Assembly: GCF_054482525.1 (NCBI RefSeq)
Contig: NZ_CM137006.1
Reading direction: 5' to 3' (one strand)
Length of the DNA stretch: 64,000 nucleotides
Part shown: positions 1-64,000 of the stretch, in pieces
How the letters are laid out: each line of letters begins with the position of its first letter
How positions within the stretch are numbered: the stretch's first letter is position 1
Notes under the pieces: generated by a model
Seen by the model: only the letters and a program-made list of their open reading frames with translations
Told to the model about the DNA's origin: nothing
The model's database searches: none
Translations under genes and position numbers: made by a program

Positions 1-1
1 C

Positions 2-190
2 GCACAGCGTGCGCTTGACCAGTTCGGGACACCTGAACTCAAAGAATATCTGAACACCACCGGGCTGGGTAATCACCCTGATCTGGTCAAAACGTTCGTG
101 AAAATCGGAAAGGCGATGTCTGAAGATGGCATGGTCACCGGTGGTAATGAAGGCCAGCGTAGTGCGGCCGAAGTGCTCTATGGCAAATAA
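2..190 (+). CDS. Phage protein, 3' end only (possible scaffolding/head-assembly protein)
   Basis: Open frame from window start to TAA at 188-190, ending 15 nt before the putative capsid gene. Function inferred from position only. Confidence 0.35.
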   Translation, partial: AQRALDQFGTPELKEYLNTTGLGNHPDLVKTFVKIGKAMSEDGMVTGGNEGQRSAAEVLYGK

Positions 191-204
191 GAGAGGAAAT
201 GACA

Positions 205-1191
205 ATGGCTGTTAAAGGCTTAACTGCGCTAACGCTGGCTGACTGGGGTAAGCGCGTCGATCCAAACGGGAAAGTCGATAAGATTATCGAGCTTCTCGGT
301 CAAACTAACCCGATCCTTCAGGATATGCCTTTTGTCGAAGGGAACCTTCCTACCGGACACCGAACCACTATTCGTTCTGGTTTACCTTCAGCTACCTGGC
401 GTTTGCTGAACTATGGCGTACAGCCAAGCAAATCAACCACAGTGCAGGTAACCGATTCCGTTGGCATGCTGGAAACCTATGCGGAAGTCGATAAGTCACT
501 GGCTGATCTGAACGGCAATACCGCCGAATTCCGCCTGTCTGAAGACCGCGCATTTATTGAAGCGATGAATCAGCAGATGGCGCAGACGCTGTTTTATGGT
601 GATTCCAGCGTTAACCCTCAGCAGTTTATGGGACTGTCCTCCCGCTATTCCAGCCTGTCTGCGGGTAATGCTCAGAATATCATTGATGCTGGTGGCACGG
701 GTACAGATAACACCTCAATCTGGTTAGTGGTGTGGGGCGAAAACACCGTGCATGGCATCTTCCCGAAAGGGCAGAAGGCTGGCATCCAGATGGAAGATAA
801 AGGCCAGGTGACACTGGAAGATGCTAATGGCGGCAAGTACGAAGGCTATCGCACCCATTACAAATGGGATAACGGACTTGCTCTGCGTGACTGGCGTTAT
901 GTTGTTCGCATTGCAAACATCGATGTCAGCAATCTTTCAGAACCATCCTCTGCCGCAAATATTGCGAAGTTGATGGTTAAAGCACTACATCGCATTCCAA
1001 ACCGTGGCATGGGCCGCCCGGTGTTCTACATGAACCGCACTGTAGGCCAGGCTCTTGATCTGCAGTCTCTGGAGAAAACATCTCTGGCTATCAGCGTAAA
1101 AGAGACAGAAGGCGAGTGGTGGACTTCATTCCGTGGTGTACCAATCCGTGAAACTGATGCGCTTCTGGAAACAGAAGCCCGCGTGGTGTAA
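205..1191 (+). CDS. Putative major capsid protein
   Basis: ORF 199..1191; AGAGGA Shine-Dalgarno is best spaced for the second ATG at 205. Sits upstream of the Tphi-like terminator and the adaptor/nozzle-like genes, as T7 gene 10 does. No sequence-level family match could be confirmed. Confidence 0.5.
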   Translation: MAVKGLTALTLADWGKRVDPNGKVDKIIELLGQTNPILQDMPFVEGNLPTGHRTTIRSGLPSATWRLLNYGVQPSKSTTVQVTDSVGMLETYAEVDKSLADLNGNTAEFRLSEDRAFIEAMNQQMAQTLFYGDSSVNPQQFMGLSSRYSSLSAGNAQNIIDAGGTGTDNTSIWLVVWGENTVHGIFPKGQKAGIQMEDKGQVTLEDANGGKYEGYRTHYKWDNGLALRDWRYVVRIANIDVSNLSEPSSAANIAKLMVKALHRIPNRGMGRPVFYMNRTVGQALDLQSLEKTSLAISVKETEGEWWTSFRGVPIRETDALLETEARVV

Positions 1192-1242
1192 CGCCTGTTA
1201 TTAACCTGTGGGTCGTAACAGACCCACTAATGGAGAAAGAAG

Positions 1243-1680
1243 ATGATCACCGACAAACTGTTGATGTTCTCCGAAGCTCAGGCGGTTACGAATACCGCGG
1301 CTTCTACTGACGTAATCGATCTCGGTCCAATTGACGGAAAACGTCGTGATATCGGCGTGGGTTACCCGCTTGAGTTTTGGGTGCTGGTTAACGCAGCCGC
1401 CGCAGCAAGCGGTGATGCAACTGTAAACATCCAGTTGCAGACGAGTGAGAATAACACCTCATGGACCACTATTTATGATAGTGGCGCACTGGTAAAGACC
1501 GCCCTGACAGCAGGTAAACGAGTTGTTTCTGCAAAGGTGCCTGCCGGTGTTCAGCGATATCTGCGTGTTAACTACTCCGTCGCAACTGGCCCACTAACGG
1601 CTGGCGAATTCACTGCTGGTATCAGTCTTGATGTTGATGCCAATACGCCGTATCCGATCCGCTCAAAAGTAACTGGTTAA
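1243..1680 (+). CDS. Hypothetical virion protein, 145 aa (possible head decoration/accessory)
   Basis: ORF with GGAGAAAG Shine-Dalgarno; co-oriented and tightly packed after the capsid gene. Confidence 0.4.
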   Translation: MITDKLLMFSEAQAVTNTAASTDVIDLGPIDGKRRDIGVGYPLEFWVLVNAAAAASGDATVNIQLQTSENNTSWTTIYDSGALVKTALTAGKRVVSAKVPAGVQRYLRVNYSVATGPLTAGEFTAGISLDVDANTPYPIRSKVTG

Positions 1681-1690
1681 GGTGATATCG

Positions 1691-2026
1691 ATGTCAGGTG
1701 AGAAACCAAGATACCGCGTTCTGCGCCTCTCTCATATCCATAACACTCTGTGGCCGGAGGGGGCAGAAATCGAATACGAAGGTGAGCCTGGTAGCGCACT
1801 GGAACCTGTTAACGATGCAGCCAGACAGGCAAAAGCAAAAGTTGCAGGAAAGGTGTCAATGGCAGCAACCAGCACCAAAATCATCAACGATGTGTCAGAT
1901 GATGGTGAACTGGATAAGCTCCGTGAAGAGTACGAATTGCTCTTTAACGAGAAGCCACACCATAACGCCAAAGCTGAAACGCTCCGCGAGAAGATCGCAG
2001 ATAAGCGTAAAGAACTGGGCGTGTAA
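1691..2026 (+). CDS. Hypothetical phage protein, ~111 aa
   Basis: ORF 1682..2026 in the track; first ATG at 1691. Followed directly by a strong intrinsic terminator. Confidence 0.4.
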   Translation: MSGEKPRYRVLRLSHIHNTLWPEGAEIEYEGEPGSALEPVNDAARQAKAKVAGKVSMAATSTKIINDVSDDGELDKLREEYELLFNEKPHHNAKAETLREKIADKRKELGV

Positions 2027-2042
2027 GCCTCGCGAATCAGAC

Positions 2043-2064
2043 AAGGGGCTTCGGCCCCTTTATT
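2043..2064 (+). terminator. Rho-independent terminator after the capsid gene group (T7 Tphi-like position)
   Basis: aaGGGGCttcgGCCCCtttatt: GC stem, 4-nt loop, T-run. Confidence 0.65.
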
Positions 2065-2076
2065 GCAGGAGTGTAT

Positions 2077-2400
2077 ATGGAACTCGTAAACCTCAAAACC
2101 GGCACTGACAGCTACCAGGATGAGAGCGGAGAAACCAGAACTCGTGATGAATACCCGTGGGGGCTGTGCATCACTCTTAATAACGACACATTGAATAAGC
2201 TGAAGGCGCAACCTAAGGGCGTCGGAACGGAAGTGATGATAACTGCAAAGGCTGTTATTCGAGGCCTGTCTGCCAGAGAAACTGACGATGGCGTTAATCG
2301 CAGCGCCGATCTGCAGATCACTGATATGGCGATCGCTCCTGTTTCCGGGGATGTAGAAAAATCAGCGGCTGAAACTCTGTACGGTAACGGAGGTGAGTGA
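2077..2400 (+). CDS. Hypothetical phage protein, ~107 aa
   Basis: ORF 2071..2400; stop overlaps the next start as TGATG. Confidence 0.4.
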   Translation: MELVNLKTGTDSYQDESGETRTRDEYPWGLCITLNNDTLNKLKAQPKGVGTEVMITAKAVIRGLSARETDDGVNRSADLQITDMAIAPVSGDVEKSAAETLYGNGGE

Positions 2401-3005
2401 TGGCCTCTGTAGTAGAGATCTGTAATCGTGCGCTGTCCAATATTGGCAACAGCCGCAGCATTAACAGCCTGACGGAAGCCAGCAAGGAAGCGGGGGAATG
2501 TTCGCTGCACTTTGAGGCCTGCCGTGATGCTGTGCTTTCTGATTTTGACTGGAACTTTGCTACCAAACGCGTGGCGCTTGCAGATACGAGCAATCCACCG
2601 CCTGACTGGGAATATGCGTACCAGTACCCGTCAGATTGTCTGCGCATTACTGAAATTATGCTTCCTGGTGTACGCAATCCAACAGCAGCAATGCGCGTTC
2701 AGTACGAAGTTGGTGCAGACACCAACGGAACAGGAAAGTTGATCTACACAGACCAGCCTCAGGCATGGCTCAAGTATGTCTCTCGCGTTACAGATGTGAA
2801 CATGTTTGATGCCATTTTTATGGAGGCGTTGGCCTGGCGTCTTGCGGCAGCTATTAACATGGCGCTGACTGGGAATGCAGACCTCGGTACGTTTGCCCTC
2901 AATATGTACAATCGCGTGATTCTTAGTGCTGGCTCGCATAGCCAGAATGAATCACAGGAACCACAGCCACCGGTTGACGAGTTTACCATTGCGAGGTTGT
3001 CCTGA
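2400..3005 (+). CDS. Putative head-tail adaptor / tail tubular protein A-like, 201 aa
   Basis: GGAGGT Shine-Dalgarno; ~200-aa gene immediately before an ~800-aa gene with overlapping stop/start, mirroring T7 gp11/gp12. Assignment is by position and size. Confidence 0.4.
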   Translation: MASVVEICNRALSNIGNSRSINSLTEASKEAGECSLHFEACRDAVLSDFDWNFATKRVALADTSNPPPDWEYAYQYPSDCLRITEIMLPGVRNPTAAMRVQYEVGADTNGTGKLIYTDQPQAWLKYVSRVTDVNMFDAIFMEALAWRLAAAINMALTGNADLGTFALNMYNRVILSAGSHSQNESQEPQPPVDEFTIARLS

Positions 3006-5476
3006 TGGCTATCAGTTGGATCCAGCCCAGCTTTGCCGGTGGTGAGATTGGACCGTCGTTGTACGGACGTATCGACATGGCGAAGTACCAGGTGGCATTG
3101 CGCAAGTGCGATAACTTTATCGTGCGGCAGTATGGCGGCGTTGAGAATCGACCTGGTACGCGTTTTGTCGGTGCCGCCAAATACCCAAATCGGAAATGCC
3201 GCCTGATCCCGTTCCAGTTCTCGACGGTTCAGACCTATGCTCTGGAGTTCGGACACCAGTACATGCGCGTTATCAAAGATGGTGCGTTGGTGCTGAACAG
3301 CAGCAATGTTATTTATGAAATTGCCACGCCATATACTGAAGCCGATCTGTTCCGAATTAAATTTACGCAAAGCGCCGACGTGCTTACGCTGGTTCACCCG
3401 GCATACCCGCCGAAAGAGTTGCGCCGCTATGCGCATGACAACTGGCAACTGGTTGATGTGGTAACGAAGAACGGGCCATTTGAAGATATCAATATTGACG
3501 AGTCAGTGACGGTTTATGCCAGCGCCAGCACTGGGACAATTACGTTAACGGCAAGCGCCTCTATTTTTGGCGCGGAGCAGGTAGGCAAATTGTTCTATCT
3601 GGAACAGCCTGCAGTGGATTCTGTGCCGGTATGGGAAACCAGTAAGAGTACGTCGATTGGCGATATTCGCCGTGCAGACAGTAACTACTATCGCGCCGTT
3701 ACAGCAGGAAAAACAGGCACTTTGCGCCCTTCGCATACAGAAGGCACATCATGGGATGGCTGGGGCGGATCCGGTGATGATGATACTGGCATTGAGTGGG
3801 AGTATCTGCACAGTGGTTTTGGCATTGCCCGTATAACTGCTGTAAATGGCACTACTGCAACTGCTGAGGTGATTTCCTATATCCCTTCGCAGGTCGTTGG
3901 CGAGGATAATGCCAGCTATAAATGGGCTAAATATGCCTGGAACAGTGTTAATGGTTATCCTGGCACTGTTGTTTATTATCAACAACGTCTTTACTTCGCC
4001 GCATCGACTGCGTTCCCTCAGACTATCTGGGCCAGCCGTACTGGGGATTATAAGGATTTTGGCAAAAGCAATCCTACGCAGGATGACGACAGAATTATCT
4101 ACACCTATGCCGGGCGTCAGGTTAATGAGATCCGCCACCTGATTGATGTTGGTTCGCTGGTGGCGCTGACTTCCGGAGGTGAGTATGTCATCACCGGCGA
4201 CCAGAACAAAGTGTTAACCCCATCATCATTTGCATTCAGCTCTCAGGGATCAAATGGCTCAAGCAACGTCCCGCCAATTGCCGTGGCGAATATTGCTTTG
4301 TTCGTCCAGGAGAAAGGCAGTGTTGTACGTGATCTGGCCTACTCATTCGATGTTGACGGCTATCAGGGGAACGACCTGACCATCCTTGCCAATCATCTTT
4401 TTCAGAAGCACAGCATTGTTGACTGGTGCTTCTCGATTGTCCCTTACTCCAGCGCCTTCTGCATTCGTGATGACGGTAAATTGCTGGTGATGACCTATTT
4501 GCGTGATCAGCAGGTTTTTGCATGGGCACCACAATCCAGTACCGGGAAATATGAAAGCACATGCAGTATCAGCGAAGGCAATGAAGATGCGGTGTATTTC
4601 GTCGTTAACCGAACCGTTAACGGGCAAACAGTGAGATACATAGAGCGACTGTCCAGCCGTTTATTTACCAGCGATGAAGATGCTTTCTTTGTTGATTCTG
4701 GCCTTAGCTATGATGGAAGAAATACGTCTGACAGAACGATGACCATCACTGGTGGTTCTGGTGAATGGGATTACCGCGCGGAATATACAATCAGTATTTC
4801 TGGTGGTGCGTACTTCACCAGTAGTGATGTCGGTGCGCAACTACAATTCCCTTATACCGGAACTGATCCTGATACTGGCGATGAAGTGTCAAAAGAATTA
4901 CGTTGCGACATTATTTCTGTAACCAGCAATACCGCTGTAGTGGTTCGTCCTAACAGGAACGTCCCATCATCCCTCAGGAATGTGGCCACCACGAACTGGC
5001 AGATGGCGCGCCGGACATTTGGAGGCCTGTCTCATCTTGAAGGCCAGATCGTAAACATTCTCTCTGATGCGAACGTGGAACCACAGAAAGTTGTTTCCGG
5101 AGGTGCCGTCACGCTGGAATCTCCGGGGGCTGTAGTGCACATCGGCCTGCCAATAACTGCTGAATTCGAAACACTGGATATCAACATTAGCGGACAGGAA
5201 ACGCTGCTGGACAAAAAACAGGTGATCCCGTCCGTTACTCTGGTTGTGAATGCCAGTCGCGGCATCTGGGCGACTACGCCCGGCGGTAAATGGTACGAAT
5301 ATCCACAGCGTGAATTCGAGTTCTACGATGATCCTGTTGATGATGCTACCGGAAAAGTAGAAGTGAAACTGGACAGTAACTGGGGCAAAAACGGGCGTGT
5401 AAAAATCCGTCAGCTTGACCCGTTGCCGCTGTCTGTTCTTGCCGTTATTCCTCGCCTTACTGTTGGGGGAGTCTGA
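3005..5476 (+). CDS. Putative tail tubular protein B / nozzle-like protein, 823 aa
   Basis: TGATG overlap with the upstream gene; size and position match T7 gp12. N-terminus is Gly/Pro-rich. Confidence 0.45.
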   Translation: MAISWIQPSFAGGEIGPSLYGRIDMAKYQVALRKCDNFIVRQYGGVENRPGTRFVGAAKYPNRKCRLIPFQFSTVQTYALEFGHQYMRVIKDGALVLNSSNVIYEIATPYTEADLFRIKFTQSADVLTLVHPAYPPKELRRYAHDNWQLVDVVTKNGPFEDINIDESVTVYASASTGTITLTASASIFGAEQVGKLFYLEQPAVDSVPVWETSKSTSIGDIRRADSNYYRAVTAGKTGTLRPSHTEGTSWDGWGGSGDDDTGIEWEYLHSGFGIARITAVNGTTATAEVISYIPSQVVGEDNASYKWAKYAWNSVNGYPGTVVYYQQRLYFAASTAFPQTIWASRTGDYKDFGKSNPTQDDDRIIYTYAGRQVNEIRHLIDVGSLVALTSGGEYVITGDQNKVLTPSSFAFSSQGSNGSSNVPPIAVANIALFVQEKGSVVRDLAYSFDVDGYQGNDLTILANHLFQKHSIVDWCFSIVPYSSAFCIRDDGKLLVMTYLRDQQVFAWAPQSSTGKYESTCSISEGNEDAVYFVVNRTVNGQTVRYIERLSSRLFTSDEDAFFVDSGLSYDGRNTSDRTMTITGGSGEWDYRAEYTISISGGAYFTSSDVGAQLQFPYTGTDPDTGDEVSKELRCDIISVTSNTAVVVRPNRNVPSSLRNVATTNWQMARRTFGGLSHLEGQIVNILSDANVEPQKVVSGGAVTLESPGAVVHIGLPITAEFETLDINISGQETLLDKKQVIPSVTLVVNASRGIWATTPGGKWYEYPQREFEFYDDPVDDATGKVEVKLDSNWGKNGRVKIRQLDPLPLSVLAVIPRLTVGGV

Positions 5477-5940
5477 TGATCGATGTTCAAATTATTCCCG
5501 CTACCGAAGAGCATCTTCAGATGATTTTGCCGGATGTTCGTCAGGCTGATATTGACGAACTGTATGCGGTATCGCTGATGACTACCGAAGATGCGCTGCG
5601 CGTTGGTCTTCGCACTGCGACTATGGCCTGGTCAGGGTTCGCGAACGGAGAACTGGTAACCATGTTTGGTGTATCTCCGGCGTCAATGATCGGTGGCAAT
5701 GGTACGCCCTGGCTGGTAGGAACCAGCCGTATTGAAAAATATCAGAAGACATTTCTGCGCCACTGCCGCCCTGTATTGCAGCAGATGCTGGCAGTTTATC
5801 CGCGCCTGGAAAACTACGTCGACGAGCGAAACCATGTTGCCAAAGCATGGCTGCACTGGCTTGGATTCAGGCTTGAAGAAGCCGCGCCTTATGGTGCTCT
5901 TGGTCTTAATTTCCACAGATTTCACATGGAGAGAAAATAA
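5476..5940 (+). CDS. Putative internal virion protein, 154 aa
   Basis: Start overlaps the upstream stop; lies in the internal-protein block between nozzle-like gene and tailspike. Confidence 0.35.
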   Translation: MIDVQIIPATEEHLQMILPDVRQADIDELYAVSLMTTEDALRVGLRTATMAWSGFANGELVTMFGVSPASMIGGNGTPWLVGTSRIEKYQKTFLRHCRPVLQQMLAVYPRLENYVDERNHVAKAWLHWLGFRLEEAAPYGALGLNFHRFHMERK

Positions 5941-6485
5941 TGTGCGATCCGGTTATTGCTGGTGGCGCAATGCTCGCCATGAGTGGCATTCAGGCATACA
6001 CCCAGTACCAACAGGGAAAGTATGCCTCGAAGGTTGCAGAAGCGAACGCAGATATAGCCACAGCTCAGGCAAATGATGCAATAAACAGAGGTAACGCTGA
6101 AGCTGAGCAACGACGCAGAGAGACCCGACAGCGGCTTGGTACACAGGCGGCGACAATGGGGGCTACCGGCGCTGATTTATCTACAGGTAACGCGCTGGAT
6201 ATATTTGGCGACACTGCCCAGTTTGGCGCTCTTGATTCGCTGACGACGGTGAATAACGCGCAACGCGAGGCTTACGGTTATCAGGTTCAGGCTGCCAACT
6301 ATAAAGCAGAAGCCAGTTCAGCCCGTAAACAGGGGAATGTGGGAGCAGCAACAACATTGCTCACTGCGCCTCTGAAGGCATACGGTGCCTACCAGATGTT
6401 TGGTGGGACGTGGAGTCCGTTTACTCAAAGTACTCCTGCACCAATCGGGGCAGCAGCAGGAACCAGATTACCCGGAGGATTATAA
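5940..6485 (+). CDS. Putative internal virion protein, 181 aa, Ala/Gly/Gln-rich
   Basis: TAATG overlap with upstream gene; low-complexity helical composition typical of ejection proteins. Confidence 0.35.
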   Translation: MCDPVIAGGAMLAMSGIQAYTQYQQGKYASKVAEANADIATAQANDAINRGNAEAEQRRRETRQRLGTQAATMGATGADLSTGNALDIFGDTAQFGALDSLTTVNNAQREAYGYQVQAANYKAEASSARKQGNVGAATTLLTAPLKAYGAYQMFGGTWSPFTQSTPAPIGAAAGTRLPGGL

Positions 6486-8998
6486 TGCCAGTCGTACCAA
6501 CAGTATCCGGACGTCAGGTTGAGAGCCGTGGAGTTCAGTCAGCAGGCTTGCAGACGTTTTCTCAGCCAGGTATTGGTGATGCTTTTGTTCGGGCAGGGGC
6601 AGAGGCTATTGATGTTTTTGGTCAGGCAAAACAGCGTGCCAATATCGCTCTGGCTCAGGAGGCATCTCTTAACCTCAGTCAGATAAGCAGTGATCTGCTG
6701 AATAATCCTGAAACAGGATTGCTTAACCTGAAAGGGAAAAATGCTATTGGAAAAGGCCATGAGTATACGCAGCAGTTTGATGCTCAGGTCGAACAACTGG
6801 CTATGTCGCTGCCGGATGAACAGGCTCGTAATGCTTTCATGCAGCAGGCGCAGCAGCAGCGCATTCAGTTCACTACGCAGGCAGGGCGGCACGAGATAGG
6901 GCAAATAAATGCCTACGAAGAAGGCCAGTTTCAGGCTACGCTGCTGAACAATGGTAAAAATGCCGCAGCATTGTATGGCGACAACGCCGCATACGTATTG
7001 GCTAATAAGCAAACTTTCCAGCAAATTGAGGATTACGGCATTGCACATGGCTGGAGTGACGAGCAAATCCAGGCCAAGAAAATCGAGTTTAAAGAAGCAA
7101 CAGCAAAAGCAACTGCTCAAAATGCTATTGGAGCAAACTATCTTCAGGTAAGACAGCAAAACGGCGAGTTAAGCGATACTGCTGCTGGATCTCGCCGTGC
7201 TGTAGCAGATAGTGGCTCTTTCGATCGTACCCGCGGTATACGCAACAATAACCCCGGCAATCTTGAATACAGCAAAACTAATCCGTGGGTTGGGCAGACA
7301 GGTGATGATGGTCGCTTTGCTAAATTCGAAACACCTGAACACGGTATTCGTGCATTAGGGCGGAACCTGATGTCGTATCAGCGGCAGGGTATTGATACCG
7401 TCAGCGAGATAATTAATCGCTGGGCACCGCCCACTGATAAAAATGACACAATGTCGTATATCAAAGCAGTGTGCGAACAACTTGGCGTTTCTGCTGATGA
7501 GTCTCTCGATGCATCTAATCCGGATACCCTGAAGGCGCTTTGTGCAGCCATTATCCATCATGAAAACGGTAGCCAGCCATACAGTGATCAGCAGTTAACT
7601 GATGGTGTTAGTGCTGCGCTGGGGCTTTCTCAGCTACCGACAAAAAATAAACGTTATACCGGTGTAGCTTGGTTCGATGCTTTAAGTGAATCAGATCAGG
7701 CCAGCGTGTTGCGACAGACTGATGCACTAGCCAGACAACAGCAGGCTGAATATAAAACGATGCTCGACAGCCGGGTTCGCGATGCGACGGCTGCGTATAT
7801 GCGTGGCGTTGAATTTCCTAACCCACCTGGTGAGGATGATTTTATTGCAGCTTATGGAGTCAGAGAAGGAAACCTGCGATATACCGAGTTTAAGAATACG
7901 CAGATCGCCGGACAGTATATAGGCTCTTTCCGCAACATGCCGACAAGCAGCATTACAGCATATGTTGAGCAATTACGCCCGGATACTGGTGATACAGGGG
8001 AGGGGTATGCGGCACGCGCAGCTCTTTATGACAACGTTGTTTCGGCTGCAAATCAGGTGATAAAGCAGCGGCAGTCGGATCCTGTGCAGTTCTCTCTTGC
8101 CTCCGGACAGGCAAAGCCTATCGACATGAGCAATAAGGATAACTTTGGACAGAGCGTTGCCTTGCGTGCCGCTCAGGTCAGTGACCTTGCTAAGTCATAT
8201 GGCACTCCACTGACGTTCTTTTCCAAAGACGAGGCCAATCAGATCGGTGTTTTCTTTCGTGATGCTCCAGTTTCCCAACAGGCAGCATATCTCGATACCA
8301 TCAGGCAGAGCACTGGTGGTGGGCAGGTGTATATGTCAGCACTACAGCAGATCAGTGCCAACGCTCCATCTGCTGCCGTTGCCGGGATACTGATGGATAA
8401 GCCTGGTGGTATTTTGGCAGAAAAAAACTGGTTTAATCCGGATGTTTCCGTGTCTCCTGAAACCGCTGCGCAGACAATTCTTGCTGGCGCGGCGGCTCGT
8501 AAAGGTACTGATGATGCGAAAGGTATTCCGATGCCTAAAGATGCTGATCTTCGCCTTGAGTTTTCTGACATGGTGAAGGATGCATTTGCTGGTGACGCTC
8601 AGGGGGCATCAATGGCATACGAGATCGCAAAGGATTATTACGCTGGTGTGATGGCGAAAAAAGGCGTGGTATCAGGCGAAATTGACAATGATGTCTGGAA
8701 ACAGGCTGTTAACGTAGCTACAGGTGGCGTGCATGACTATAACGGAATGGGGAATGTCCTTTTGCCGTGGGGAATGTCTGCAGAGCAATTCGATAAGCAG
8801 GTTAATCAGGCTTGGAATGAACAAGTTGTCGGCTCTGGGATAAAAACACCGCCTGGTCAGTATGGTTTGCAAAGTTACGGCGATAGTCAGTACCTGGTGA
8901 AACTTGGTACTGGTTATCTGCTGAAAGATGATGGTTCTCCCGTTGTTCTTAATCTGACACAGAAGCGTCAGAGATTCTCCGGAGATATTCCGCAATGA
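6485..8998 (+). CDS. Putative internal virion/ejection protein, 837 aa, with a conserved central block
   Basis: Track ORF 6410..8998; ATG at 6485 overlaps the upstream stop (TAATG). Central block GIRNNNPGNL...RWAPP...HHENG looks like a globular domain. Confidence 0.4.
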   Translation: MPVVPTVSGRQVESRGVQSAGLQTFSQPGIGDAFVRAGAEAIDVFGQAKQRANIALAQEASLNLSQISSDLLNNPETGLLNLKGKNAIGKGHEYTQQFDAQVEQLAMSLPDEQARNAFMQQAQQQRIQFTTQAGRHEIGQINAYEEGQFQATLLNNGKNAAALYGDNAAYVLANKQTFQQIEDYGIAHGWSDEQIQAKKIEFKEATAKATAQNAIGANYLQVRQQNGELSDTAAGSRRAVADSGSFDRTRGIRNNNPGNLEYSKTNPWVGQTGDDGRFAKFETPEHGIRALGRNLMSYQRQGIDTVSEIINRWAPPTDKNDTMSYIKAVCEQLGVSADESLDASNPDTLKALCAAIIHHENGSQPYSDQQLTDGVSAALGLSQLPTKNKRYTGVAWFDALSESDQASVLRQTDALARQQQAEYKTMLDSRVRDATAAYMRGVEFPNPPGEDDFIAAYGVREGNLRYTEFKNTQIAGQYIGSFRNMPTSSITAYVEQLRPDTGDTGEGYAARAALYDNVVSAANQVIKQRQSDPVQFSLASGQAKPIDMSNKDNFGQSVALRAAQVSDLAKSYGTPLTFFSKDEANQIGVFFRDAPVSQQAAYLDTIRQSTGGGQVYMSALQQISANAPSAAVAGILMDKPGGILAEKNWFNPDVSVSPETAAQTILAGAAARKGTDDAKGIPMPKDADLRLEFSDMVKDAFAGDAQGASMAYEIAKDYYAGVMAKKGVVSGEIDNDVWKQAVNVATGGVHDYNGMGNVLLPWGMSAEQFDKQVNQAWNEQVVGSGIKTPPGQYGLQSYGDSQYLVKLGTGYLLKDDGSPVVLNLTQKRQRFSGDIPQ

Positions 8999-10797
8999 GT
9001 TACTTTGGCCTTAATCCAGTAAACCAGAATCAGCAGCTTGACGAAGCAGCATCAAATCCAGCTGGCTTTAACAGCGATGTTGGTTTTTTCGACAATGCTG
9101 TAGGAGCGGCATTGTCTGGTTTGTACTCCGGGCTGGTGGCAAAGCCAGATCAGTTGCTATGGGCAGGGATGGATAAAATCGTATCCCCGATTGCTCAGTT
9201 TGTTAACGAAAACACCTCGCTCAATGATACTTCAGTTTCATACATTGCCGAGCAGAGAAAACTAGCAGAGCAGCAGGTTAAGCGGCTGACGCCTGATGCC
9301 GCGACAACCGGAACCGCTGGGCAGGTTCTTTATGGGTTGTTCGATATGGGCGGGCAGGCTGTTGTCGGTACAACGCTCGGTGGTCCTGTCGGAGGTGCAG
9401 CGGCGGTAACTTCGCTACAGGGTTTTTCTGAGTTTGAACGGCTGACAGCACAGGGTGTTGATTTCAGGACGGCGCAGGAAGCGGGATTAGTGCAGGGCAT
9501 TACTGCTGGTGCCGGAACGCTGATCCCTATGAGCCTCGGGTTACGTGCTGGTGGTGCGCTGGCGGAAGGTGTGGCGGCTCAGCTTGCGCGGACGGGTGAG
9601 AGTTCAGTGCGACGCGCCGCAGCAACAGCAGTACGTGCAACGCCAGATATTGCCTATGCCGCAGGTACAAATATTGCGTTCGGTATGGCACAGCGTGGGC
9701 TTACTGCAAAAACACTTCGTGATGGTGGCTATAGCGAAATGGCTAACCAGTATGATGTGTTGGATCGACAGGCAATTGCTATTGATGCTGTTCTTGGGGT
9801 GGCGTTTGGTGGTGTCGGCAGATTTATTAACTCTCGCGGCGAGTCTACAAACGCACCAAATTTTTCACCAGTTGATATCGATGCTGCACTGGCGGCGAAT
9901 GCCGCTCATCATGCTGAAATTGATATTGCGCCCGGCGTGCCGATCAACGTGCTTTCGCGCAATTCTCACATTCAGGCTCTGCGAAAAGCTATGTCTGATG
10001 TTAGCCAGGGGAGACCTGTAGACGTTGCCAGCATTGTTGAGTCTGCATCTTTCAGTGAAATTCCTGGGCGCAAGAGTCTGCTGTCTCAGGCAGTTAATGA
10101 GGCTCTGTCATCTGTAGATGATGGAGTAACGGCGCGCGCTATAGAAAATCGGTTGCTTGAAGAACAGGCCGCGCAGCTTTTGCCGCGTGGAGATAGACAG
10201 GTTTACCAGTCTGAAATCGCTAATAGCCAACGAATTATTGAAAATCTCACTGAACAGCGTGCACAAATTCTTGCAGAAGAGCCAACCGGTAGCGGTAAAG
10301 CTTTGTCTCGTGCTCGATCAGATAAACAGGCCAGACTTCGCGATATTGATCAACGAATCCGGCAGGCACAAGAACGCCTGGAATTTTCCCGTAACGCGTT
10401 GGCACCGCACGAGCCTGGCGGTCAGTTTTTTGAAGCTCGAGCAGAACTGGCTCGGAGACAGCAGGCAGAAAGTGAACTTAATGCTCAGGCTGTTTCATTC
10501 TATAAAACAGCAGAGGTCAGGACGCCAGACGAAGTAGCTCCTTTTGAGCCTGATAAAATATTGCAACAGGCAGAACAAAAAATGATGTCAGATCAGGCAG
10601 GAGATATTGATCTGCGCATAGCTGAAGACTCGCTGCTTGAATCACCTGACATGATAATCACCGTGCTGGATGATGATGGTAATCCACAATCGCGCAGTGC
10701 GCGTGAAGTACTGGATGAAGCGAACAGGGAAAGTGAGCAGGCAATACAGGATTCCAGCCTGTTTGATGTTGCTGTGGCGTGTTTCTTGAGAGGTTAA
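8995..10797 (+). CDS. Putative internal virion/ejection protein, 600 aa
   Basis: ATGA overlap with upstream gene; Gly/Ala-rich N-terminal half and charged helical C-terminal half. Confidence 0.4.
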   Translation: MSYFGLNPVNQNQQLDEAASNPAGFNSDVGFFDNAVGAALSGLYSGLVAKPDQLLWAGMDKIVSPIAQFVNENTSLNDTSVSYIAEQRKLAEQQVKRLTPDAATTGTAGQVLYGLFDMGGQAVVGTTLGGPVGGAAAVTSLQGFSEFERLTAQGVDFRTAQEAGLVQGITAGAGTLIPMSLGLRAGGALAEGVAAQLARTGESSVRRAAATAVRATPDIAYAAGTNIAFGMAQRGLTAKTLRDGGYSEMANQYDVLDRQAIAIDAVLGVAFGGVGRFINSRGESTNAPNFSPVDIDAALAANAAHHAEIDIAPGVPINVLSRNSHIQALRKAMSDVSQGRPVDVASIVESASFSEIPGRKSLLSQAVNEALSSVDDGVTARAIENRLLEEQAAQLLPRGDRQVYQSEIANSQRIIENLTEQRAQILAEEPTGSGKALSRARSDKQARLRDIDQRIRQAQERLEFSRNALAPHEPGGQFFEARAELARRQQAESELNAQAVSFYKTAEVRTPDEVAPFEPDKILQQAEQKMMSDQAGDIDLRIAEDSLLESPDMIITVLDDDGNPQSRSAREVLDEANRESEQAIQDSSLFDVAVACFLRG

Positions 10798-10802
10798 ATT
10801 AA

Positions 10803-13277
10803 ATGAGACAGGAATGTATACAAGCGGTCCAGCAGGCGGCGCAGCGCACGTTAACGGCGCGAGAAATACAGAACATTGAAGACCGCATTTATCGAAATAT
10901 GCGCTCCATTGCTCGTGATGACCCGATGTCGTGGCGACAACTTTCCGAATCAGAACGGTTGTATCGTGCAGCACAATTGGCATCTGAAGAATTACAGCGA
11001 GAAGCGGCATTAAAGAAACGTCGTGTGGCCCTCACTATAGCCGCACGTCAGAGATTGGATAAATTTATCAATAGCTATCAAGGGGCTGATGGGAAACTTG
11101 GCGCTCTTAACCGTACTATTGCTTTTAATGCAGACGGTAAATCGAATTTCCTCTCTGTTGAATCCAGAACAAAAGCCACCCGTGATTATGCATTGAGTCA
11201 ATTGCAGGAGGCATTCGAAGCAGTTGATCCTCGCTTTTTTGGTCTGTTTGAAGATGAAGCGGGCGTACGTGACCTGATATATGAAATGCGGGGGCAAAAT
11301 ACTGGCAATGCTAAAGCAAGAAAAGGTGCTAAGGCGTGGAGAGAAGTTACAGAGCTGCTGCGCCGCCGGTTTAATGATGCTGGTGGGGACATTGGCTATC
11401 TCGAAAACTGGGGGATCCCTCAACATCATTCTATGGAAAAGGTTGGGGCGGTATCAAAAGATAAATGGGTTAGCGATGTTATAGGTAAGCTGGATCGCAA
11501 ATATTATACCCGAGCCGATGGACAACTGATGAACGATGCCGAGTTGTCTGCATTTCTTGGAGAGGCTTATAACACGATCGCTACTGGTGGGCTGAATAAG
11601 CTTACTGATACCGGAATGCGAATTTCCGGCGCACGTGCTAACCGTGGTAATGCATCACGACAGATACATTTCAAAGATGCAGATTCCTATCTGCAATATC
11701 AGCAACTTTATGGCGATCGCTCTCTATGGGAAATCATGGTCGGTCACCTGGAAGGTATCAGTAAAGATATTGCACTGGTGGAAACATATGGTCCAAACCC
11801 CGATCATGTTTTCCGCTCTCTTCTTGATCAGGTGAAGGCAGAAACGGCAACAGCTAACCCGAGTAAAACCGGTAAAGTCGAGCGGCTGGCGAACAACACA
11901 GAGAATCTGTACAACTTTATTTCCGGAAAGACACAGCCTGTAGCGAATCCGCACATCGCGCGATGGTCTGACAATATCCGCAACTGGCTGGTTGCCAGCA
12001 GACTCGGATCCGCGTTGCTGTCATCGTTCTCTGATCTTGGAACCATGTATCTGTCTGCGAAGGTTACCAACCTTCCAATGAACCAGTTATTCCGCAACCA
12101 GCTTGAAGCTATGGACCCAACGAACCGTACAGAACTTGCGCGGGCGCGCCGCGCTGGTCTGGCGATGGAATCTCTACTTGGCAGCGTTAACCGCTGGGCG
12201 ATGGATAATATGGGGCCGTCTGTGTCTCGTTGGGCTGCAACGGCGGTAATGCGTGCCAGTGGGCTTACAGCATGGTCAGATGCGCACAAGCGCGCCTATG
12301 GCGTAACCATGATGGGAAGCCTGGGAGAAGTAGTGTCACGGACACCAGACCTTCGTCGCCTCGATGACTCTGATTTTCGTATCCTGAAAAGCAAAGGGAT
12401 TACTGACACAGACTGGAGCGTATGGAAGTTGGCGCAACAGGAGGACTGGGGGAACGGTAATAATACGATGCTGACACCGGAAAGCATTATGCGTATCCCT
12501 GATTCAGCAGTTAAACATCTTGGTGAGCCTGAACGCGTGAAATTTGAGGCAATGCGTAAACTGCTCGGTGCCGTAACTGAAGAAGTTGATATGGCTGTTA
12601 TTACACCGGGAGCACGTGAGCAACTGATAACCGGTTCTGGTATTCAGCGTGGAACATGGAAAGGTGAATTAACGAGAAGTGTTTTCCTGTTTAAATCGTT
12701 CCCTATCTCGGTTGTTATGCGTCACTGGTCACGCGCTATGGGTATGCCGTCTGCTGGTGGGCGTGCGGCATATATTGCGACGTTTATTGCCAGTACGACC
12801 ATTCTTGGCGCTTTGTCGCAACAACTTAACGACCTTGCGTCTGGTCGTAATCCTCGAGAGATGACAGGAGAAGATGCTGCTAAATTTTGGCTTGGTGCTC
12901 TACTGAAAGGTGGTGGTCTTGGCCTTTACGGTGACTTTTTATTGTCAGATCACACTAGGTACGGGAGCGGCGCGCTGGCGTCGATGCTTGGCCCGGTAGC
13001 TGGTCTGGTTGATGACGTAGTGAAGATAGCTCAGGGCATACCGCTAAATGCTGTGGAAGGGAAGAGTGAGCAGACTGGTGGTGATCTGGTGAAGCTGGGG
13101 AAAGGTTTGATGCCAGGTGCGAATCTCTGGTACTTGAAGGCGGCTCTCGATCACATGATCTTTAATCAGATGCAGGAGTATTTTTCACCAGGCTATTTGC
13201 GTAAAATGGAGCAACGTTCGAAGAAAGAGTTTAACCAGACATACTGGTGGCGACCTCAGGATGTCACTCCGCAATAA
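10803..13277 (+). CDS. Putative internal virion/ejection protein, 824 aa
   Basis: GAGAGG Shine-Dalgarno; last large gene of the co-oriented structural block. Confidence 0.4.
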   Translation: MRQECIQAVQQAAQRTLTAREIQNIEDRIYRNMRSIARDDPMSWRQLSESERLYRAAQLASEELQREAALKKRRVALTIAARQRLDKFINSYQGADGKLGALNRTIAFNADGKSNFLSVESRTKATRDYALSQLQEAFEAVDPRFFGLFEDEAGVRDLIYEMRGQNTGNAKARKGAKAWREVTELLRRRFNDAGGDIGYLENWGIPQHHSMEKVGAVSKDKWVSDVIGKLDRKYYTRADGQLMNDAELSAFLGEAYNTIATGGLNKLTDTGMRISGARANRGNASRQIHFKDADSYLQYQQLYGDRSLWEIMVGHLEGISKDIALVETYGPNPDHVFRSLLDQVKAETATANPSKTGKVERLANNTENLYNFISGKTQPVANPHIARWSDNIRNWLVASRLGSALLSSFSDLGTMYLSAKVTNLPMNQLFRNQLEAMDPTNRTELARARRAGLAMESLLGSVNRWAMDNMGPSVSRWAATAVMRASGLTAWSDAHKRAYGVTMMGSLGEVVSRTPDLRRLDDSDFRILKSKGITDTDWSVWKLAQQEDWGNGNNTMLTPESIMRIPDSAVKHLGEPERVKFEAMRKLLGAVTEEVDMAVITPGAREQLITGSGIQRGTWKGELTRSVFLFKSFPISVVMRHWSRAMGMPSAGGRAAYIATFIASTTILGALSQQLNDLASGRNPREMTGEDAAKFWLGALLKGGGLGLYGDFLLSDHTRYGSGALASMLGPVAGLVDDVVKIAQGIPLNAVEGKSEQTGGDLVKLGKGLMPGANLWYLKAALDHMIFNQMQEYFSPGYLRKMEQRSKKEFNQTYWWRPQDVTPQ

Positions 13278-13286
13278 GGAAGTGTT

Positions 13287-13460
13287 GTGTTTTTAATTAT
13301 TTTGAGTGTGATAATTTCTGGTGGATTGTTATTTATTGACCGCTACAAATATTTTCTTAACCCTCAGACTCAAGCTATTTGCTGGTTCATCTTTGTTGTG
13401 CAGGGAGTAGTTCTTGTTGCAAGCCTTATTGAGGGGAGGCCTCTTATTTTTACTGGGTAA
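13287..13460 (+). CDS. Small hydrophobic protein, 57 aa, GTG start (below the ORF-track length cutoff)
   Basis: Hand translation: VFLIILSVIISGGLLFIDRYKYFLNPQTQAICWFIFVVQGVVLVASLIEGRPLIFTG. AAGGAAG Shine-Dalgarno 4 nt upstream; two predicted membrane helices; AT-rich. Confidence 0.3.
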   Translation: MFLIILSVIISGGLLFIDRYKYFLNPQTQAICWFIFVVQGVVLVASLIEGRPLIFTG

Positions 13461-13472
13461 ATAGGTGACTAC

Positions 13473-13769
13473 ATGCAAGCTATAGGATTCATTGTTTATA
13501 TCGTCGTTGGTCTTTTTCAGTTGGCAGCAATTATGGCTGGGCTTGAATCATGGTGGGGATTGCACTGGATAATTGCAGCCCCCATTGCTTTCATCGTGAG
13601 CTATATTCCATTTGTTGGAGCGATTGTTGGTATGGTTGGCGCTGTGGATGTATGGCGGTGGGAGTGGTGGCAGGCTGGCCTTCTCTTCTTTGGTGGGATC
13701 ATCTTTGCTATTGTCTGCGGTGGAATGTCATCATTTTTCGAATGGCTATCATTCAGAAAAGGGACGTGA
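13473..13769 (+). CDS. Small integral membrane protein, 98 aa (three predicted helices, Trp-rich loops)
   Basis: ORF with AGGTGA Shine-Dalgarno 6 nt upstream; strongly hydrophobic segments. Confidence 0.5.
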   Translation: MQAIGFIVYIVVGLFQLAAIMAGLESWWGLHWIIAAPIAFIVSYIPFVGAIVGMVGAVDVWRWEWWQAGLLFFGGIIFAIVCGGMSSFFEWLSFRKGT

Positions 13770-13800
13770 CATGTCACAGGCCGCTTTCGCGGCCTTGTTT

Positions 13801-13962
13801 TTAACGAATGCCACCGCCGCCCGGACGGGAATCCGCAGAACGCCCACCGCAGCGGGAGCCGTCAGCGGCAGTATCGCTGTCGTGCTGACAACGACCGGCA
13901 AAGGCCTGAGTTGAAGCTACCAGAGACAACAAAACGAACAGTGCAGCAAATGCTTTTTTCAT
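13801..13962 (-). CDS. Small protein with canonical Sec signal peptide, 53 aa; antisense-overlaps an alternative + strand 47-aa ORF (13771..13914)
   Basis: MKKAFAALFVLLSLVASTQAFA then a Gly/Arg/Asp-rich 31-residue tail with two Cys. Upstream TTGACG-16nt-TATAGA promoter-like element. Only one of the two overlapping ORFs is likely real. Confidence 0.3.
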   Translation of the reverse strand: MKKAFAALFVLLSLVASTQAFAGRCQHDSDTAADGSRCGGRSADSRPGGGGIR

Positions 13963-14035
13963 TGTGAAATTTCCATCTATAAGCCACCTCAATGTGGCGT
14001 CAATGAGTGTAGCACTGACTTTTGTTTCGTCCACA

Positions 14036-14058
14036 AAAAATCCCGCAGCGCGGGCTTA
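14036..14058 (-). terminator. Intrinsic terminator downstream of the toxin-like gene
   Basis: Minus strand reads aagCCCGCgctGCGGGattttttg. Confidence 0.5.
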
Positions 14059-14601
14059 TTCCTTCCATTTATCAGAAAAAAGATCTTCTTCTAAAGGCAT
14101 TGGTTCTGTTTTTGTTTTCTCAAAGAATTGATAACTGATAGTGATTGCTGCCTCTTTAAACTCTTCTTGCTCAGTTATGTTGTGGGCATCTGCGTCAACA
14201 AAAAACATAACCAGCGCATCACGATTGTGATTTACCGAATAAACTAAAAAGCAATTACTTGTTGGTATGCATTTTACTTGCACAGACGCTATTTTTTTCC
14301 ATGCATCCCAAGATGATTTTTTACCAGTGTGTTTTTTATCACTATCTTCTGGAATATAGTCTTGGTTATCGACATGAGTATGCCTGACATTTAGTTTAAG
14401 CATTTCTGTCGGACGAGCAAATGCAGCATCTTTACCAAGAGATGGATGGTATCCCGTTTTCCAATACTGGGTAAAGGCATCAGATACTTTCTTCAGCTCA
14501 AGATCAGATGCACAAAGGGCCGAGAAATTTTGCGTATGCAATACTCGACCCTTATATCTGACAATTTGATTTTTATCATTCTGCGACGCAGACGAACTCA
14601 T
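14056..14601 (-). CDS. Hypothetical toxin-like accessory protein, 181 aa (tentative resemblance to YafO-family toxins; unverified)
   Basis: Track ORF 14056..14628; ATG at 14601 with AAGGAA Shine-Dalgarno. AT-rich, opposite strand to virion genes. Motifs YHPSLGKDAAFARP and VRHTHV recalled as YafO-like, from memory only. Confidence 0.5.
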   Translation of the reverse strand: MSSSASQNDKNQIVRYKGRVLHTQNFSALCASDLELKKVSDAFTQYWKTGYHPSLGKDAAFARPTEMLKLNVRHTHVDNQDYIPEDSDKKHTGKKSSWDAWKKIASVQVKCIPTSNCFLVYSVNHNRDALVMFFVDADAHNITEQEEFKEAAITISYQFFEKTKTEPMPLEEDLFSDKWKE

Positions 14602-14755
14602 AATTTTCCTTATTGTTACGAGAATCAAAGAAAGCGCGGGATACGCGACTTGCGTGATCTTTTGTCATAGTAACTTTTACGCACTCTACGCTTCCATTGA
14701 AAGAACGTCTTGCGGCAGCTTGCGCTCTACGCATCTGCAATTTTTCGTTTCGCAT
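14576..14755 (-). CDS. Small basic ORF, 59 aa, overlapping the start of the toxin-like gene (candidate antitoxin/regulator)
   Basis: Hand translation: MRNEKLQMRRAQAAARRSFNGSVECVKVTMTKDHASRVSRAFFDSRNNKENYEFVCVAE. GAGGT Shine-Dalgarno 6 nt upstream; 26-nt overlap with the downstream gene. Not in ORF track (<60 aa). Confidence 0.25.
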   Translation of the reverse strand: MRNEKLQMRRAQAAARRSFNGSVECVKVTMTKDHASRVSRAFFDSRNNKENYEFVCVAE

Positions 14756-14902
14756 GACATTACCTCATATCTCATAAGTTCATTACACGGATTAATAAAA
14801 ATGAAACCAATCCGTTTACCCTTGAGGTAATAGTACGCTATTCACCCACAGTCTGCAATCTGTACAGAATTATTTAAAGGCACATCCCTGTGCCGCCGCC
14901 CG

Positions 14903-15598
14903 TCAGAAGAACCCTGCCTTGTCGTTGATGTACTCCGCGTGCGTCTGGATATCACGCAGGCATTTGCTCACACCGACGATGTAGCAGAACATGGTGGTCA
15001 GCTCCGCCGCCGCGCCCGATACGTCGTGCCCGTCGTCCTGTAACTGGTTCAGCAGATTCATCAGCAGTGAGTTCTCCGTCAGGCCGAGAACACCAGACGG
15101 CGAATGAATCAGGCTGCGGTAGCCGGGCTTCAGTGGGGCACTGTAGGTTTTGTTCTCTATCTTCATCGCCTGCATCACTGCTGATGCTGTGGCGTTGGCT
15201 ACCTGGTCGGCAACCATCTTTATGCGCTCTTCCTGCGGGAGCGAGTTTTTAATGTAACTTCCGGTGCGGCGGATCTGAGGAAGAACCTCACCTGTAACCC
15301 ATTTACGAAAGCGGTATGGGATAGTGCCTGGTGTCACTGCGTCGCGGCAGCGGAGGATCAGTGTGTAGAGGCCTGACTCGGAGATGATGATCGATTCTTG
15401 CTCACCGCCAGGGGTGTCGGTTGAAGCGACGCCCTTCTCATCATCATCAAGTTTTCGAACAGCATCTCGATGGTTTGCTATGCCTATAGCCCGACAAACA
15501 TCTGAAGCGATAAACCATGGCTCACCATTAATGACGATTACTCGTATATCGGCTTGGGATTCGAAAGAAAAAATGGACGTGCTTTTTGTAGCTGTCAT
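14903..15598 (-). CDS. Bro-N (KilA-N-like) domain protein, antirepressor-like, 231 aa
   Basis: N-terminal pattern F.F...IRV....GEPWF.A.DVC...G......A...LDDDEK...T.GG.Q...ISESGLY.LI.R......FR.WVT.EVLP.IRRTG matches Bro-N; AAAAGG Shine-Dalgarno. Confidence 0.7.
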   Translation of the reverse strand: MTATKSTSIFSFESQADIRVIVINGEPWFIASDVCRAIGIANHRDAVRKLDDDEKGVASTDTPGGEQESIIISESGLYTLILRCRDAVTPGTIPYRFRKWVTGEVLPQIRRTGSYIKNSLPQEERIKMVADQVANATASAVMQAMKIENKTYSAPLKPGYRSLIHSPSGVLGLTENSLLMNLLNQLQDDGHDVSGAAAELTTMFCYIVGVSKCLRDIQTHAEYINDKAGFF

Positions 15599-15913
15599 AG
15601 TGGTTACCTTTTAGTCTGGTTAATCACCACTACCGACGCCAATCGGTTGGTGGTGAGCTGTGCAGGGTTGGCGTAACCGGCTAAAAGGACCCGGCGCACC
15701 TTTCGGTGCCCCCACACAGCCCACCATAATACGAATGTGGCCGTGCTATACGCATAAAAAAACCGCTTGCGCGGTGAATGCGCCTTTTAGTAATCCGGGA
15801 CGCCAATCCCGGCACTGGATTTTGCCAGTGCCCGATTACTATGGCACAAGAGGAGTGCGATGTAAATTTACCGCAAAGGTAAATATAAGCACTTCATTTG
15901 GTAATTGCAAACC

Positions 15914-16171
15914 TTATCTGGTTTGTTTTCGTAATTGTTCGGCACAATAGTCGAGATGTGTTTGCAGATCCTGCATAGACATCTGTGAGCTGGTGACGTA
16001 GTTAATCAGTGCAGTCAGTTCGGCAAGTGGGCCATCGACATTAAATCCATCCTTATCTAGATCCCGGAGTAATTTCATCAAGTGCGATCCCTCCACCAGT
16101 GACTTGACGCCTCCCGGCGTGTGAATCCTTTCGGTAAATCCGTCTTCCAGTGGATAGTGATACTGCTGCAT
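15914..16171 (-). CDS. Small protein, 85 aa, paralog of the C-terminal domain of the adjacent Bro-N protein
   Basis: HTPGGVKSLVEGSHLMKLLRDLDKDGFNVDGPLAELTAL...LQTHLDY aligns with HSPSGVLGLTENSLLMNLLNQLQDDGHDVSGAAAELTTM...IQTHAEY of the 231-aa protein. Second ATG (16171) has a GGAG Shine-Dalgarno; track start is 16186. Confidence 0.55.
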   Translation of the reverse strand: MQQYHYPLEDGFTERIHTPGGVKSLVEGSHLMKLLRDLDKDGFNVDGPLAELTALINYVTSSQMSMQDLQTHLDYCAEQLRKQTR

Positions 16172-16193
16172 CTTAATCTTCTCCATGCAATAA

Positions 16194-16209
16194 CTGTATA
16201 TTTATACAG
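16194..16209 (-). promoter_or_regulatory. LexA (SOS) box upstream of the 85-90 aa gene / Bro-N gene pair
   Basis: CTGTATATTTATACAG fits CTGT-N8-ACAG with an AT-rich centre; TTGATA -35-like hexamer abuts it on the coding strand. Confidence 0.65.
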
Positions 16210-16367
16210 TATCAAATAATTTGTTTGCTATCCAGCACGTTTTGCAAATTACCTAAAAGGTAATATCTATTTATATTCACAGTATTTCTATCCATATGTG
16301 GTTTTTCAGGTAATAGAATAACCAGATATGCGGCGCAACGGGTGCTGCGACTATCTGGAGATTTAAC

Positions 16368-29683: not shown

Positions 29684-30321
29684 TTACTCGTCGGCAGCGT
29701 AGCCCTGCGGCGGCAGACGTTGACCATCCAGCCACGCGGCGTTTTCGTGCATTTTCAGACGACCATCGGCAAACCAGCTAATCACCAGTGGATAAATAGC
29801 GTGTTCCTGGGTTTGCACGCGGGCGGTGATGTCATCTTCCGTATCACCAGCAAATACCGGGACTTTCGCCTGTAAAATAACCGGGCCACCGTCCAGTTCA
29901 TCGGTGACGAAATGCACCGATGTACCGTGCTCTTCATCGCCATTTTCCAGCGCCTGACGATGGGTGTGTAATCCGGGATATTTCGGCAGCAGAGAAGGGT
30001 GAATGTTCAGCAAACGCCCGGCATAGTGGGAGACAATCGCCGGGCTGAGAATGCGCATAAAACCAGCCAGCACGACCACATCGGGTGCGTACATGTCGAT
30101 TTCATGAATCAACTCCCGGTCATAGGCTTCACGACTGTCAAACGCGCTGGCGATGAGCGTATGCGTTGCAATACCCGCCTGGCGGGCGCGTTCAAGGCCG
30201 AACGCGTCAGCCTTATTGCTGAAAACTGCCCGTACGGTGCCTTTAATTTTATTGGTTTTGCAGGCGTCAATAATTGCCTGCAAATTACTTCCGTTGCCGG
30301 AAATAAGCACCACAATATTCA

Positions 30322-30322
<1 letters not shown>
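29684..30322 (-). CDS. purN: Phosphoribosylglycinamide formyltransferase
   Basis: 212 aa, N-terminus MNIVVLISGNGSNLQAI. Confidence 0.95.
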
Positions 30323-31377
<1,055 letters not shown>

Positions 31378-31422
31378 TTACTTGCGGTAGAAAAATAAAA
31401 TTCGGCGCAATTCTAACAGGGA

Positions 31423-31438
31423 AAGCAAACGTTTGCGA
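31423..31438. promoter_or_regulatory. PurR operator upstream of purMN
   Basis: AAGCAAACGTTTGCGA, near-perfect PurR palindrome in the purM/upp divergent region. Confidence 0.6.
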
Positions 31439-31683
31439 GACTGCTTTACACAACCTTTTTGTACGTCTTTTCCCCAGGCGCGCGGCAAAACAATACTTGT
31501 ACCAGGGCAAAGGATCGTTTTCGGATGGAATAATCTTCTTCCATAACTATTTGAATATAAAATAACTTTATCTCAAACCGTTATCATTTTGACTAAAGTC
31601 AACGAAAATAATATTGCCGCCTTGAAGAAAGGAGGTATAATCCGTCGATTTTTTTTGTGGCTGCCCCTCAAAGGAGAAAGAGT

Positions 31684-32310
31684 ATGAAGATCGTGGAAGT
31701 CAAACACCCACTCGTCAAACACAAGCTGGGACTGATGCGTGAGCAAGATATCAGCACCAAGCGCTTTCGCGAACTCGCTTCCGAAGTGGGTAGCCTGCTG
31801 ACTTACGAAGCGACCGCCGACCTAGAAACGGAAAAAGTAACTATCGAAGGCTGGAACGGCCCGGTAGAAATCGACCAGATCAAAGGTAAGAAAATTACCG
31901 TTGTGCCAATTCTGCGTGCGGGTCTGGGGATGATGGACGGTGTGCTGGAAAACGTTCCGAGCGCGCGCATCAGCGTCGTCGGTATGTACCGTAATGAAGA
32001 AACGCTGGAGCCGGTACCGTACTTCCAGAAACTGGTTTCTAACATCGATGAGCGTATGGCGCTGATCGTTGACCCAATGCTGGCAACCGGTGGTTCCGTT
32101 ATCGCGACCATCGACCTGCTGAAAAAAGCGGGCTGCAGCAGCATCAAAGTTCTGGTGCTGGTAGCTGCGCCAGAAGGTATCGCTGCGCTGGAAAAAGCGC
32201 ACCCGGACGTCGAACTGTATACTGCATCGATTGACCAGGGACTGAACGAGCACGGATACATTATTCCGGGCCTCGGCGATGCCGGTGACAAAATCTTTGG
32301 TACGAAATAA
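31684..32310 (+). CDS. upp: Uracil phosphoribosyltransferase
   Basis: Track ORF 31657..32310; K-12 start [14 protein letters not shown] at 31684 (208 aa). Confidence 0.95.
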
Positions 32311-32325
32311 AGAATAAAAATAATT

Positions 32326-32356
32326 AAAGCCGACTTTAAGAGTCGGCTTTTTTTTG
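32326..32356 (+). terminator. Intrinsic terminator/attenuator between upp and uraA
   Basis: aaaGCCGACTttaagAGTCGGCttttttttt. Confidence 0.65.
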
Positions 32357-32395
32357 AGTAAAGCGCCTATAACACATAATACAGAGGATAATACT

Positions 32396-33685
32396 ATGAC
32401 GCGCCGTGCTATCGGGGTGAGTGAAAGACCGCCACTTTTACAGACAATCCCGCTTAGTTTGCAACATTTGTTCGCCATGTTTGGTGCAACCGTCCTGGTG
32501 CCCGTCTTATTTCATATTAACCCGGCGACTGTACTGTTATTTAACGGTATAGGAACACTGCTGTATCTCTTCATCTGTAAAGGGAAAATTCCGGCTTATC
32601 TTGGTTCCAGCTTTGCCTTTATTTCACCGGTATTGTTACTGTTGCCGTTGGGGTATGAAGTCGCGCTGGGCGGCTTTATTATGTGCGGCGTGCTGTTCTG
32701 CCTGGTTTCTTTTATCGTGAAGAAAGCGGGGACCGGCTGGCTGGACGTGCTGTTTCCACCTGCGGCAATGGGCGCAATCGTTGCCGTCATCGGTCTGGAG
32801 TTGGCGGGCGTAGCTGCCGGTATGGCAGGTTTACTCCCGGCTGAAGGGCAAACTCCAGACTCCAAAACCATCATCATCTCCATTACCACGCTGGCGGTTA
32901 CGGTTTTAGGTTCCGTGCTGTTTCGTGGTTTCCTGGCAATTATCCCGATTTTAATTGGCGTGCTGGTGGGCTACGCGCTCTCTTTCGCAATGGGAATTGT
33001 CGATACCACGCCGATTATTAATGCTCACTGGTTTGCGCTGCCAACTCTCTATACGCCGCGCTTCGAGTGGTTTGCCATTCTGACTATTCTGCCAGCGGCG
33101 TTAGTGGTTATTGCCGAACACGTAGGGCACCTGGTGGTAACGGCTAATATCGTCAAAAAAGATCTGCTGCGCGATCCAGGTCTGCACCGTTCGATGTTTG
33201 CTAACGGCTTGTCGACCGTGATCTCCGGCTTCTTTGGCTCCACGCCAAATACTACCTACGGGGAAAACATTGGCGTGATGGCGATCACCCGTGTTTACAG
33301 TACCTGGGTTATCGGCGGGGCGGCGATTTTCGCTATCCTGCTTTCCTGCGTCGGTAAACTGGCTGCTGCTATCCAGATGATCCCATTGCCGGTGATGGGC
33401 GGCGTTTCGCTGCTGCTTTATGGTGTCATCGGTGCTTCCGGTATTCGTGTTTTGATCGAATCGAAAGTGGATTACAACAAAGCACAGAATCTGATCCTGA
33501 CTTCCGTGATTTTGATCATCGGTGTCAGTGGCGCGAAGGTAAACATCGGCGCGGCGGAGCTGAAAGGTATGGCGCTGGCGACCATCGTCGGTATCGGCTT
33601 AAGTTTGATCTTCAAACTGATTAGTGTGCTGCGCCCTGAAGAAGTGGTGCTGGACGCAGAAGACGCGGATATAACAGACAAATAA
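32396..33685 (+). CDS. uraA: Uracil:proton symporter
   Basis: Track ORF 32354..33685; K-12 start MTRRAIGV at 32396 (429 aa). Confidence 0.95.
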
Positions 33686-33779
33686 TGTACCGACCGGGCA
33701 GTGTTGCTGCCCGGTTCAAACATCATGGGATTCTGTGGTAAACTTCTCGCGATTTTGTGAAATCCTGGTTGAGGTATCT

Positions 33780-34481
33780 CTGAACACACCGGCACAGCTC
33801 TCTTTGCCACTTTATCTTCCTGACGACGAAACCTTTGCAAGTTTCTGGCCGGGGGATAACTCCTCTTTACTGGCCGCGCTGCAAAACGTGCTGCGTCAGG
33901 AACATAGCGGTTACATCTATCTCTGGGCACGCGAAGGCGCGGGGCGCAGCCATCTGCTGCACGCGGCTTGCGCGGAATTGTCGCAGCGTGGCGATGCGGT
34001 GGGCTATGTCCCGCTGGATAAACGCACCTGGTTTGTTCCGGAAGTGCTCGACGGTATGGAGCATTTGTCGCTGGTCTGTATCGACAACATTGAGTGTATT
34101 GCAGGCGATGAGTTGTGGGAGATGGCGATTTTCGATCTCTACAATCGAATTCTGGAATCGGGTAAAACACGGTTGTTGATCACCGGCGATCGTCCACCGC
34201 GGCAGTTGAATCTGGGATTACCGGATCTCGCGTCGCGTCTCGACTGGGGGCAGATCTACAAATTGCAGCCACTTTCTGATGAAGATAAGTTGCAGGCGCT
34301 ACAGTTACGCGCGCGTTTGCGTGGTTTTGAACTGCCGGAAGATGTGGGGCGTTTCTTGCTGAAGCGGCTCGACAGAGAAATGCGCACGCTATTTATGACG
34401 TTGGATCAGTTGGATCGTGCGTCGATTACCGCGCAACGTAAGCTGACCATTCCGTTTGTGAAAGAAATTCTGAAATTGTAG
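33780..34481 (+). CDS. hda: DnaA regulatory inactivator Hda
   Basis: Track ORF 33735..34481 (248 aa); the functional 233-aa protein is recalled to start at a CTG, corresponding to 33780. Confidence 0.85.
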
Positions 34482-34495
34482 ATAAGGGGTTTATT

Positions 34496-34589
34496 GTCGG
34501 ATGCGGCGCGAACGCCTTATCCGACCTACGCGAAGTTAATCCATAGTATTCGTAGGCCGTATAAGACGCGGCAAGCGTCGCATCCGGCA
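34496..34589. repeat. REP/BIME cluster (two REP units)
   Basis: gtcggatgcggcgcgaacgccttatccgacctac and gtaggccgtataagacgcggcaagcgtcgcatccggca between hda and yfgD. Confidence 0.6.
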
Positions 34590-34618
34590 ATGTGCTTCAA
34601 CTAGCGATGGAGCACTTC

Positions 34619-34978
34619 TTAACCCACGATTTCCAGTACCTGCTCCGGTGGACGACCAATTCGCGCTTTGCCATTCGCGACCACAATCGGGCGCTCCATT
34701 AGCTTCGAATTATCCACCATTGCCTGAATCAGCGCCTCTTCGCTAAGCGAACTGTCAGCCAGGTTCAGTTCTTTATAAAGATCCTCTTTCTGGCGCATCA
34801 ATTCACGAGCGCTATTCATCCCCAGCATTTTCAGCAAATCACGCAGCGTTGCCGCATCGGCGGGTGTCTCAAGGTAGAGCACCACTTCTGGCTCCACGCC
34901 GTTTTCTTTCAGCAGGTTCAGCGTTTCCCGGCTCTTTGAACAGCGTGGGTTATGGTAGATTTTTACCTGTTTGGTCAT
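34619..34978 (-). CDS. yfgD: ArsC/Spx-family protein YfgD, 119 aa
   Basis: N-terminus MTKQVKIYHNPRCSKSR, synteny. Confidence 0.9.
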   Translation of the reverse strand: MTKQVKIYHNPRCSKSRETLNLLKENGVEPEVVLYLETPADAATLRDLLKMLGMNSARELMRQKEDLYKELNLADSSLSEEALIQAMVDNSKLMERPIVVANGKARIGRPPEQVLEIVG

Positions 34979-34998
34979 TGTTCTTCCTTTAATGCGAA

Positions 34999-36462
34999 TT
35001 ACATCTTGGTATAAGGCTTAAAGCGTTCCTGCAGCTGGCGCAACTGGTCGATGCGCGCATCGTAACGCGCTTGTTGCAGGCTGCCTAATTTCACCTGCGA
35101 ACTGGCGCTACTCAACAGCGAAATGGCCTGATCGAGTCGCCCGGCGAGCGCATAACCTTCTGCTCGCGCAGCCAGTTCCTGATCGCGGTTATTTAGCGCG
35201 GCTTCCGCCTGTGCCAGTAAATCCCAGCCGTTGCTGTCATCTTTATTGTTAAAAGTGTAGCGATTCAGAATATTGGCCGCTTCTTGTGGTTGACCGCCTT
35301 GCAGATAAGCGTTCGCCAGGTTGAGCTGCAACACTGGATTGGTGCGCAAATCGCGGGCATTTTTCAGGCGATTGATAGCGTCATTGGCTTTGTTTTGCCC
35401 AAGATCGATATCGGTAGCCAGATCGAGATACCATGCGTTGCCAGGTTCTGCCGCCAGTAACGGTTGCAGCGTTTTACGCGCTTCGTCGTATTTATTGGCT
35501 TCCATCGCCTGTAAAGCACGACCATATTGCGCCGCTCGTTGCTGACGAACGTTTCCTTTCGCCCATTCATCCAGCAAATCACTGGTGAGCTGGTTACGTC
35601 CGGAATTATACATCCCCAGTGTGCGCGCTTTCGCCAGATAGAAATCTTCCGACGACTGCACCACCATCGGGCGCATCTGATTAGCACGGTTGCGGGCATC
35701 TGCCAGACGACTTTCCGGCAACGGGTGAGTCAATAAAATTTCCGGCGGACGCGAGGAGTAACGCGCCTGATCGAGCAATTTTTCGAGGAAGGTCGGCATC
35801 GCCTGCGGATCGAATCCTGAGCGTTGCAGCACCTGAATACCAATGCGATCCGCTTCCTGTTCATTTTGCTGGGTGAAGCTGATCATCCCCTGGCGCGTTC
35901 CCGCCAGTGTACCGGTCAGCGCTGCCATCCCCGCCTGCGGACTGGCCATCGCCAGTAAAATAGAACCTAACGCGCCGACCCAGGTCAGCGGCGCGCTGCG
36001 CTGCTGATCTTCCATCGCTCGCGCCAGGTGACGTTGGGTGACGTGGGAGATTTCGTGCGCCATAACTGAAGCCAGTTGGCTTTCGTTATCGGAATAACGG
36101 AACAGGGCAGAGTGCAGCACCACGTTGCCGCCAAAGAAAGCAAAGGCGTTAATTTCGTCGTTGTTGATCAGAAAGAAATGAAACGGTGTCTTAACCGAAT
36201 TGGCATGCGAAACCAGACGCATACCCAGCGAATTAATATATTGCGTTAACAGCGGGTCATTAATTAACGGCGCGCTGCCGCGTAGCTGGCGGACATAATA
36301 GTCGCCCATCTGCATTTCCTGGCCAATGGAAAGCGTGCTTCCTGCGGAGGTTCCCATATCCGGCAAGGTGTCTGCGCTGTCGGCAAACGCCGGGGCTACC
36401 TGACCAATGGTCATAGCAGCAATGAGGGTTGCAACCAGGTTTTTTTTCAACTGCCTGAACAT
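34999..36462 (-). CDS. bepA: Periplasmic beta-barrel assembly-enhancing protease BepA (M48 peptidase plus TPR)
   Basis: 487 aa, HEISHV zinc motif, signal peptide, synteny. Confidence 0.9.
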
Positions 36463-36674
36463 AACCTCTATCCTGTATTTCTGAAGATAGTCATTTGACC
36501 GATACTGTGAAATATCGTTCCCACCGCGCCGCCTTTGAGTGTAACGGCGAAGATTAGCCCACTCAAATGACTTTTCAGTTTCCTGAATCCGTCATAAAAA
36601 GCGAAGTCTTTTTTGTGACATTTCGATACAATTGCGGATCGCAATCCCGCTCTTGAGGTTCAGGGAAGGTCTTT

Positions 36675-37736
36675 ATGCTCGAAATGTTGATGCAATGGTA
36701 TCGCCGCCGTTTTAGCGACCCGGAAGCGATTGCCTTGCTGGTTATTTTAGTTGCCGGATTTGGCATTATCTTTTTCTTTAGTGGCCTGCTTGCTCCGTTG
36801 CTGGTGGCTATTGTGCTGGCCTATTTGCTGGAATGGCCAACCGTACGCCTGCAATCTATTGGCTGCTCCCGCCGCTGGGCGACGTCGATTGTATTGGTGG
36901 TTTTCGTCGGTATATTGCTACTGATGGCGTTCGTGGTATTGCCTATCGCCTGGCAGCAGGGCATCTACTTAATTCGCGATATGCCGGGGATGCTCAATAA
37001 GCTTTCTGACTTTGCCGCCACGTTGCCGCGCCGCTATCCGGCGTTGATGGATGCGGGCATTATTGATGCAATGGCCGAAAATATGCGCAGTCGGATGCTG
37101 ACCATGGGCGATTCGGTGGTGAAAATTTCCCTCGCCTCGCTGGTCGGTTTGCTGACCATTGCCGTCTATCTGGTGCTGGTACCATTGATGGTCTTCTTCC
37201 TGCTGAAAGACAAAGAGCAGATGCTGAACGCCGTTCGTCGGGTGCTACCGCGTAACCGCGGACTGGCAGGACAGGTGTGGAAGGAGATGAATCAACAAAT
37301 CACCAACTATATCCGCGGCAAAGTGCTGGAGATGATCGTGGTGGGGATCGCCACCTGGCTGGGGTTCTTACTCTTCGGGCTGAACTATTCGCTGCTGCTG
37401 GCGGTGCTGGTCGGCTTCTCGGTTCTTATTCCGTACATTGGTGCATTTGTGGTGACCATTCCAGTGATTGGCGTGGCGCTATTCCAGTTTGGTGCTGGCA
37501 CGGAATTCTGGAGCTGCTTCGCGGTGTATCTGATCATTCAGGCGCTGGACGGCAACCTGTTAGTACCTGTGTTGTTCTCCGAAGCGGTTAACCTGCATCC
37601 GCTGGTCATTATTTTATCAGTAGTGATCTTCGGTGGTTTGTGGGGATTCTGGGGCGTATTCTTCGCCATTCCGTTGGCGACGCTGATCAAAGCCGTGATT
37701 CACGCCTGGCCCGATGGGCAAATCGCGCAAGAATAA
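36675..37736 (+). CDS. perM: Permease PerM (AI-2E family)
   Basis: 353 aa polytopic membrane protein, synteny. Confidence 0.9.
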   Translation: MLEMLMQWYRRRFSDPEAIALLVILVAGFGIIFFFSGLLAPLLVAIVLAYLLEWPTVRLQSIGCSRRWATSIVLVVFVGILLLMAFVVLPIAWQQGIYLIRDMPGMLNKLSDFAATLPRRYPALMDAGIIDAMAENMRSRMLTMGDSVVKISLASLVGLLTIAVYLVLVPLMVFFLLKDKEQMLNAVRRVLPRNRGLAGQVWKEMNQQITNYIRGKVLEMIVVGIATWLGFLLFGLNYSLLLAVLVGFSVLIPYIGAFVVTIPVIGVALFQFGAGTEFWSCFAVYLIIQALDGNLLVPVLFSEAVNLHPLVIILSVVIFGGLWGFWGVFFAIPLATLIKAVIHAWPDGQIAQE

Positions 37737-37772
37737 TCTTCAGCCCGACGAACTGTTTCGCCGGGCTGATTT

Positions 37773-38621
37773 TTAGGGTTCCTGACGTAAATAAATAGCC
37801 CGATAACAAATACTCACCAGCACTGCACCGCCGATAATATTACCCAGCATCACCGGGAGCAGATTGGCGGTAATAAAATGGCTGACCGTCAGTGCCGGAA
37901 AATGGTCGGCGCTACTGTGCGCCAGTTGCCAGAAGGTGGTAGGGGCGAAATGGCGAATGGCAATGGCGAACGGAATCACAAACAAATTGGCGATACAATG
38001 CTCAAAGCCACTGGCGACAAACAGGGTGATGGGCAAAATCATGGCGACGATTTTGTCACATAACGAACGCCCGCAATAACTCATCCACAGCGCCAGGCAA
38101 ACCATCAGATTGCACATAATGCCGAGGCTGACAGATTCAGTAAATGTATGATGCATTTTGCCCTCGGCGCAGTGTAAAACCGCGACTCCCCACATCGCGT
38201 TTTCACTCATCACCAGCCCGGAAAACCAGATTAACAAACTGAAACAGGCAATACCTGCCAGATTACCGCAGGCCACCAGAAGTGCATTAATCAGCCATGT
38301 TCGCCAGCTAATAACGCCCCGACTTTTTGCCATCACCGTCATTACCGACGAGGTGAACAGGCTGGTGCCGCAAACCGCCAGCAAAATAAAGCCGAGTGTA
38401 AAGCAAAGGCCGCCCACCAGATGGGTTAATGCCTGTGAAGACGGGGCATCGGCGATAACGGAAAGGTAAAAAGTAAATCCAATCGCCATAAACACGCCAG
38501 CGGACATCGCCATTAAAAAGACCGATACTTTGCTGCGGGCAATTTTATGGGCAGCAATCCGTTCAGCGATTGCCGCTTTTCTGGCGCTCAACTGCAAGTC
38601 GAAAGAGAGTTTGTTTCTCAT
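37773..38621 (-). CDS. focB: Formate channel FocB
   Basis: 282 aa, formate/nitrite transporter family, adjacent to hyfR. Confidence 0.9.
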   Translation of the reverse strand: MRNKLSFDLQLSARKAAIAERIAAHKIARSKVSVFLMAMSAGVFMAIGFTFYLSVIADAPSSQALTHLVGGLCFTLGFILLAVCGTSLFTSSVMTVMAKSRGVISWRTWLINALLVACGNLAGIACFSLLIWFSGLVMSENAMWGVAVLHCAEGKMHHTFTESVSLGIMCNLMVCLALWMSYCGRSLCDKIVAMILPITLFVASGFEHCIANLFVIPFAIAIRHFAPTTFWQLAHSSADHFPALTVSHFITANLLPVMLGNIIGGAVLVSICYRAIYLRQEP

Positions 38622-38642
38622 GCATACTCCTGCAAAAGCAGA

Positions 38643-40658
38643 TTACAACACCTCGCGAACCGAGATCCCCAGCCGCTGCATTCGTGACAGCAGCGTGGTG
38701 CGCTTCATCCCTAATCGTGTCGCCGCGCCACGGGGCCCGGCAACAATGCCATTGGTTTCTCGCAATACCTGAACAATGCGCTGACGTTCTTCTTCGTCAT
38801 TCTCTGGCGTCGTCGGGTGCAGCAACTGCGCCATTGAACTGCGAAGCGCTGAATCTTCATTTAGCGTCGGCAGTAAACGGCTTTGTCGGACATTAAGATG
38901 TAAATTCAGACTGTTACCGCGAGTCAGTAGTACCGCTCGCTCAATCACGTTTTCCAGCTCGCGCACGTTGCCCGGCCAATCCCACGACATCAACTGGCGT
39001 AGTGCCTCGGTCGGGATGGCGTCAATTGCGCGATTCATATGGCGCGCCATTTTTTGCGTGAAATGCTTTGCTAAAAGAGGGATATCTTCCGGACGGTCGC
39101 GCAGTGGCGGCAGTTCCAGTGGGAAGACATTCAGGCGATAAAAGAGATCGCTGCGAAACTGGCGATCTTCAACCATTTGCCATAAATCACGGTTGGTGGC
39201 GGCAATGACTCTGACATTCACCGGGATCGTTCTACTCCCGCCGAGACGCTCAATCTCCCGCTCCTGCAATACGCGCAGCAGTTTAGGCTGAAGTTCTAAC
39301 GGCAGATCGCCAATTTCATCGAGAAACAACGTGCCGCCATCGGCAATTTCAAAACGTCCACGATGGGTATTAATCGCACCAGTAAACGCCCCTTTGTCAT
39401 GACCGAATAACTCACTTTCCAGAAGACTGGCGGGGATGGCAGCGCAGTTGATTTTGACCAGCGGCTTGTCGCGGCGCGGGCTAAGTTGATGGATCGCTCT
39501 GGCGATCACCTCTTTGCCGGTTCCGGTTTCACCGCAAATCAACACCGTACTGTCGCTCTTCGCCACAATATCTACCTGCTGGAGCAGGTCTTCCATTGCC
39601 TGGCTTTGATAGATAATGTCACCGACGCCCAGATTCGAAAGGAGCTGCTCGCTAAGCTGGTGGTTTTCTTGCTGCAAGCTTTCCTGCAAATCGGTCATGC
39701 TACGCCAGGCATCGGCATTGCCAACGGCAATAGCGATGCGATCGGCTATGTGTTGTAGTAGCTGGCAGTTTTCCTCACTAAAGAGAGTGGAGGAGGTATG
39801 CGCCAGCAACAATGCACCCGGTGTATGGTTGCCAAAGGTAAGCGGTATCAGGAGCGCAGATTCGCAGCCGTTAGATGCAAGTAAGAGTAATAATGGGTCG
39901 CGTTGCCAGAGAAACAGATCATCTGCACGGTGCGTCAAGGTCGGTTGTCGGGTTTGTAGCGTTTGTGTCAGCAATACACTTTCGCCAGGCATACAGCGTG
40001 GCAGACACGCACAATGTGAGGCAGAAAGATCGCTGCACCACAGGCTGAACTTCTCGTTCTTTCGATGATCGCCCAGTACCATACTGACTGAAGCCAGACC
40101 GAAAAAATGATGGATCTCACGGGCGACGTCAGCGATCAGATCGTCGAGATCAAGATGTGACAGCACTGCATTAGTAATATCAACCAGTACCCGATGATGA
40201 TCGCGATCTTTCTCCAGCAAACGCAGCGCCACCTGCTGTTCTTCATCATTGAGCCATGATTGCAGAACCGGGGTGATTATGTGTGCCAGCCAGTTAAACA
40301 GTGTGCAATCCTGAGGAGTAAAACGACTGCCGTGGGTGCGAATAAAGCGTAGCTCCGCCATTCCACTACTGCCGAGAAGGACGGCGTGGCGCGAATAATC
40401 GACCATCTCACCCTGATACTCTGTTGTTGCCGTCACATCGCTGCCATCATCATGGTAGCGGTAATAGAAGTTGCTTTTGAGAACATGCAGTTCAATAAGT
40501 TGTACCGGGCTGAACGGCGGCGGCAGCGGGATGAAGGCGCGTAATAAAGACGCCTTGCCGTGTTTCTGCGCTAACCGCTCCGCGAGCATTCCGTTTACCG
40601 CTTCAATTGTTATTCCTTGCGGCGGGGCAAACATCGCCTCGTCTGACATAGCCATCAA
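38643..40658 (-). CDS. hyfR: sigma54-dependent transcriptional activator HyfR
   Basis: 671 aa; AAA+ sigma54-interaction motifs ([14 protein letters not shown]), C-terminal helix-turn-helix. Confidence 0.9.
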
Positions 40659-40684
40659 CAGTCCTTATTAATGAGAAATCCTTC

Positions 40685-41098
40685 TCACGCAATTTTTCTG
40701 GCCATCAGATAGATGGCCGGTTCCTGCACAATTTCATCCAACAGATGAATGAATTGAATGCTACGCGCCTGCCACGCCGACGTCGCGTCATCTGCCAGTG
40801 GCGCGAATGCCCGGGTCAACAGGGCGGTGTGGCTGGCGTCAATAACAATCTCACCAAAGGTCATCACCCCCAGCATCTTACGTCGGGCTTGCTCCTCTTC
40901 GACCTGTGCAAGCCAATCTTCGTATTCCGTCTGTGGGCAGCGGAAGGCGACATTCAGACAATCAATCACGCCAACGTGATGACCGATAGCCAACGAGTAA
41001 TACATTACCTGGGAGCTGTGTTCCGGCATCTCGTCGCTACTGGCGACAAATTTTTTTCGCAGCGTCCAGAAAACAATTTCCCCGCACTCCTCAGCCAT
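40685..41098 (-). CDS. hyfJ: Hydrogenase-4 component J
   Basis: 137 aa, synteny. Confidence 0.9.
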
Positions 41099-41849
41099 GT
41101 AACCCCCGGAGAACGCGAAAGAGTTGCTGAACGATACTATTGAGACGCGGATCGTCAGCTTCGCGCAACCAGGTGTTAACCCGATTTCCTGTAGGATCGT
41201 CGCTTAAATGGCGCAGGAGCCGATCGCAAATTTCTCGCCCCTGACGATAGCCCGCCAGCCGCCGCGCTTCTCGCTCAACGGCGATACGCTGTGATGGCGG
41301 GATCTGCGGCCACAGCGGTTGCATGGTCACCCCGGTGGGATCGCGATAATCCACCGCGTGAATCTTCTGTTGCAGCAAACCGAGCGCCACGGCGAAACCG
41401 TGAATGGTGGCGGCCGGTGTTGGCGGGCAGCCGGGGATCCAAACATCAATGGGGACAATGGTGTCGCTGCCGTCCCAGACGCTGTAGAGATCGTGGAAAA
41501 TACCGCCGCCGACACCGCACGCGCCGTAGGAAACACAGATTTTATGATCGGGGGCAGACTCATACGCCCGAAGTGCAGGCATACGCATCGCCCGGGTGAC
41601 TGCGCCAGTAAATAACAAAATATCGGCGTGACGCGGTGATGAAACAACCTTAATGCCAAAACGTTCTGCGTCGAATACGGGTGTGATGGCGGCAAAAATT
41701 TCGATTTCGCAGGCGTTGCAGCCGCCGCAATCGACGCGATAAACGTAAGCCGAGCGACGGATATCCTGTAACAAATGCAGCTTCATCTTTTGCGTTTGCT
41801 CGTCCAGCGTGATGGGCTGGCTGACATGTTGCGTAATCACTGGACTCAT
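41091..41849 (-). CDS. hyfI: Hydrogenase-4 small subunit
   Basis: 252 aa, NuoB-like Cys motifs. Confidence 0.9.
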
Positions 41850-42391
41850 ACCTGCTCCTTAGCCACCAGCGGTACATCTGTGTTGTCGTTAATCAGCGTC
41901 GCGTGTTGTTTGCATTCCGGGCAGACGCTCGCTTGCGCCCGCAACATTTCGCGGTTTTGTGGCGCATTTTGTTGCTGTGCCAACAGTTCTGCAGCCAGTG
42001 CGACGGTTTTTTGCGGGGCAAACGGGCGTTCGCAACGGCTGCAGCGTTGTAGATGGAACGTCGCGCGGGTATAGAGATCGGCTTTATTGGTGACGGTCAG
42101 TTCAAAGTTATTGGTAAGCTGAATGGCTCTGGTCGGGCACACTTCTTCACAACGTCCGCAGTAAATACAACGCCCCAGATAGAGCTGCCAGGTGCGCGAA
42201 TTTTGCTGGTCGTCGGTCTGGATAGTCAGCGCATTTGCCGGACAAGCACAGGCGCAGGCACCACAGGCAATACATTGGCTGGGCATCAGGTCCGGTTTCC
42301 CGCGAAAGCCTGGGCTGACCTCCAGTGGCGCGAAGGGATATTTCACCGTCGCGGTTCCGGCGCGCATAATAGTTTTCAGTAACTTCAGCAT
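41846..42391 (-). CDS. hyfH: Hydrogenase-4 ferredoxin-like subunit
   Basis: 181 aa, two 4Fe-4S CxxCxxCxxxCP motifs. Confidence 0.9.
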
Positions 42392-42400
42392 CTTCTGTCC

Positions 42401-44116
42401 TTACTTCAGCGGCGAACGGTTACGATCAATGCCGTAGCGTTCGATCTCTTTATACGGCACGGTTTTTGACTGGCGCTTGCGCACATCAACCAGCGTCACA
42501 CGGTCGGTACAGGAGTAGCAGGGATCAAGGCTACCGATAATTAGCGGTGCGTCAGAAACGGTATTGCCGCGCAGCATGTAACGCAGCACTGGCCAGTTGG
42601 CGTAGGTGGCGGCACGACAGCGCCAGCGGAACAATTTTTGGTTATCACCGAGCATGCTCCAGTGCACGTCTTCACCGCGTGGCGCTTCAACAAAGCCCAG
42701 CGCGAATGCGTGAGGTTTATAGCTAAAGCCTTCGGTCAGCAGTGGGGTATCCGGCATGTTGTCGAGAGCAAATTCCAGCATTGCCAGCGAATCAAACGTC
42801 TCTTTGACACGGACCATCACGCGGGAGAAGACATCGCCGCCGGTAAAGGTAAACAGCGTTTTGGGAATATTGCCGTAGTCGGCGTAGGGGTGATCAAAGC
42901 GCAAATCACGGGCAAAACCACTGCCGCGGATCAGCGGCCCTACGGGGCTATAATCACGGGCGATTTGTCGGTCGAGAATGCCAATGCCCTGAGTGCGTTG
43001 TTCCATATTCGGCGTGGCAAGCAGCATCTCTACCAGCTCCGACACGTCGGCGCGCATCTCGCGCACCAGTTTCAGCGTTTGCAGACGTTGCTCTTTGAGA
43101 ATATCGCGGCGAACACCACCAATCAGATTCAGACCGTAGGTTTTACGCGACCCGGTCAGCAATTCCGCCATCGTCATCGACTTTTCCCGCACGCGGAAAA
43201 ATTGCATAAAGCCGGTATCAAATCCAACAAAATGGCAGGAGAGGCCAAGGTTGAGCAAATGACTGTGCAGACGTTCGACTTCCAGCAGAATCGAGCGAAT
43301 AGTATGCGCTCGTTGCGGCACCTCAATCCCCAGTGCATTTTCAACCGAGTTGGTATAGGCCACACTGTGGGCAAAACCGCAAATCCCACACACGCGGTCG
43401 GATAAGAAGGTCACTTCGTTGTAGCCCATCCGCGTTTCTGCCAGTTTCTCCATGCCGCGATGGACATAAAACAGGCGGTAATCAGCATCGACAATTTGCT
43501 CGCCATCCACAAACAAGCGGAAGTGACCTGGTTCATCGGAGGTGATATGCAGCGGACCGACAGGGATCACCCGCGCATCGCTGTTGCCCTCGTTGATAAA
43601 CGGATACGTTTCGGTATCAGTCGTCGGTTCAGGGCGCAGTCGATAATCCATCGCGTCTTTGCGCAGCGGATGCATATCTTCCGGCCAGTCATCGGGCAAC
43701 ACCAGGCGACGCTGATCCGGCAGGCCAACCGGAATCAGCCCGTACATATCGCGAATTTCTCGCTCGCCCCAGACCGCGGCAGGGACGCGCGGTGTGACTG
43801 ACGGAAACTCCCGACTGTCGGCATCGACCAGAGCCTTCACCACGATCCAGCATTTTTCGGCCCCTTCCATAGAAAGGGCATAATAAACCGCGTAATGACC
43901 GTTAAGTGTCCGCTCGTCGTTGCCAAACAGGACTGGAAGCCAGCCATCATGTTGATAATAAAGATAATGTACAACGTCAGGCAGCAGATTGATTTTCACC
44001 GTAATGGTGACCTGTTCAGGCGTTTGTCGCTCTTCATCCAGCACCGCGCCGGGGAACTGCGTTTTCAGGGCGGCGAGAATCGCTTCGCCACGATTTGACG
44101 ATGAATTAACGTTCAC
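42401..44116 (-). CDS. hyfG: Hydrogenase-4 large subunit
   Basis: Track ORF extends to 44161; start chosen at GTG 44116 preceded by GGAG. C-terminal DPCYSCTDR motif. Confidence 0.85.
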
Positions 44117-45686
44117 TGTGTTTCTCCGAAACAGATGCGGTGCCTGAAGGCAAAAAATCATGCCAGGTGCTACGTTGTGCAGGCAGGTCGTGCGTCCCTG
44201 AGAGGACTATAGTGGAAGCGCCTGCCAGGATCCTGATGACAGGTTGTGGAATATGCGTTCCCATCGCCAGCATCATGACCAGCAGAATCACCATTGGCGA
44301 GGTGGTCAACCAGCCAAGTTCACCCCGGTTAACGGCCTGCGGCGGTTTCGCCATTAACACCCGCGCAGCCATCCGTACCAGGCCCGCCAGCACCAGCGTT
44401 AACAGCAATAACAGCAGGACGATAAGCAGCAGATGATTACGCGCCAGTCCGGCGGTAACGGTCATAAATTCGCTAAGAAAAATGTTGAAGGGCGGCATCC
44501 CGGCCAGCGCCAGCGCACCGCCGCCAAACAACACGGCGGTAAATGGCATGATTTTAAGCATTCCGCAGACGACGTTGAGATCGCGCGTGCCGTACTTGAG
44601 CAGTACATTGCCGGAACCGCAAAACAGCAGCGTTTTTGCCAGACTGTGGTTTAAGGTGTGCAGCAGAGCAGCAAAAATTCCCAGCGGCCCGCCAATGCCT
44701 AGCGCCACCGCGACCAGTCCCATGTTCTCCACGCTGGAGTACGCCAGCAGACGCTTAATGTCCCGCTGTACCAGAATGAAAAATGCCGCCACGGCAACCG
44801 ACAACATGCCGAAGATGAGCAACAACCGGTTGGGGAAATCGCTGCCGATGGCCTGGCAAATAATGATGTAATAGCGAATCAGCACCAACAGCGCGCAGTT
44901 CAGCAATACGGCGGAGAGCAGGGCGCTGACCGGACTCGGCGCTTCACTGTGAGCATCTGGCAGCCAGGCGTGCATGGGGAATAGCCCGGTTTTAGTGCCA
45001 AAGCCAATTAGCACAAACACAAAGGCCAACAGCATTAATGTTGGGTCAAGCAAGGACGATTGCTTAAGAACCTCGCTCCAGAATATCGCCATTTCTGCCT
45101 GCGGCATAACGCTGGCGGCGTTGGCGTATACCAGCACGGTACCGAACAGACCAAAAGCGACACCAACAGTACAAATAATGATGTACTTCCATGCAGCTTC
45201 CAGCGATGAACGCTGACCGTAAATGCCTACCAGAAACGCCGAGCTTAAGGTGGTGGCTTCGATTGCCGCCCACATCACAATCAGGTTATTGCTGGTAACA
45301 ACCAGCAGCATGGTGAACAAAAACAGATGGAAGAAACCGTAGTAATCGCACAGCGTAACGGGTGAAAGCTCGCCGTGTGCCACTTCATGACGCATGTAGC
45401 CAATCGAGTAAACACCGGTGAGAAAGCCAATCACACCAAGAATGGCGAGGAACAAACCGCCCAGACCATCAATATGAAGCCACAGTCCCGCAGCGAATAT
45501 TTCTCCTGCATCAGCGGCAGTTTGGACCACCCAGAGTGCCAGAATCAGCAGCAGTGTGATCCCTAAGCTATGTAATACAGTCACCGTACAAGTCGCAGAG
45601 AGCCCCCGTTTCCGGCAGGCAAAACAGAGCAGCGAAAAAAGCAGCGGCGTGAGCAGGAGTAAAGCGAACATCACAGAATAACTCAT
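44106..45686 (-). CDS. hyfF: Hydrogenase-4 membrane subunit F
   Basis: 526 aa polytopic antiporter-like protein. Confidence 0.9.
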
Positions 45687-45690
45687 CTCA

Positions 45691-46341
45691 TTATCCCTTC
45701 AGCGCGGTCAAGTTGTTCACGTCCAGCGTGCCGTGGGTACGCCATATTTTTCTTGCCAGTAACACCATCACAATGACGGCGAAGATGGCGTCGGTAGCGA
45801 TACCAATTTCCACCAGTTCCGGTGCCCGCCAGGCAAGAAGCGCCAGCACCAGATGGGAGCCGTTTTCCATCAGGCAGTAACCAAAAATTTGCCGCAGGAT
45901 ATTGCGCTGGCTGACAATGCATAGCAGGCCAAGCAGAAAATGACCTAACGCTACCGCCAGCGCCGGTTTCAGCCCGGTAGCCATCGGTAGCTTCACGGGC
46001 TGAACGACAAATGCGCAAAGCAGGACAATTAACGCCGCGAGCAGTGTCATCATTGCCGGACCGAATAACGCTTTTTCCGGGATGTTCTGGGGAATATTTC
46101 GTGCAGCGTAAGTCATGATTAACGGTACCAGCAGCACTTTGGTGATAAAGGCGCTGGCGGACCAGAACAGCAGTTGCTCTGCGGCGAACAGGCACGAGAG
46201 AGTGGCGAAAATAGACACCAGCACCAGCGACTGGCAGGCGTAAAATCCGCATGACAGGCGATAGCTTTTGACGCTAATCACAAACAGCGATGTCAGCATC
46301 ATCAGTCCCGCCAGATTATTTACGATCATAGAACCGGTCAT
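45691..46341 (-). CDS. hyfE: Hydrogenase-4 membrane subunit E
   Basis: 216 aa. Confidence 0.9.
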
Positions 46342-46352
46342 TCATCATCTCC

Positions 46353-47792
46353 TTACTGCAACCAGGTCGCGGCGATTACGCTGGAAATCAGCGACATCAC
46401 AATCAGTACAATCAACACCAGGCGCATTGATCCTGGCAGCGGTGCGGCATCGGCGACGGCCTCGCTCGGTTTGCCAGGCACGACGCGACCAAACCAGCGA
46501 ATAAACCAGGCGAAACTGGCGACCGATTCAATCATCAGCAGAATCATGGCGGGCAACAGGATCCAGTACTCCACTGACAACGAAAAACCGGCAGCAAACA
46601 GTGGGAATTTACTGAAGAAGCCGTTGAACGGCGGCACACCAGTAATCGCCAGCGCGGCTACGCAGAAACCCACGCCTGGCAACGGCAGGGTGTGCAATAC
46701 GCCACGCAGACGCGGCAACAAGCGCGTGCCGCAGCTGTAACTCAGCGCACCTGCTACAAGGAAAAACAGGCTTTTAGCGAACGCGTGGTTGACGATGTAG
46801 GCGATGCTGCCCTCCAGTGCCAGCCGCGAGCCGAAGATGGAGAGCGACAAGCCGAAGAACATCCAGCCAAGTTGAGTGATGGTCGACCAGGCCAGCAACC
46901 GCTTCATATCCTGCTGCGGCAAATACATCAGGAAGCCGTAAAGAATGGTGACCAGTGCCATGACCATGCCAACGCCGCCAATCACATGCGGGATATTGCC
47001 GCCGTCGATAATGGCGCGGGCAAAAATGTAAACGCCCACTTTCACCATCGATGCGGCGTGGAGATAGGCGCTGATCGGTGTTGGCGCTTCCATTGCATCC
47101 GGTAGCCACGCTTGCATCGGTAGCTGGGCTGATTTCCCCCACGCGGCAAACAGGATGCCGCCATAAACCAGATAGCGTGCGTCGCCGTGTAACTCGCTCA
47201 TCGCGCTGAGCGCAAACGTTCCGGTCTGCAAAAACAGCGTGGCGGCGGCAAGATACAACCCCAACGAACCGATATGAGTGATAAGCAACGCTTTTAGTGC
47301 TGAACGCTGCGCTTTATCGCTCTGGTAATAACTGATCAACGCCCAGGAGCAGCCGCCCGTAATTTCAAAAAACAACAACTGACCGAGCAGCGTCGAGGAG
47401 AGTACCAGTCCCGCCATCGCGCCGATAAACACCAGCAAAAATGCGTAATAACGATTCGTGCCGTTATGCGGGTGTTCGCGATTTTTATCCGTCAGATAAC
47501 CCGTGGAGTAGATCGTGACCAGCAAACCGAGGAACACCACCACAAACAGAATCAGCGTACTCACGCGATCAATGACCAGGTCAAACAACGCCACATCCCC
47601 CACGTTGACCAACGTCAACGTGACGGCAACTTTATCGGCCTGATAAAACGCGGAGATCAGCGACAACATGCACAGCGTGGTCAGCGCGGCGAACAAAATC
47701 CCCCATTCGGCGGCCCGACGTTGTGGCGAAAACGAAACGACCAGTGCGCCGATAAAAGGCAGCATTAACGTCGTCAGAGCAAGATTTTCCAT
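46353..47792 (-). CDS. hyfD: Hydrogenase-4 membrane subunit D
   Basis: 479 aa. Confidence 0.9.
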   Translation of the reverse strand: MENLALTTLMLPFIGALVVSFSPQRRAAEWGILFAALTTLCMLSLISAFYQADKVAVTLTLVNVGDVALFDLVIDRVSTLILFVVVFLGLLVTIYSTGYLTDKNREHPHNGTNRYYAFLLVFIGAMAGLVLSSTLLGQLLFFEITGGCSWALISYYQSDKAQRSALKALLITHIGSLGLYLAAATLFLQTGTFALSAMSELHGDARYLVYGGILFAAWGKSAQLPMQAWLPDAMEAPTPISAYLHAASMVKVGVYIFARAIIDGGNIPHVIGGVGMVMALVTILYGFLMYLPQQDMKRLLAWSTITQLGWMFFGLSLSIFGSRLALEGSIAYIVNHAFAKSLFFLVAGALSYSCGTRLLPRLRGVLHTLPLPGVGFCVAALAITGVPPFNGFFSKFPLFAAGFSLSVEYWILLPAMILLMIESVASFAWFIRWFGRVVPGKPSEAVADAAPLPGSMRLVLIVLIVMSLISSVIAATWLQ

Positions 47793-47808
47793 ATTCCGTC
47801 AGTGCTCC

Positions 47809-48756
47809 TTACAGACCGGTTAACCAGAAGACCCAGGCAAGCGCAGCAAGGCTGAAGCCAAGCCAGGTCACATGGTGAATGAGTAAAAATCGCCCGCGTG
47901 CCAGCGTGTTTTCTGCGATTGAGGCCAGTACAAAAATCAGCAAAACCTTGAGCAGCGTAACGACAAGTGAAGTCAGCAGGCAGGCGAGAGAAAGTTCTTG
48001 CGCGCGCCCAAAGGGCAGAAACAGGGCCACAAACAGTGCTGCCATCACGACCTGTTTCAGCCCCAGCCCCCATTTCGCCAACGCCAGCCCGGCACCGGAA
48101 TATTCGGTCAGCGGGCCTTCTTGTAATTCCTGTTCTGCTTCAGCAACATCAAAGGGAATTTTTCCCATCTCAATGAAGCAGGCAAAACCACAGGCCAGTA
48201 ACGCCAGTACGGTGGTTAGCGGCGAGTTCCAGCCCGTCGCCAGCGTATTGCTGATCATCTCGATATGCGTGGAACCCGCTATCAGCGCCAATACCAGCAG
48301 TGAGAGAAGGAGCATGGGTTCGACCAGAATGCCGAGCGTCAACTCGCGACTGGCACCGACTCCCGCAAACGGGCTTCCGGTATCCAGCCCGGAAAGAGCA
48401 AAGAAAAAACGAAACAGGGCAAGAAGATAGATAAGGGTGATCAGATCGCCGCCGCCCGCAAAAGGGGAAACAGTAATAAATAGTGGCAGGGCCATCGCCA
48501 GCACCAGCATGCTGCTGATTAATACCCACGGCATCAGGCGGAACATCAGACCTGAAGATGTCGGCGCAACTTCCTGGCGTTTAAACAGTTTGTGGATATC
48601 GCGATAATCCTGCCAGATCCCCGGTCCGCGACGGGAGTGCATACGCGCGCGTATCTGCCGGGAAATCCCCGTAAAAAGCGGGGTTAGCGCCAGCAGAATC
48701 ACGGCCTGTGCTAACGCAAAAATGATCAGATATCCGTCGCAAAGAGTTTGTCTCAT
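47809..48756 (-). CDS. hyfC: Hydrogenase-4 membrane subunit C
   Basis: Track ORF to 48777; K-12 start MRQTLCDGY at 48756 (315 aa). Confidence 0.9.
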   Translation of the reverse strand: MRQTLCDGYLIIFALAQAVILLALTPLFTGISRQIRARMHSRRGPGIWQDYRDIHKLFKRQEVAPTSSGLMFRLMPWVLISSMLVLAMALPLFITVSPFAGGGDLITLIYLLALFRFFFALSGLDTGSPFAGVGASRELTLGILVEPMLLLSLLVLALIAGSTHIEMISNTLATGWNSPLTTVLALLACGFACFIEMGKIPFDVAEAEQELQEGPLTEYSGAGLALAKWGLGLKQVVMAALFVALFLPFGRAQELSLACLLTSLVVTLLKVLLIFVLASIAENTLARGRFLLIHHVTWLGFSLAALAWVFWLTGL

Positions 48757-48766
48757 GGTGATTTCC

Positions 48767-50785
48767 TTAGACGGCAATAGCGATTAGCAGCACAACCAGT
48801 GCGGCGACCACATACAGGCAATAGAGACGAAAGTCGCCGCTTTGCAGATGCTGTATTTCTTTGGCCAGCCGTTGGGTGGCGCTCACGATGGGGCGGATCA
48901 CCCGCTCATCCCAGAAGGGTTCTGTGCTCTGAGCCCTGGCGGTGACATGCGCAAGACCTTTGTTCAGCCTCAGCGTAGGGTCGAGCTGTTGTCGTAGACG
49001 AAATAGCGCACAAAAGACCACACGCAGCGGCTGCATCACGCCATTGCCTGACGGGGCCATCGCATTTTCCCAGCCGTAGCCGCATGCCCAGGCATCTCCT
49101 GTGCGACGAAACGCTGCGCGGCGCGAACGACACCACAGCCAGTAAAGGCCAGGCAGCAAAGGCATCGCCAGTAGTAACAGCAACAGTAATGAGGGAGTGA
49201 CCCGTGTATGAAACGTGCCGGGTACAAGTGCTATTCCGCTGGCGACAGTGACGGGAGGGGTATCGGTAAACGCATGGGCAATATGCATTATCTTCGGTGC
49301 CAGCCAACTGGCACTAAGCGCAATGAATACGCAGAGTGCCGCGAGCAGTAGCATGGCGACGATCATCGTATTTGGCACTTCCTGTGCCTCTTCAGCGTGT
49401 GTACTGCGCGGCGCTCCACAGAAAGTAATACCGTACATTTTGACGAAGCACATTACTGCCAGCCCACCAGTGACTGCCAGCATCACCATAGCAATAGGAC
49501 CCGCAAGTTGTAGCGCTACGGCTTCCACACGACTTAGTGAGAACAGCGACTGCCAGGTGTACCATTCGCTGATAAAACCATTCAGCGGAGGAATGGCTGA
49601 TATCGCGAGGCAACCAATCAGGCATGCTGCGGCTGTCCACGGCATACGTTTCGCCAGTGCCCCCATTTTTTCCATGTCGTGGGTATGCAAACGCGAAATA
49701 ATCGCACCCGCGCCGAGAAACAGCAGCCCTTTGAACAGCGCATGGTTGAGCAGATGAAACAGCGCGCCGAGCAGTCCAACAACGGTGAGCAGCGGGTCGT
49801 GCAGTGACAGACCGACCATCGCCACACCGACCGCCAGCAAAATAATGCCGACGTTTTCGACGGTACTCCAGGCCAGCAGCCGTTTGATATCCTGTTCCGC
49901 CAGCGCATACAGCACGCCCAGGAGCGCGGAGATTGCGCCGATCGCCATCACCAGAATGCCCCACCACAGCGGCAAACCCGTTTGCGCCAGCAGGTCCATC
50001 GCTACTTTCAGGATGCCGAAAATACCGATTTTGACCATTACGCCAGACATCAACGCCGAAGCGTGCGATGGTGCTGCAGGGTGAGCGCGTGGCAACCAGC
50101 TGTGCAACGGCATCATCCCGGCTTTCGCGCCAAAACCGAAGAAGGCCAGCAGGAACACCGCCGACGCCAGCCCCGGAGAAAGTGAAAGCGTGCGGAAACT
50201 GGCAAAATCGAGGCTGCCGCTTTCGCGCCCCATCAGCAAGAAGGCGATCATTATCAGCACCGATCCGGCGTGGGCGATAAAAAAGTAGAGCATGCCAGCG
50301 TTGATCGACGTTTTATCCTGCCTGGCAATGACCAGAAACCAGGAAGACAGCGACATCATTTCAAACAGCACGATGAACCAAAAAGCGTTGTCCATCACCA
50401 GCAGGGCAACCATCGATGCGATGAAAAGATTCATAAAGAAGCCCATCGCCGCCGCGCCTTTGCCCTCGTATTCGCGCATATAAGTCAATGAATAGAGAGA
50501 ACAAACCACCACCAGCAAGGAGATAACCAGCACCATAAATGCCGATAGGCTATCCATTCGTAGGGTTAAATCGGCAAAGTCAAAAGGCGTGGCAAAACGG
50601 GCGACTAAAGTTACGCCTGCATGTAATTGCGTAATTCCGCTGATGATGCCAATCACGCCACCCACCAGCGATGTGATGCCGGAAAGCTTAATAGCCAGTC
50701 TGTCCAGACCGAGTAAAAACAGCGAAACCAGACTGGCAAACAGATAGAGGATCAGCGACCAGGTTAATAATTGCAGGGCATCCAT
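48767..50785 (-). CDS. hyfB: Hydrogenase-4 membrane subunit B
   Basis: 672 aa. Confidence 0.9.
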   Translation of the reverse strand: MDALQLLTWSLILYLFASLVSLFLLGLDRLAIKLSGITSLVGGVIGIISGITQLHAGVTLVARFATPFDFADLTLRMDSLSAFMVLVISLLVVVCSLYSLTYMREYEGKGAAAMGFFMNLFIASMVALLVMDNAFWFIVLFEMMSLSSWFLVIARQDKTSINAGMLYFFIAHAGSVLIMIAFLLMGRESGSLDFASFRTLSLSPGLASAVFLLAFFGFGAKAGMMPLHSWLPRAHPAAPSHASALMSGVMVKIGIFGILKVAMDLLAQTGLPLWWGILVMAIGAISALLGVLYALAEQDIKRLLAWSTVENVGIILLAVGVAMVGLSLHDPLLTVVGLLGALFHLLNHALFKGLLFLGAGAIISRLHTHDMEKMGALAKRMPWTAAACLIGCLAISAIPPLNGFISEWYTWQSLFSLSRVEAVALQLAGPIAMVMLAVTGGLAVMCFVKMYGITFCGAPRSTHAEEAQEVPNTMIVAMLLLAALCVFIALSASWLAPKIMHIAHAFTDTPPVTVASGIALVPGTFHTRVTPSLLLLLLLAMPLLPGLYWLWCRSRRAAFRRTGDAWACGYGWENAMAPSGNGVMQPLRVVFCALFRLRQQLDPTLRLNKGLAHVTARAQSTEPFWDERVIRPIVSATQRLAKEIQHLQSGDFRLYCLYVVAALVVLLIAIAV

Positions 50786-51402
50786 TAGCGTTGCTCCTGA
50801 GTGAGGGAAAGGGGATCCTCCCCGCCATTGGCAAACCAGCTTGCGGCAAGGCGCTGTTTTTCTTTCATCTGACGTTGCAGGCTATCGTCGGTGATCAGCC
50901 GTAACGCCTGATTCGGGCAAGCGCGAACGCAGGCCGGACCTTCTGGCAAGAAATCACACAGGTCGCATTTCACCGCGACGGTCTGGACACCCGGTTCCCA
51001 GCGCAGCAAAGCATGTTGGGTCGGCGCGTTTACTTCTCCGTCTTTGAGTGAGCCCTCAGCCTGAAAAACATATTGCGCAGGGGCATTCACCGGACGGCTT
51101 CCTGAAGCGCTGATTGCGCCAAATGGGCAGACCACGGCACAAAGCTTGCAGCCTATACAGAGGCTTTCGTTGAGTTGGATCGCATCATCCCTCTGGGACA
51201 TGGCATTGACCGGGCAGACCTGCAGGCAAGGGGCTTCCTCACAGTGATGACACACGACAGGGGCAGTGAGTGTTGACGTCTTCGCCAGGGCCAGGCGCGG
51301 GTGTTGCTGTAAACCTTGCGTTTTATGCACGTCCGAACAGGCAGCGAGACAGGTATTACATCCTGTACACCACAGTGGTTCGGCCACCACAAAGCGGTTC
51401 AT
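50785..51402 (-). CDS. hyfA: Hydrogenase-4 ferredoxin subunit A
   Basis: Track ORF to 51441; K-12 start MNRFVVAEPLWCTGC at 51402 (205 aa). Confidence 0.9.
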   Translation of the reverse strand: MNRFVVAEPLWCTGCNTCLAACSDVHKTQGLQQHPRLALAKTSTLTAPVVCHHCEEAPCLQVCPVNAMSQRDDAIQLNESLCIGCKLCAVVCPFGAISASGSRPVNAPAQYVFQAEGSLKDGEVNAPTQHALLRWEPGVQTVAVKCDLCDFLPEGPACVRACPNQALRLITDDSLQRQMKEKQRLAASWFANGGEDPLSLTQEQR

Positions 51403-51442
51403 GTCGGCTCCTTGAAAATGATATGAAACATTGCATTTCATA

Positions 51443-51460
51443 TTGCATAAAGGATGCCAG
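51443..51460 (-). promoter_or_regulatory. Candidate sigma54 (-24/-12) promoter of the hyf operon
   Basis: Minus strand reads CTGGCATcctttATGCAA, close to TGGCAC-N5-TTGCA; ~40 nt upstream of hyfA start; HyfR is a sigma54 activator. Confidence 0.45.
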
Positions 51461-51654
51461 TCTGATTAATTTAATATATTCAATAAGTTATGTGTTAACT
51501 GGATTCTGAATGGTACAAAAATGATGGTCATTAACGTTCAGCAAAAAATGAATTCGACACCCGTGTCGCAGGGGAAAGCGAGAATGTGATCTTGATCACG
51601 AGAAGTGAGGTGTGCTGACCGCAAGCGCAGCCAGCACGGAATGGAGCAAAGTAA

Positions 51655-52125
51655 TCAGGCGTGTTCTTTCAGCCAGTTCAGCACAACGTCGTGGTGATTG
51701 CTGGTTTTGAAATCGTCAAAGACATGTTCGATTTTGCCATCAGCGTCAATCAGGAAGCTGATGCGATGAATACCATCGTAGGTTTTGCCCATGAAGGACT
51801 TTTCACCCCAGACGCCGAATTGTTCGCACACCTGGTGGTCCTCATCAGACAGGAGCGTAAAGTTAAGCAGCTCTTTTTCCGCAAAACGGGAGAGTTTTTC
51901 GGGTTTATCGGTGCTGATACCCAGCACATCAACGCCCGCTTTTTTCAACTCATCCATGTTATCGCGTAAGCCGCAGGCCTGTACGGTACAGCCGGGGGTC
52001 ATGGCTTTCGGGTAGAAATAAACCAGAACACGCTGTCCCTGGAAGTCGGTCAAATTAACTTGTTCTCCGTCTTGATCCGGCAAGCTAAATTTCGGTGCGA
52101 TATCACCGGCTTTCAGTGGATTCAT
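51655..52125 (-). CDS. bcp: Thiol peroxidase Bcp
   Basis: 156 aa, catalytic Cys region, synteny. Confidence 0.95.
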   Translation of the reverse strand: MNPLKAGDIAPKFSLPDQDGEQVNLTDFQGQRVLVYFYPKAMTPGCTVQACGLRDNMDELKKAGVDVLGISTDKPEKLSRFAEKELLNFTLLSDEDHQVCEQFGVWGEKSFMGKTYDGIHRISFLIDADGKIEHVFDDFKTSNHHDVVLNWLKEHA

Positions 52126-52697
52126 TACTTAACTCCATCCTGTTCATCATGTTGGGAATAATTGACGACGTTAATACTGCCTTGTGCATTGAGTTCTGTA
52201 CATAGGGCTTTGAATGCTTGCTCAATATTTGCTGCGTCCGCAGATGCGGGGCTGTGGGCGGTTATCTGAATATGCAACTGCGCAGCCCGTTCATTTTCAG
52301 CAGGTTGCGTGCGCGACACCAGCTCCGCAATGTTCATATGATGCGCGTCGAAAAGTGCTGTGAAGCGTTCAATTAAATGCGGGGAGTCTGCCACATCGAC
52401 CTGAACCCAGACAGATGCTGGCATTGGCGGACGCGGACGCGCCGTCGTGCGCTTCATCACGATTAAAAGATCCAGTTCTGCACCTTTCAACGGTAACGTT
52501 GATTCAATCAGAGTAATGGCATTCCATGAACCGGAAAGCAGCATGATAAACGTGAACTCTTCTCCCAGCATCGCCAGGCGACTGTCTTCAATATTACAGC
52601 CGCAACTACTGACATGACGGGTGATGGTGTTCACAATTCCAGGGCGATCGGCACCCAACGCAGTGATCACCAGATAATGTTGCGATGACAGTGTCAA
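52125..52697 (-). CDS. gcvR: Glycine cleavage system regulator GcvR
   Basis: Track ORF to 52763; K-12 190-aa protein corresponds to the in-frame TTG at 52697. Confidence 0.9.
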   Translation of the reverse strand: MTLSSQHYLVITALGADRPGIVNTITRHVSSCGCNIEDSRLAMLGEEFTFIMLLSGSWNAITLIESTLPLKGAELDLLIVMKRTTARPRPPMPASVWVQVDVADSPHLIERFTALFDAHHMNIAELVSRTQPAENERAAQLHIQITAHSPASADAANIEQAFKALCTELNAQGSINVVNYSQHDEQDGVK

Positions 52698-52842
52698 ACT
52701 GGTTATTCCTTTAAGGGATGAGTTGTTCTTAAGGAAAGCATAAAAAAAACATGCATACAACAATCAGAACGGTTCTGTCTGCTTGCTTTTAATGCCATAC
52801 CAAACGTACCATTGAGACACTTGTTTGCACAGAGGATGGCCC

Positions 52843-53721
52843 ATGTTCACGGGAAGTATTGTCGCGATTGTTACTCCGATGGATGAAAAAGGTAATGTCT
52901 GTCGGGCTAGCTTGAAAAAACTGATTGATTATCATGTCGCCAGCGGTACTTCGGCGATCGTTTCTGTTGGCACCACTGGCGAGTCCGCTACCTTAAATCA
53001 TGACGAACATGCTGATGTGGTGATGATGACGCTGGAGCTGGCTGACGGGCGCATTCCGGTGATTGCCGGGACTGGTGCTAACGCTACTGCGGAAGCCATT
53101 AGCCTGACGCAGCGCTTCAATGACAGTGGTATCGTCGGCTGCCTGACGGTAACCCCTTACTACAATCGTCCGTCGCAAGAAGGTTTGTATCAGCATTTCA
53201 AAGCCATCGCTGAACATACTGACCTGCCGCAAATTCTGTATAATGTGCCGTCCCGTACTGGCTGCGATCTGCTCCCGGAAACGGTGGGCCGTCTGGCGAA
53301 AGTAAAAAATATTATCGGAATCAAAGAGGCAACAGGGAACTTAACGCGTGTAAACCAGATCAAAGAGCTGGTTTCAGATGATTTTGTTCTGCTGAGCGGC
53401 GATGATGCGAGCGCGCTGGACTTCATGCAATTAGGCGGTCATGGGGTTATTTCCGTTACGGCTAACGTCGCAGCGCGTGATATGGCCCAGATGTGCAAAC
53501 TGGCAGCAGAAGGGCATTTTGCCGAGGCACGCGTTATTAATCAGCGTCTGATGCCATTACACAACAAACTATTTGTCGAACCCAATCCAATCCCGGTGAA
53601 ATGGGCATGTAAGGAACTGGGTCTTGTGGCGACCGATACGCTGCGCCTGCCAATGACACCAATCACCGACAGTGGTCGTGAGACGGTCAGAGCGGCGCTT
53701 AAGCATGCCGGTTTGCTGTAA
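52843..53721 (+). CDS. dapA: 4-hydroxy-tetrahydrodipicolinate synthase
   Basis: Track ORF from 52825; K-12 start [13 protein letters not shown] at 52843 (292 aa). Confidence 0.95.
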
Positions 53722-53737
53722 AGTTTAGGGAGATTTG

Positions 53738-54772
53738 ATGGCTTACTCTGTTCAAAAGTCGCGCCTGGCAAAGGTTGCGGGTGTTTCGCTTGTTTTATTA
53801 CTCGCTGCCTGTAGTTCTGACTCACGCTATAAGCGTCAGGTCAGTGGTGATGAAGCCTACCTGGAAGCGGCACCGCTTGCGGAGCTTCATGCCCCGGCTG
53901 GAATGATTTTGCCGGTGACCTCCGGTGATTATGCAATCCCGGTGACCAACGGTAGTGGTGCTGTCGGTAAGGCGCTGGACATTCGTCCACCAGCCCAGCC
54001 GCTGGCACTGGTTTCTGGCGCGCGTACCCAGTTCACGGGCGATACCGCTTCATTGCTGGTGGAAAATGGTCGTGGCAATACTCTGTGGCCGCAGGTGGTT
54101 AGCGTGCTGCAGGCGAAAAACTACACCATCACCCAACGTGATGATGCTGGTCAGACACTGACCACCGATTGGGTACAATGGAACCGTCTGGACGAAGACG
54201 AGCAGTATCGTGGTCGTTATCAAATCTCTGTTAAGCCGCAGGGTTATCAGCAGGCGGTTACGGTTAAACTGCTGAACCTGGAACAGGCGGGCAAACCGGT
54301 TGCAGACGCGGCTTCCATGCAGCGTTACAGCACGGAGATGATGAACGTTATTTCCGCCGGTCTGGATAAATCTGCCACTGACGCCGCGAACGCTGCGCAA
54401 AATCGTGCCTCCACCACTATGGACGTACAAAGTGCAGCTGATGACACCGGTTTACCGATGCTGGTCGTACGCGGGCCGTTCAATGTGGTTTGGCAACGTC
54501 TGCCAGCGGCGCTGGAAAAAGTGGGCATGAAAGTGACCGACAGCACCCGTTCGCAGGGTAACATGGCCGTAACTTACAAGCCGCTGTCTGACAGCGACTG
54601 GCAGGAACTGGGCGCGAGCGATCCAGGCCTGGCATCCGGTGACTATAAACTGCAGGTTGGCGATTTAGATAACCGCAGCAGCCTACAGTTCATCGATCCG
54701 AAAGGTCATACTCTGACTCAGAGTCAGAACGACGCGCTGGTAGCTGTCTTCCAGGCTGCGTTTAGCAAGTAA
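53738..54772 (+). CDS. bamC: Outer-membrane assembly lipoprotein BamC
   Basis: 344 aa, LLAAC lipobox, synteny. Confidence 0.95.
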
Positions 54773-54779
54773 AAATACA

Positions 54780-54805
54780 GGGCTGGAGTCATCCGGCCCT
54801 TTTTT
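54780..54805 (+). terminator. bamC intrinsic terminator
   Basis: GGGCTGGAgtcaTCCGGCCCtttttt. Confidence 0.6.
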
Positions 54806-55520
54806 GTGCACAGAAAACCCCCAGCTAGGCTGGGGGTTCCGGAAAGCTTTCAGCTTTAAGCCAGTTATTAAAACCCCTTTTGATTTGTTAAAACACCTTG
54901 CGGTCTGGCAACTGCAAGTGTCAAACAAGAAATCAAAAGGGGGTCCCAATGGGGAACGAAAAGAGCTTAGCGCACACCCGATGGAACTGTAAATATCACA
55001 TAGTTTTTGCGCCAAAATACCGAAGACAGGTGTTCTACAGAGAGAAGCGTAGAGCAATAGGCAGTATTTTGAGAAAGCTGTGTGAGTGGAAAAGTGTACG
55101 GATTCTGGAAGCTGAATGCTGTGCAGATCATATCCATATGCTTGTGGAGATCCCGCCCAAAATGAGCGTATCCGGCTTTATGGGATATCTGAAAGGGAAA
55201 AGCAGTCTGATGCTTTACGAGCAGTTTGGTGATTTGAAATTCAAATACAGGAACAGGGAGTTCTGGTGCAGAGGGTACTACGTCGATACGGTGGGTAAGA
55301 ACACGGCGAAGATACAGGATTACATAAAGCACCAGCTTGAAGAGGATAAAATGGGAGAGCAGTTATCGATTCCCTATCCGGGCAGCCCGTTTACGGGCCG
55401 TAAGTAACGAAGTTGGATGCAAATGTCAGATCGTGTGCGCCTGTTAGGGCGCGGCTGGTAAGAGAGCCTTATAGGCGCATTTGAAAAACCTCCGGCTATG
55501 CCGGAGGATATTTATTCTGA
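54806..55520 (+). mobile_element. IS200-family insertion sequence (IS200/IS605 family), absent at this locus in K-12
   Basis: ~0.7 kb element with left-end hairpin CCCCCAGCtaggCTGGGGG, single tnpA, right-end hairpin CCTCCGGCtatgCCGGAGG; no terminal inverted repeats. Ends approximate to about 30 bp. Confidence 0.7.
54949..55407 (+). CDS. tnpA: IS200 transposase TnpA (HUH Y1 transposase), 152 aa
   Basis: MGNEKSLAHTRWNCKYHIVFAPKYRRQ...AECCADHIHMLVEIPPK is near-identical to recalled Salmonella IS200 TnpA. Confidence 0.9.
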   Translation: MGNEKSLAHTRWNCKYHIVFAPKYRRQVFYREKRRAIGSILRKLCEWKSVRILEAECCADHIHMLVEIPPKMSVSGFMGYLKGKSSLMLYEQFGDLKFKYRNREFWCRGYYVDTVGKNTAKIQDYIKHQLEEDKMGEQLSIPYPGSPFTGRK

Positions 55521-55526
55521 TATGAT

Positions 55527-55542
55527 ACGCAAACGTGTGCGT
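55527..55542 (+). promoter_or_regulatory. Candidate PurR operator of purC
   Basis: ACGCAAACGTGTGCGT, 15/16 match to the PurR palindrome, just right of the IS200 end. Confidence 0.45.
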
Positions 55543-55588
55543 CGGCAGGAAAACGCGATTTTAGCGGTAATTCGCACTAAATTTGTTT

Positions 55589-55632
<44 letters not shown>

Positions 55633-55696
55633 ACATCCGGCACACCAGACAGCAAAAGATTTTAAAAACGTTAATTCACACCCAGGAGTGATAAAG

Positions 55697-56410
55697 ATGC
55701 AAAAGCAAGCTGAGTTGTATCGTGGTAAAGCGAAAACCGTATACAGCACGGAAAACCCGGACCTGTTGGTGCTCGAATTCCGCAATGATACTTCAGCAGG
55801 GGATGGCGCGCGTATTGAGCAGTTTGATCGCAAAGGTATGGTGAACAACAAGTTCAACTACTTCATTATGAGCAAACTGGCTGAAGCAGGTATCCCGACT
55901 CAAATGGAGCGTCTGCTCTCCGATACCGAATGTCTGGTGAAAAAGCTGGATATGGTGCCGGTTGAGTGTGTCGTGCGTAACCGTGCTGCTGGCTCTCTGG
56001 TGAAACGTCTTGGAATCGAAGAAGGTATTGAGCTGAACCCGCCGCTGTTCGATCTGTTCCTGAAAAACGACGCCATGCACGATCCGATGGTCAACGAATC
56101 TTACTGCGAAACCTTTGGCTGGGTGAGCAAAGAGAACCTGGCGCGTATGAAAGAGCTGACCTACAAAGCGAACGACGTGCTGAAAAAACTGTTCGATGAT
56201 GCTGGTCTGATTTTGGTCGACTTTAAGCTGGAGTTTGGCCTGTACAAAGGTGAAGTGGTACTGGGCGATGAGTTCTCCCCGGACGGCAGCCGCTTGTGGG
56301 ACAAAGAAACGCTGGAGAAAATGGACAAAGACCGTTTCCGCCAGAGCCTCGGTGGCCTGATCGAGGCCTATGAAGCCGTCGCCCGCCGCCTGGGTGTACA
56401 GCTGGACTGA
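55697..56410 (+). CDS. purC: SAICAR synthetase
   Basis: Track ORF from 55583; K-12 start [16 protein letters not shown] at 55697 (237 aa). Confidence 0.95.
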
Positions 56411-56577
56411 TTTTTCTGCTCATCATCTTGCCGTGCAGCTGGCACGGCAAGACAACCGCTCTCGGAAGATGTGCATTGAACGCTCATTCCTCCGCCATTT
56501 CATCCCGCTTTCCTGTGGTAATCTTCCTCTGAACCACCTACGATCATTTCTATAATGAATATATTGTTGAGGTATCT

Positions 56578-57441
56578 ATGCGTTGGCAAGGGCGACGTGA
56601 AAGTGACAATGTTGAAGACAGGCGCAACAGCTCTGGTGGTCCGTCAATGGGCGGTCCAGGTTTTCGCCTGCCAAGCGGTAAAGGCGGGCTGATTTTACTG
56701 ATAGTCGTGCTGGTTGCAGGCTACTATGGCGTTGATTTAACCGGGTTGATGACCGGACAGCCGGTTTCCCAACAGCAATCAACACGGTCAATTAGTCCTA
56801 ATGAAGACGAAGCCGCAAAATTCACTTCGGTGATTCTGGCAACCACGGAAGACACCTGGGGACAGCAATTCGAGAAGATGGGTAAAACCTATCAGCAACC
56901 GAAGCTGGTCATGTACCGTGGAATGACGCGCACCGGCTGCGGGGCGGGCCAGTCCATTATGGGACCGTTCTATTGCCCGGCGGATGGCACGGTTTATATC
57001 GATCTCTCCTTCTATGATGACATGAAAGACAAACTTGGCGCGGATGGCGATTTTGCCCAGGGGTACGTTATCGCCCATGAAGTCGGTCATCATGTGCAGA
57101 AACTGTTAGGCATCGAGCCGAAAGTTCGTCAACTGCAACAAAACGCGACGCAGGCGGAAGTGAACCGCTTATCTGTGCGTATGGAACTCCAGGCCGACTG
57201 TTTTGCCGGTGTCTGGGGGCATAGTATGCAGCAGCAAGGTGTTCTGGAAACCGGCGATCTGGAAGAGGCGCTGAACGCGGCGCAGGCCATCGGCGATGAC
57301 CGTTTACAACAGCAAAGTCAGGGGCGAGTAGTACCAGACAGTTTCACTCATGGCACTTCTCAGCAACGCTACAGCTGGTTTAAACGTGGTTTCGACAGCG
57401 GTGATCCGGCACAATGCAATACTTTTGGTAAAAGCATTTAA
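56578..57441 (+). CDS. ypfJ: Putative zinc metalloprotease YpfJ
   Basis: 287 aa, HEVGHH zinc-binding motif, synteny. Confidence 0.9.
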
Positions 57442-57455
57442 CTTCCGGGGCAGGG

Positions 57456-59471
57456 ATGGCTGAACTGACTGCGCTTCACACATTAACAGCGCAAATGAAA
57501 CGTGAAGGGATCCGCCGCTTGCTGGTGTTGAGCGGGGAAGAGGGTTGGTGTTTTGATCATGCGCTTAAGTTGCGTGATGCCTTACCTGGCGACTGGCTGT
57601 GGATTTCGCCGCAGCCAGTCGCTGAAAACCACTGTTTTCCCTCGGCGCTACAAACTTTACTTGGGCGCGAATTCCGGCATGCGGTATTCGACGCCCGTCA
57701 CGGCTTTGATGCCGCTGCCTTTGCCGCACTTAGCGGAACGTTGAAAGCGGGAAGCTGGCTGGTGTTGTTACTCCCTGTATGGGAAGAGTGGGAAAACCAA
57801 CCTGATGCCGACTCGCTGCGCTGGAGTGATTGCCCTGACCCTATTGCGACGCCGCATTTTGTCCAGCATCTCAAACGCGTACTTACGGCGAATAACGACG
57901 CTATCCTCTGGCGGCAGAACCAGCAGTTCTCGTTGGCGCATTTTGCTCCCCGTACTGACTGGCACCCCGCTACCGGCGCACCACAACCAGAACAACAGCA
58001 ACTCTTACAGCAGTTACTGACCATGCCGCCGGGCGTGGCAGCGGTAACTGCTGCGCGTGGGCGCGGTAAATCGGCGTTGGCAGGGCAACTCATTTCTCGT
58101 ATTGCGGGCAGTGCGATTGTCACCGCGCCCGCAAAAGCGGCAACGGATGTACTGGCACAATTTGCGGGCGAGAAGTTTCGCTTTATTGCACCGGATGCCT
58201 TGTTAGCCAGCGATGAGCAAGCCGACTGGCTGGTGGTCGATGAAGCCGCAGCCATACCTGCGCCGTTGTTGCATCAACTGGTATCGCGTTTTCCTCGAAC
58301 GTTGTTAACCACTACGGTGCAGGGCTACGAAGGCACCGGACGTGGTTTTTTGCTGAAATTTTGCGCTCGCTTTCCGCATTTACACCGTTTTGAACTGCAA
58401 CAACCGATCCGCTGGGCGCAGGGATGCCCGCTGGAAAAAATGGTTAGTGAGGCACTGGTGTTTGACGATGAAAACTTCACCCATACACCACAAGGCAATA
58501 TCGTCATTGCCGCATTTGAACAGACGTTATGGCGAAGTGAGCCAGAAACGCCGTTAAAGGTTTATCAATTATTGTCTGGTGCGCACTACCGGACTTCGCC
58601 GCTGGATTTACGCCGCATGATGGATGCACCAGGTCAACATTTTTTACAGGCGGCTGGCGAAAACGAGATTGCCGGAGCGCTGTGGCTGGTGGATGAGGGC
58701 GGATTATCTCAACAACTCAGTCAGGCGGTATGGGCAGGTTTTCGTCGCCCTCGGGGTAATCTGGTGGCCCAGTCGCTGGCGGCGCACGGCAGCAATCCAC
58801 TGGCAGCGACATTGCGCGGAAGGCGGGTCAGCCGAATAGCAGTTCATCCGGCTCGTCAGCGGGAAGGCACAGGTCAGCAACTGATTGCTGGTGCTTTGCA
58901 ATATACGCAAGGCCTCGACTATCTTTCGGTGAGTTTTGGTTACACCGGGGAATTATGGCGTTTCTGGCAACGCTGCGGTTTTGTGCTGGTGCGAATGGGT
59001 AATCATCGTGAAGCCAGCAGCGGTTGCTATACGGCGATGGCACTGTTACCGATGAGTGATGCGGGTAAACAGCTGGCTGAACGTGAGCATTACCGTTTAC
59101 GTCGCGATGCGCAAGCTTTCGCGCAGTGGAATGGCGAAATGCTTCCTGTTGATCCACTAAACGATATCGTGCTTTCTGACGACGACTGGCTTGAACTGGC
59201 CGGTTTTGCTTTCGCTCATCGTCCGCTATTAACGTCGTTAGGTTGCTTAATGCGTCTGTTACAAACCAGCGAACTGGCATTACCGGCGCTGCGTGGGCGT
59301 TTACAGAAAAACGCCAGTGACGCGCAGTTATGTACCACACTTAAACTTTCAGGCCGTAAGCTGTTACTGGTCCGTCAACGCGAAGAAGCCGCGCAGGCGC
59401 TGTTCGCACTTAATGATGTTCGCACTGAGCGTCTGCGCGATCGCATAACGCAATGGCAATTTTTTCACTGA
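57456..59471 (+). CDS. tmcA: tRNA(Met) cytidine acetyltransferase TmcA
   Basis: 671 aa, Walker A (ARGRGKSA) plus C-terminal acetyltransferase region. Confidence 0.9.
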   Translation: MAELTALHTLTAQMKREGIRRLLVLSGEEGWCFDHALKLRDALPGDWLWISPQPVAENHCFPSALQTLLGREFRHAVFDARHGFDAAAFAALSGTLKAGSWLVLLLPVWEEWENQPDADSLRWSDCPDPIATPHFVQHLKRVLTANNDAILWRQNQQFSLAHFAPRTDWHPATGAPQPEQQQLLQQLLTMPPGVAAVTAARGRGKSALAGQLISRIAGSAIVTAPAKAATDVLAQFAGEKFRFIAPDALLASDEQADWLVVDEAAAIPAPLLHQLVSRFPRTLLTTTVQGYEGTGRGFLLKFCARFPHLHRFELQQPIRWAQGCPLEKMVSEALVFDDENFTHTPQGNIVIAAFEQTLWRSEPETPLKVYQLLSGAHYRTSPLDLRRMMDAPGQHFLQAAGENEIAGALWLVDEGGLSQQLSQAVWAGFRRPRGNLVAQSLAAHGSNPLAATLRGRRVSRIAVHPARQREGTGQQLIAGALQYTQGLDYLSVSFGYTGELWRFWQRCGFVLVRMGNHREASSGCYTAMALLPMSDAGKQLAEREHYRLRRDAQAFAQWNGEMLPVDPLNDIVLSDDDWLELAGFAFAHRPLLTSLGCLMRLLQTSELALPALRGRLQKNASDAQLCTTLKLSGRKLLLVRQREEAAQALFALNDVRTERLRDRITQWQFFH

Positions 59472-59544
59472 CTCCTTCAATTTTCTCCCATGGTCATTGT
59501 GAGTCAGCGGCGTAAAATTAATGACATCAGTTAAGGAGTTCGCC

Positions 59545-60243
59545 ATGAAACATGACCATTTTGTTGTTCAAAGCCCGGATAAACCTGCGCAACAGTTGTT
59601 ACTGCTTTTCCACGGTGTCGGGGATAACCCGGTGGCAATGGGGGAAATAGGCAGCTGGTTTGCGCCGCTATTTCCTGATGCGCTGGTGGTGAGTGTCGGA
59701 GGCGCGGAGCCGAGCGGTAATCCGGCGGGGCGACAGTGGTTTTCGGTGCAGGGTATTACGGAAGATAATCGCCAGGCGCGTGTGGATGCCATCATGCCGA
59801 CGTTTATTGAGACGGTGCGCTACTGGCAGAAACAGAGCGGAGTAGGGGCTACCGCCACGGCGTTAATCGGTTTCTCTCAAGGCGCGATTATGGCGCTGGA
59901 GAGCATTAAAGCCGAACCGGGCCTTGCCTCACGCGTCATTGCCTTTAACGGACGCTATGCGAGCCTGCCGGAAACCGCGTCTACAGCCACGACAATTCAC
60001 CTGATTCATGGCGGTGAAGATCCGGTTATCGATCTGGCGCATGCGGTTGCGGCGCAGGAAACGTTAATCAGTGCCGGTGGTGACGTGACGCTGGATATCG
60101 TGGAGGATTTAGGCCATGCGATCGACAATCGCAGTATGCAATTTGCCCTGGATCACTTGCGTTATACCATTCCGAAACATTATTTCGACGAAGCGCTAAG
60201 TGGCGGTAAGCCTGGCGATGATGATGTGATTGAAATGATGTAA
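59545..60243 (+). CDS. ypfH: Esterase YpfH
   Basis: Track ORF from 59521; ATG at 59545 with AAGGAG Shine-Dalgarno (232 aa). Confidence 0.85.
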   Translation: MKHDHFVVQSPDKPAQQLLLLFHGVGDNPVAMGEIGSWFAPLFPDALVVSVGGAEPSGNPAGRQWFSVQGITEDNRQARVDAIMPTFIETVRYWQKQSGVGATATALIGFSQGAIMALESIKAEPGLASRVIAFNGRYASLPETASTATTIHLIHGGEDPVIDLAHAVAAQETLISAGGDVTLDIVEDLGHAIDNRSMQFALDHLRYTIPKHYFDEALSGGKPGDDDVIEMM

Positions 60244-60248
60244 TAATA

Positions 60249-60316
60249 GCCGGGTAGGCCTGATAAGACTGTTTCAGGCATCATGGCCGGATGTGGCGTG
60301 AACGCCTTATCCGGCC
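60249..60316. repeat. REP elements between ypfH and ypfN
   Basis: gccggatgtggcgtgaacgccttatccggcc plus a partial second copy. Confidence 0.5.
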
Positions 60317-60323
60317 ACTCAGC

Positions 60324-60524
60324 TCACTTCTTCGGTTGATCCTTTTTCGGCCAGTCGTCGTCATCGTCCCACTTATCGTTGAAATCACGATGCGGGGGAA
60401 GCTCCGGCTTGTTGGCGAGAAATTTCTTATGGTCGACGCGCTTGAGATCTTTAATCACGTTCAGCAGGACGCCTACCAAAAAGACAATCACCAGAATCCA
60501 CCAATATTTAGCCAGCCAGTCCAT
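60324..60524 (-). CDS. ypfN: Small membrane protein YpfN, 66 aa
   Basis: Track ORF to 60548; K-12 start MDWLAKYWW at 60524; acidic C-terminal tail. Confidence 0.8.
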
Positions 60525-60551
60525 GCTTATTTCCTCTTGCAGAACCACTCA

Positions 60552-61679
60552 TCAGGCGACGAGCTGTTCCATGATACGTTGATACATACGGGCAAGTAGC
60601 TGCAGGTCGGCAGCGTTCACACATTCATTAATTTTATGAATAGTTGCATTGACCGGCCCGAGTTCCACCACCTGCGCCCCCATGCGGGCAATAAAGCGCC
60701 CGTCGGACGTTCCGCCTGTGGTCAGTAGCTGCGGTTTAATTTCATTATAGTGCTCAACCGCGTTAACGACCGCATCCACCAGTTTACCGCGCGCGGTCAA
60801 AAATGGCTGCCCGGAAAGCCACCATTCCACCGTATAACGCAGTTGATGTTTTTCAAGCAGGGCAAGCACCTGCGCTTTGATCATCTCATCAGTCAGTTCG
60901 GTGCTGAAGCGGAAGTTAAACTGCACAAACAGTTCACCCGGAATAACGTTGTTACTGCCCGTTCCCGCCTGAATATTGGCAATCTGCATACTGGTCGCCG
61001 GGAAGAATTCATTGCCCTGATCCCACTCAATAGCCACTAATTCATTAAGGAAAGGTGCTGCGCGATGTACCGGATTGTCAGCCAGATGTGGGTAGGCAAC
61101 ATGCCCCTGCACGCCATGAATGGTGAGGTTGCAGGTTAACGATCCGCGACGACCATTTTTCACCACATCACCTACCACTTCGATACTCGACGGTTCGCCA
61201 ACCAGGCAGTAATCGAGACGCTCATTACGTGCCATCAACGCTTCGACGACTTTTACCGTACCGTTATGGGCACTGGCTTCCTCATCAGAAGTGATCAGAA
61301 ATGCCAGTCGCCCCGTATGGTTGGGATGTTGTGCGACAAAGCGTTCTGCCGCTACCACCATCGCTGCCAGCGAGCCTTTCATATCTGCCGCACCGCGCCC
61401 GAATAACATACCGTCACGAATGGTGGGTTCAAACGGCGGATTGATCCAACGATCGGCGTCGCCAGGCGGCACCACGTCGGTATGCCCGGCAAAGGCCAAC
61501 GTTTCACCTTGCCCACGCCATGCCCAAAAATTCTGCGTATCGGCAAAATCCATGCGTTCAACGGTAAAACCGATCGCCTGCAAACGTTCAATCAACAAAG
61601 CCTGGCATCCTGCGTCATCAGGACTCAGGGAAGGGCGGCGAATAAGCTGTTGTGTCAGCTCAATAACCGGGCACGACAT
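60552..61679 (-). CDS. dapE: Succinyl-diaminopimelate desuccinylase
   Basis: 375 aa, M20 peptidase family, synteny. Confidence 0.95.
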
Positions 61680-61682
61680 AGA

Positions 61683-62057
<375 letters not shown>

Positions 62058-62419
62058 TTATGAGAATAAATACTCATTTAAGAGTGAAAACATTTTGCCT
62101 GCAAATGATTATCAGGAAATATAACATTATCGAAGTATTCAAATTAACAACTATTAAATAATATTAAACATTTTTAACGTAAACATTAAGAATATTCATC
62201 TTGTTATCTGTCTGTATTTTAACCAGAATTAAATCAGTATTAGATGCCGTATGAATATCTCGAAATGTTGCTGTGTATCACATACAAATCATCACCGCAG
62301 GACCATAGTATTTACATAAGGTTTGTCCCCCGGAGGTAGTCATCGCAGCAATCGAGTAAATTAGCTTCACCACGGTATATTGTTTCCGTAGAATACCCAT
62401 AATTATAAGAGAGGTTGTT

Positions 62420-62479
62420 ATGATTGAACGTGAACTGGGGAACTGGAAAGACTTTATCGAAGTTATGCTTCGTAAGTAA
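62420..62479 (+). CDS. ypfM: Small protein YpfM, 19 aa
   Basis: MIERELGNWKDFIEVMLRK with GAGAGG Shine-Dalgarno; below ORF-track cutoff. Confidence 0.5.
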   Translation: MIERELGNWKDFIEVMLRK

Positions 62480-62577
62480 TTCCTGAGACAAAGTACAAAC
62501 AGCAAGAACCCGCTGAGCAGGTTCTTAATCGGAAAGTTGAAAAAGGCGACACATTGGCATGTCGCCTTTTTTATTGC

Positions 62578-64000
62578 TTATTCCGGGCGCGGCTTCAGCG
62601 GGAAGCGGCGGCGCACCAGCACAAAGAACAGCGGCACGAAGTAAATAGCCAGAATAGTGGCCGAAATCATCCCGCCCATTACGCCAGTACCCACCGCATG
62701 CTGACCACCGGAACCGGCACCCGTGCTGGTTGCCATTGGCAATACGCCGAAGATAAATGCCAGCGAGGTCATCAGAATCGGGCGTAAACGCTGACGGCAG
62801 GCGTGGAGCGTCGCTTCAAACAGGTCGTGGCCTTTTTGGTTCATCTCGTTAGCAAACTCGACGATCAGGATGGCGTTTTTCGCCGATAAACCAATGACCG
62901 TTAACAGGCCCACCTGGAAGTAAACGTCGTTTTCCAGCCCGCGCATCCAGGTTGCCAGCAGCGCGCCGATAACCCCCAGCGGCACGACCAGCATTACCGA
63001 GAACGGCACCGACCAGCTTTCATACAGCGCCGCCAGACACAGGAATACCACCAGCAAGGAAATAGCGTACAGCGCCGGAGCCTGCGCGCCGGAAAGCCGC
63101 TCCTGATACGACATCGCCGTCCACTCCAGACCAAAGCCGTTTGGCAACTGCTTCACTAACGATTCCATAATATCCATCGCCGTACCGGTACTGACCCCCG
63201 GTGCGGCTTCCCCAACAATCTCAACCGCAGAATAACCGTTATAGCGTTCCAGACGCGGCGAGCCTGTCTCCCAGCGTGAGGTCGCGAAAGCAGAGAAGGG
63301 CACCATGCCGCCATCTTTATTTCGGACATACCAGAGATTGATATCATCTGGCAGCATGCGATACGGCGCAGCTGCCTGCACATAGACTTTCTTCACGCGA
63401 CCGCGATCCATAAAGTCATTCACATAGCTCGAACCCCAGGCGGTTTGCAGTGTGTCGTTAATATCGTCGATAGCAACGCCCAGCGCCTGAGCTTTACGCT
63501 GGTCGATATCAATCTGCAACTGCGGACTGTCGTCGAGGCCGTTATGGCGCACACGGGTTAGCTCCGGGTTTTCCGCCGCCAGCGCCAGCAACTGGTTACG
63601 TGCTGCCATCAGCGCATCGTGACCCGCTCCAGCGTGGTCCTGCAACTCCATATCAAAACCCGCAGAACTACCAAGACCGCTAATTGCTGGCGGGCTGCTG
63701 GCGATAACGCGAGCTTCTTTAATCTTGTTAAACGCCTTCGTTGCACGCTCGATAATGGCAAACGAGGTGCCGGTCTTACTGTCGCGTTCGCTCCAGTCTT
63801 TCAGGCGGATAAACATTCTCGCCACGTTTTGCCCGTTACCCCCAGGGCCAGAACCAACAGTGGCAAACACCGACATGATGTTGTCTTTTTCATGGGTGAA
63901 GTAGTATTTCTCGATTTGCTCAACGACTTTCAGGGTCTGTTGTTGGGTTGAACCGCTGGGCAACTGTACCGAGGTAGTAAACATGCCCCGGTCTTCCAGT
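62578..64000 (-). CDS. acrD: RND efflux pump AcrD, C-terminal part (5' end beyond window)
   Basis: Frame open to the window end; RND transmembrane/periplasmic region; stop at 62578. Confidence 0.9.

What the first reader, a model, noticed from the sequence alone, without database searches (positions are those of the whole stretch)
1..13277. T7-like virion module order in an integrated, apparently temperate prophage
Gene sizes and order (capsid, terminator, ~200-aa adaptor-like, ~820-aa nozzle-like, two small then three large internal proteins, tailspike with a T7 gp17-type N-terminus) mirror T7 genes 10-17, yet the element is integrated at guaA and carries SOS-controlled antirepressor-like genes. 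From memory, epsilon15-like podoviruses use the guaA 3' end as attachment site, which would fit. Only the tailspike N-terminus and endolysin gave clear sequence-level family signals, so the other virion proteins may be divergent.
Basis: partly seen in the sequence, partly recalled or inferred. Interest (0 to 1): 0.5.

Follow-up and report, generated by a model that had tools for sequence, protein, structure and literature searches.

The report
Known phiV10/epsilon15-type prophage at guaA
This is the right-hand two thirds of an ordinary, already described epsilon15/phiV10-type (Uetakevirus) temperate short-tailed phage integrated at the end of the E. coli guaA gene. Its tail genes are distant, fold-level relatives of phage T7's, which is already known for this phage group.

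Summary
Window 1-13300 is 100% identical to the deposited Escherichia phage HEMP4 and 97.4% identical to phiV10 (genus Uetakevirus); it is about 75% identical to epsilon15.

**The T7 resemblance is real but only detectable by fold or profile:**
- The 201-aa protein has the T7 gp11 adaptor fold.
- The 823-aa protein is a nozzle. Its closest solved relative is the Carin-1 nozzle, and a profile comparison links it to T7 gp12.
- The 181-aa protein matches Pfam T7_gp14.
- The tailspike N-terminus has the T7 gp17 N-terminal fold.
- Pairwise BLAST against T7 proteins finds nothing.
- The three large internal proteins show no detectable T7 similarity.

- Three small capsid-accessory genes lie between the capsid and adaptor genes.
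- The tailspike (16368-19142), the antirepressor genes and the attachment site all lie outside 1-13277.

**Lysogeny features:**
- The right attachment site (attR) is the published 17-bp core at 21584-21600, which is the last codons of guaA.
- One perfect LexA box (16194-16209) precedes a homologue of the SPC32H antirepressor Ant.

**Verdict:** Side observations are an isrK/C4 RNA pair in front of the BRO-N gene and repressor-operator-like sites in the accessory-gene island at 13278-16367.

The parts
1..190 (+). 3' end of the prohead protease gene (phiV10 p09 homologue), cut by the window edge
   Evidence: Collinear with phiV10 6059-6248. The open frame ends at 188-190.
205..1191 (+). Major capsid protein, epsilon15 gp7 type
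   Evidence: NCBIfam MCP_gp7_epsi_15 equivalog, E 9e-124. PHROG 212 major head protein.
1243..1680 (+). Bbp16-family capsid cement protein
   Evidence: Pfam Bbp16 PF21190, E 1.6e-44. PGAP gives this name to the homologue.
1691..2026 (+). Small conserved protein of unknown role (epsilon15 gp9 homologue)
   Evidence: PHROG 590, E 3.5e-61, function unknown. The annotation of the phiV10 counterpart, p12, cites similarity to epsilon15p09.
2043..2064 (+). UUCG hairpin plus UUUAUU tail; possible weak terminator or attenuator
   Evidence: Folds at -13.6 kcal/mol. Epsilon15 annotates a terminator stem-loop between gp9 and gp10. Not flagged by the simple terminator scan.
2077..2400 (+). Capsid staple protein, epsilon15 gp10 type
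   Evidence: Pfam Gp10-like PF21628, E 1.2e-49.
2400..3005 (+). Tail adaptor (T7 gp11 fold)
   Evidence: PDB 8CK1_E Carin-1 connector, E 4e-26. AF2 model with pLDDT 84. Foldseek finds T7 gp11 7BOX at E 5e-6, TM 0.57-0.60 over the full length; P22 gp4 only reaches E 1.1.
3005..5476 (+). Tail nozzle (T7 gp12 type)
   Evidence: PDB 8CK1_A 'Tail Nozzle', E 1e-216, and LME-1 orf18. Family profile against T7 gp12 by hhalign: E 1.1e-4 over 174 columns. Profile against PDB finds another phage nozzle, gp13, at E 2.6e-6. The family has 18,249 cluster representatives.
5476..5940 (+). Small internal virion protein in the position of T7 gp13
   Evidence: PHROG 308 'internal virion protein', E 9e-63. No Pfam hit and no significant T7 gp13 similarity.
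5940..6485 (+). Internal core protein, T7 gp14 family
   Evidence: Pfam T7_gp14 PF24072, E 1.2e-6, model positions 1-172 of 187. PGAP names homologues 'virion core protein, T7 gp14 family'.
6485..8998 (+). Large internal/ejection protein with a cell-wall-degrading domain (aa 249-403)
   Evidence: PDB 9VVP_L Gp29, E 2e-39, and 7Q47 endolysin, E 1e-17, both on aa 249-403. PHROG 992/1044/873. Epsilon15 gp15 is annotated with an HHpred match to a lytic transglycosylase.
8995..10797 (+). Second large internal protein (epsilon15 gp16 homologue), function inferred from position only
   Evidence: PHROG 1145, function unknown. No Pfam hit and no T7 similarity.
10803..13277 (+). Third large internal/virion protein (epsilon15 gp17 homologue)
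   Evidence: PHROG 684 'virion structural protein'. No PDB hit and no Pfam hit. Homologues at 88% identity or more are 'hypothetical protein' across Enterobacteriaceae.
13287..13769 (+). Two small membrane-protein ORFs (13287-13460 and 13473-13769), followed by a terminator at 13778-13795
   Evidence: Translations. PHROG 3075. phiV10 p21 is the counterpart. Terminator.
14056..14755 (-). Accessory gene pair: 59-aa ORF (14576-14755) overlapping a 181-aa YafO-like toxin ORF (14056-14601)
   Evidence: Pfam YafO only E 0.048. PGAP names the homologue a YafO family toxin. PADLOC finds nothing. An operator-like site at 14815-14831 lies upstream.
14903..15598 (-). BRO-N domain protein with an Ant-like C-terminal domain (second antirepressor-like gene)
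   Evidence: Pfam Bro-N, E 7.7e-20. PHROG 130 anti-repressor; its C-terminus matches PHROG 450, the same family as the small Ant.
15646..15831 (-). C4 antisense RNA (15646-15731) and isrK-type RNA (15756-15831) upstream of the BRO-N gene
   Evidence: Rfam RF01695 at 79.2 bits and RF01394 at 77.9 bits, both above gathering score. The same pair is present in phiV10.
15914..16186 (-). Antirepressor Ant, SPC32H type (likely true start at 16171)
   Evidence: PDB 5D50_E 'Anti-repressor protein', E 1.3e-46.
16192..16211 (.). LexA (SOS) box aaCTGTATATTTATACAGta in front of ant
   Evidence: One of only two CTGT-N8-ACAG matches in the 64 kb window, and the only one with an A/T-only spacer. Conserved in epsilon15.
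16248..16264 (.). Phage repressor operator ATTACCTAAAAGGTAAT in the ant/tailspike intergenic region
   Evidence: Perfect palindrome. It has the same motif as, and occupies the same intergenic position as, the site annotated 'repressor' in epsilon15. The motif occurs 15 times in phiV10 against 1.2 expected.
16368..19142 (+). Tailspike: gp17-type N-terminal anchor (about aa 1-180) plus a pectate-lyase-like beta-helix receptor-binding part
   Evidence: N-terminus against the Carin-1 fibre 8CK1, E 7e-33. Foldseek finds the T7 gp17 N-terminus (7BOZ, 7EY9, 8DSP) at E 4e-4 to 5e-3 for the better chains, with rmsd 1.8 A over 82 columns for 7EY9_a. Pfam Pect-lyase_RHGA_e. PHROG 14558 tail spike.
19675..21496 (+). 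Lysis cassette: two holin-like proteins, GH19 endolysin (20373-21002) and Rz-like spanin (20999-21496)
   Evidence: PHROG 198, 217 and 181. Collinear with phiV10 p27-p30 and with PGAP names.
21584..21600 (+). attR core ATTGAGTGGGAATAATT, which is the last codons (IEWE-stop) of guaA
   Evidence: Phage similarity ends at 21600 and host similarity starts at 21584. Alignment with phiV10 and epsilon15 attP and K-12 guaA. The published core is attgagtgggaatgatt.
21623..21650 (+). Native guaA terminator, followed by host genes yfgI, yfgH and onward
   Evidence: Terminator. Host annotation.

Best explanation
Window 1-21600 is the right-hand part of a phiV10/epsilon15-type (Uetakevirus) temperate podovirus prophage inserted at the 3' end of E. 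coli guaA. It runs from the end of the protease gene, through the virion module, an accessory and regulatory island, the tailspike gene and the lysis cassette, to attR.

Shown here:
- The DNA is identical or near-identical to isolated phages of this group.
- The capsid genes are of the epsilon15 gp7 and gp10 type, plus a Bbp16-type cement protein.
- The tail is T7-type by fold or profile: a gp11-fold adaptor, a gp12-type nozzle, a gp14-family core protein, and a tailspike with a gp17-type N-terminal anchor.
- One large internal protein carries a cell-wall-degrading domain.
- attR is the 17-bp guaA core.
- A LexA box precedes a homologue of the SPC32H antirepressor Ant.

Inferred from solved relatives (T7, Carin-1, LME-1) and from epsilon15 cryo-EM work:
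- A 12-mer adaptor sits on the portal and a 6-mer nozzle closes the channel.
- Six trimeric tailspikes dock through their N-terminal domains and cut O-antigen with their beta-helix.
- The internal proteins form a core on the portal and are ejected to build a channel across the cell envelope. The muralytic domain opens the peptidoglycan.

Inferred from the att anatomy and from published work on SPC32H and vB_EcoP_ZX5:
- A tyrosine integrase, which lies outside the window, recombines the 17-bp core. The phage arm supplies a stop codon and a terminator, so guaA stays intact.
- DNA damage cleaves LexA, Ant is made, Ant disassembles the Rep repressor tetramer, and the many Rep-operator-controlled promoters open.
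For: Identity:
- 100% to phage HEMP4 and 97.4% to phiV10 over 1-13300; about 75% to epsilon15. Gene-for-gene collinearity with phiV10 and epsilon15 annotations.

Capsid:
- NCBIfam epsilon15 gp7 equivalog; Pfam Bbp16 and Gp10-like.

Tail:
- Adaptor model against T7 gp11, E 5e-6, TM about 0.6; against the Carin-1 connector, E 5e-16.
- Nozzle against Carin-1, E 1e-216, and by profile against T7 gp12, E 1.1e-4.
- Pfam T7_gp14, E 1.2e-6.
- Tailspike N-terminal model against T7 gp17 N-terminus structures, prob 1.0.
- Muralytic domain in the 837-aa protein.

Integration:
- Host similarity starts at 21584 and phage similarity ends at 21600. The core equals the published attP/attB of ZX5, phiV10 and epsilon15.
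- A related lysogen has the order guaB-guaA-integrase ... lysis genes-yfgI.

Induction:
- LexA box at 16194-16209, conserved in epsilon15.
- Ant matches 5D50_E at E 1.3e-46. Ant breaks Rep tetramers (PMC9638917).

Precedent:
- A temperate element with a T7-like tail and no sequence similarity to T7 is described for LME-1 (PMC12407071).
- Epsilon15 ejects internal proteins and has a T7-like core stack (PMC8954989).
Against: - The left third or more of the prophage (integrase, repressor, replication genes, terminase, portal) is not in the window, so completeness and inducibility are unverified.
- No complete E. coli genome in the collection carries exactly this mosaic. The best covers 94% at 97.2%, and HEMP4 covers only 55% of 13278-21700.
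- The three large internal proteins have no detectable similarity to T7 gp15 or gp16. Their ejection role rests on position and on epsilon15 literature.
- Similarity of the adaptor to T7 gp11 is undetectable by sequence profile.
- Pfam Phage_T7_tail is not significant for the tailspike.
Confidence: 0.95

Rival explanations
1. The element is a defective or cryptic remnant of such a phage rather than a functional, inducible prophage.
For: Only the right part is visible. No complete genome in the collection carries the identical mosaic. The accessory-gene and tailspike region differs from every deposited phage at megablast level.
Against: - All ORFs from the capsid gene to the spanin gene are intact and collinear with phiV10.
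- 13.3 kb is 100% identical to an isolated phage.
- The att core and the LexA/Ant module are intact.
- Relatives of this group are inducible or spontaneously released (PMC9782041).
Confidence: 0.12
2. The resemblance to T7 genes 10-17 is convergent or a chance similarity of gene sizes, not shared ancestry of the tail machine.
For: Pairwise BLASTP and phmmer against T7 gp8-gp17 give nothing significant. The adaptor profile against T7 gp11 gives nothing. This phage has three large internal proteins where T7 has two.
Against: Four separate components, in the same order, match T7 counterparts by independent methods: gp11 fold over the full length, gp12 by profile, the gp14 Pfam family and the gp17 N-terminal fold. 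The solved relatives Carin-1 and LME-1 have tails described as closely resembling T7's.
Confidence: 0.03
3. The virion module is of the P22 type (Lederbergvirus), the other common temperate podovirus of enterobacteria.
For: It is a temperate enterobacterial podovirus with an O-antigen tailspike and SOS/antirepressor features. A review places epsilon15 with P22 in its gp14 and gp16 trees.
Against: - The adaptor model matches P22 gp4 only at E 1.1, against 5e-6 for T7 gp11.
- The capsid is epsilon15 gp7 type.
- No P22-type tail needle or gp10 hub homologue was found in the module by PHROGs or PDB searches.
- The tailspike N-terminus is gp17-type, not the P22 head-binding domain.
Confidence: 0.01

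Closest known systems
Escherichia phage phiV10 (Uetakevirus phiV10) and close relatives HEMP4, phiv142-3, vB_EcoP_ZX5, PAS61
   Same: 97-100% nucleotide identity over the whole structural module. Same gene order from protease to spanin. Same guaA 17-bp att core. Same isrK/C4 RNA pair and BRO-N gene. Same repressor-operator motif.
   Different: The tailspike receptor-binding part and the accessory-gene island are swapped. phiV10 has the O-acetyltransferase gene oac after the tailspike, whereas here there is a 94-aa membrane ORF. This element carries a YafO-like toxin pair that is absent from the phiV10 annotation.
Salmonella phage epsilon15 (type Uetakevirus; capsid PDB 3J40)
   Same: About 75% DNA identity across 2389-8010. 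gp7 capsid, gp10 staple, gp11-gp17 order, LexA box in front of gp19/ant, operator motif and guaA att core.
   Different: Epsilon15 lacks the BRO-N gene and the isrK/C4 RNAs. It carries O-antigen conversion genes and has a different tailspike body.
Cobetia marina phage Carin-1 (PDB 8CK1) and Legionella phage LME-1 (PDB 9EFK)
   Same: Sequence-level homologues of the adaptor, nozzle and fibre N-terminus. Both tails are solved, and the LME-1 authors describe LME-1's tail as closely resembling T7's and call Carin-1 a T7-like virus. LME-1 is likewise an integrated temperate element.
   Different: Different hosts and the rest of the genome is unrelated. Adaptor identity is only 19-32%.
Phage T7 genes 10-17 (Autographiviridae)
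   Same: Same order: capsid, adaptor, nozzle, small protein, gp14, large internal proteins, fibre. Similar sizes. Fold- or profile-level homology for gp11, gp12, gp14 and the gp17 N-terminus.
   Different: - No pairwise sequence similarity.
- Three extra capsid-accessory genes.
- Three large internal proteins instead of two, with the muralytic domain inside the first of them rather than at the gp16 N-terminus.
- A 3-kb leftward-transcribed island separates the internal proteins from the tailspike.
- Terminase and portal lie upstream rather than terminase at the far right.
- Temperate lifestyle; no single-subunit RNA polymerase is annotated in phiV10.
Salmonella phage SPC32H Rep/Ant antirepression system (PDB 5D50)
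   Same: Ant homologue at E 1.3e-46, with a LexA box immediately upstream.
   Different: The Rep gene is outside the window. Binding of LexA and Rep to these particular sites was not tested.

Membership tests
Uetakevirus (epsilon15/phiV10-like temperate podoviruses) | High nucleotide identity and collinearity with type members | tested here: met
   100% to HEMP4 and 97.4% to phiV10 over 1-13300. Gene-for-gene collinear with phiV10 and epsilon15.
Uetakevirus (epsilon15/phiV10-like temperate podoviruses) | Genus-level identity (from my own knowledge: about 70% over the full genome length) | tested here: inconclusive
   Only about 21.6 kb of an expected ~39 kb genome is in the window. The right 8.4 kb is only 39-58% covered by deposited phages.
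Uetakevirus (epsilon15/phiV10-like temperate podoviruses) | Epsilon15-type capsid: gp7 major capsid protein plus gp10 staple protein | tested here: met
   NCBIfam MCP_gp7_epsi_15, E 9e-124. Pfam Gp10-like, E 1.2e-49.
Uetakevirus (epsilon15/phiV10-like temperate podoviruses) | Integration at the guaA 3' end through the 17-bp core attgagtgggaatgatt | tested here: met
   attR at 21584-21600 with one mismatch (TAA instead of TGA stop). Host and phage similarity overlap exactly there. Published core.
Uetakevirus (epsilon15/phiV10-like temperate podoviruses) | P4-type tyrosine integrase next to attL at guaA | not testable with these tools
   This lies upstream of the window. It is present in the related lysogen E. 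coli 2452, where the order is guaB-guaA-integrase.
T7-type tail and ejection machine | Adaptor with the T7 gp11 fold | tested here: met
   AF2 model, pLDDT 84. Foldseek finds 7BOX, 7EY7 and 6R21 (T7 gp11) at E 5e-6 to 1e-4, TM 0.53-0.60 over about 205 columns. Sequence profile alone gives nothing.
T7-type tail and ejection machine | Nozzle homologous to T7 gp12 | tested here: met
   8CK1_A 'Tail Nozzle', E 1e-216. hhalign of the family profile against T7 gp12 gives E 1.1e-4, probability 57%, 174 columns. This is moderate support; no fold model was made.
T7-type tail and ejection machine | gp14-family internal core protein | tested here: met
   Pfam T7_gp14 PF24072, E 1.2e-6, covering model positions 1-172 of 187.
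T7-type tail and ejection machine | Homologues of gp15 and gp16 | tested here: inconclusive
   No BLAST, phmmer, Pfam or PDB link to T7 gp15 or gp16. Only a muralytic domain, which plays the same role as the one at the gp16 N-terminus.
T7-type tail and ejection machine | Fibre or spike with a gp17-type N-terminal tail-binding domain | tested here: met
   Foldseek finds 7BOZ, 7EY9 and 8DSP (T7 gp17 N-terminus) at prob 1.0, with rmsd 1.8 A over 82 columns for 7EY9_a. hhalign is collinear over 129 columns, P 0.0095. Pfam PF03906 itself is not significant, E 1.9.
Autographiviridae (T7-like phages as a taxon) | Phage-encoded single-subunit RNA polymerase and a strictly lytic life cycle | tested here: not met
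   The element is integrated. The complete genome of its 97%-identical relative phiV10 has an integrase and a repressor and no RNA polymerase annotated. It works like T7 at the tail but is not a member of that family.
SPC32H-type LexA/Ant/Rep antirepression | Small Ant protein homologous to 5D50 chain E | tested here: met
   E 1.3e-46 across 83 aligned residues.
SPC32H-type LexA/Ant/Rep antirepression | LexA box in the ant promoter region | tested here: met
   CTGTATATTTATACAG at 16194-16209, 8 nt upstream of the first in-frame ATG (16186) and about 23 nt upstream of the likely start (16171). Conserved in epsilon15. Binding was not tested.
SPC32H-type LexA/Ant/Rep antirepression | Cognate Rep repressor gene | not testable with these tools
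   Outside the window. Rep-type operators are present at 16248-16264, 15867-15883 and 14815-14831.
P1/P7 immI-type C4 antisense RNA control of an antirepressor | C4 RNA gene upstream of, and co-oriented with, the ant-like gene | tested here: met
   Rfam RF01695 at 79.2 bits (gathering score 45) at 15646-15731 (-), 48 nt upstream of the BRO-N gene start.
P1/P7 immI-type C4 antisense RNA control of an antirepressor | a/b target sequences complementary to C4 | tested here: inconclusive
   RF03163 c4-a1b1 scores 45.1 bits against a gathering score of 46.7, at 15792-15844 and overlapping the isrK match. The downstream a2/b2 target at the ribosome-binding site was not examined.

The most novel reading that the evidence does not exclude
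The 3-kb leftward-transcribed island between the ejection-protein genes and the tailspike gene may encode an undescribed layered induction circuit for this phage group. It would combine three elements: a LexA-gated Ant; a BRO-N antirepressor gated by a Rep-type operator and by isrK/C4 RNA; and a YafO-like toxin pair fronted by a Rep-type operator, expressed only after derepression. Separately, the three large internal proteins, which show no detectable similarity to T7 gp15 or gp16, might build an ejection channel of a different architecture.
Probability: 0.2. Interest if true: 0.35.

Novelty: already known. Interest (0 to 1): 0.1.

Why it matters
It matters little. The finding rediscovers a well-studied phage group.
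- Epsilon15 was sequenced and imaged by cryo-EM nearly twenty years ago.
- phiV10 and several relatives are in GenBank.
- The guaA attachment core, the LexA/Ant switch and the T7-like nature of the tail are all in the literature or in RefSeq annotation.

The practical value is annotation. Most of these proteins are still labelled 'hypothetical' by automatic pipelines, and here they can be named adaptor, nozzle, gp14-family core protein and muralytic ejection protein. About 2% of complete E. coli genomes carry such a prophage at this locus. Its swappable tailspike marks O-antigen specificity.

Tried and rejected
- Pairwise BLASTP and phmmer of all window virion proteins against T7 gp8-gp17 gave nothing significant. 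T7 homology therefore cannot be claimed at pairwise sequence level.
- hhalign of the adaptor family against T7 gp11 gave nothing. Only the fold search worked.
- Pfam on the adaptor, nozzle, 154-aa, 600-aa, 824-aa and 837-aa proteins gave no family. NCBIfam gave only the capsid protein.
- Pfam Phage_T7_tail on the tailspike was not significant. None of the listed homologues of the N-terminus carries that Pfam domain.
- A homologue search with the 824-aa protein returned only unnamed proteins at 88% identity or more.
- A hydrophobicity scan of the internal proteins was uninformative.
- PADLOC on the eight ORFs tested (seven from the 13278-16367 island, one after the tailspike gene) found no defence-system match.
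- A literature search for '8CK1' returned only irrelevant papers. The SPC32H (PMC3807360) and Carin-1 (PMC10134823) primary papers are not held, so they are cited only through papers that quote them.
- The P22-type reading was considered and rejected.
- There is no tRNA in the window, so a tRNA attachment site was ruled out.

Full report
**What is there**

The ORF map of 1-22000 shows one long rightward gene block. It starts at a truncated gene at the window edge and runs to 13277. A 3-kb stretch with mostly leftward genes follows (13278-16367). Then come a 924-aa ORF (16368-19142), a lysis cassette (19675-21496) and host genes from 21691 onward.

Megablast of 1-13300 against 50,697 phage records gives 100% identity over 100% of the query to Escherichia phage HEMP4. 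It gives 97.4% to phiV10 (genus Uetakevirus) and several relatives, 81% to Enterobacter phage Tyrion and about 75% to Salmonella phage epsilon15. The annotated phiV10 and epsilon15 records are collinear with the window gene for gene. Window 1-190 is the end of the protease gene.

**Checking the T7 analogy**

T7 genes 10A, 11, 12, 13, 14, 15, 16 and 17 encode 345, 196, 794, 138, 196, 747, 1318 and 553 aa. The window has 328 aa (capsid), then 145, 111 and 107 aa. The last three are a Bbp16-type cement protein, an unknown protein, and an epsilon15 gp10-type staple protein by Pfam. Then come 201, 823, 154, 181, 837, 600 and 824 aa and, 3 kb further on, 924 aa.

Pairwise BLASTP and phmmer against the T7 proteins find nothing. 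More sensitive tests give the following.

- **Adaptor, 201 aa.** It matches the Carin-1 'Connector Protein' (8CK1_E, E 4e-26) and LME-1 orf17 by sequence. An AlphaFold model (pLDDT 84) matches T7 gp11 structures over the full length (7BOX E 5e-6, TM 0.57-0.60). It also matches the adaptors of PhiM1, KP32, Kp7/Kp9 and cyanophages. P22 gp4 reaches only E 1.1.
- **Nozzle, 823 aa.** It matches the Carin-1 'Tail Nozzle' (E 1e-216) and LME-1 orf18. A profile of 20 diverse family members aligns with T7 gp12 residues 270-466 (hhalign E 1.1e-4, probability 57%). The same profile finds another phage nozzle in the PDB at E 2.6e-6. The family is very large, with 18,249 cluster representatives.
- **gp14-like, 181 aa.** It matches Pfam T7_gp14 at E 1.2e-6 over nearly the whole model.
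- **Tailspike N-terminus.** It matches the Carin-1 fibre by sequence (E 7e-33). A model of residues 1-176 matches T7 gp17 N-terminal structures (7BOZ, 7EY9, 8DSP) at probability 1.0, with rmsd 1.8 A over 82 columns for 7EY9_a. hhalign against T7 gp17 is collinear over 129 columns but weak (P 0.0095). Pfam Phage_T7_tail is not significant (E 1.9).
- **Large internal proteins.** The 837-aa protein has a muralytic domain at aa 249-403 (9VVP Gp29 E 2e-39, 7Q47 endolysin E 1e-17). The 600-aa and 824-aa proteins have no informative match anywhere.

So the order and four of the parts are T7-type by descent. The three large proteins are T7-like only by position.

The LME-1 paper describes the same situation for a Legionella temperate element: no sequence similarity to T7, but a tail that 'closely resembles' T7's and is closest to Carin-1 (PMC12407071). 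A review notes that epsilon15 ejects internal proteins and has a T7-like core stack (PMC8954989). The epsilon15 RefSeq record already carries an HHpred note linking gp11 to T7 tail tubular protein A.

**The 'terminator'**

A 7-bp hairpin without a U-tract follows the capsid gene (1208-1227). A UUCG hairpin with a UUUAUU tail (2043-2064) follows the third gene. That is the position where epsilon15 annotates a terminator stem-loop. Both fold at -13.6 kcal/mol. The simple scan flags neither. The parallel with T7's terminator T-phi is therefore loose.

**Integration**

In prophage-free E. coli, similarity to the window begins at 21584 inside guaA. Similarity to phages ends at 21600. The 17 shared bases, ATTGAGTGGGAATAATT, encode the last four codons and the stop codon of guaA.

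An alignment of window attR, phiV10 and epsilon15 attP, and K-12 guaA shows this common core. The paper on phage vB_EcoP_ZX5 reports the same core (attgagtgggaatgatt) at the guaA 3' end and cites the same for phiV10 and epsilon15 (PMC9782041). ZX5 is 97.4% identical to the window's structural module.

The native guaA terminator follows at 21623-21650, then yfgI, yfgH, yfgG, pdeF, ppx and ppk1. The phage attP also carries a guaA-terminator-like hairpin to the right of the core. At attL this would terminate guaA; that step is an inference.

The left end is outside the window. In E. coli 2452, the complete genome with the most similar prophage (94% coverage, 97.2% identity), the order is guaB-guaA-integrase ... 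repressor ... terminase-portal ... lysis genes-yfgI. Of 5,426 complete genomes, 117 hold at least 80% of window 1-22300 in one place.

**SOS link**

There are two CTGT-N8-ACAG matches in the 64 kb window. One is inside the capsid-cement spacer and has a G+C-rich spacer. The other, aaCTGTATATTTATACAGta at 16192-16211, is a near-consensus LexA box. It lies just upstream of the leftward ORF 15914-16186.

That ORF matches the SPC32H antirepressor (5D50_E) at E 1.3e-46. Epsilon15 has the same box before its gp19. Ant is reported to break the Rep tetramer (PMC9638917). The primary SPC32H papers are not held.

The second antirepressor-like gene is BRO-N plus an Ant-like C-terminal domain, at 14903-15598. 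It has no LexA box of its own and lies behind a terminator at 15775-15762.

**Found in passing**

- Rfam places an isrK-type RNA (15756-15831) and a C4 antisense RNA (15646-15731) on the minus strand, directly upstream of the BRO-N gene. A near-threshold c4-a1b1 target match is also there. phiV10 has the same pair and epsilon15 has neither. This is the P1/P7 immI type of antirepressor control.
- The palindrome ATTACC-N5-GGTAAT, annotated as the repressor site in epsilon15, occurs at 16248-16264, 15867-15883 and 14815-14831. It occurs 15 times in phiV10 against 1.2 expected, near almost every promoter region.
- The site at 14815-14831 abuts a -10-like hexamer (my own reading of the sequence). 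It lies upstream of a 59-aa ORF that overlaps a YafO-like 181-aa ORF. PADLOC finds nothing there.
- HEMP4 covers only 55% of 13278-21700. The tailspike body and the island are mosaic swaps, as described for Uetakevirus tailspikes (PMC10408124).

**Verdict**

Everything of substance is already known: the phage group, its attachment site, its LexA/Ant switch and the T7-type nature of its tail. Interest is low.

What remains open is the nature of the three large internal proteins and the wiring of the accessory and regulatory island.

Noticed in passing
window 15646-15844 (- strand): An isrK-type RNA (RF01394, 77.9 bits) and a C4 antisense RNA (RF01695, 79.2 bits) lie directly upstream of the BRO-N antirepressor-like gene. 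A c4-a1b1 target match sits just under the gathering score. This is a P1/P7 immI-like arrangement. The same pair is in phiV10 (L001 20278-20463), where it is not annotated, and is absent from epsilon15.
   Followed up: partly
window 14815-14831, 15867-15883, 16248-16264; L001 (phiV10) at 15 sites: The repressor-operator-like palindrome ATTACC-N5-GGTAAT is strongly over-represented: 9 in the window against 1.7 expected, and 15 in phiV10 against 1.2 expected. It sits in intergenic regions in front of ant, the isrK/C4-BRO operon and the toxin-like pair.
   Followed up: partly
window 14056-14755 (- strand): A 59-aa ORF (14576-14755) overlaps the start of a 181-aa YafO-like ORF (14056-14601), a toxin-antitoxin-like layout. 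Pfam YafO is only E 0.048. PGAP calls the homologue in CP048107 a YafO family toxin. There is no PADLOC hit. A Rep-operator-like site and a -10-like hexamer lie just upstream.
   Followed up: partly
window 13278-21600 compared with phage HEMP4 (OR424387.1): The structural module is 100% identical to HEMP4, but HEMP4 covers only 55% of the following 8.3 kb. The tailspike receptor-binding part, the island genes and the gene after the tailspike have been exchanged. After the tailspike there is a 94-aa membrane ORF at 19179-19463 where phiV10 has the oac gene.
   Followed up: partly
literature: PMC8954989 Table 1 compared with NC_004775.2 (L002): The review lists 'Epsilon 15 gp11 (229 aa), gp12 (499 aa), gp13 (708 aa)' as the gp14, gp15 and gp16 homologues. 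In the RefSeq record, gp11, gp12 and gp13 are 201, 825 and 154 aa and correspond to the adaptor, the nozzle and a small internal protein. The table's entries do not correspond to epsilon15 genes of those numbers.
   Followed up: no
window 21597: The att core at attR reads ...GGGAATAATT, giving a TAA stop. K-12 attB and the phiV10, epsilon15 and ZX5 attP sites all read ...GGGAATGATT, giving a TGA stop. This is a single-base variant of unknown origin, from either the host allele or the phage allele.
   Followed up: no
window 54816-54939 (+ strand): An STnc490 Hfq-binding sRNA (RF01405, 146 bits) lies in the host part of the window. It is unrelated to the prophage.
   Followed up: no
window 13801-13962 (- strand): A 53-aa ORF with a signal-peptide-like N-terminus (MKKAFAALFVLLSLVASTQAFA...) lies between the membrane-protein ORFs and the toxin-like gene. 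It is annotated as a hypothetical protein in related prophages.
   Followed up: no

What the first reader, a model, noticed from the sequence alone, without database searches (positions are those of the whole stretch)
2030..2070. Strong intrinsic terminator inside the virion gene block, after the capsid gene group
AAGGGGCttcgGCCCCTT plus a T-run sits three genes into the structural block, where T7 has Tphi after gene 10. Partial termination here would make capsid-region transcripts more abundant than tail and internal-protein transcripts.
Basis: partly seen in the sequence, partly recalled or inferred. Interest (0 to 1): 0.25.

Follow-up and report, generated by a model that had tools for sequence, protein, structure and literature searches.

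The report
Leaky terminator hairpin in prophage capsid operon
A small, very stable RNA hairpin followed by a short U-rich stretch sits between two genes of a phiV10/epsilon15-type prophage; it is almost certainly an ordinary, probably leaky, host-type transcription terminator, and its counterpart in phage epsilon15 is already annotated as one.

Summary
The hairpin is real: AAGGGGC-TTCG-GCCCCTT at 2043-2060, in the 50-nt gap between the gp9-like gene (stop 2024-2026) and the next gene (ATG 2077). The "T-run" is only TTTATT (2059-2064), and two of those T belong to the stem. It is not chance. On a classical terminator score it is one of 6 plus-strand sites in 64 kb, against 0.12 expected at that score or better. 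It is also the longest invariant stretch among phages whose flanks are 65-80% identical.

The window starts inside a phiV10/epsilon15-type (Uetakevirus) prophage. Epsilon15's GenBank record already annotates a rho-independent terminator at the same gene junction. Bordetella phage BPP-1 has one at the equivalent place.

"Strong" is not supported. It scores lowest of the six sites, and the phiV10 RefSeq record does not annotate it.

"After the capsid gene group" is only partly right. The gene just downstream is the gp10 capsid staple, which matches the major capsid protein about 1:1 in epsilon15.

Best reading: a leaky intrinsic terminator for host RNA polymerase that also gives upstream capsid mRNA a protective 3' hairpin. 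No transcript data were available. This is an ordinary feature of low interest.

The parts
205..1191 (+). Major capsid protein gene (epsilon15 gp7 family)
   Evidence: Pfam PF20911 GP7, 497 bits. Annotated 'major head protein' in phiV10.
1208..1227 (+). Hairpin 1, GTGGGTC-GTAACA-GACCCAC, directly after the capsid gene stop codon; it has no U-tract
   Evidence: Fold of -13.6 kcal/mol. Compensatory stem changes in relatives. BPP-1 and BcepC6B also have a G/C hairpin right after their capsid genes.
1243..1680 (+). gp8, a Bbp16-family capsid cement-like protein gene
   Evidence: Pfam PF21190, 158 bits. PGAP name 'Bbp16 family capsid cement protein'.
1691..2026 (+). gp9-like gene of unknown function; stop codon TAA at 2024-2026
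   Evidence: phrog_590, 206 bits. Annotated PhiV10p12, similar to epsilon15 gp9.
2043..2060 (+). The hairpin in question: 7-bp stem AAGGGGC/GCCCCTT (G/C core 2045-2058) with a C(UUCG)G tetraloop
   Evidence: Positions 2044-2061 are invariant in five phages with 65-80% identical flanks. Present in 80 of 80 phiV10-like viral contigs.
2059..2064 (+). U-rich tract TTTATT; its first two T also pair with A2043 and A2044
   Evidence: Tail score nT = 3.2 and d = 7.4.
2067..2071 (+). Shine-Dalgarno sequence AGGAG of the gp10 gene, 6 nt after the stem
   Evidence: Read directly from the sequence. Conserved in the alignment.
2077..2400 (+). gp10 capsid staple (decoration) protein gene
   Evidence: PDB 3j40_N, E 1.2e-21. 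Pfam PF21628, 174 bits. PGAP name 'capsid staple protein'.
2400..3005 (+). gp11 gene, with tail tubular protein A-like annotation; homologue of BPP-1 Bbp14
   Evidence: 33% identity to Bbp14, E 6e-27. Epsilon15's record cites an HHpred match to T7 tail tubular protein A.
13779..13804 (+). Operon-end terminator GGCCGC-TTTC-GCGGCC followed by TTGTTTTT, used here as a comparator
   Evidence: d = 17.0. Listed by the consensus scan. By position and sequence it appears to be the terminator annotated in phiV10 at 19505-19522; the two were not aligned.

Best explanation
The element is a conserved, leaky, Rho-independent (intrinsic) terminator or attenuator. It is read by the host RNA polymerase inside the long late structural operon of a phiV10/epsilon15-type prophage.

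Proposed mechanism: as the polymerase transcribes past the gp9 stop codon, the nascent RNA folds into the GGGGC-UUCG-GCCCC hairpin, extended by two A-U pairs. The weak rU:dA hybrid over UUUAUU then lets a fraction of polymerases release the transcript around 2064-2068. The rest read through into gp10, the tail tubular genes and the internal-protein genes. Terminated transcripts end in a very stable C(UUCG)G hairpin, which should also slow 3'-to-5' exonucleases. Messages for portal, protease, capsid, gp8 and gp9 would then outnumber and outlast downstream messages.

The hairpin starts only 16-18 nt after the gp9 stop codon, so the fraction terminated is probably modulated by how closely the ribosome follows the polymerase.

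Shown: the sequence, its fold, its rarity by chance, its location, its conservation and the identity of the neighbouring genes. Inferred: actual termination, its efficiency and its effect on RNA stability.
For: Anatomy:
- A perfect 7-bp stem with five G-C pairs, a UUCG loop and a TTTATT tail, on the coding strand in a 50-nt gap.

Statistics:
- d = +7.4. It is one of 6 plus-strand sites with d > 0 in 64 kb, against 0.12 expected at d >= 7.4.

Selection:
- Positions 2044-2061 are the longest invariant run in 710 aligned nt among five phages with 65-80% identity.
- In 80 close relatives the stem never varies, while the 16-nt spacer before it has 4 variable sites.

Positional conservation with changed sequence:
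- All 28 epsilon15-clade contigs carry CGGGGCC-(ATTC/GAAC/TTTC)-GGCCCCG followed by CTTTTCT or TTTTTCA at the same junction.
- BPP-1 has CGGGGGC-TTCGT-GCCCCCG-CTTTTTCTT in front of its gp11 homologue.

Prior annotation:
- Epsilon15's GenBank record AY150271.2 marks this junction as a 'rho-independent terminator'.
- The same hairpin is annotated as a terminator in a T4-like and a T5-like phage.

Operon layout:
- In phiV10 the only two intergenic gaps of 15 nt or more in the 16-kb operon are the two that hold hairpins.
- No other site with d > 0, and no above-chance promoter, lies between 2060 and 13779. Read-through is therefore required.

Polymerase and spacing:
- Neither phage record lists an RNA polymerase gene.
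- A stop-to-hairpin distance of 16-18 nt falls where Li et al. measured ribosome-dependent termination efficiencies of 0.12 to 0.8 for tR2 (PMC4824070).
Against: - No transcript 3'-end, RNA-seq or reporter data exist for this phage group in the literature I could search.
- The U-tract is short and interrupted. The consensus scan did not call the site, and the phiV10 record, which carries 10 terminator features, has none at this junction.
- The gene just downstream, the gp10 staple, is needed about 1:1 with the capsid protein. That fits poorly with strong attenuation.
- How late transcription is regulated here is unknown. If a Q-like factor makes the polymerase terminator-resistant, the site would be silent during lytic growth. 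PhiV10p55 is a 'transcriptional regulator' followed by an annotated terminator and then terS.
Confidence: 0.6

Rival explanations
1. The hairpin is mainly an mRNA stability or processing element and terminates little. Read-through transcripts are cut or trimmed, and the C(UUCG)G hairpin blocks 3'-to-5' exonucleases. Together with hairpin 1 (1208-1227), this yields long-lived capsid-gene messages.
For: - The U-tract is poor.
- A second conserved hairpin with compensatory changes and no U-tract sits right after the capsid gene. BPP-1 and BcepC6B have the same arrangement. Structured 3' barriers therefore appear to be a theme in this operon.
- The gp10 requirement of about 1:1 with the capsid protein argues against much polymerase loss here.
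- From my own knowledge, not checked here: CUUCGG hairpins in T4 intercistronic regions were described as exceptionally stable (Tuerk et al. 1988).
Against: - Every lineage keeps a U-rich run immediately after this hairpin, and epsilon15-clade and BPP-1 versions have 4-5 consecutive U. A pure exonuclease barrier does not need that, and hairpin 1 lacks it.
- The two roles are not exclusive.
Confidence: 0.22
2. The hairpin serves gp10 expression. Either it insulates the gp10 ribosome-binding site (AGGAG, 6 nt downstream) from upstream structure, or it forms a protective 5' stem-loop on a processed gp10-gp11 message.
For: - The hairpin lies 6 nt before a strong Shine-Dalgarno sequence, and that spacing and sequence are conserved in the phiV10 clade.
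- Gp10 must be made in capsid-level amounts.
Against: - In BPP-1 the equivalent hairpin precedes the low-copy gp11 homologue, not a gp10 gene.
- The distance to the Shine-Dalgarno sequence differs in epsilon15 (11 nt).
- The predicted unpaired probability of the Shine-Dalgarno sequence is unremarkable at 0.42.
- No processing site is known.
Confidence: 0.08
3. The element is a DNA-level palindrome, such as a protein-binding site or recombination scar at the point where gp10 was relocated, or a neutral leftover with no RNA function.
For: - It is a perfect inverted repeat.
- It sits at the 5' boundary of a gene (gp10) whose position differs between phage lineages.
Against: - The stem is invariant while its flanks vary.
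- Between clades the outer pair changes from A-T to C-G while pairing is kept.
- It is strand-specific: the U-rich tail is on the coding strand only, and the minus-strand tail GTCTGATT is poor (hand-computed nT about 1.0).
- BPP-1 has the hairpin without gp10 next to it.
Confidence: 0.04

Closest known systems
Rho-independent terminator annotated between gp9 and gp10 of Salmonella phage epsilon15 (GenBank AY150271.2, stem_loop 7664-7686 on + and 7647-7681 on -)
   Same: - Same gene junction: gp9 stop, hairpin, gp10 Shine-Dalgarno sequence.
- Same G/C core, GGGGC...GCCCC.
- It is the only terminator annotated inside the gp3-gp18 operon.

   Different: - Epsilon15's stem is CGGGGCC/GGCCCCG with an ATTC loop and a lower A/U extension.
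- Its tail is CTTTTCT, and it is annotated on both strands.
- The window's version has two A-U pairs instead of the outer C-G pair, a UUCG loop and a TTTATT tail, with no credible minus-strand tail.
- Neither has been tested experimentally, as far as I could find.
T7 Tphi, the late terminator after capsid gene 10
   Same: - An incomplete terminator inside the virion gene block of a podovirus, upstream of the tail tubular A-like gene.
- The proposed effect is the same: more head-gene message than tail-gene message.
   Different: - Tphi is a class I terminator for the phage's own single-subunit RNA polymerase. This phage group has no annotated polymerase gene, so host polymerase is involved.
- Tphi follows the capsid gene directly. 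Here two more genes intervene, and a capsid staple gene lies downstream.
C(UUCG)G tetraloop hairpins of phage intercistronic regions, such as the T4-like regA/gene 43 gap and the T5-like D11/D12 gap
   Same: - The 18-nt hairpin is identical, AAGGGGCTTCGGCCCCTT, or GGGGCTTCGGCCCC in the T5-like case.
- In both cases it sits just after a stop codon.
- Both are annotated as rho-independent terminators by TransTermHP or WebGeSTer.
- More than 2,000 phage records had a local match to the 47-nt query centred on the hairpin.

   Different: - These phages and genes are unrelated. This is convergent use of a generic, very stable hairpin, not homology.
- Tails differ: ATTTGG in the T4-like phage and TCTTTTT in the T5-like phage.
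Unannotated hairpin in the bbp15/bbp14 gap of Bordetella phage BPP-1
   Same: - Equivalent position: capsid gene, hairpin, Bbp16 cement gene, a small gene, then a terminator-like hairpin before the gp11 homologue.
- Similar stem, CGGGGGC/GCCCCCG.

   Different: - BPP-1 has five consecutive U.
- Its gp10-like gene (Bbp20) sits after the portal gene instead, so there the hairpin truly separates head genes from tail genes.

Membership tests
Rho-independent (intrinsic) terminator | G/C-rich stem-loop with a stem of about 5-14 bp and a loop of 3-8 nt | tested here: met
   7-bp stem with five G-C pairs and a 4-nt UUCG loop. Free energy -12.7 kcal/mol; z-score -2.56 against shuffles.
Rho-independent (intrinsic) terminator | U-rich tract immediately 3' of the stem | tested here: inconclusive
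   The tract is TTTATT, and its first two T are also stem partners. It passes with the 5-bp core: 5 T in 8, nT 3.2, d = +7.4. That score is similar to the annotated epsilon15 (2.8) and T4-like (3.1) sites, and below the operon-end terminators (17 and 32).
Rho-independent (intrinsic) terminator | Lies on the transcribed strand, downstream of a stop codon, in non-coding sequence | tested here: met
   It begins 16 nt after the gp9 TAA and ends 16 nt before the gp10 ATG, on the same strand as all flanking genes.
Rho-independent (intrinsic) terminator | RNA polymerase actually releases transcripts there | not testable with these tools
   No transcript or 3'-end data were available, and no relevant paper was found.
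T7 Tphi-type late terminator | Recognised by a phage-encoded single-subunit RNA polymerase | tested here: not met
   Neither the full phiV10 annotation nor the full epsilon15 annotation lists an RNA polymerase gene.
T7 Tphi-type late terminator | Separates the capsid gene(s) from the tail and internal-protein genes | tested here: not met
   The first downstream gene is the gp10 capsid staple. The feature is met only in the relative BPP-1.
C(UUCG)G tetraloop hairpin | UUCG loop closed by a C-G pair on a G/C stem | tested here: met
   The sequence reads ...GGGGC UUCG GCCCC... directly.
Curated RNA families (Rfam 15) | A match to any covariance model | tested here: not met
   The only hit in 1100-2300 was a chance-level snoRNA match elsewhere in the region, E = 7.7.

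The most novel reading that the evidence does not exclude
The two conserved hairpins (1208-1227 and 2043-2060) work together as a translation-coupled attenuator. The terminator sits 16-18 nt after the gp9 stop codon, so its efficiency would depend on how closely the ribosome trails the polymerase. Terminated transcripts would then be trimmed back to stable capsid-gene messages. In this way a podovirus using only host polymerase would tune head-to-tail, and capsid-to-staple, protein ratios according to the cell's translational state.
Probability: 0.1. Interest if true: 0.35.

Novelty: new member of a known kind. Interest (0 to 1): 0.15.

Why it matters
It matters little beyond annotation. It adds a probable internal terminator to phiV10-like prophages, where the reference record omits it. 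These prophages are common: 530 of 5,426 complete E. coli genomes share at least 80% of a 6-kb stretch spanning this prophage-chromosome junction. It also shows that the site is conserved from Bordetella phage BPP-1 to the enterobacterial Uetakeviruses.

For people engineering phiV10 reporter phages, the 2027-2076 gap marks a likely step in expression level, which bears on where a payload should be inserted. If termination is real and coupled to translation, this would be a simple model of how a phage without its own polymerase sets structural-protein ratios. That idea is untested.

Tried and rejected
- Chance palindrome: rejected by the shuffle statistics and conservation.
- Known RNA family: the Rfam scan found nothing.
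- Bidirectional terminator, as annotated in epsilon15: rejected for this window. The minus-strand tail is GTCTGATT, with a hand-computed nT of about 1.0, below my scan's cut-off.
- Stop-codon read-through or frameshift signal: continuing in frame past the gp9 TAA adds 20 codons and then stops. Gp10 is in a different frame with its own Shine-Dalgarno sequence. There is no support for this.
- Long ORFs crossing the hairpin (1698-2108 on +, 1732-2211 on -): treated as mechanical ORFs, because gp9 and gp10 match established families.
- A restarting promoter for gp10: none near 2000-2100, and promoter-like hits overall are at chance level, 30 found against 27.3 expected.
- Shine-Dalgarno sequestration by a longer fold (2028-2035 pairing with 2062-2069): weak, at z = -1.9, and not clearly conserved.
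- Reaching distant relatives through viral-contig scans: two scans returned only 98-100% identical loci. Diversity came instead from a tblastn of the phage collection.
- Formal column-wise covariation count across clades: abandoned because MAFFT aligns the stems in different registers. The comparison was made by hand.
- The Kropinski 2007 epsilon15 genome paper could not be retrieved. The phiV10 and ZX5 papers contained nothing on late transcription.
- Whether PhiV10p55 is a Q-like antiterminator: no hit in Pfam, NCBIfam or the PDB. Only the PHROG label 'transcriptional regulator' was found. Unresolved.

Full report
**Observation.**
The reported sequence is present exactly. AAGGGGC is at 2043-2049, TTCG at 2050-2053 and GCCCCTT at 2054-2060, followed by TATTGCAGGAGTGTATATG. 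It is a perfect 7-bp inverted repeat with a 4-nt spacer. As RNA it folds at -12.7 kcal/mol, with z = -2.56 against dinucleotide shuffles.

The "T-run" is overstated. The U-rich tract is TTTATT (2059-2064), and its first two residues are also the partners of A2043 and A2044. The tool's consensus terminator scan over 1-20000 did not list the site. The likely reason is that it extends the stem to 7 bp before counting T; the output does not say.

I re-implemented the d'Aubenton-Carafa discriminant, restricted to perfect stems and trying every sub-stem. The site scores d = +7.4, using the GGGGC/GCCCC core at -9.6 kcal/mol and a tail score of 3.2. Only 6 plus-strand and 7 minus-strand sites in the whole 64-kb window score above zero, and this one is the lowest of the plus-strand six. 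Sixty dinucleotide shuffles give 0.38 sites with d > 0 and 0.12 with d >= 7.4 per 64-kb strand. The element is real and far from chance, but it is not a "strong" terminator by sequence criteria.

**Context.**
The first 6 kb of the window are 100% identical to Escherichia phage HEMP4 and 98.7% identical to phiV10, genus Uetakevirus, the epsilon15 group. The prophage's right arm runs to about 21.65 kb, where the E. coli genes begin: yfgI, yfgH, pdeF, ppx, ppk and onward. At least 80% of a 6-kb stretch spanning this junction is found in 530 of 5,426 complete E. coli genomes.

| Feature | Coordinates | Evidence |
|---|---|---|
| Major capsid protein gene | 205-1191 | Pfam PF20911, 497 bits |
| gp8, Bbp16 cement family | 1243-1680 | Pfam PF21190 |
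| gp9-like gene, unknown function | 1691-2026 | phrog_590 |
| Hairpin | 2043-2060 | |
| Shine-Dalgarno AGGAG | 2067-2071 | |
| gp10 gene | 2077-2400 | see below |
| gp11, gp12 and internal-protein genes | 2400 onward | |

The gp10 product is the epsilon15 capsid "staple". It matches PDB 3j40 chain N at E = 1.2e-21 and Pfam PF21628 at 174 bits, and PGAP names it "capsid staple protein". In epsilon15, gp10 is present in essentially 1:1 correspondence with the capsid protein gp7 (PMC9207676), although it is reported to be dispensable for infectivity (PMC7602432). The hairpin therefore does not lie "after the capsid gene group". It splits that group.

**Conservation.**
- Among five phages whose gp9-gp10 region is only 65-80% identical (the window, Tyrion, Klebsiella ST11-OXA245phi3.2, PAT1 and BUCT554), the longest invariant run in 710 aligned nt is 2044-2061, which is the hairpin. 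The invariant fraction is 0.94 in the hairpin, against 0.43 and 0.53 in the flanking genes.
- In 80 phiV10-like viral contigs the stem never varies. One contig has a loop change (UUCG to UUCA), and the 16-nt spacer upstream has four variable sites.
- All 28 epsilon15-clade contigs carry a different but related hairpin at the same junction. It is CGGGGCC-(ATTC/GAAC/TTTC)-GGCCCCG followed by CTTTTCT or TTTTTCA. The loop is free to vary, and the outer pair is C-G where phiV10-type phages have A-T.
- Epsilon15's GenBank record annotates this junction as a rho-independent terminator, and it is the only one inside the gp3-gp18 operon.
- The phiV10 RefSeq record carries 10 terminator features, but none at this junction.
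- Bordetella phage BPP-1 has CGGGGGC-TTCGT-GCCCCCG-CTTTTTCTT in the gap before bbp14. Bbp14 is the gp11 homologue, at 33% identity and E = 6e-27.
- In BPP-1, BcepC6B and two uncultured or freshwater phages, the gp10-like gene lies directly after the portal gene instead.

The terminator position is therefore older than the present location of gp10. In Uetakeviruses the staple gene sits just downstream of the terminator.

**Generic nature of the hairpin.**
A 47-nt query centred on the hairpin gave local matches in more than 2,000 phage records. The identical 18-nt hairpin sits between regA and gene 43 of a T4-like phage. The 14-nt core sits between D11 and D12 of a T5-like phage. Both are annotated as rho-independent terminators by TransTermHP or WebGeSTer. 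On my scale those score 3.1 and 22.9. The epsilon15 site scores 2.8, BPP-1 8.2, and the window's operon-end and attR-side terminators 17.0 and 32.1. Rfam has no matching family.

**Mechanism.**
The best-supported reading is a leaky intrinsic terminator acting on host RNA polymerase.
- Neither the phiV10 nor the epsilon15 record lists a phage RNA polymerase gene.
- In phiV10 the operon is tightly packed. Its only two gaps of 15 nt or more are the 51-nt and 50-nt gaps that hold hairpins.
- Between 2060 and the operon-end terminator at 13779 there is no other scoring terminator and no above-chance promoter. The downstream tail and internal-protein genes therefore depend on read-through, so any termination must be partial. 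This is an inference.
- The hairpin begins 16 nt (18 nt for the G/C core) after the gp9 stop codon. In E. coli, lambda tR2 placed 17-18 bp after a stop codon terminated with efficiencies anywhere from 0.12 to 0.8, depending on ribosome coupling, and reached about 0.9 beyond 30 bp (PMC4824070). The spacing alone therefore suggests submaximal, translation-sensitive termination. This too is an inference.
- Terminated RNAs would end in a C(UUCG)G hairpin, plausibly protecting upstream capsid messages from 3' exonucleases. That rests on my own knowledge of such hairpins and was not tested.

Arguments against strong attenuation are the poor U-tract and the gp10 requirement of about 1:1 with the capsid protein. 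The strong AGGAG Shine-Dalgarno sequence of gp10 could compensate at the level of translation.

**Rival explanations.**
1. A pure stability or processing hairpin. This is favoured by the weak U-tract and by the U-less hairpin 1 after the capsid gene. It is disfavoured by the U-rich run retained after this hairpin in every lineage.
2. An element serving gp10 translation or 5'-end protection. This is disfavoured because in BPP-1 the hairpin precedes the gp11 homologue instead.
3. A DNA-level palindrome or scar. This is disfavoured by the strand asymmetry, the invariant stem and the pair-preserving change between clades.

An open question is whether late transcription is antiterminated. PhiV10p55 is a "transcriptional regulator" followed by an annotated terminator and then terS, and it has no informative homology. 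Epsilon15's record instead places repressor sites upstream of terS, gp3 and the tailspike gene, which suggests ordinary promoter control.

**Comparison and novelty.**
The element works like, and meets the sequence criteria of, an intrinsic terminator, with a marginal U-tract. It is the positional counterpart of a terminator annotated in epsilon15. It is not a T7 Tphi-type element, because the polymerase differs and a capsid gene lies downstream. It is a new, previously unannotated member of a very well known kind. Interest is low.

**Limits.**
No transcript data were accessible, and the epsilon15 genome paper could not be retrieved. Termination, its efficiency and any effect on RNA stability all remain inferred.

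Noticed in passing
window 1208-1227 (gap 1192-1242 between the capsid gene and gp8): A second hairpin, GTGGGTC-GTAACA-GACCCAC (-13.6 kcal/mol), sits right after the capsid gene stop codon. It has no U-tract. It shows compensatory stem changes in relatives: GTGGGCC/GGCCCAC with a T.G intermediate, ATGGGCC/GGCCCAT in PAT1, and GCGGCCCG/CGGGCTGC in a Klebsiella phage. BPP-1 and BcepC6B also have a G/C hairpin directly after their capsid genes, whereas epsilon15 lacks one. It is probably an mRNA 3' stabiliser or processing barrier.
   Followed up: partly
window 2077-2400; loci L201-L204: The gp10 capsid staple gene occupies different positions in related phages. It lies directly after the portal gene in BPP-1 (Bbp20), BcepC6B (gp06), a Manatee Spring phage and Limnohabitans phage DC33. 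In Uetakeviruses it lies after gp9 and the terminator, and an unrelated gp5 follows the portal gene.
   Followed up: partly
L203 6520-6560 (Bordetella phage BPP-1, bbp15/bbp14 gap): An unannotated canonical terminator-like hairpin, CGGGGGC-TTCGT-GCCCCCG-CTTTTTCTT, lies at the position equivalent to the window's hairpin, in front of the gp11 homologue.
   Followed up: yes
window 13779-13804 and 21627-21646: These are stronger terminator candidates. The first, GGCCGC-TTTC-GCGGCC followed by TTGTTTTT, ends the structural operon (d = 17) and appears to correspond to a terminator annotated in phiV10. The second, CCCTCTGT-TACT-ACAGAGGG, has T-runs on both strands (d = 32 and 16). It lies between the lysis genes and yfgI, at the prophage-chromosome junction.
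   Followed up: partly
window 14056-15598 (- strand): An accessory-gene region lies between the structural operon and the tailspike gene. It holds a 190-aa ORF with a sub-threshold YafO-toxin match (23.2 bits against a cut-off of 25; PGAP names the homologue a YafO family toxin) and a BRO-N domain protein. No antitoxin partner was looked for.
   Followed up: no
window ~21650-64000: The remainder of the window is ordinary E. coli chromosome, judged from the annotation of a near-identical strain: yfgI, yfgH, pdeF, ppx, ppk, purN, purM, upp, uraA, hda, arsC, bepA and the hyf operon. High-scoring intrinsic terminators occur at 32329 (after upp), 54780/54836, 55507 and 62545.
   Followed up: no
L196 38766-39104 (phiV10 p55; outside the window): The last gene before terS encodes a 112-aa 'transcriptional regulator' (phrog_536) with no hit in Pfam, NCBIfam or the PDB. 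It is followed by an annotated terminator. The layout recalls lambda's Q and tR' arrangement. Whether late transcription is antiterminated is unknown, and it bears on whether the internal hairpin can act during lytic growth.
   Followed up: partly

What the first reader, a model, noticed from the sequence alone, without database searches (positions are those of the whole stretch)
6485..8998. Internal virion protein with an embedded conserved globular block
Residues ~255-365 of the 837-aa protein (about nt 7250..7570) form a conserved-looking block (GIRNNNPGNL...WVGQ...GRFAKF...GIRALGRNL...RWAPP...HHENG) inside otherwise low-complexity sequence. Ejection proteins of podoviruses often carry a cell-wall hydrolase domain (T7 gp16), but this block fits no lytic-transglycosylase or lysozyme signature I know, so it may be a different enzymatic or binding domain.
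Basis: inference. Interest (0 to 1): 0.3.

Follow-up and report, generated by a model that had tools for sequence, protein, structure and literature searches.

The report
Phage entry protein with cell-wall-cutting domain
The conserved block is real and is a known but poorly catalogued type of cell-wall-cutting enzyme domain (the "Enc34 type"), built into a virion protein of an epsilon15/phiV10-like prophage of E. coli, most likely to open the wall for DNA injection; it is an ordinary feature that databases mostly fail to name.

Summary
The 837-aa ORF (6485-8998, +) holds a compact, strongly conserved domain at aa 250-380 (nt 7232-7624). The flanks are not low-complexity: they are predicted with high confidence to be mostly helical.

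The block has no Pfam or NCBIfam match. It is nevertheless a clear member of the Enc34/M4Lys/PM2-P5 peptidoglycan hydrolase family (CDD PHA02564):
- Sequence: E 1e-17 to the Enc34 endolysin catalytic domain (PDB 7q47), and E 2e-39 to the N-terminus of a Kayfunavirus gp16-type ejectosome protein (PDB 9vvp).
- Active site: the proposed catalytic Glu/Trp/Tyr are present as E360, W313 and Y325.

The gene is the ortholog of epsilon15 gp15 and phiV10 gp18. It sits directly after a T7-gp14-like core gene, far from the phage's own holin, GH19 endolysin and spanin cassette. A sister prophage (TL-2011b) carries a classical SLT transglycosylase domain in the same slot. T7 and Kayfunavirus gp16 show the same exchange.

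Best reading: a virion-borne entry lysin. This is a new member of a known kind, and interest is low. The practical point is an annotation gap.

The parts
6485..8998 (+). Whole gene: 837-aa virion (core/ejection-type) protein, ortholog of phiV10 gp18 and epsilon15 gp15
   Evidence: ORF and translation. 100% aa identity to phage HEMP4. Same coordinates as PhiV10p18 'head protein' in the aligned phiV10 locus. 57% identity over the full length to epsilon15 gp15. PHROG 992 covers the full length.
6474..6487 (+). Ribosome-binding site GGAGGA and start ATG, overlapping the stop of the upstream gene (TAATG); translational coupling
   Evidence: Read directly from the sequence. M1 is invariant in alignment A2.
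6485..6613 (+). aa 1-43: predicted disordered N-terminus. The first 18 aa (MPVVPTVSGRQVESRGVQ) are identical in TL-2011b gp37, and 17 of 18 are identical in epsilon15 gp15.
   Evidence: pLDDT <50; pairwise alignments.
6614..7162 (+). aa 44-226: N-terminal long-helix module, shared (49% identity over aa 1-218) with the SLT-carrying variant in phage TL-2011b
   Evidence: Full-length model, pLDDT around 90, helices 38-226. BLASTP against TL-2011b gp37. PHROGs 19141, 36437 and 10475 match only this part.
7163..7231 (+). aa 227-249: flexible linker before the domain
   Evidence: Low pLDDT at 240-247. Lowest conservation of the internal regions, 16%.
7232..7624 (+). aa 250-380: Enc34-type (PHA02564 / PM2-P5-like) lysozyme-alpha-lobe-like peptidoglycan hydrolase domain; this is the 'conserved block'
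7421..7423 (+). Trp313 codon, equivalent of Enc34 Trp79 (substrate positioning)
   Evidence: Residue-by-residue mapping of the phmmer alignment. Conserved in 91% of 252 homologues plus the query. Role as given in PMC8943055.
7457..7459 (+). Tyr325 codon, equivalent of Enc34 Tyr95
   Evidence: 98% conserved. Invariant in A2.
7562..7564 (+). Glu360 codon (HHENG), equivalent of the proposed catalytic Glu131 of Enc34
   Evidence: 100% conserved in 252 homologues plus the query. Invariant in A1 and A2.
7625..8995 (+). aa 381-837: C-terminal helical region (395-640) and alpha/beta region (640-825). No known structural relative. Diverges from epsilon15 gp15 after about aa 540.
5940..6485 (+). Upstream gene: T7 gp14-family virion core protein (181 aa)
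   Evidence: Pfam PF24072 T7_gp14, 31.2 bits against a cutoff of 27. PHROG 418 'internal virion protein'. PGAP name 'virion core protein, T7 gp14 family'.
5476..5940 (+). gp13-position internal virion protein (154 aa)
Evidence: PHROG 308.
8995..10797 (+). Downstream 600-aa protein (epsilon15 gp16 position), translationally coupled (ATGA)
   Evidence: PHROG 1145. No PDB relative.
10803..13277 (+). 824-aa virion structural protein (epsilon15 gp17 position)
   Evidence: PHROG 684. phiV10p20 annotation. No PDB relative.
20075..21496 (+). The prophage's separate lysis cassette: holin (20075-20383), GH19 endolysin (about 20373-21002) and spanin (20999-21496). The embedded domain is therefore not the lysis enzyme.
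   Evidence: Pfam PF05449, PF00182 and PF10721. phiV10 annotation of holin, endolysin and Rz-like spanin.

Best explanation
The gene encodes a structural protein of an epsilon15/phiV10-like (Uetakevirus) temperate podovirus that lies as a prophage in an E. coli chromosome. It occupies the slot directly after the T7-gp14-like core gene, so it is packaged in the virion on the portal/tail axis. Residues 250-380 form an Enc34-type (PHA02564, PM2-P5-like) peptidoglycan glycosidase. This is an all-helical relative of the lysozyme alpha-lobe, with Glu360 as the proposed catalytic acid and Trp313 and Tyr325 positioning the glycan.

Proposed mechanism: after the tailspike has bound the O-antigen, the core proteins leave the capsid through the tail. 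This protein's enzyme domain cuts glycan strands locally, most likely as an N-acetylglucosaminidase like its relatives. That lets the helical parts of this and the neighbouring core proteins assemble a conduit across the periplasm for the DNA.

What is shown:
- Family membership, fold and the active-site residues.
- The gene's position and its separation from the lysis cassette.
- Natural exchange of this domain with SLT domains.

What is inferred: packaging in the virion, ejection, enzymatic activity of this particular protein, bond specificity, and a role at entry.
For: Family membership:
- phmmer against PDB gives 7q47 (Enc34 endolysin catalytic domain) at E 1.2e-17 and 9vvp Gp29 at E 2e-39.

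Active site: W313, Y325 and E360 align with Enc34 W79, Y95 and E131. They are 91%, 98% and 100% conserved across 252 homologues plus the query.

Activity of the family: the Enc34 domain lyses permeabilised E. coli, Pseudomonas and Hafnia cells (PMC8943055). The M4Lys domain degrades purified peptidoglycan, with N-acetylglucosaminidase products (PMC7143992).

Virion context:
- The gene follows a Pfam T7_gp14 gene inside a translationally coupled run of tail and core genes.
- It is 57% identical to epsilon15 gp15. PMC12391199, citing Guichard 2013, lists gp15 among the proteins it assigns to the packaging/injection device.
- 9vvp Gp29 corresponds to the gp16-type 'internal virion protein D / DNA ejectosome component' of Kayfunavirus.

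Not the lysis enzyme: a complete holin, GH19 endolysin and spanin cassette lies 11 kb downstream.

Functional equivalence to the T7 gp16 lytic transglycosylase domain:
- TL-2011b gp37 shares aa 1-218 (49% identity) and then carries Pfam SLT at 263-342 in the same slot.
- Kayfunavirus gp16 is 53% identical to T7 gp16 from aa 125 onward, but has the Enc34-type domain where T7 has its N-terminal region. That region is the transglycosylase domain, aa 1-156, according to PMC8954989.

Other carriers are ejected proteins: an N4-type virion RNA polymerase, a crAss cargo-domain protein, and possibly a tape-measure-like protein whose Pfam match is below the curated cutoff.
Against: - No experiment on this protein or on any Uetakevirus ortholog was found. 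A 2017 review of virion-associated lysins lists only the tailspike for epsilon15.
- The location of epsilon15 gp15 in the virion is not settled. It may be internal core or the central tail tube; the latter is Guichard 2013 as I recall it, and that paper was not readable here.
- The flanks show no sequence or fold similarity to T7 gp15 or gp16, so 'ejection protein' rests on gene order.
- Bond specificity in the family is unsettled. M4Lys data also suggested an endopeptidase activity.
- The structural evidence is a predicted model, not a solved structure.
Confidence: 0.8

Rival explanations
1. The domain is the phage's lysis enzyme (an endolysin acting at the end of the cycle), as the labels 'endolysin' in PHROGs and in some GenBank records suggest.
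For: PHROG 873 and 1044 are described as 'endolysin'. The best-characterised relatives, Enc34 ORF39 and M4Lys, are true lysis-cassette endolysins. Many Chi-like and D3112-like phage records annotate the homologous gene as endolysin.
Against: The domain is embedded in an 837-aa protein in the middle of the tail and core gene block, after a T7-gp14-like gene. The prophage has its own holin, GH19 endolysin and spanin cassette. No transmembrane anchor like that of Enc34 or M4Lys follows the domain; helices and an alpha/beta region follow instead.
Confidence: 0.04
2. The domain is a catalytically dead or purely wall-binding or structural module. It would anchor the ejection channel to peptidoglycan, or simply be part of the core stack, without cutting.
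For: No activity data exist for this protein. [quoted passage not shown]
Against: Every residue proposed to matter for catalysis is retained, and E360 is invariant in 252 homologues. The domain is the most conserved part of the protein: 55% against about 20% in the flanks. It is replaced in relatives by another catalytic wall-cleaving domain, SLT, rather than by a binding module.
Confidence: 0.07
3. It cleaves the wall, but as a lytic transglycosylase or muramidase (MurNAc-GlcNAc bond) like T7 gp16, not as an N-acetylglucosaminidase. The mechanism is the same, but the chemistry differs from that inferred for the family.
For: Many records annotate the homologous domain as 'peptidoglycan lytic exotransglycosylase' or 'peptidoglycan transglycosylase'. 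The epsilon15 gp15 RefSeq note cites an HHpred match to SltB 4anr. The Enc34 authors found weak fold similarity to the GH23 enzymes phiKZ gp144 and MltC as well. It substitutes for SLT domains in the same slot.
Against: No Pfam SLT match. The closest non-family folds are GH73-type glucosaminidases (PMC8943055). M4Lys muropeptide analysis indicated GlcNAc release. The database labels appear to be transferred from the T7 gp16 position, not tested.
Confidence: 0.15

Closest known systems
Enc34 ORF39 / BSPM4 M4Lys endolysin catalytic domain (CDD PHA02564; PDB 7q47)
   Different: Those are roughly 230-260-aa lysis-cassette enzymes with a C-terminal transmembrane anchor. Here the domain is internal (aa 250-380) in an 837-aa structural protein, with no anchor and a separate GH19 endolysin elsewhere in the prophage.
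Kayfunavirus (K1F-like) gp16 'internal virion protein D' / PDB 9vvp Gp29
   Same: The closest solved relative of the domain (E 2e-39, 53% identity). It is part of a gp16-type ejectosome protein of a podovirus, so the presumed job at entry is the same.
   Different: There the domain is at the extreme N-terminus of a 1295-aa gp16 homologue (53% identical to T7 gp16 from aa 125 onward). Here it is internal in the protein of the gp15 position, and the rest of the two proteins is unrelated. No paper on 9vvp was found.
T7 gp16 N-terminal SLT lytic transglycosylase domain, and TL-2011b gp37 SLT variant
   Same: Same role and same slot. TL-2011b gp37 has the same N-terminal module and gene position but an SLT domain at aa 263-342. 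The T7 gp16 domain helps genome internalisation through highly cross-linked wall (PMC8954989).
   Different: Different sequence family and probably different chemistry (GH23 lytic transglycosylase against a GH73-like glycosidase). There is no Pfam SLT hit in the window protein.
PM2 structural protein P5 and Vinavirales / NO16 GP11 lysins
   Same: Homologous domain found in virions of tailless membrane-containing phages. It is the source of the database name 'structural protein P5' and of the phiV10 gp18 note.
   Different: Those are small stand-alone proteins of viruses with an internal membrane, not a module of a large podovirus core protein.
epsilon15 gp15 / phiV10 gp18
   Same: Orthologs: 57% identity over the full length to epsilon15 gp15, and the same coordinates as PhiV10p18 in the aligned phiV10 locus.
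   Different: The C-terminal 300 or so aa are mosaic. Neither ortholog has been assigned an Enc34-type lysin domain in the papers I could read. RefSeq calls them 'head protein'.

Membership tests
Enc34-type / PHA02564 / PM2-P5 peptidoglycan hydrolase domain | Significant sequence similarity to characterised members | tested here: met
   phmmer E 1.2e-17 to 7q47 and 2e-39 to 9vvp. tblastn hits to Enc34, Chi-like, D3112-like and Vibrio corticovirus-like records.
Enc34-type / PHA02564 / PM2-P5 peptidoglycan hydrolase domain | All-helical fold resembling the alpha-lobe of lysozyme, with helices alpha2-alpha5 forming the groove | tested here: met
Enc34-type / PHA02564 / PM2-P5 peptidoglycan hydrolase domain | Conserved Trp79 / Tyr95 / Glu131 signature | tested here: met
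   W313, Y325 and E360 align exactly. They are 91%, 98% and 100% conserved in 252 homologues plus the query.
Enc34-type / PHA02564 / PM2-P5 peptidoglycan hydrolase domain | Peptidoglycan-degrading activity | not testable with these tools
   Shown only for Enc34 ORF39deltaC and M4LysdeltaTMD.
Enc34-type / PHA02564 / PM2-P5 peptidoglycan hydrolase domain | Match to the CDD model PHA02564 | not testable with these tools
   CDD is not among the libraries. Pfam and NCBIfam hold no model for the domain.
SLT / GH23 lytic transglycosylase (T7 gp16 type) | Match to Pfam SLT (PF01464) with its catalytic Glu-Ser motif | tested here: not met
   No Pfam hit at E<=1. The same search finds SLT in TL-2011b gp37.
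GH73 N-acetylglucosaminidase | Sequence-model match or close fold similarity to GH73 enzymes | tested here: inconclusive
T7 gp15-like internal virion protein C (periplasmic tunnel) | Gene directly downstream of the gp14 homologue in the core-protein operon | tested here: met
   Pfam T7_gp14 on 5940-6482. Gene order.
T7 gp15-like internal virion protein C (periplasmic tunnel) | Sequence or fold similarity to T7 gp15 | tested here: not met
T7 gp15-like internal virion protein C (periplasmic tunnel) | Present in the virion and ejected into the cell envelope | not testable with these tools
   epsilon15 gp15 is listed among the proteins assigned to the packaging/injection device in PMC12391199, citing Guichard 2013. 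The primary papers are not held.
Canonical lysis-cassette endolysin | Encoded next to holin and spanin genes and acting at lysis | tested here: not met
   Holin, GH19 endolysin and spanin are at 20075-21496, 11 kb away. This gene is in the structural block.

The most novel reading that the evidence does not exclude
The Enc34-type domain may not be chemically equivalent to the SLT domain it replaces. It could be a glucosaminidase, or as hinted for M4Lys a dual glycosidase/endopeptidase. The choice between the two cassettes in otherwise near-identical E. coli prophages would then tune which wall states the phage can penetrate, for example stationary-phase, highly cross-linked or O-acetylated peptidoglycan. 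On this reading the wall-cutting module of ejection proteins would be a host-range or physiological-range determinant that is exchanged horizontally, much as tailspikes are.
Probability: 0.1. Interest if true: 0.5.

Novelty: new member of a known kind. Interest (0 to 1): 0.22.

Why it matters
Biologically this is expected: podovirus core proteins often carry a wall-cleaving module.

The useful points are practical.

1. This domain family is very large (13,033 representatives at 50% clustering) yet has no Pfam or NCBIfam model. The gene is therefore 'hypothetical protein' under the top-listed matches, and it is present in about 300 complete E. coli genomes. The SLT-carrying sister allele does get a functional name.
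2. It provides a clear assignment for the epsilon15 gp15 / phiV10 gp18 protein, whose role in a structurally well-studied phage is still vague.
3. The two natural SLT-for-Enc34-type swaps, in Uetakevirus-like gp15 and in T7-like gp16, give ready-made pairs for testing whether the two enzyme types are interchangeable at entry.
4. The isolated domain is a candidate Gram-negative-active muralytic enzyme.

Tried and rejected
- Pfam and NCBIfam scans of the whole protein and of the block gave nothing real. Sigma-54 and AphA matches at E 0.08-0.2 are chance.
- PDB sequence searches of the three neighbouring core proteins found no relatives. The PETase matches at E>0.1 are chance.
- Profile comparison of the full-length family with T7 gp15 found no similarity. 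BLASTP against T7 gp16 found none either.
- A literature search for PDB 9vvp found nothing relevant. The primary epsilon15 papers (Guichard 2013, Chang 2010, Jiang 2006) are not held, so statements about gp15 in the virion rest on secondary citation and on my memory.
- The idea that epsilon15 gp15 might carry an SltB-type domain, from its RefSeq HHpred note, is rejected. It has the same Enc34-type domain (about 88% identical there) and no Pfam SLT hit.
- The longer GTG start at 6410 is rejected.
- The minus-strand ORFs inside the gene (for example 6539-7159, Leu/Cys-rich) were treated as shadow ORFs of an Ala/Gln-rich gene and not pursued.
- No tRNA was found in the window.
Full report
**What is in the sequence**

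The ORF at 6485-8998 on the + strand translates to 837 aa. Its ATG follows a GGAGGA box at 6474-6479 and overlaps the stop of the preceding gene as TAATG. Its own stop overlaps the start of the next gene as ATGA. It is therefore one link in a translationally coupled chain of structural genes. The ORF tool's longer GTG start at 6410 is not used: Met1 is an invariant column in 33 full-length homologues.

The block is the conserved part of the protein. Among 32 full-length homologues, aa 250-380 average 55% identity to the query, against 16-23% in the structured flanks and 9% in the last 12 residues. That set was chosen through the domain, so the contrast is somewhat inflated.

The flanks are rich in Ala, Gln and Gly, with slightly lower sequence entropy. 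They are not low-complexity filler. An AlphaFold model built on the 33-sequence alignment (mean pLDDT 85.4) gives this layout:

| Residues | Predicted structure |
|---|---|
| 1-43 | disordered |
| 44-226 | long helices |
| around 240-247 | weak linker |
| 250-380 | compact domain |
| 395-640 | helices |
| 640-825 | alpha/beta part |

**Where the window comes from**

Bases 1 to about 21,600 are the right-hand part of a prophage of the epsilon15/phiV10 group (genus Uetakevirus).
- They are 96-99% identical at the DNA level to phages HEMP4, phiv142-3 and phiV10.
- Bases 40,000-48,000 are the E. coli hyf operon, present in 4,296 of 5,426 complete genomes.
- The protein is 100% identical to one encoded in phage HEMP4.
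- It lies at the same coordinates as PhiV10p18 ('head protein', 'similar to structural protein P5 from phage PM2') in the aligned phiV10 locus.
- It is 57% identical over its full length to epsilon15 gp15, with the domain about 88% identical and the last 300 or so residues mosaic.

The gene order is:
1. tail protein (823 aa);
2. gp13-position internal virion protein (154 aa);
3. a protein matching Pfam T7_gp14 (181 aa);
4. this protein;
5. a 600-aa protein;
6. an 824-aa virion protein.

**What the block is**

Pfam and NCBIfam have no model for it. Other evidence is unambiguous.

Sequence:
- A search of PDB sequences gives aa 249-403 against the N-terminus of Gp29 of entry 9vvp (E 2e-39).
- The same search gives aa 249-369 against the catalytic domain of the phage Enc34 endolysin, 7q47 (E 1.2e-17).

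Fold, using a model of aa 240-410 built on 62 diverse homologues (pLDDT 92.6):
- With Foldseek it matches only 7q47 in the PDB (E 4e-11, TM 0.68-0.73).

Published work on the family:
- Cernooka et al. (PMC8943055) showed that the domain (CDD family PHA02564) lyses outer-membrane-permeabilised E. coli, P. aeruginosa and Hafnia.
- They proposed Glu131 as the catalytic residue, with Trp79 and Tyr95 positioning the substrate.
- The related M4Lys domain degrades purified peptidoglycan with N-acetylglucosaminidase products, and possibly an endopeptidase product (PMC7143992).
- Yutin et al. placed the PM2 structural protein P5 in the same family (PMC9502842).

Active site in the window protein: these residues map to Trp313, Tyr325 and Glu360. 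Across 252 homologues plus the query, Glu360 is invariant, Tyr325 98% conserved and Trp313 91% conserved.

Size of the family: 13,033 representatives at 50% clustering with E<=1e-3, and 6,741 with E<=1e-10.

**Why I read it as an entry enzyme, not a lysis enzyme**

First, the prophage has a complete lysis cassette elsewhere. It comprises a holin (PF05449), a GH19 endolysin (PF00182) and a spanin at 20075-21496.

Second, the gene is in the core and tail block immediately after the T7-gp14-family gene. Its ortholog epsilon15 gp15 is listed among the proteins assigned to the packaging/injection device (PMC12391199 citing Guichard 2013).

Third, the closest solved relative, 9vvp Gp29, corresponds to the gp16-type 'internal virion protein D / DNA ejectosome component' of Kayfunavirus phages.

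Fourth, there are two natural exchanges with the classical enzyme of T7 gp16.
- Kayfunavirus CLB_P1 gp16 (1295 aa) is 53% identical to T7 gp16 from residue 125 to the end. Its first 125 or so residues are the Enc34-type domain, where T7 has its N-terminal region. According to PMC8954989 that region, aa 1-156, is the transglycosylase domain.
- Phage TL-2011b matches about 57% of the first 25 kb of the window at about 97% DNA identity. In it, the protein in this very slot (gp37, 905 aa) shares aa 1-218 with the window protein (49% identity). It then carries a Pfam SLT domain at aa 263-342, with nothing else alignable.

Fifth, other carriers of the domain are also proteins that leave the virion at infection. 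These are an N4-type virion RNA polymerase (3,773 aa), a protein with a crAss cargo domain and two copies of the domain, and possibly a tape-measure-like protein whose Pfam match is below the curated cutoff.

The review by Swanson et al. already notes that wall-cleaving domains move between gp15-like and gp16-like ejection proteins (PMC8954989).

**Mechanism, and how much of it is shown**

Shown here:
- Family membership, predicted fold and intact active-site signature.
- Structural-operon position and separation from the lysis cassette.
- Interchange with SLT domains.

Inferred:
- The protein is packaged and leaves the capsid through the tail after O-antigen binding.
- The domain, after passing the channel, locally cleaves glycan strands with Glu360 as the acid catalyst.
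- This lets the helical parts of this and the neighbouring core proteins build a conduit across the periplasm.

Limits on these inferences:
- The flanks have no detectable similarity to T7 gp15 or gp16, so 'gp15-like' is a positional statement only.
- Whether epsilon15 gp15 sits in the internal core or in the central tail tube is not settled by what I could read.
- Bond specificity is not known. Glucosaminidase is the best guess from relatives. The 'lytic transglycosylase' labels in many records look like transfers from T7 gp16.

**Comparison with the known, and novelty**

The domain family is described, has a crystal structure and has measured activity. Its presence in podovirus ejection proteins is already reflected in database labels and in a deposited ejectosome structure.

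What I did not find is any paper assigning an Enc34-type lysin to epsilon15 gp15 or phiV10 gp18. The 2017 review of virion-associated lysins lists only the tailspike for epsilon15.

In RefSeq E. coli genomes the gene is present in 406 of 5,426 complete genomes, with at least 80% coverage in 311. Under the top-listed matches it is named 'hypothetical protein' or 'bacteriophage protein'. The SLT allele reaches at least 80% coverage in 45 genomes and is mostly named 'transglycosylase SLT domain-containing protein'.

This is a new member of a known kind. The value is mainly better annotation, plus a convenient natural pair of alleles for experiments.

**Verdict**

Interest is low, at about 0.2.

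Noticed in passing
L003:6485-9199 (phage TL-2011b gp37) versus window 6485-8998: The same slot in a closely related prophage carries a different wall-cleaving cassette. Only aa 1-218 are shared (49% identity), followed by a Pfam SLT domain at aa 263-342 instead of the Enc34-type domain. In TL-2011b the two downstream core genes (600 and 824 aa in the window) are also replaced by a single 1004-aa gene.
   Followed up: partly
window 6485-6538 (aa 1-18): The predicted-disordered N-terminus MPVVPTVSGRQVESRGVQ is identical in TL-2011b gp37 (49% identical overall over aa 1-218) and 17 of 18 identical in epsilon15 gp15. It may be an incorporation or ejection signal.
   Followed up: no
window 6485-8998; E. 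coli RefSeq genomes: Annotation gap: there is no Pfam or NCBIfam model for a domain family with 13,033 representatives at 50% clustering. The gene is 'hypothetical protein' or 'bacteriophage protein' under the top-listed matches and is present at >=80% coverage in 311 complete E. coli genomes.
   Followed up: yes
proteins P0254, P0186, P0163, P0136, P0134: The domain occurs inside an N4-type virion RNA polymerase (3,773 aa, domain at 497-636) and twice in a protein with a crAss cargo domain. It also occurs in a protein with a weak, below-cutoff tape-measure match, in four tandem copies in a 762-aa protein, and twice in a 1,337-aa protein.
   Followed up: partly
L005:5142-7667 (epsilon15 gp15) versus window 8100-8995: The mosaic boundary is near aa 540. 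The N-terminal two thirds are 70-90% identical between the E. coli and Salmonella orthologs, while the last 300 or so aa are only weakly similar and need many gaps.
   Followed up: no
window 14000-20000: There is a drop in G+C to 0.41-0.46 over a region that is variable between relatives. The related phage genomes match 41-72% of window 1-25000. The region includes a 924-aa tailspike with a pectate-lyase-like N-terminal match (16368-19142) and minus-strand accessory genes.
   Followed up: no
window 13473-13769: A 98-aa, very hydrophobic ORF (several predicted membrane helices, judged by eye) lies just after the core-gene block. phiV10 has only a 46-aa membrane protein and a terminator at that place.
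   Followed up: no
window about 21600-64000: Similarity to phiV10 and HEMP4 ends at about 21.6 kb, directly after the spanin gene. The hyf (hydrogenase 4) operon is at 40-48 kb, and no tRNA gene is found anywhere in the window. The window is therefore the right end of a prophage plus E. coli chromosome.
   Followed up: partly
L005 annotation of epsilon15p15: The RefSeq note on epsilon15 gp15 cites an HHpred match to SltB (4anr). However, the protein has no Pfam SLT hit and carries the Enc34-type domain.
   Followed up: yes

Follow-up and report, generated by a model that had tools for sequence, protein, structure and literature searches.

The exclusion gene sieA of phage P22, which is proven as such, encodes an inner-membrane protein with three transmembrane segments and lies beside ejection gene 16; mutations that escape SieA map to gp16 and gp20 (PMC10461980). 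Another small inner-membrane exclusion protein is gp15, the product of a moron of phage HK97 (PMC3594210). Phage T4 Spackle works in the periplasm, where it inhibits the tail lysozyme gp5 (PMC7677548).

The locus described here lies in a window of 64,000 nucleotides (NCBI RefSeq assembly GCF_054482525.1, contig NZ_CM137006.1), in a Uetakevirus (epsilon15/phiV10-type) prophage of E. coli. Within the region 13282-13962, the first-pass annotation had placed ORFs of 57, 98, 47 and 53 aa together with a GC-rich patch, and all of these were found there in the ORF list and the GC count (67 % GC at 13800-13899 vs 34-42 % in the flanks). It had also described small membrane or secreted proteins, which agrees with the hydrophobic cores of ORF57 (two) and ORF98 (three) and with the signal peptide of gene53. 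The single cluster that it assumed was not recovered: the region is shown to be where two transcription units converge. Three of the four ORFs are genuine, conserved genes for small envelope proteins, namely ORF57 and ORF98 (both membrane proteins) and, on the opposite strand, gene53 (a secreted peptide). In our best explanation, to which we assign a probability of roughly 0.4, this junction of convergent units is also a cargo slot for envelope protection of the superinfection-exclusion type.

Layout of the locus and its small genes

Table 1 Features at the end of the virion-protein operon (positions within the 64,000-nucleotide window)
Feature	Position	Strand	Remarks
Gene for the 824-aa last internal-virion (ejection-type) protein	10803..13277	+	From the ORF list; anchor for the small ORFs
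Shine-Dalgarno AAGGAAG	13276..13282	+	Overlaps the stop codon of the 824-aa gene; 4 nt 5' of the ORF57 GTG
ORF57	13287..13460	+	57 aa, GTG start, two hydrophobic cores
ORF98	13473..13769	+	98 aa, ATG start at 13473, three hydrophobic cores
Perfect 12-bp palindrome GTGACATGTCAC	13766..13777	n/a	Left homology boundary of the gene53 cassette
Rho-independent terminator (hairpin 13778-13795 and T-tract)	13778..13803	+	Terminator scan; end of the late operon
ORF47	13771..13914	+	47 aa, stop-free antisense frame, not a gene
gene53	13801..13962	-	53-aa Sec precursor
gene53 control region	13976..14011	-	Promoter-like elements read by eye; putative leader hairpin
Terminator of the upstream YafO-like gene	14035..14054	-	Terminator scan; right boundary of the gene53 cassette

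The 824-aa gene occupies the position of epsilon15 gp17, and its product is the counterpart, equal in length, of phiV10 gp20 ('virion structural protein'). ORF57, ORF98 and gene53 are all present as ORFs at the end of the virion-protein operon. Each is the sole frame that stays open among divergent homologues, and pN/pS values of 0.32 (ORF57), 0.26 (ORF98) and 0.09 (gene53) indicate purifying selection on all three; they are therefore more than chance ORFs. The ORF57-ORF98 pair occurs in 204-215 of 5426 complete E. coli genomes.

The hairpin at 13778-13795 folds on both strands and is common to the late operon and the convergent gene53, whose stop codon lies inside the T-tract. It survives changes on both arms in homologues (GGCCGC/GCGGCC vs GGCCAC/GTGGCC). 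The adjoining palindrome GTGACATGTCAC, which includes the ORF98 stop codon and the ORF47 ATG, is kept in phiV10, Klebsiella and Cronobacter contexts. When the interval 12800-15200 was scanned against Rfam, no RNA family was found and the lone match was an archaeal snoRNA (E=0.44).

ORF57 is a real gene and encodes a two-helix membrane micro-protein of 57 aa in which the loop DRYKYFL is invariant. Its start is shown to be translationally coupled to the 824-aa gene. Homologues of 56-58 aa with 67-98 % identity were found in Salmonella, Citrobacter, Klebsiella and Enterobacter. The non-ATG start is conserved (GTG, GTG, TTG), and the Salmonella and Klebsiella homologues carry AAGGAGGGGG and AAGGGGGA, equivalent to the Shine-Dalgarno AAGGAAG, before their GTG and TTG starts. 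No PHROG family matched ORF57. The same slot holds two-transmembrane proteins in epsilon15 (gp18, 64 aa, compared by eye only) and phiV10 (gp21, 46 aa). The start of gp18 overlaps the preceding gp17-type gene, and BLASTP found no similarity between ORF57 and gp21. Annotators often miss ORF57.

ORF98 is likewise a real gene, for a three-helix, inner-membrane-type protein of 98 aa. Its correct start codon is the ATG at 13473, and the PGAP call is truncated to 79 aa. The AlphaFold2 model (mean pLDDT 90.9) places helices at residues 2-28, 32-42/46-59 (with a kink at Pro46) and 65-97; the predicted layout is N-out/C-in with a short, basic C-terminus, and a loop is rich in Trp (DVWRWEWWQ). ORF98 matches phrog_3075 over its full length (E=1.6e-54; PHROG label 'unknown function'). 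The family extends down to 44 % identity in Dickeya, Yersinia, Cronobacter, Kosakonia and Salmonella with a conserved N-terminus, and is absent from epsilon15 and phiV10. In 74 of 80 IMG/VR loci, a long ORF (at least 580 aa, mostly the 824-aa gene) ends no more than about 550 nt upstream of ORF98, and this order was also seen in Yersinia and Salmonella prophages. Foldseek searches of the model against PDB and BFVD returned matches with E>4 only. When the PDB sequences were searched with the ORF98 and gene53 family profiles, neither yielded a usable match.

ORF47 is an artefact, a by-product of the antisense sequence with 67 % GC, and not a gene. Its ATG lies one base past the ORF98 stop codon and the terminator hairpin falls inside it. 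As the frame is broken by stop codons in 12/12 divergent homologues and its translation is not conserved, it is not more than chance, and the coding option on the + strand in the first-pass annotation has to be dropped. ORF47 matches PHROG 25977, a family that exists only through annotators' calls. The antisense frame that shares the wobble positions of gene53 shows a mirror-image pN/pS of 0.13; ORF47 is another frame. This settles which of the two antisense ORFs is real: gene53, and not the 47-aa frame that is sometimes annotated.

The gene53 precursor, its module and its cassette

gene53 was annotated by PGAP as WP_000708858 and matches PHROG families 14503 and 3117 over its full length and with high significance; phrog_14503 is labelled only 'membrane associated protein'. 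The Sec-type precursor proposed on the minus strand was confirmed across the family, as an n-region, a hydrophobic core and cleavage residues were present in 21/21 precursors, each with a signal of 22 residues. Net charge was +2 in 20/21, the 9-aa hydropathy maximum ranged from 2.6 to 3.7, position -3 was A, S or V, and position -1 was Ala in 20/21. These residues predict a cleavage site after Ala22, and cleavage there would release a 31-residue periplasmic peptide, GRCQHDSDTAADGSRCGGRSADSRPGGGGIR (signal peptide coded at 13962-13897, mature part at 13896-13804). The mature part contains a Cys-x12-Cys pattern and probably one Cys25-Cys38 disulfide. The first Cys stands at +3 (AFA/GRC, the slash marking the cleavage site; family consensus FAG[NR]C), which is not a lipobox; a true lipobox was seen only in distant relatives of the module, such as a Caballeronia protein. 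The AlphaFold2 model of gene53 is moderately confident (pLDDT 76.5).

Across Enterobacterales, the signal peptide is variable and the mature part near-invariant (pN/pS 0.50 in the signal region vs 0.09 in the mature part). For gene53, pS was 0.74 and pN 0.067, 24/25 third codon positions vary, and synonymous sites are close to saturation. The high GC of gene53 is partly due to the Gly/Arg/Ala/Pro-rich peptide itself.

In the mature peptide, an unnamed module of about 30 residues stands alone (352 cluster representatives; consensus GNCxYxxDxAxDGSRCGxR[SA]AxxRPGG). This module also occurs within larger chromosomal proteins of Burkholderia, Rhizobium and marine bacteria, and as a membrane-tethered domain of lipoproteins and single-pass proteins. 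It was found in non-phage exported proteins of many Proteobacteria, with plant-associated, soil and marine bacteria among the hosts. No Pfam, NCBIfam or PDB match was obtained for the module; against Pfam, the 53-aa protein and 17 larger module-bearing proteins gave none even at E<=10. Two look-alikes, the calcium-binding or Cys-loop mini-domains Excalibur (PF05901) and DUF3761, were ruled out since their Pfam models do not match. NCBIfam matches to HxsA3 and MarB were rejected too, being far under the cut-offs and mostly over the signal peptide.

The cassette that carries gene53 is about 300 bp long (13766-14060), is bounded on either side by a terminator hairpin, and has the order upstream gene's terminator, promoter-like region, leader hairpin, gene53 and shared terminator. 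The homology boundaries are sharp (13760-13770 on the left and 14040-14080 on the right). gene53 proteins with 100 % identity were found next to at least eight different neighbours on the downstream side and at least eight on the upstream side. The IMG/VR scan gave only such identical proteins, and divergent gene53 DNA came from individual records and plasmids. The cassette is missing from epsilon15, and phiV10 has a 23-nt scar. Of the features expected of a moron, gene53 shows absence at this site in relatives, a distinct base composition and a terminator of its own.

gene53 was present in 426-473 of 5426 complete E. coli genomes (about 8 %). Most copies seen are in podovirus prophages, beside the virion-protein and tailspike region. 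In a lambdoid prophage, a cI-Rap1a-gene50 operon closes with the homologue, and a terminator follows; elsewhere gene53 follows RelB/YafQ, a YafO-like gene or a Q antiterminator. On a 3.36-kb Mob plasmid it is the sole annotated gene besides the mobilisation genes.

The promoter-like element attributed to gene53 held up in part: a control region upstream can be read by eye, but the consensus promoter scan flags neither of its two readings. The first is TTGACG-16 nt-TATAGA (14003-13976) and the second is a better conserved -10-like TACACT (14011-14006). When six divergent upstream regions were aligned, TACACT, TAAACT, TACAAT or TATAAAAT stood at the -10-like site. A putative 5' leader hairpin, GCCAC-N6-GTGGC (13998-13983), is kept on the sense strand partly via G-U pairs. 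On the 3' side of gene53, a GC-rich hairpin was seen by eye in 9/13 divergent contexts, with changes on both arms.

A cargo slot and the possible roles of its occupants

Other prophages carry genes for lipoproteins, signal-peptide proteins and Rap1a-like periplasmic proteins in this slot. Seven of the eight alternative occupants after the last ejection gene have signal peptides or lipoboxes, and one matches Pfam Rap1a. These occupants, together with the placement of sieA in P22 (PMC10461980), mark the position as a cargo slot for envelope proteins. Epsilon15-type prophages keep a variable slot between the ejection-protein genes and the tailspike gene, and since nearly all of its occupants are envelope-targeted, the slot is a good place to seek exclusion or immunity functions.

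The context (cI operon, toxin-antitoxin neighbours, Mob plasmid, envelope-type occupants and the fixed place of ORF98 behind a long upstream ORF) points to an envelope function expressed from the prophage. We infer that the role of the occupants is most likely envelope-level protection, for example superinfection exclusion. The occupants would alter the envelope of the lysogen or the infected cell in such a way that an incoming phage, or another attack on the envelope, fails. ORF57 and ORF98 might oppose the ejection-protein conduit at the inner membrane, by analogy with P22 SieA and HK97 gp15. The gene53 peptide, expressed from the prophage, might act in the periplasm by analogy with T4 Spackle. 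Its target need not be a phage, because gene53 is also found on plasmids and the module in larger chromosomal proteins.

As for families, the first-pass annotation could name none, and this still stands. No small protein had a significant match in Pfam, NCBIfam or PADLOC, nothing significant came from PDB, and only unnamed PHROG families were matched. With PADLOC at E<=1, no match was obtained for ORF57, ORF98, gene53, ORF47, the YafO-like protein or a 59-aa ORF. Comparisons of ORF98 with SieA, PADLOC and Foldseek with the ORF98 model found no similarity of the small proteins to proven exclusion or surface-modification proteins, and literature searches by protein name and accession returned nothing relevant on them.

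For the two membrane proteins, a different role was considered. The consensus scan detected no promoter for ORF57 or ORF98, and both end the late operon, so that expression in the lysogen, which classical exclusion needs, is unsupported. They are co-directional with the late operon and may be made only in lytic growth. A two-transmembrane micro-protein at the ORF57 position is constant in epsilon15, phiV10 and this prophage, which would fit a helper of the lytic cycle equally well. ORF57, and possibly ORF98, would then be inner-membrane partners of the ejection-protein module, made together with the 824-aa protein; they could keep this protein out of the producer's membrane, aid packaging, or exclude superinfection only during lytic growth. 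We regard this as possible, though somewhat doubtful. The translational coupling of ORF57 with its conserved non-ATG start argues for it, as do the missing promoter, the micro-protein that directly follows the gp17-type gene in all three phages (ORF57 and gp21 being without BLASTP similarity), and the position of ORF98 behind a long ORF in the 74/80 loci and in three further lineages. Against it, ORF98 is absent from epsilon15 and phiV10 and is therefore not essential, and the slot is filled elsewhere by periplasmic proteins and lipoproteins that are clearly not virion components. The published lists of epsilon15 virion proteins are not known to contain small membrane proteins, which also counts against such a helper.

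For gene53, the neighbours suggest a second alternative, in which the peptide is an immunity protein or inhibitor carried as general cargo and directed against antibacterial weapons that act in the periplasm (type VI amidase effectors, colicins, lysozymes). The homologue in the cI operon of the lambdoid prophage directly follows a Rap1a-like gene, and in a Klebsiella prophage gene53 is convergent with another Rap1a-like gene; Rap1a (PF18602) is a T6SS immunity family. The small Mob plasmids, with gene53 as the sole annotated non-mobilisation gene, and the occurrence of the module in non-phage exported proteins of many Proteobacteria agree with this. However, the association with Rap1a was seen in two contexts only, most gene53 copies lie by the virion-protein and tailspike region of podovirus prophages, and searches of Pfam, NCBIfam, PADLOC and PDB gave no similarity to known immunity proteins. 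We consider this unlikely.

A holin-like or lysis-timing role of a late-expressed ORF98 is very improbable. Its size and predicted N-out/C-in layout of three helices resemble class I holins, its gene closes the late operon, and a weak Pfam match to Phage_holin_5_2 was obtained (E=0.027). This match is not significant, and neither are the fold matches (E>4), although two holins are among them at E about 9. Moreover, the prophage already has a lysis cassette of two holin genes and a GH19 endolysin beyond the tailspike gene, and ORF98 never adjoins an endolysin gene in the loci examined. Finally, gene53 as a toxin, bacteriocin or signalling peptide acting outside the producer, like the Sec-exported, disulfide-bonded heat-stable enterotoxins, is scarcely credible: a Cys pair in a small Sec precursor, and carriage on plasmids and prophages, speak for it, but the module is also membrane-tethered in lipoproteins and single-pass proteins and occurs in plant-associated, soil and marine bacteria, no export or immunity partner gene travels with the cassette, and no named toxin family in Pfam or NCBIfam resembles gene53.

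Envelope protection of the superinfection-exclusion type remains our preferred reading of the slot. In a bolder version, which we consider unlikely, minimal and mobile periplasmic protection factors would form a new class with the gene53 peptide as its representative, and the module would be an undescribed extracytoplasmic binding domain of Proteobacteria. Such a factor might block a conserved step at the envelope that is used by incoming phages or by toxins acting in the periplasm. The element itself is of an ordinary kind (a moron or cargo slot), the gene53 family is a mildly interesting family of unnamed peptides, and if all three genes prove to be ordinary exclusion factors, the result will be incremental. 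gene53, which is carried by both phages and plasmids, is under very strong purifying selection but still lacks a named family, a structure and a paper; together with its frequency, this makes it a cheap and well-defined target for challenge with phages or toxins.

Comparison with known systems

The nearest likeness of ORF98 is P22 SieA, also a small inner-membrane protein with three predicted helices (PMC10461980; PMC10883804). In P22, a temperate phage with a short tail, sieA is placed between the last ejection-protein gene and the tailspike region, and ORF98 is likewise beside an ejection gene. ORF98 thus has the layout of the SieA type, a three-helix inner-membrane protein beside ejection genes, as a resemblance only. 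SieA is longer (162-164 aa vs 98 aa) and its gene is oriented differently, as ORF98 runs in the same direction as the late operon; ORF98 also lacks a separate promoter. Homology between the two was rejected (BLASTP E=20; hhalign probability with the family profile 0.2 %). It is gene53 whose placement matches that of sieA, a gene that runs convergently to gene 16 under a promoter of its own; gene53 shares this position and orientation but codes for a secreted peptide instead of a membrane protein.

gene53 also resembles the morons of HK97 and HK022 (PMC3594210) in being an add-on relative to epsilon15 and phiV10, with deviant GC, a terminator, a promoter-like region and a spread over unrelated phages. 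HK97 gp15, too, belongs to the small envelope proteins encoded inside a virion-gene region. gene53 differs in that its promoter is putative, its product is predicted to be exported and cleaved and not membrane-inserted, it has no homology to gp15/YebO, and it is also plasmid-borne. The exclusion proteins of the lipoprotein type (Cor, Llp and Ltp) have a lipobox, which gene53 lacks. T4 Spackle is larger than the gene53 peptide and is encoded by an early gene of a virulent phage. By analogy, both would be small phage-encoded proteins exported to the periplasm, where Spackle blocks the device with which an incoming phage penetrates the cell wall. For ORF57, the counterparts are epsilon15 gp18 and phiV10 gp21, with which it shares the slot, the two-helix layout and the tight coupling to the preceding internal-virion gene.

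Gene order and the small genes behind the 824-aa gene

The window shares 97-99 % identity with E. coli epsilon15/phiV10-type podovirus prophages (genus Uetakevirus). In a fully matching E. coli chromosome, the small ORFs come after three large genes for virion-internal proteins, of which the third encodes 824 aa. Next, on the opposite strand, are a 53-aa gene (gene53) and genes for a YafO-family toxin, a Bro-N protein and an 85-aa product; the series closes with the tail fibre/tailspike gene, a pair of holin genes and a GH19 endolysin gene. The prototype epsilon15 has a minimal version, in which gp17 and the 64-aa gp18 precede a terminator, minus-strand gp19 and the tailspike. In phiV10, gp20 (824 aa) and the 46-aa "2-TM" gp21 lie ahead of the same terminator, with Bro-N behind it. 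Thus, the small ORFs fall in a segment of variable content that separates the ejection-type genes from the tailspike gene. All four small ORFs listed in the first-pass annotation (gene53 and the plus-strand ORF57, ORF98 and ORF47, named by length in aa) are present in the window, as is its GC-rich patch.

Features of the small-ORF region (window coordinates)
Feature	Position	Strand	Remarks
ORF57	13287-13460	+	GTG start; Shine-Dalgarno AAGGAAG, overlapping with the 824-aa gene's stop codon
Weak terminator-like hairpin and T-run	13423-13446		inside the 3' end of ORF57, shortly ahead of ORF98
ORF98	13473-13769	+	AGGTGA 4 nt ahead of the ATG
Palindrome	13766-13777		12 bp
ORF47	13771-13914	+	SD-like AAGGGA 8 nt 5' of the ATG
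Strong terminator	13778-13795	+	within ORF47
GC-rich patch	13800-13899		67 % GC against 34-42 % in the surroundings
gene53	13801-13962	-	53 aa
Terminator of the gene upstream of gene53	14054-14042	-
YafO-like gene	within 14056-14755	-	181/190 aa; phrog_1651
59-aa ORF	14576-14755		overlaps the 5' end of the YafO-like gene; phrog_6685

Homologues of ORF57 (56-58 aa, 67-98 % identity) occur in Salmonella, Citrobacter, Klebsiella and Enterobacter and share an invariant DRYKYFL loop, while those of ORF98 (94-103 aa, identity down to 44 %) share a conserved N-terminus and the motif GAxxxWxWxWWQAxLLFFG. Each is the sole open frame among its own homologues, and the pN/pS values (0.32 for ORF57 and 0.26 for ORF98) indicate purifying selection. 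The start of ORF57 is non-ATG in every case (GTG, GTG and TTG), with a strong Shine-Dalgarno located directly at the stop codon of the preceding gene. Two hydrophobic cores are present in ORF57 and three in ORF98, and the predicted model of ORF98 is confident (mean pLDDT 90.9; helices 2-28, 32-42/46-59 with a kink at Pro46, and 65-97). These sequence comparisons show that both are real genes.

Of 80 viral contigs with an ORF98 relative, 74 have the end of a long ORF, of at least 580 aa and in most cases the 824-aa gene, 2-553 nt upstream on the same strand, and a long gene is likewise found there in a Yersinia (1130 aa) and a Salmonella prophage (833 aa). A Klebsiella Uetakevirus has the same trio of ORF57, ORF98 and gene50, a gene53 homologue. 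The position of ORF57 is taken by 2-TM proteins in epsilon15 (gp18) and phiV10 (gp21); ORF57 showed no similarity to gp21 by BLASTP and was compared with gp18 by eye only. In other prophages, lipoproteins, signal-peptide proteins and one Rap1a-like protein, all in PHROG families of unknown function, hold the ORF57/ORF98 place.

On the matching chromosome (L001 6434-6670, equal to window 13533-13769), PGAP shortens ORF98 to 79 aa by starting it from an ATG inside the gene, and leaves out ORF57. A 1-nt indel in the spacer between the two ORFs gives 118-aa or 149-aa calls in some genomes (e.g. viral contig L004 4315-4671). The weak hairpin inside ORF57 could reduce read-through into ORF98.

gene53 and its antisense frame

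The family of gene53 extends over Escherichia, Shigella, Citrobacter, Klebsiella, Cronobacter, Franconibacter, Salmonella, Pectobacterium, Dickeya and Rahnella. The 22-residue N-terminus is variable but hydrophobic throughout, and the mature part is almost invariant (G[NR]CQHDxDTAADGSRCGGRSADSRPGG). When 11 divergent DNA copies were compared, third positions varied in 24 of the 25 core codons (pS 0.74, pN 0.067, pN/pS 0.09). The Sec signal peptide proposed earlier is borne out across the family: all 21 precursors examined have a 22-residue signal and A/S/V at -3, 20 have a net charge of +2 and Ala at -1, and a lipobox is absent. The product is predicted to be a periplasmic peptide of 31 residues containing a single Cys-x12-Cys pair, and AF2 models it as a compact loop with moderate confidence (pLDDT 76.5; 87 over residues 31-40). 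This conservation shows gene53 to be a real gene.

The overlapping ORF47, also offered as a coding option, was rejected as a gene: stop codons interrupt its frame in 12 of 12 divergent homologues and its translation is not conserved. The antisense ambiguity is resolved in favour of gene53. A PHROG family (25977) exists for ORF47. The frame is an accident of GC-rich, stop-poor antisense DNA rather than a conserved gene, and its SD-like sequence may allow occasional translation in this phage.

A mobile cassette and a wider Cys-loop module

gene53 was shown to be a cassette that is complete in itself and has travelled widely. Among 80 viral contigs encoding the identical protein, homology to the window begins at 13760-13770 and stops at 14040-14080; beyond these limits, eight or more unrelated neighbours occur on the downstream side, and eight or more on the upstream side. 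The left limit coincides with a perfect palindrome (GTGACATGTCAC) adjoining a terminator, which was shown to be common to the two convergent units; the upstream gene's terminator forms the right limit. phiV10 retains the palindrome, the terminator and, after it, only the last ~23 nt of gene53 (TTAACGAATGCCGCCTCCGCCCG; L002 5371-5393). This remnant, which looks like a deletion scar, indicates that phiV10 formerly had the cassette. In complete E. coli genomes, gene53 (426-473 of 5426) is commoner than the ORF57-ORF98 pair (204-215), which fits independent mobility. The palindrome is also conserved beside the terminator in phiV10, Klebsiella and Cronobacter prophages, and might serve as a joint for recombination or as a site where a protein binds.

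Six divergent gene53 upstream regions have in common the upstream terminator, a -10-like sequence (TACACT/TAAACT/TACAAT/TATAAAAT) and a short hairpin (GCCAC...GTGGC). This hairpin is preserved in part by sense-strand G-U pairs, suggesting an mRNA-leader structure. A consensus scan reported no promoter there, so that one can only be inferred. In 9 of 13 contexts inspected by eye, the stop codon is followed by a GC-rich hairpin, with changes on both arms.

Elsewhere, family members lie downstream of RelB/YafQ or a Q antiterminator, among tail genes (Pectobacterium, Dickeya), on large plasmids (Klebsiella, Rahnella) and on 3.1-3.4-kb Mob plasmids as the sole annotated gene apart from mobilisation genes. 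In a lambdoid prophage, the homologue ends a cI-Rap1a-gene50 series whose order reads as one operon. Rap1a-like (PF18602) periplasmic proteins adjoin gene53 homologues in two unrelated prophages, one of them this lambdoid prophage (L087 4711-5094; L093 3618-3992).

The position upstream of the cassette (window ~14060-14900; L004-L085) is hypervariable, with at least eight unrelated genes in the 80 viral contigs, membrane and YafO-like proteins among them. In the window, PGAP names the occupant "YafO family toxin" (Pfam YafO_toxin only at E=0.0019), and the 59-aa ORF could be its antitoxin; PADLOC matched neither. The Bro-N to gene53 interval looks like a hotspot for defence or toxin-antitoxin cargo.

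A profile of the mature peptide matched 352 cluster representatives (E<=0.001) among 1.84 billion proteins, giving a ~30-residue module (GNCxYxxDxAxDGSRCGxR[SA]AxxRPGG) from Burkholderia, Caballeronia, Rhizobium and marine samples. Among the best 146 of these matches, the module is C-terminal in 78 (often on lipoproteins with a membrane-spanning stretch), a stand-alone secreted peptide in 26, and right behind a signal peptide, before a membrane helix and cytoplasmic domain, in 21; the 10 with two or more copies overlap the other classes. Exported proteins that carry it come from Gamma-, Beta- and Alphaproteobacteria (e.g. L097 2812-3099 on a Caballeronia plasmid, and P0124-P0268). No Pfam, NCBIfam or PDB entry matched the module, and our literature search found no paper on it or the gene53 peptide.

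Possible roles and known systems

The region is of an ordinary kind, a cargo or moron region in which a prophage carries small envelope proteins, and PHROG already contains them as unnamed families. Of mild interest is one feature, the Cys-loop peptide of gene53, which is strongly conserved, mobile and unnamed. Comparisons with SieA, holins and PADLOC systems revealed no homology, and the fold searches were not informative.

Envelope-level protection (superinfection exclusion) would be the most likely role, at a probability of roughly 40 %, because nearly every occupant of the slot is targeted to the envelope, a cI operon contains one gene53 homologue, and P22 SieA, HK97 gp15 and T4 Spackle serve as analogues. 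There are two main rivals. ORF57 and ORF98 might instead be helpers of the lytic cycle, a possible if doubtful reading to which their coupling to the upstream gene, the absent promoter and the constant 2-TM slot point. An anti-toxin or immunity role of the gene53 peptide is rather improbable, and is consistent with the Rap1a neighbours, plasmid carriage and spread of the module beyond phages. A holin or a secreted toxin is unlikely.

As for the analogues of envelope-level protection, small phage proteins able to block entry are known from the inner membrane (HK97 gp15; PMC3594210) and the periplasm (T4 Spackle; PMC7677548). In P22, the best-studied phage of a build similar to the epsilon15/phiV10-type, the gene for the 3-TM exclusion protein SieA adjoins the last ejection gene, is convergent with it and has a promoter of its own, and mutations escaping SieA map to ejection proteins (PMC10461980).

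Follow-up and report, generated by a model that had tools for sequence, protein, structure and literature searches.

Introduction

The YafO toxin of Escherichia coli K-12, a member of the RelE superfamily, is an mRNA interferase that depends on translation and is encoded together with its antitoxin in an antitoxin-toxin gene order (PMC2814082; PMC11980606); its dependence on the ribosome is disputed (PMC11980606). YafO is among the least studied of the RelE-superfamily toxins, and one for which there is no solved structure.

A further point of reference is the PaaR2-PaaA2-ParE2 system of E. coli O157:H7 prophages, where a mostly helical antitoxin of ~63 aa, without a DNA-binding domain, is paired with a toxin of the RelE/ParE fold. 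Transcription of that system is controlled not by the antitoxin but by a separate CI-like regulator encoded in the operon, and ParE2 itself is a ParE-type gyrase poison, rather than a member of an RNase family.

Here we consider a pair of small genes in a window of 64,000 nucleotides (the whole stretch of DNA analysed, from contig NZ_CM137006.1 of RefSeq assembly GCF_054482525.1), in which a preliminary description had picked out a 181-aa gene, tentatively described as 'YafO-like', overlapped at its start by a small upstream ORF of 59 aa.

Results

Organisation of the locus

Both genes are read from the minus strand (Table 1), opposite to the genes for an 824-aa virion protein (10803-13277) and the tailspike (16368-19142), and lie in a stretch of low G+C content (0.36-0.41 over 14050-14800, against 0.46-0.57 in the flanks), so that the antisense, AT-rich setting originally given for the 181-aa gene holds. 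The same cannot be said of its placement inside the virion gene block, as the pair belongs to an island of accessory, immunity type that separates the tailspike gene from the last of the virion protein genes. The terminator ascribed to the toxin gene was found as a hairpin and T-run, the hairpin being readable on both strands, and the small ORF was correctly located, with its GAGGT Shine-Dalgarno, its overlap with the toxin gene and its basic product. A block surrounding the ribosome-binding site (RBS) of the small ORF, ATGAGGTGATGTCATG, is kept in diverged loci. With the RBS and start of the toxin gene both lying inside the small ORF, the layout suits translational coupling.

Table 1. Features of the two-gene cassette, in window coordinates
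Feature	Position	Strand	Remarks
Long YafO-family toxin gene, 181 aa	14056..14601	minus	ATG at 14601, stop at 14056
Gene for 59-aa basic protein (pI 9.9), putative antitoxin	14576..14755	minus	ORF, ATG 14753-14755
Gene junction	14576..14611	minus	26-nt overlap (14576-14601) plus toxin RBS within the small ORF
Toxin-gene RBS, AAGGA	14607-14611	minus	5 nt before toxin ATG
Small-ORF RBS, GAGGT	14762..14766	minus	6 nt before ATG
Candidate sigma-70 promoter	14830..14858	minus	-35 TTGCAG 14853-14858, 17-nt spacer, -10 TACTAT 14830-14835
Palindrome TTACC-N5-GGTAA	14816..14830		Strandless; overlaps -10 hexamer and expected transcription start
Intrinsic terminator-like hairpin CCCGCGCTGCGGG, then T-run ATTTTTTGTG	14042..14054	minus	Directly past toxin stop codon
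Hairpin GGCACA-GGGA-TGTGCC, then TTTAAATAATT	14879..14894	minus	Weak terminator-like; between upstream Bro-N gene and cassette promoter

The large protein is a long-form YafO

Searched singly against Pfam, the 181-aa protein has PF13957 as its sole match, and a marginal one (i-E 0.0017, 18.9 bits, model positions 3-88 of 101); among 45 members of the long subfamily to which it belongs, 10 match this family at E<=0.001 and 23 at E<=0.1, with a best value of 2e-7. Profile-profile comparison bears out the likeness first proposed: using hhalign, a diverse alignment of the long family matches canonical YafO proteins, including K-12 YafO, with a probability of 99.8% and an E-value of 2.2e-30 over 131 columns, where the canonical set comprises proteins of 131-134 aa that were reached by long-family profile search and that independently match K-12 YafO at 1e-11 to 1e-17. 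The single K-12 sequence set against an alignment of close homologues gave an insignificant probability of 6%, which the broader alignments resolved. The near-invariant residues of YafO are all kept (G56, D58, P64, H74, H76, S115, Y121 and H140), their counterparts in K-12 YafO being, in the same order, G39, D41, position 47, H60, H62, position 81, Y88 and H109.

The AlphaFold model of the 181-aa protein (pLDDT 92.8, pTM 0.87) has the same RelE/ParE superfamily fold as models of YafO, and YafO-family models are the top matches, at a probability of 1.0, in a structure search of AFDB50. Against the PDB, Foldseek with the toxin model returned nothing significant and sequence searches found nothing related; no NCBIfam model matches the protein. 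Taken together, these results place the 181-aa protein in the YafO family, as a long form with a RelE/HigB-type fold. Its N-terminus is disordered (residues 1-8); the remaining parts are a RelE-like core, an insertion of ~25 residues (78-112, W98/W101 among them) and a C-terminal extension that is conserved, MPLxExLFxDKW. The long branch amounts to 70 representative clusters among 1.84 billion proteins and is borne almost exclusively by mobile elements. RefSeq and UniProt already name the protein 'type II toxin-antitoxin system YafO family toxin', and so the suggestion that the pair may be undescribed does not extend to the toxin; it stands for the partner, which belongs to no described family.

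The small partner is a conserved gene

The 59-aa ORF falls within PHROG 6685, a group of unknown function, and is intact in 44/44 related viral loci, at a fixed length and with 54-100% identity. Within the 50 codons that lie outside the toxin-gene overlap its dN/dS is 0.17-0.36, i.e. it is under purifying selection. Judged by this pattern of conservation, it is a real, selected gene, although it is missing from the NCBI annotation of the E. coli chromosome that we read.

Its predicted elements are an Arg-rich N-terminal helix (residues 4-20, containing RRAQAAARR), a second helix (32-44) carrying the motif TKDHASRVSRAF, in which S39 is nearly invariant, and an aromatic/acidic C-terminal tail, NYEFVCVAE. 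Across lineages the best-conserved part is the C-terminal helix plus tail, and not the basic N-terminus. The family is small, like that of the toxin, with 27 clusters.

As had been supposed at the outset, the partner matches no recognised antitoxin family. The 59-aa protein has no match in NCBIfam or PADLOC; 18 partners searched against Pfam gave zero matches; and neither the single sequence nor an 18-sequence profile found anything meaningful in Pfam or the PDB, where the best match (PAF1, E 0.0027) looks like chance. Neither Pfam nor the model reveals a recognisable DNA-binding domain. Compared by hhalign with YafN, the partner profile scored a probability of 0.2%, and from this comparison it does not appear to be of the YafN (Phd/YefM) type. 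By eye, a common pattern, [ST]-x6-[IV]-[ST]-R ... F ... E-end, can be made out in the last 30 residues of YafN and in those of the partner.

The pI of the partner lies between 9 and 11 in 18/19 pairs, and that of the toxin between 5.1 and 7.7; the corresponding values for YafN and YafO are 5.5 and 7.0. The charges are distributed the opposite way round from the norm, and an acidic ribosome-binding RNase is itself unusual; both are points against a toxin-antitoxin reading.

An AlphaFold model of partner and toxin fused through a linker has a pTM of 0.80, with a pLDDT of 86 for partner helix 32-44 and with partner residues 54-56 forming a strand; it represents one run with 19 paired sequences and no partner-only control, and its coordinates were not inspected. 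As the partner has no other strand, strand 54-56 can pair only with the toxin, and the C-terminal tail of the partner is therefore predicted to dock onto the toxin.

The pair is inherited together in very different phages

A small ORF lies directly upstream in every locus read that has an intact toxin, in podovirus, siphovirus and myovirus contexts plus one chromosomal one. We found no locus with an intact toxin and a broken partner, and a single locus (L050) in which a frameshifted toxin gene is accompanied by an intact partner; in the loci read, every partner is accompanied by a long YafO gene. Partners of the same architecture, usually basic and of 55-70 aa (once 120 aa), precede homologues that are 25-50% identical to the toxin of the window, in contexts as different as the tail blocks of siphoviruses, the baseplate block of a myovirus, a further podovirus, an AlpA island and a marine chromosome. 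In the siphovirus and myovirus relatives the pair is embedded in, and co-oriented with, late structural genes. The junction varies: overlaps of 8, 14 and 32 nt and gaps of 2 or 5 nt are seen in other lineages, and gaps of 35-90 nt at four distant loci. Partner and toxin identities are correlated (r 0.91, Mantel p ~2e-4), i.e. the two proteins have diverged together.

The two-gene layout first recognised in the window is thus kept across very different phages, and its features are those of a type II system: a pair of small genes in one orientation, that for the antitoxin leading, which overlap or abut and are passed on together. Plasmid-borne toxins of the YafO family have other, unrelated partners of 165-205 aa. 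Neither protein, and none of four neighbours, had a match in PADLOC-DB 2.0 at E<=1, and our literature search found no paper on the pair, its accessions or its PHROGs.

Promoter, palindrome and prophage context

The host element is an epsilon15/phiV10-type (Uetakevirus-like) prophage. Next to the cassette lies a C4-RNA-controlled, antirepressor-like gene, the Bro-N gene, which is preceded by a C4 antisense RNA, a1/b1 targets and isrK (Rfam). The whole cassette is present in 60/327 E. coli genomes (those matching any part of the query segment) and is missing from phiV10 and most related prophages. In other prophages unrelated cargo is exchanged into the same slot, behind the same promoter/operator module. 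One such cargo pair (L066, 55 aa + 146 aa) was considered as a YafO-like system, since its motifs align by eye, but hhalign gave 1% and Pfam nothing.

The candidate promoter agrees with the consensus at 7/12 positions, and for that reason was not called by the scanner. A TTGnnn / 17-18 nt / TAnnAT arrangement is nevertheless kept in position in 8/9 distinct diverged loci, with differing spacers, the exception being Serratia (L004), where it is indistinct. The same promoter precedes other cargo genes in other prophages; the sigma70 promoter proposed earlier is thus present and positionally conserved, but is a shared phage module, and not private to the pair.

This promoter is overlapped by the palindrome TTACC-N5-GGTAA, which all epsilon15-like loci have in unchanged form although their flanks have diverged. 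The window holds 3 exact copies (0.00 expected), and phage TL-2011b holds 10 exact and 14 near-exact copies (0.76 expected), with pairs of them flanking an HTH repressor gene; copies also precede the neighbouring C4-RNA/antirepressor operon. We considered whether the palindrome is the antitoxin's own operator, and this can be ruled out: it occurs genome-wide, flanks the repressor gene and is found in phiV10, which does not have the pair. From the distribution of its sites, the palindrome seems to be an operator of the phage repressor, and the cassette, whose promoter overlaps it, seems in consequence to be tied to that repressor and not to be autoregulated. The only conserved palindrome at the promoter being a genome-wide phage site, we see no antitoxin autoregulation of the usual kind, and a weak or different form of it is possible.

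A 5' leader element, AUUACCUCA, is a 9-bp perfect complement of the RBS region UGAGGUAAU, and RNA folding pairs the two in 7/9 distinct leaders. We did not adopt sequestration of the RBS as an explanation, because the left arm overlaps the -10/+1 region and is probably outside the transcript of this promoter, and because only one-sided (wobble) changes are seen, with the pairing missing in three lineages.

Discussion

Synthesising these findings, we propose that an epsilon15/phiV10-type prophage carries the two genes as exchangeable cargo, in the form of a type II toxin-antitoxin-like cassette, and put the probability of this reading, together with the mechanism that follows, at roughly 0.65. 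Transcription would start from the weak sigma-70 promoter, overlapped in its -10/+1 region by a copy of the palindrome, and would probably be held down by the prophage repressor until induction or fresh infection, with no part played by autoregulation through the antitoxin. Translational coupling would have the small protein synthesised ahead of the toxin and in excess of it, and the small protein would neutralise the toxin by laying helix 32-44 and the C-terminal tail (EFV, 54-56) onto it, much as the C-terminal peptide of RelB is laid onto RelE; the Arg-rich helix at its N-terminus may be a binding element for the acidic toxin or for nucleic acid. We suggest that the toxin, once free, would cut mRNA on translating ribosomes, like K-12 YafO.

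The released RNase could serve to exclude or abort competing phages, to shut off the host in lytic growth, or to stabilise the prophage. We place defence/exclusion slightly ahead of host shutoff. If the operator belongs to the repressor, little expression of the cassette would be expected in the lysogen, which fits poorly with a classical abortive infection that protects lysogens.

Could the large protein instead be an active YafO-type RNase for lytic growth itself, shutting off or processing host mRNA with the small protein as a timing inhibitor or specificity factor, and with no part in addiction or defence? A copy of the promoter palindrome flanks the repressor gene, such that expression would be expected on derepression and not in the lysogen; an antirepressor operon adjoins the cassette; and the siphovirus and myovirus relatives have the pair among their late structural genes. 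We nonetheless consider such a role unlikely, given that the cassette is dispensable, being missing from phiV10 and from most related prophages, that unrelated cargo swaps into its slot, that its own terminator and low G+C content are moron-like, and that a strict antitoxin-first, coupled layout, together with decay of the toxin but not of the partner (L050), is typical of toxin-antitoxin systems.

Two further readings bear on the small ORF. Its product might be a nucleic-acid-binding regulator or cofactor, e.g. an Arg-rich RNA- or DNA-binding peptide, rather than an inhibitor, the large protein then being non-toxic or neutralised by other means; the Arg-rich helix, the high pI and the lack of similarity to any antitoxin family are in keeping with this, and the support that the fused model lends to binding is indirect. 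Set against it are the conservation of the C-terminal helix and tail over the basic N-terminus, the placing of that C-terminal part on the toxin in the model, the fact that the partner is never seen, in the loci read, without a long YafO gene and that both families are equally small, and the occurrence of the palindrome in phages without the partner, which means that it is not the partner's operator; we judge a regulator of this kind to be quite improbable. That the ORF should be a chance reading frame, or a leader over the 5' region of the real gene, is hardly tenable: it is short, unannotated and without a database family of known function, but its intact, length-fixed state in all related loci effectively refutes the idea, as do the low dN/dS in non-overlapping codons, the strong conserved RBS and the analogous ORFs that precede far-diverged homologues in unrelated phage types.

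Returning to the toxin-antitoxin reading, a more ambitious version of it would be that the 55-70-aa basic proteins constitute a new antitoxin family, belonging to the long phage-borne branch of YafO, that neutralises through a C-terminal helix-plus-tail and has no DNA-binding domain; and that in epsilon15-like prophages the pair has been brought into the regulon of the phage repressor by a portable promoter-operator module with exchangeable cargo, giving an RNase 'switch' that is armed only on loss of repressor (through induction, antirepressor attack or fresh infection). We offer this tentatively, and regard it in its entirety as rather doubtful. If true, it would amount to a repressor-gated toxin-antitoxin module.

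The analysis defines a long, almost exclusively mobile-element-borne branch of YafO, and a conserved partner family that is easily overlooked by genome pipelines. Should the partner be confirmed as an antitoxin, it would be a new minimal type, and the pair a tractable one for structural work on YafO. That a weak promoter fused to a dispersed operator stands ahead of varying cargo, at one and the same slot in related prophages, points to accessory genes of epsilon15-like phages being swapped at the operator and thereby inheriting repressor control; this bears on when prophage-borne toxins and defence genes are expressed, and may matter more generally.

Comparison with known systems

The nearest described relative, YafN-YafO of K-12, has a homologous toxin core of the same AlphaFold fold class, with the G-[KR]-D, H-x-H, T-S-[DN], Y and A-H positions conserved, and likewise an antitoxin-first order with tight coupling. 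It differs in that YafO has 132 aa, as opposed to the 181 aa of the protein described here with its insertion and C-terminal extension; in that YafN is a 97-aa acidic protein of the Phd/YefM type, to which the 59-aa basic partner has no similarity; and in its location, the K-12 pair belonging to the dinB operon whereas the present pair is phage cargo. In the present pair there is no sign of autoregulation by the antitoxin.

Within the wider RelE/ParE superfamily, HigB2-HigA2 of Vibrio cholerae and other HigB/RelE/YoeB toxins are 4-15% identical to the toxin described here; in HigBA systems the toxin gene comes first, the reverse of the present order, and HigA antitoxins have HTH domains, unlike the partner. 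In the complex of RelB with RelE (PDB 2kc8), the antitoxin has an N-terminal ribbon-helix-helix DNA-binding domain, where the 59-aa protein has one basic helix only.

As regards context, rather than the cassette itself, the C4 RNA, a1/b1 targets and isrK of the Bro-N neighbour resemble immI of phages P1 and P7 (c4 antisense RNA, ant), and the scattering of the palindrome over the genome, this region included, resembles the dispersed operators of P1 C1, the present phage being an epsilon15-like podovirus. The C1 operator is asymmetric, and its sequence differs from that of the palindrome.

In its features, the cassette may be likened to PaaR2-PaaA2-ParE2, which is also prophage-borne and also combines a small antitoxin with a separate regulator; here, the part of that regulator would fall to the prophage's repressor and its dispersed operator.

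Genomic setting

The late region of an epsilon15/phiV10-type prophage makes up the first third of the window; it is 98% identical to phage TL-2011b, and its relatives include phiV10 and vB_EcoP_ZX5. Both ORFs of the preliminary description, a 181-aa gene and a small ORF overlapping its start by 26 nt, are present on the minus strand, as are the GAGGT Shine-Dalgarno sequence and the terminator proposed for them (see table); the AT-rich character of the stretch likewise holds, with a G+C content of 0.36-0.41 across the pair against ~0.5 in its flanks. The pair sits between the last large virion protein gene and the tailspike gene, in an accessory island that it shares with a moron, a Bro-N antirepressor-like gene and a 90-aa gene. 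TL-2011b carries it as gp44 and gp45, phiV10 is without it, and we find it in 60 of 5,426 complete E. coli genomes and on two phage-sized plasmids (41 kb).

Features of the accessory island and of loci compared with it (window coordinates unless another locus is named; the two ORFs of the pair and the GAGGT site were read from the sequence)
Feature	Position	Strand	Remarks
Last large virion protein gene	10803-13277		PHROG 684
53-aa membrane/lipoprotein moron	13801-13962	-	PHROG 14503; WP_000708858.1; signal-peptide/lipoprotein-like
G+C-rich hairpin and T-run	14042-14054		directly 3' of large gene
181-aa ORF	14056-14601	-	ATG at 14601, stop at 14056
AAGGA ribosome-binding site		-	5 nt 5' of ATG of 181-aa ORF, within small ORF
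59-aa ORF	14576-14755	-	
GAGGT ribosome-binding site		-	6 nt 5' of ATG of small ORF
Bro-N antirepressor-like gene	14903-15598	-	
C4 antisense RNA (RF01695)	15646-15731	-	Rfam 79 bits, E 5e-15
isrK (RF01394)	15756-15831	-	Rfam 78 bits
C4 a1/b1 target sites (RF03163)	15792-15844	-	Rfam 45.1 bits, just below gathering score
90-aa gene	15914-16186	-	
Tailspike gene	16368-19142		
Palindrome TTACC-N5-GGTAA	14816-14830, 15868-15882, 16249-16263		window copies
Palindrome, TL-2011b (L073)	5172, 5234, 5946, 5994, 8227, 8289, 11590, 11608, 14819, 33333, 34385, 34478, 35597		
Alternative cargo, L065	1809-2441		210-aa protein, PHROG 1349; slot of window 14056-14815
Alternative cargo, L066	1864-2492		55-aa + 146-aa pair, PHROGs 8607 and 5954; slot of window 14056-14815

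The C4 antisense RNA, isrK and the C4 target sites all lie within the leader of the Bro-N gene, and because of these Rfam matches the gene appears to be a c4-ant antirepressor unit of P1/P7 type, carried by an epsilon15-like podovirus; in phage ZX5, overexpression of a related Bro-N protein promotes lytic growth (PMC9782041). The 90-aa product and the C-terminal part of the Bro-N/Ant-like protein match the same PHROGs (450, 15539, 1760), and the 90-aa gene seems to be a separate copy of this domain, equipped with a promoter-palindrome of its own.

A long-branch member of the YafO family

The likeness to YafO had been suggested tentatively in the preliminary description. Evidence for it from the single sequence is weak, whereas that at the level of the family is strong: Pfam PF13957 (YafO) matches the 181-aa protein alone with an i-E of 0.0017, there is no sequence match in NCBIfam, PADLOC or the PDB, and K-12 YafO alone, compared with the family of the window protein, reaches a probability of 6%. 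A profile of 23 close homologues, run against 1.84 billion representative proteins, returned only 70 clusters, which span relatives of 160-195 aa down to canonical YafO proteins of 131-134 aa that themselves match K-12 YafO at 1e-11 to 1e-17, and hhalign of 45 long-form against 13 canonical sequences (K-12 YafO first) gave a probability of 99.8% (E 2e-30). All nearly invariant canonical positions are retained (G56, D58, P64, H74, H76, S115, Y121, H140), the AlphaFold model is confident (pLDDT 92.8, pTM 0.87), and Foldseek against AFDB50 finds YafO-family models at probability 1.0. In the literature, YafO is a translation-dependent mRNA interferase, with predicted membership of the RelE superfamily and an antitoxin-toxin gene order (PMC2814082; PMC11980606). 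Taken together with this description, the profile, residue, model and Foldseek evidence makes the 181-aa protein a YafO-family member, with the RelE fold and the conserved residues of the family; it belongs to a long branch marked by a ~25-residue insertion (78-112, with an invariant W98) and a conserved C-terminal extension.

A conserved partner gene

The small ORF is intact in 44 of 44 related viral contigs, overlapping the toxin start in every one, so that the conservation that was in doubt is found; between diverged copies, dN/dS over the 50 small-ORF codons outside the overlap is 0.17-0.36. Toxin homologues that share only 25-50% identity with the window protein turn up in very different contexts: siphovirus tail-gene blocks (L006, L007, L053), a myovirus baseplate block (L054), another podovirus (L057), an AlpA-type island (L055), short metagenomic contigs (L059-L061, L064) and a marine bacterial chromosome (L062). 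Upstream of each stands an ORF of 55-70 aa (120 aa in L055; truncated by the contig end in L059), overlapping it, abutting it or lying <=90 nt away. Across these lineages the partners share an architecture more than a sequence: the N-terminal helix is basic, the central one carries an [ST]-x-[ED] cap and a serine that hardly varies (…TKDHASRVSRAF…), and the C-terminal end is short, hydrophobic and usually acidic (YEFVCVAE, FVLSDD, LYFEAE, FDVFE). In one distant locus (L052), two tandem partner-like ORFs (1630-1845, 71 aa; 1889-2056, 55 aa), both ending in N-x-EF-[VC], precede a long YafO gene.

Partner and toxin identities are correlated over 19 pairs (r 0.91, Mantel p ~2e-4). Among the loci read, none combines an intact toxin with a damaged partner, and one (L050, 4001-4535) has a frameshifted toxin gene (112 aa) beside an intact partner gene, which is what a toxin-antitoxin pair predicts; a variant, P0040, has its small ORF interrupted beyond residue 32, with an extended frame that runs on through the toxin gene start. 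The small partner is under selection, co-inherited with the toxin and putatively coupled to it in translation.

To ask whether the partner binds the toxin, we modelled the partner fused to the toxin through a 25-residue Gly-Ser linker, with a paired alignment of the 19 natural pairs (pTM 0.80). The model places partner helices at 4-20 (pLDDT 71-77) and 32-44 (pLDDT 86) and a strand at residues 54-56 (EFV) which, as the partner has no other, could pair with the toxin only; this is suggestive of binding. Charges are opposite to the usual, with a pI of 9-11 for the partner and 5.1-7.7 for the toxin, compared with 5.5 for YafN and 7.0 for YafO.

A promoter-palindrome module and its cargo

The sigma70 promoter proposed in the preliminary description (TTGCAG-17-TACTAT) is present at 14830-14858, with 7/12 consensus matches, and went uncalled by the scanner; its arrangement (TTGnnn / 17-18 nt / TAnnAT) is retained at this position, with differing spacers, in eight of nine diverged epsilon15-like loci whose upstream regions were aligned, that of the Serratia locus being unclear. 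A second promoter-like motif (TTGGTT-17-TGTAAT, 8/12 matches, 14782-14810, minus strand) lies nearer the small ORF, within a 10-nt inverted repeat (14784-14818; TACACGGATT / AATCCGTTTA, 15 nt apart) that belongs to the E. coli version of the leader only.

Directly after the promoter motif, the aligned loci carry an invariant palindrome, TTACC-N5-GGTAA, of which the window holds three copies against 0.00 expected, each directly 3' of a -10-like hexamer and ahead of the pair, the antirepressor operon or the 90-aa gene. It is absent from those siphovirus and myovirus loci in which the pair occurs. It might have been the antitoxin's own operator. That reading is ruled out by its presence in phiV10, which is without the pair, and by its distribution in TL-2011b, whose complete genome has 10 exact and 14 near-exact copies against 0.76 expected: pairs of copies lie to either side of the HTH repressor gene gp10, and others precede gp14 and the small terminase subunit gene or fall in the accessory island. 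On this pattern, the palindrome probably serves the main repressor of the phage as its operator. Operators of the main repressor are scattered over the genome in phage P1, and the spread in TL-2011b resembles theirs.

The leader start (AUUACCUCA, 14823-14831, part of the palindrome) is a 9-nt perfect complement of the small-ORF ribosome-binding site (UGAGGUAAU, 14759-14767), and RNA folding pairs the two in seven of nine distinct leaders, with changes of wobble type only. The left arm probably lies upstream of the transcription start, and the pairing could be relevant to read-through transcripts from the Bro-N gene.

In 267 of the 327 E. coli genomes that match the segment, only a promoter-palindrome piece of ~85 bp is held in common, homology stopping at the palindrome, and two such prophages have the identical promoter and palindrome ahead of other cargo. 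Several cargoes thus stand behind a portable promoter-operator module, the cassette being one of them, and the repressor probably controls it; for gating of the pair by the prophage repressor, we would put the odds at about even. The 146-aa protein of one alternative cargo has GK / HYH / SN..Y motifs in YafO order, but its hhalign probability is 1% and it has no Pfam match. The moron is the constant downstream neighbour, whichever cargo fills the slot.

Discussion

Synthesising these findings, we favour a toxin-antitoxin reading of the pair, with a probability of roughly 0.65. The large protein would act as a translation-dependent mRNA endonuclease, inhibited by direct binding of the C-terminal helix and tail of the small protein, and the prophage repressor would gate the weak promoter from which the two are transcribed; we speculate that the pair may serve in exclusion or abortion of competing phages, or in host shutoff after derepression.

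The suggestion that the pair may be undescribed stands for one half of it. The 181-aa protein already bears the YafO name in RefSeq and UniProt; what is new is the partner, which shows no similarity to YafN, is unmatched in Pfam, NCBIfam, PADLOC and the PDB, and forms a family no larger than the toxin branch (its 27 clusters are all 'hypothetical' and without Pfam assignment). In the one E. coli chromosome whose annotation was read (L063, 4063-4363; NZ_CP048107.1), the 59-aa ORF has been passed over by the NCBI pipeline, the five full-length chromosomal and two plasmid matches listed have the toxin alone named under the match, and the TL-2011b RefSeq record annotates the ORF as gp45. Our literature search found no paper on this pair.

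Canonical-length YafO-family toxins also occur on large plasmids of Klebsiella, Enterobacter, Escherichia and Pseudomonas (L067-L072), with overlapping or abutting upstream 'hypothetical' proteins of 165-205 aa. These are related neither to YafN nor to the 59-aa partner and may therefore represent additional, as yet unnamed antitoxins of the family; partner diversity among YafO toxins is thus general, and unexplored. The two closest working analogies are the C-terminal peptide of RelB bound to RelE and a prophage system, PaaR2-PaaA2-ParE2, whose small antitoxin lacks a DNA-binding domain and depends on a separate regulator.
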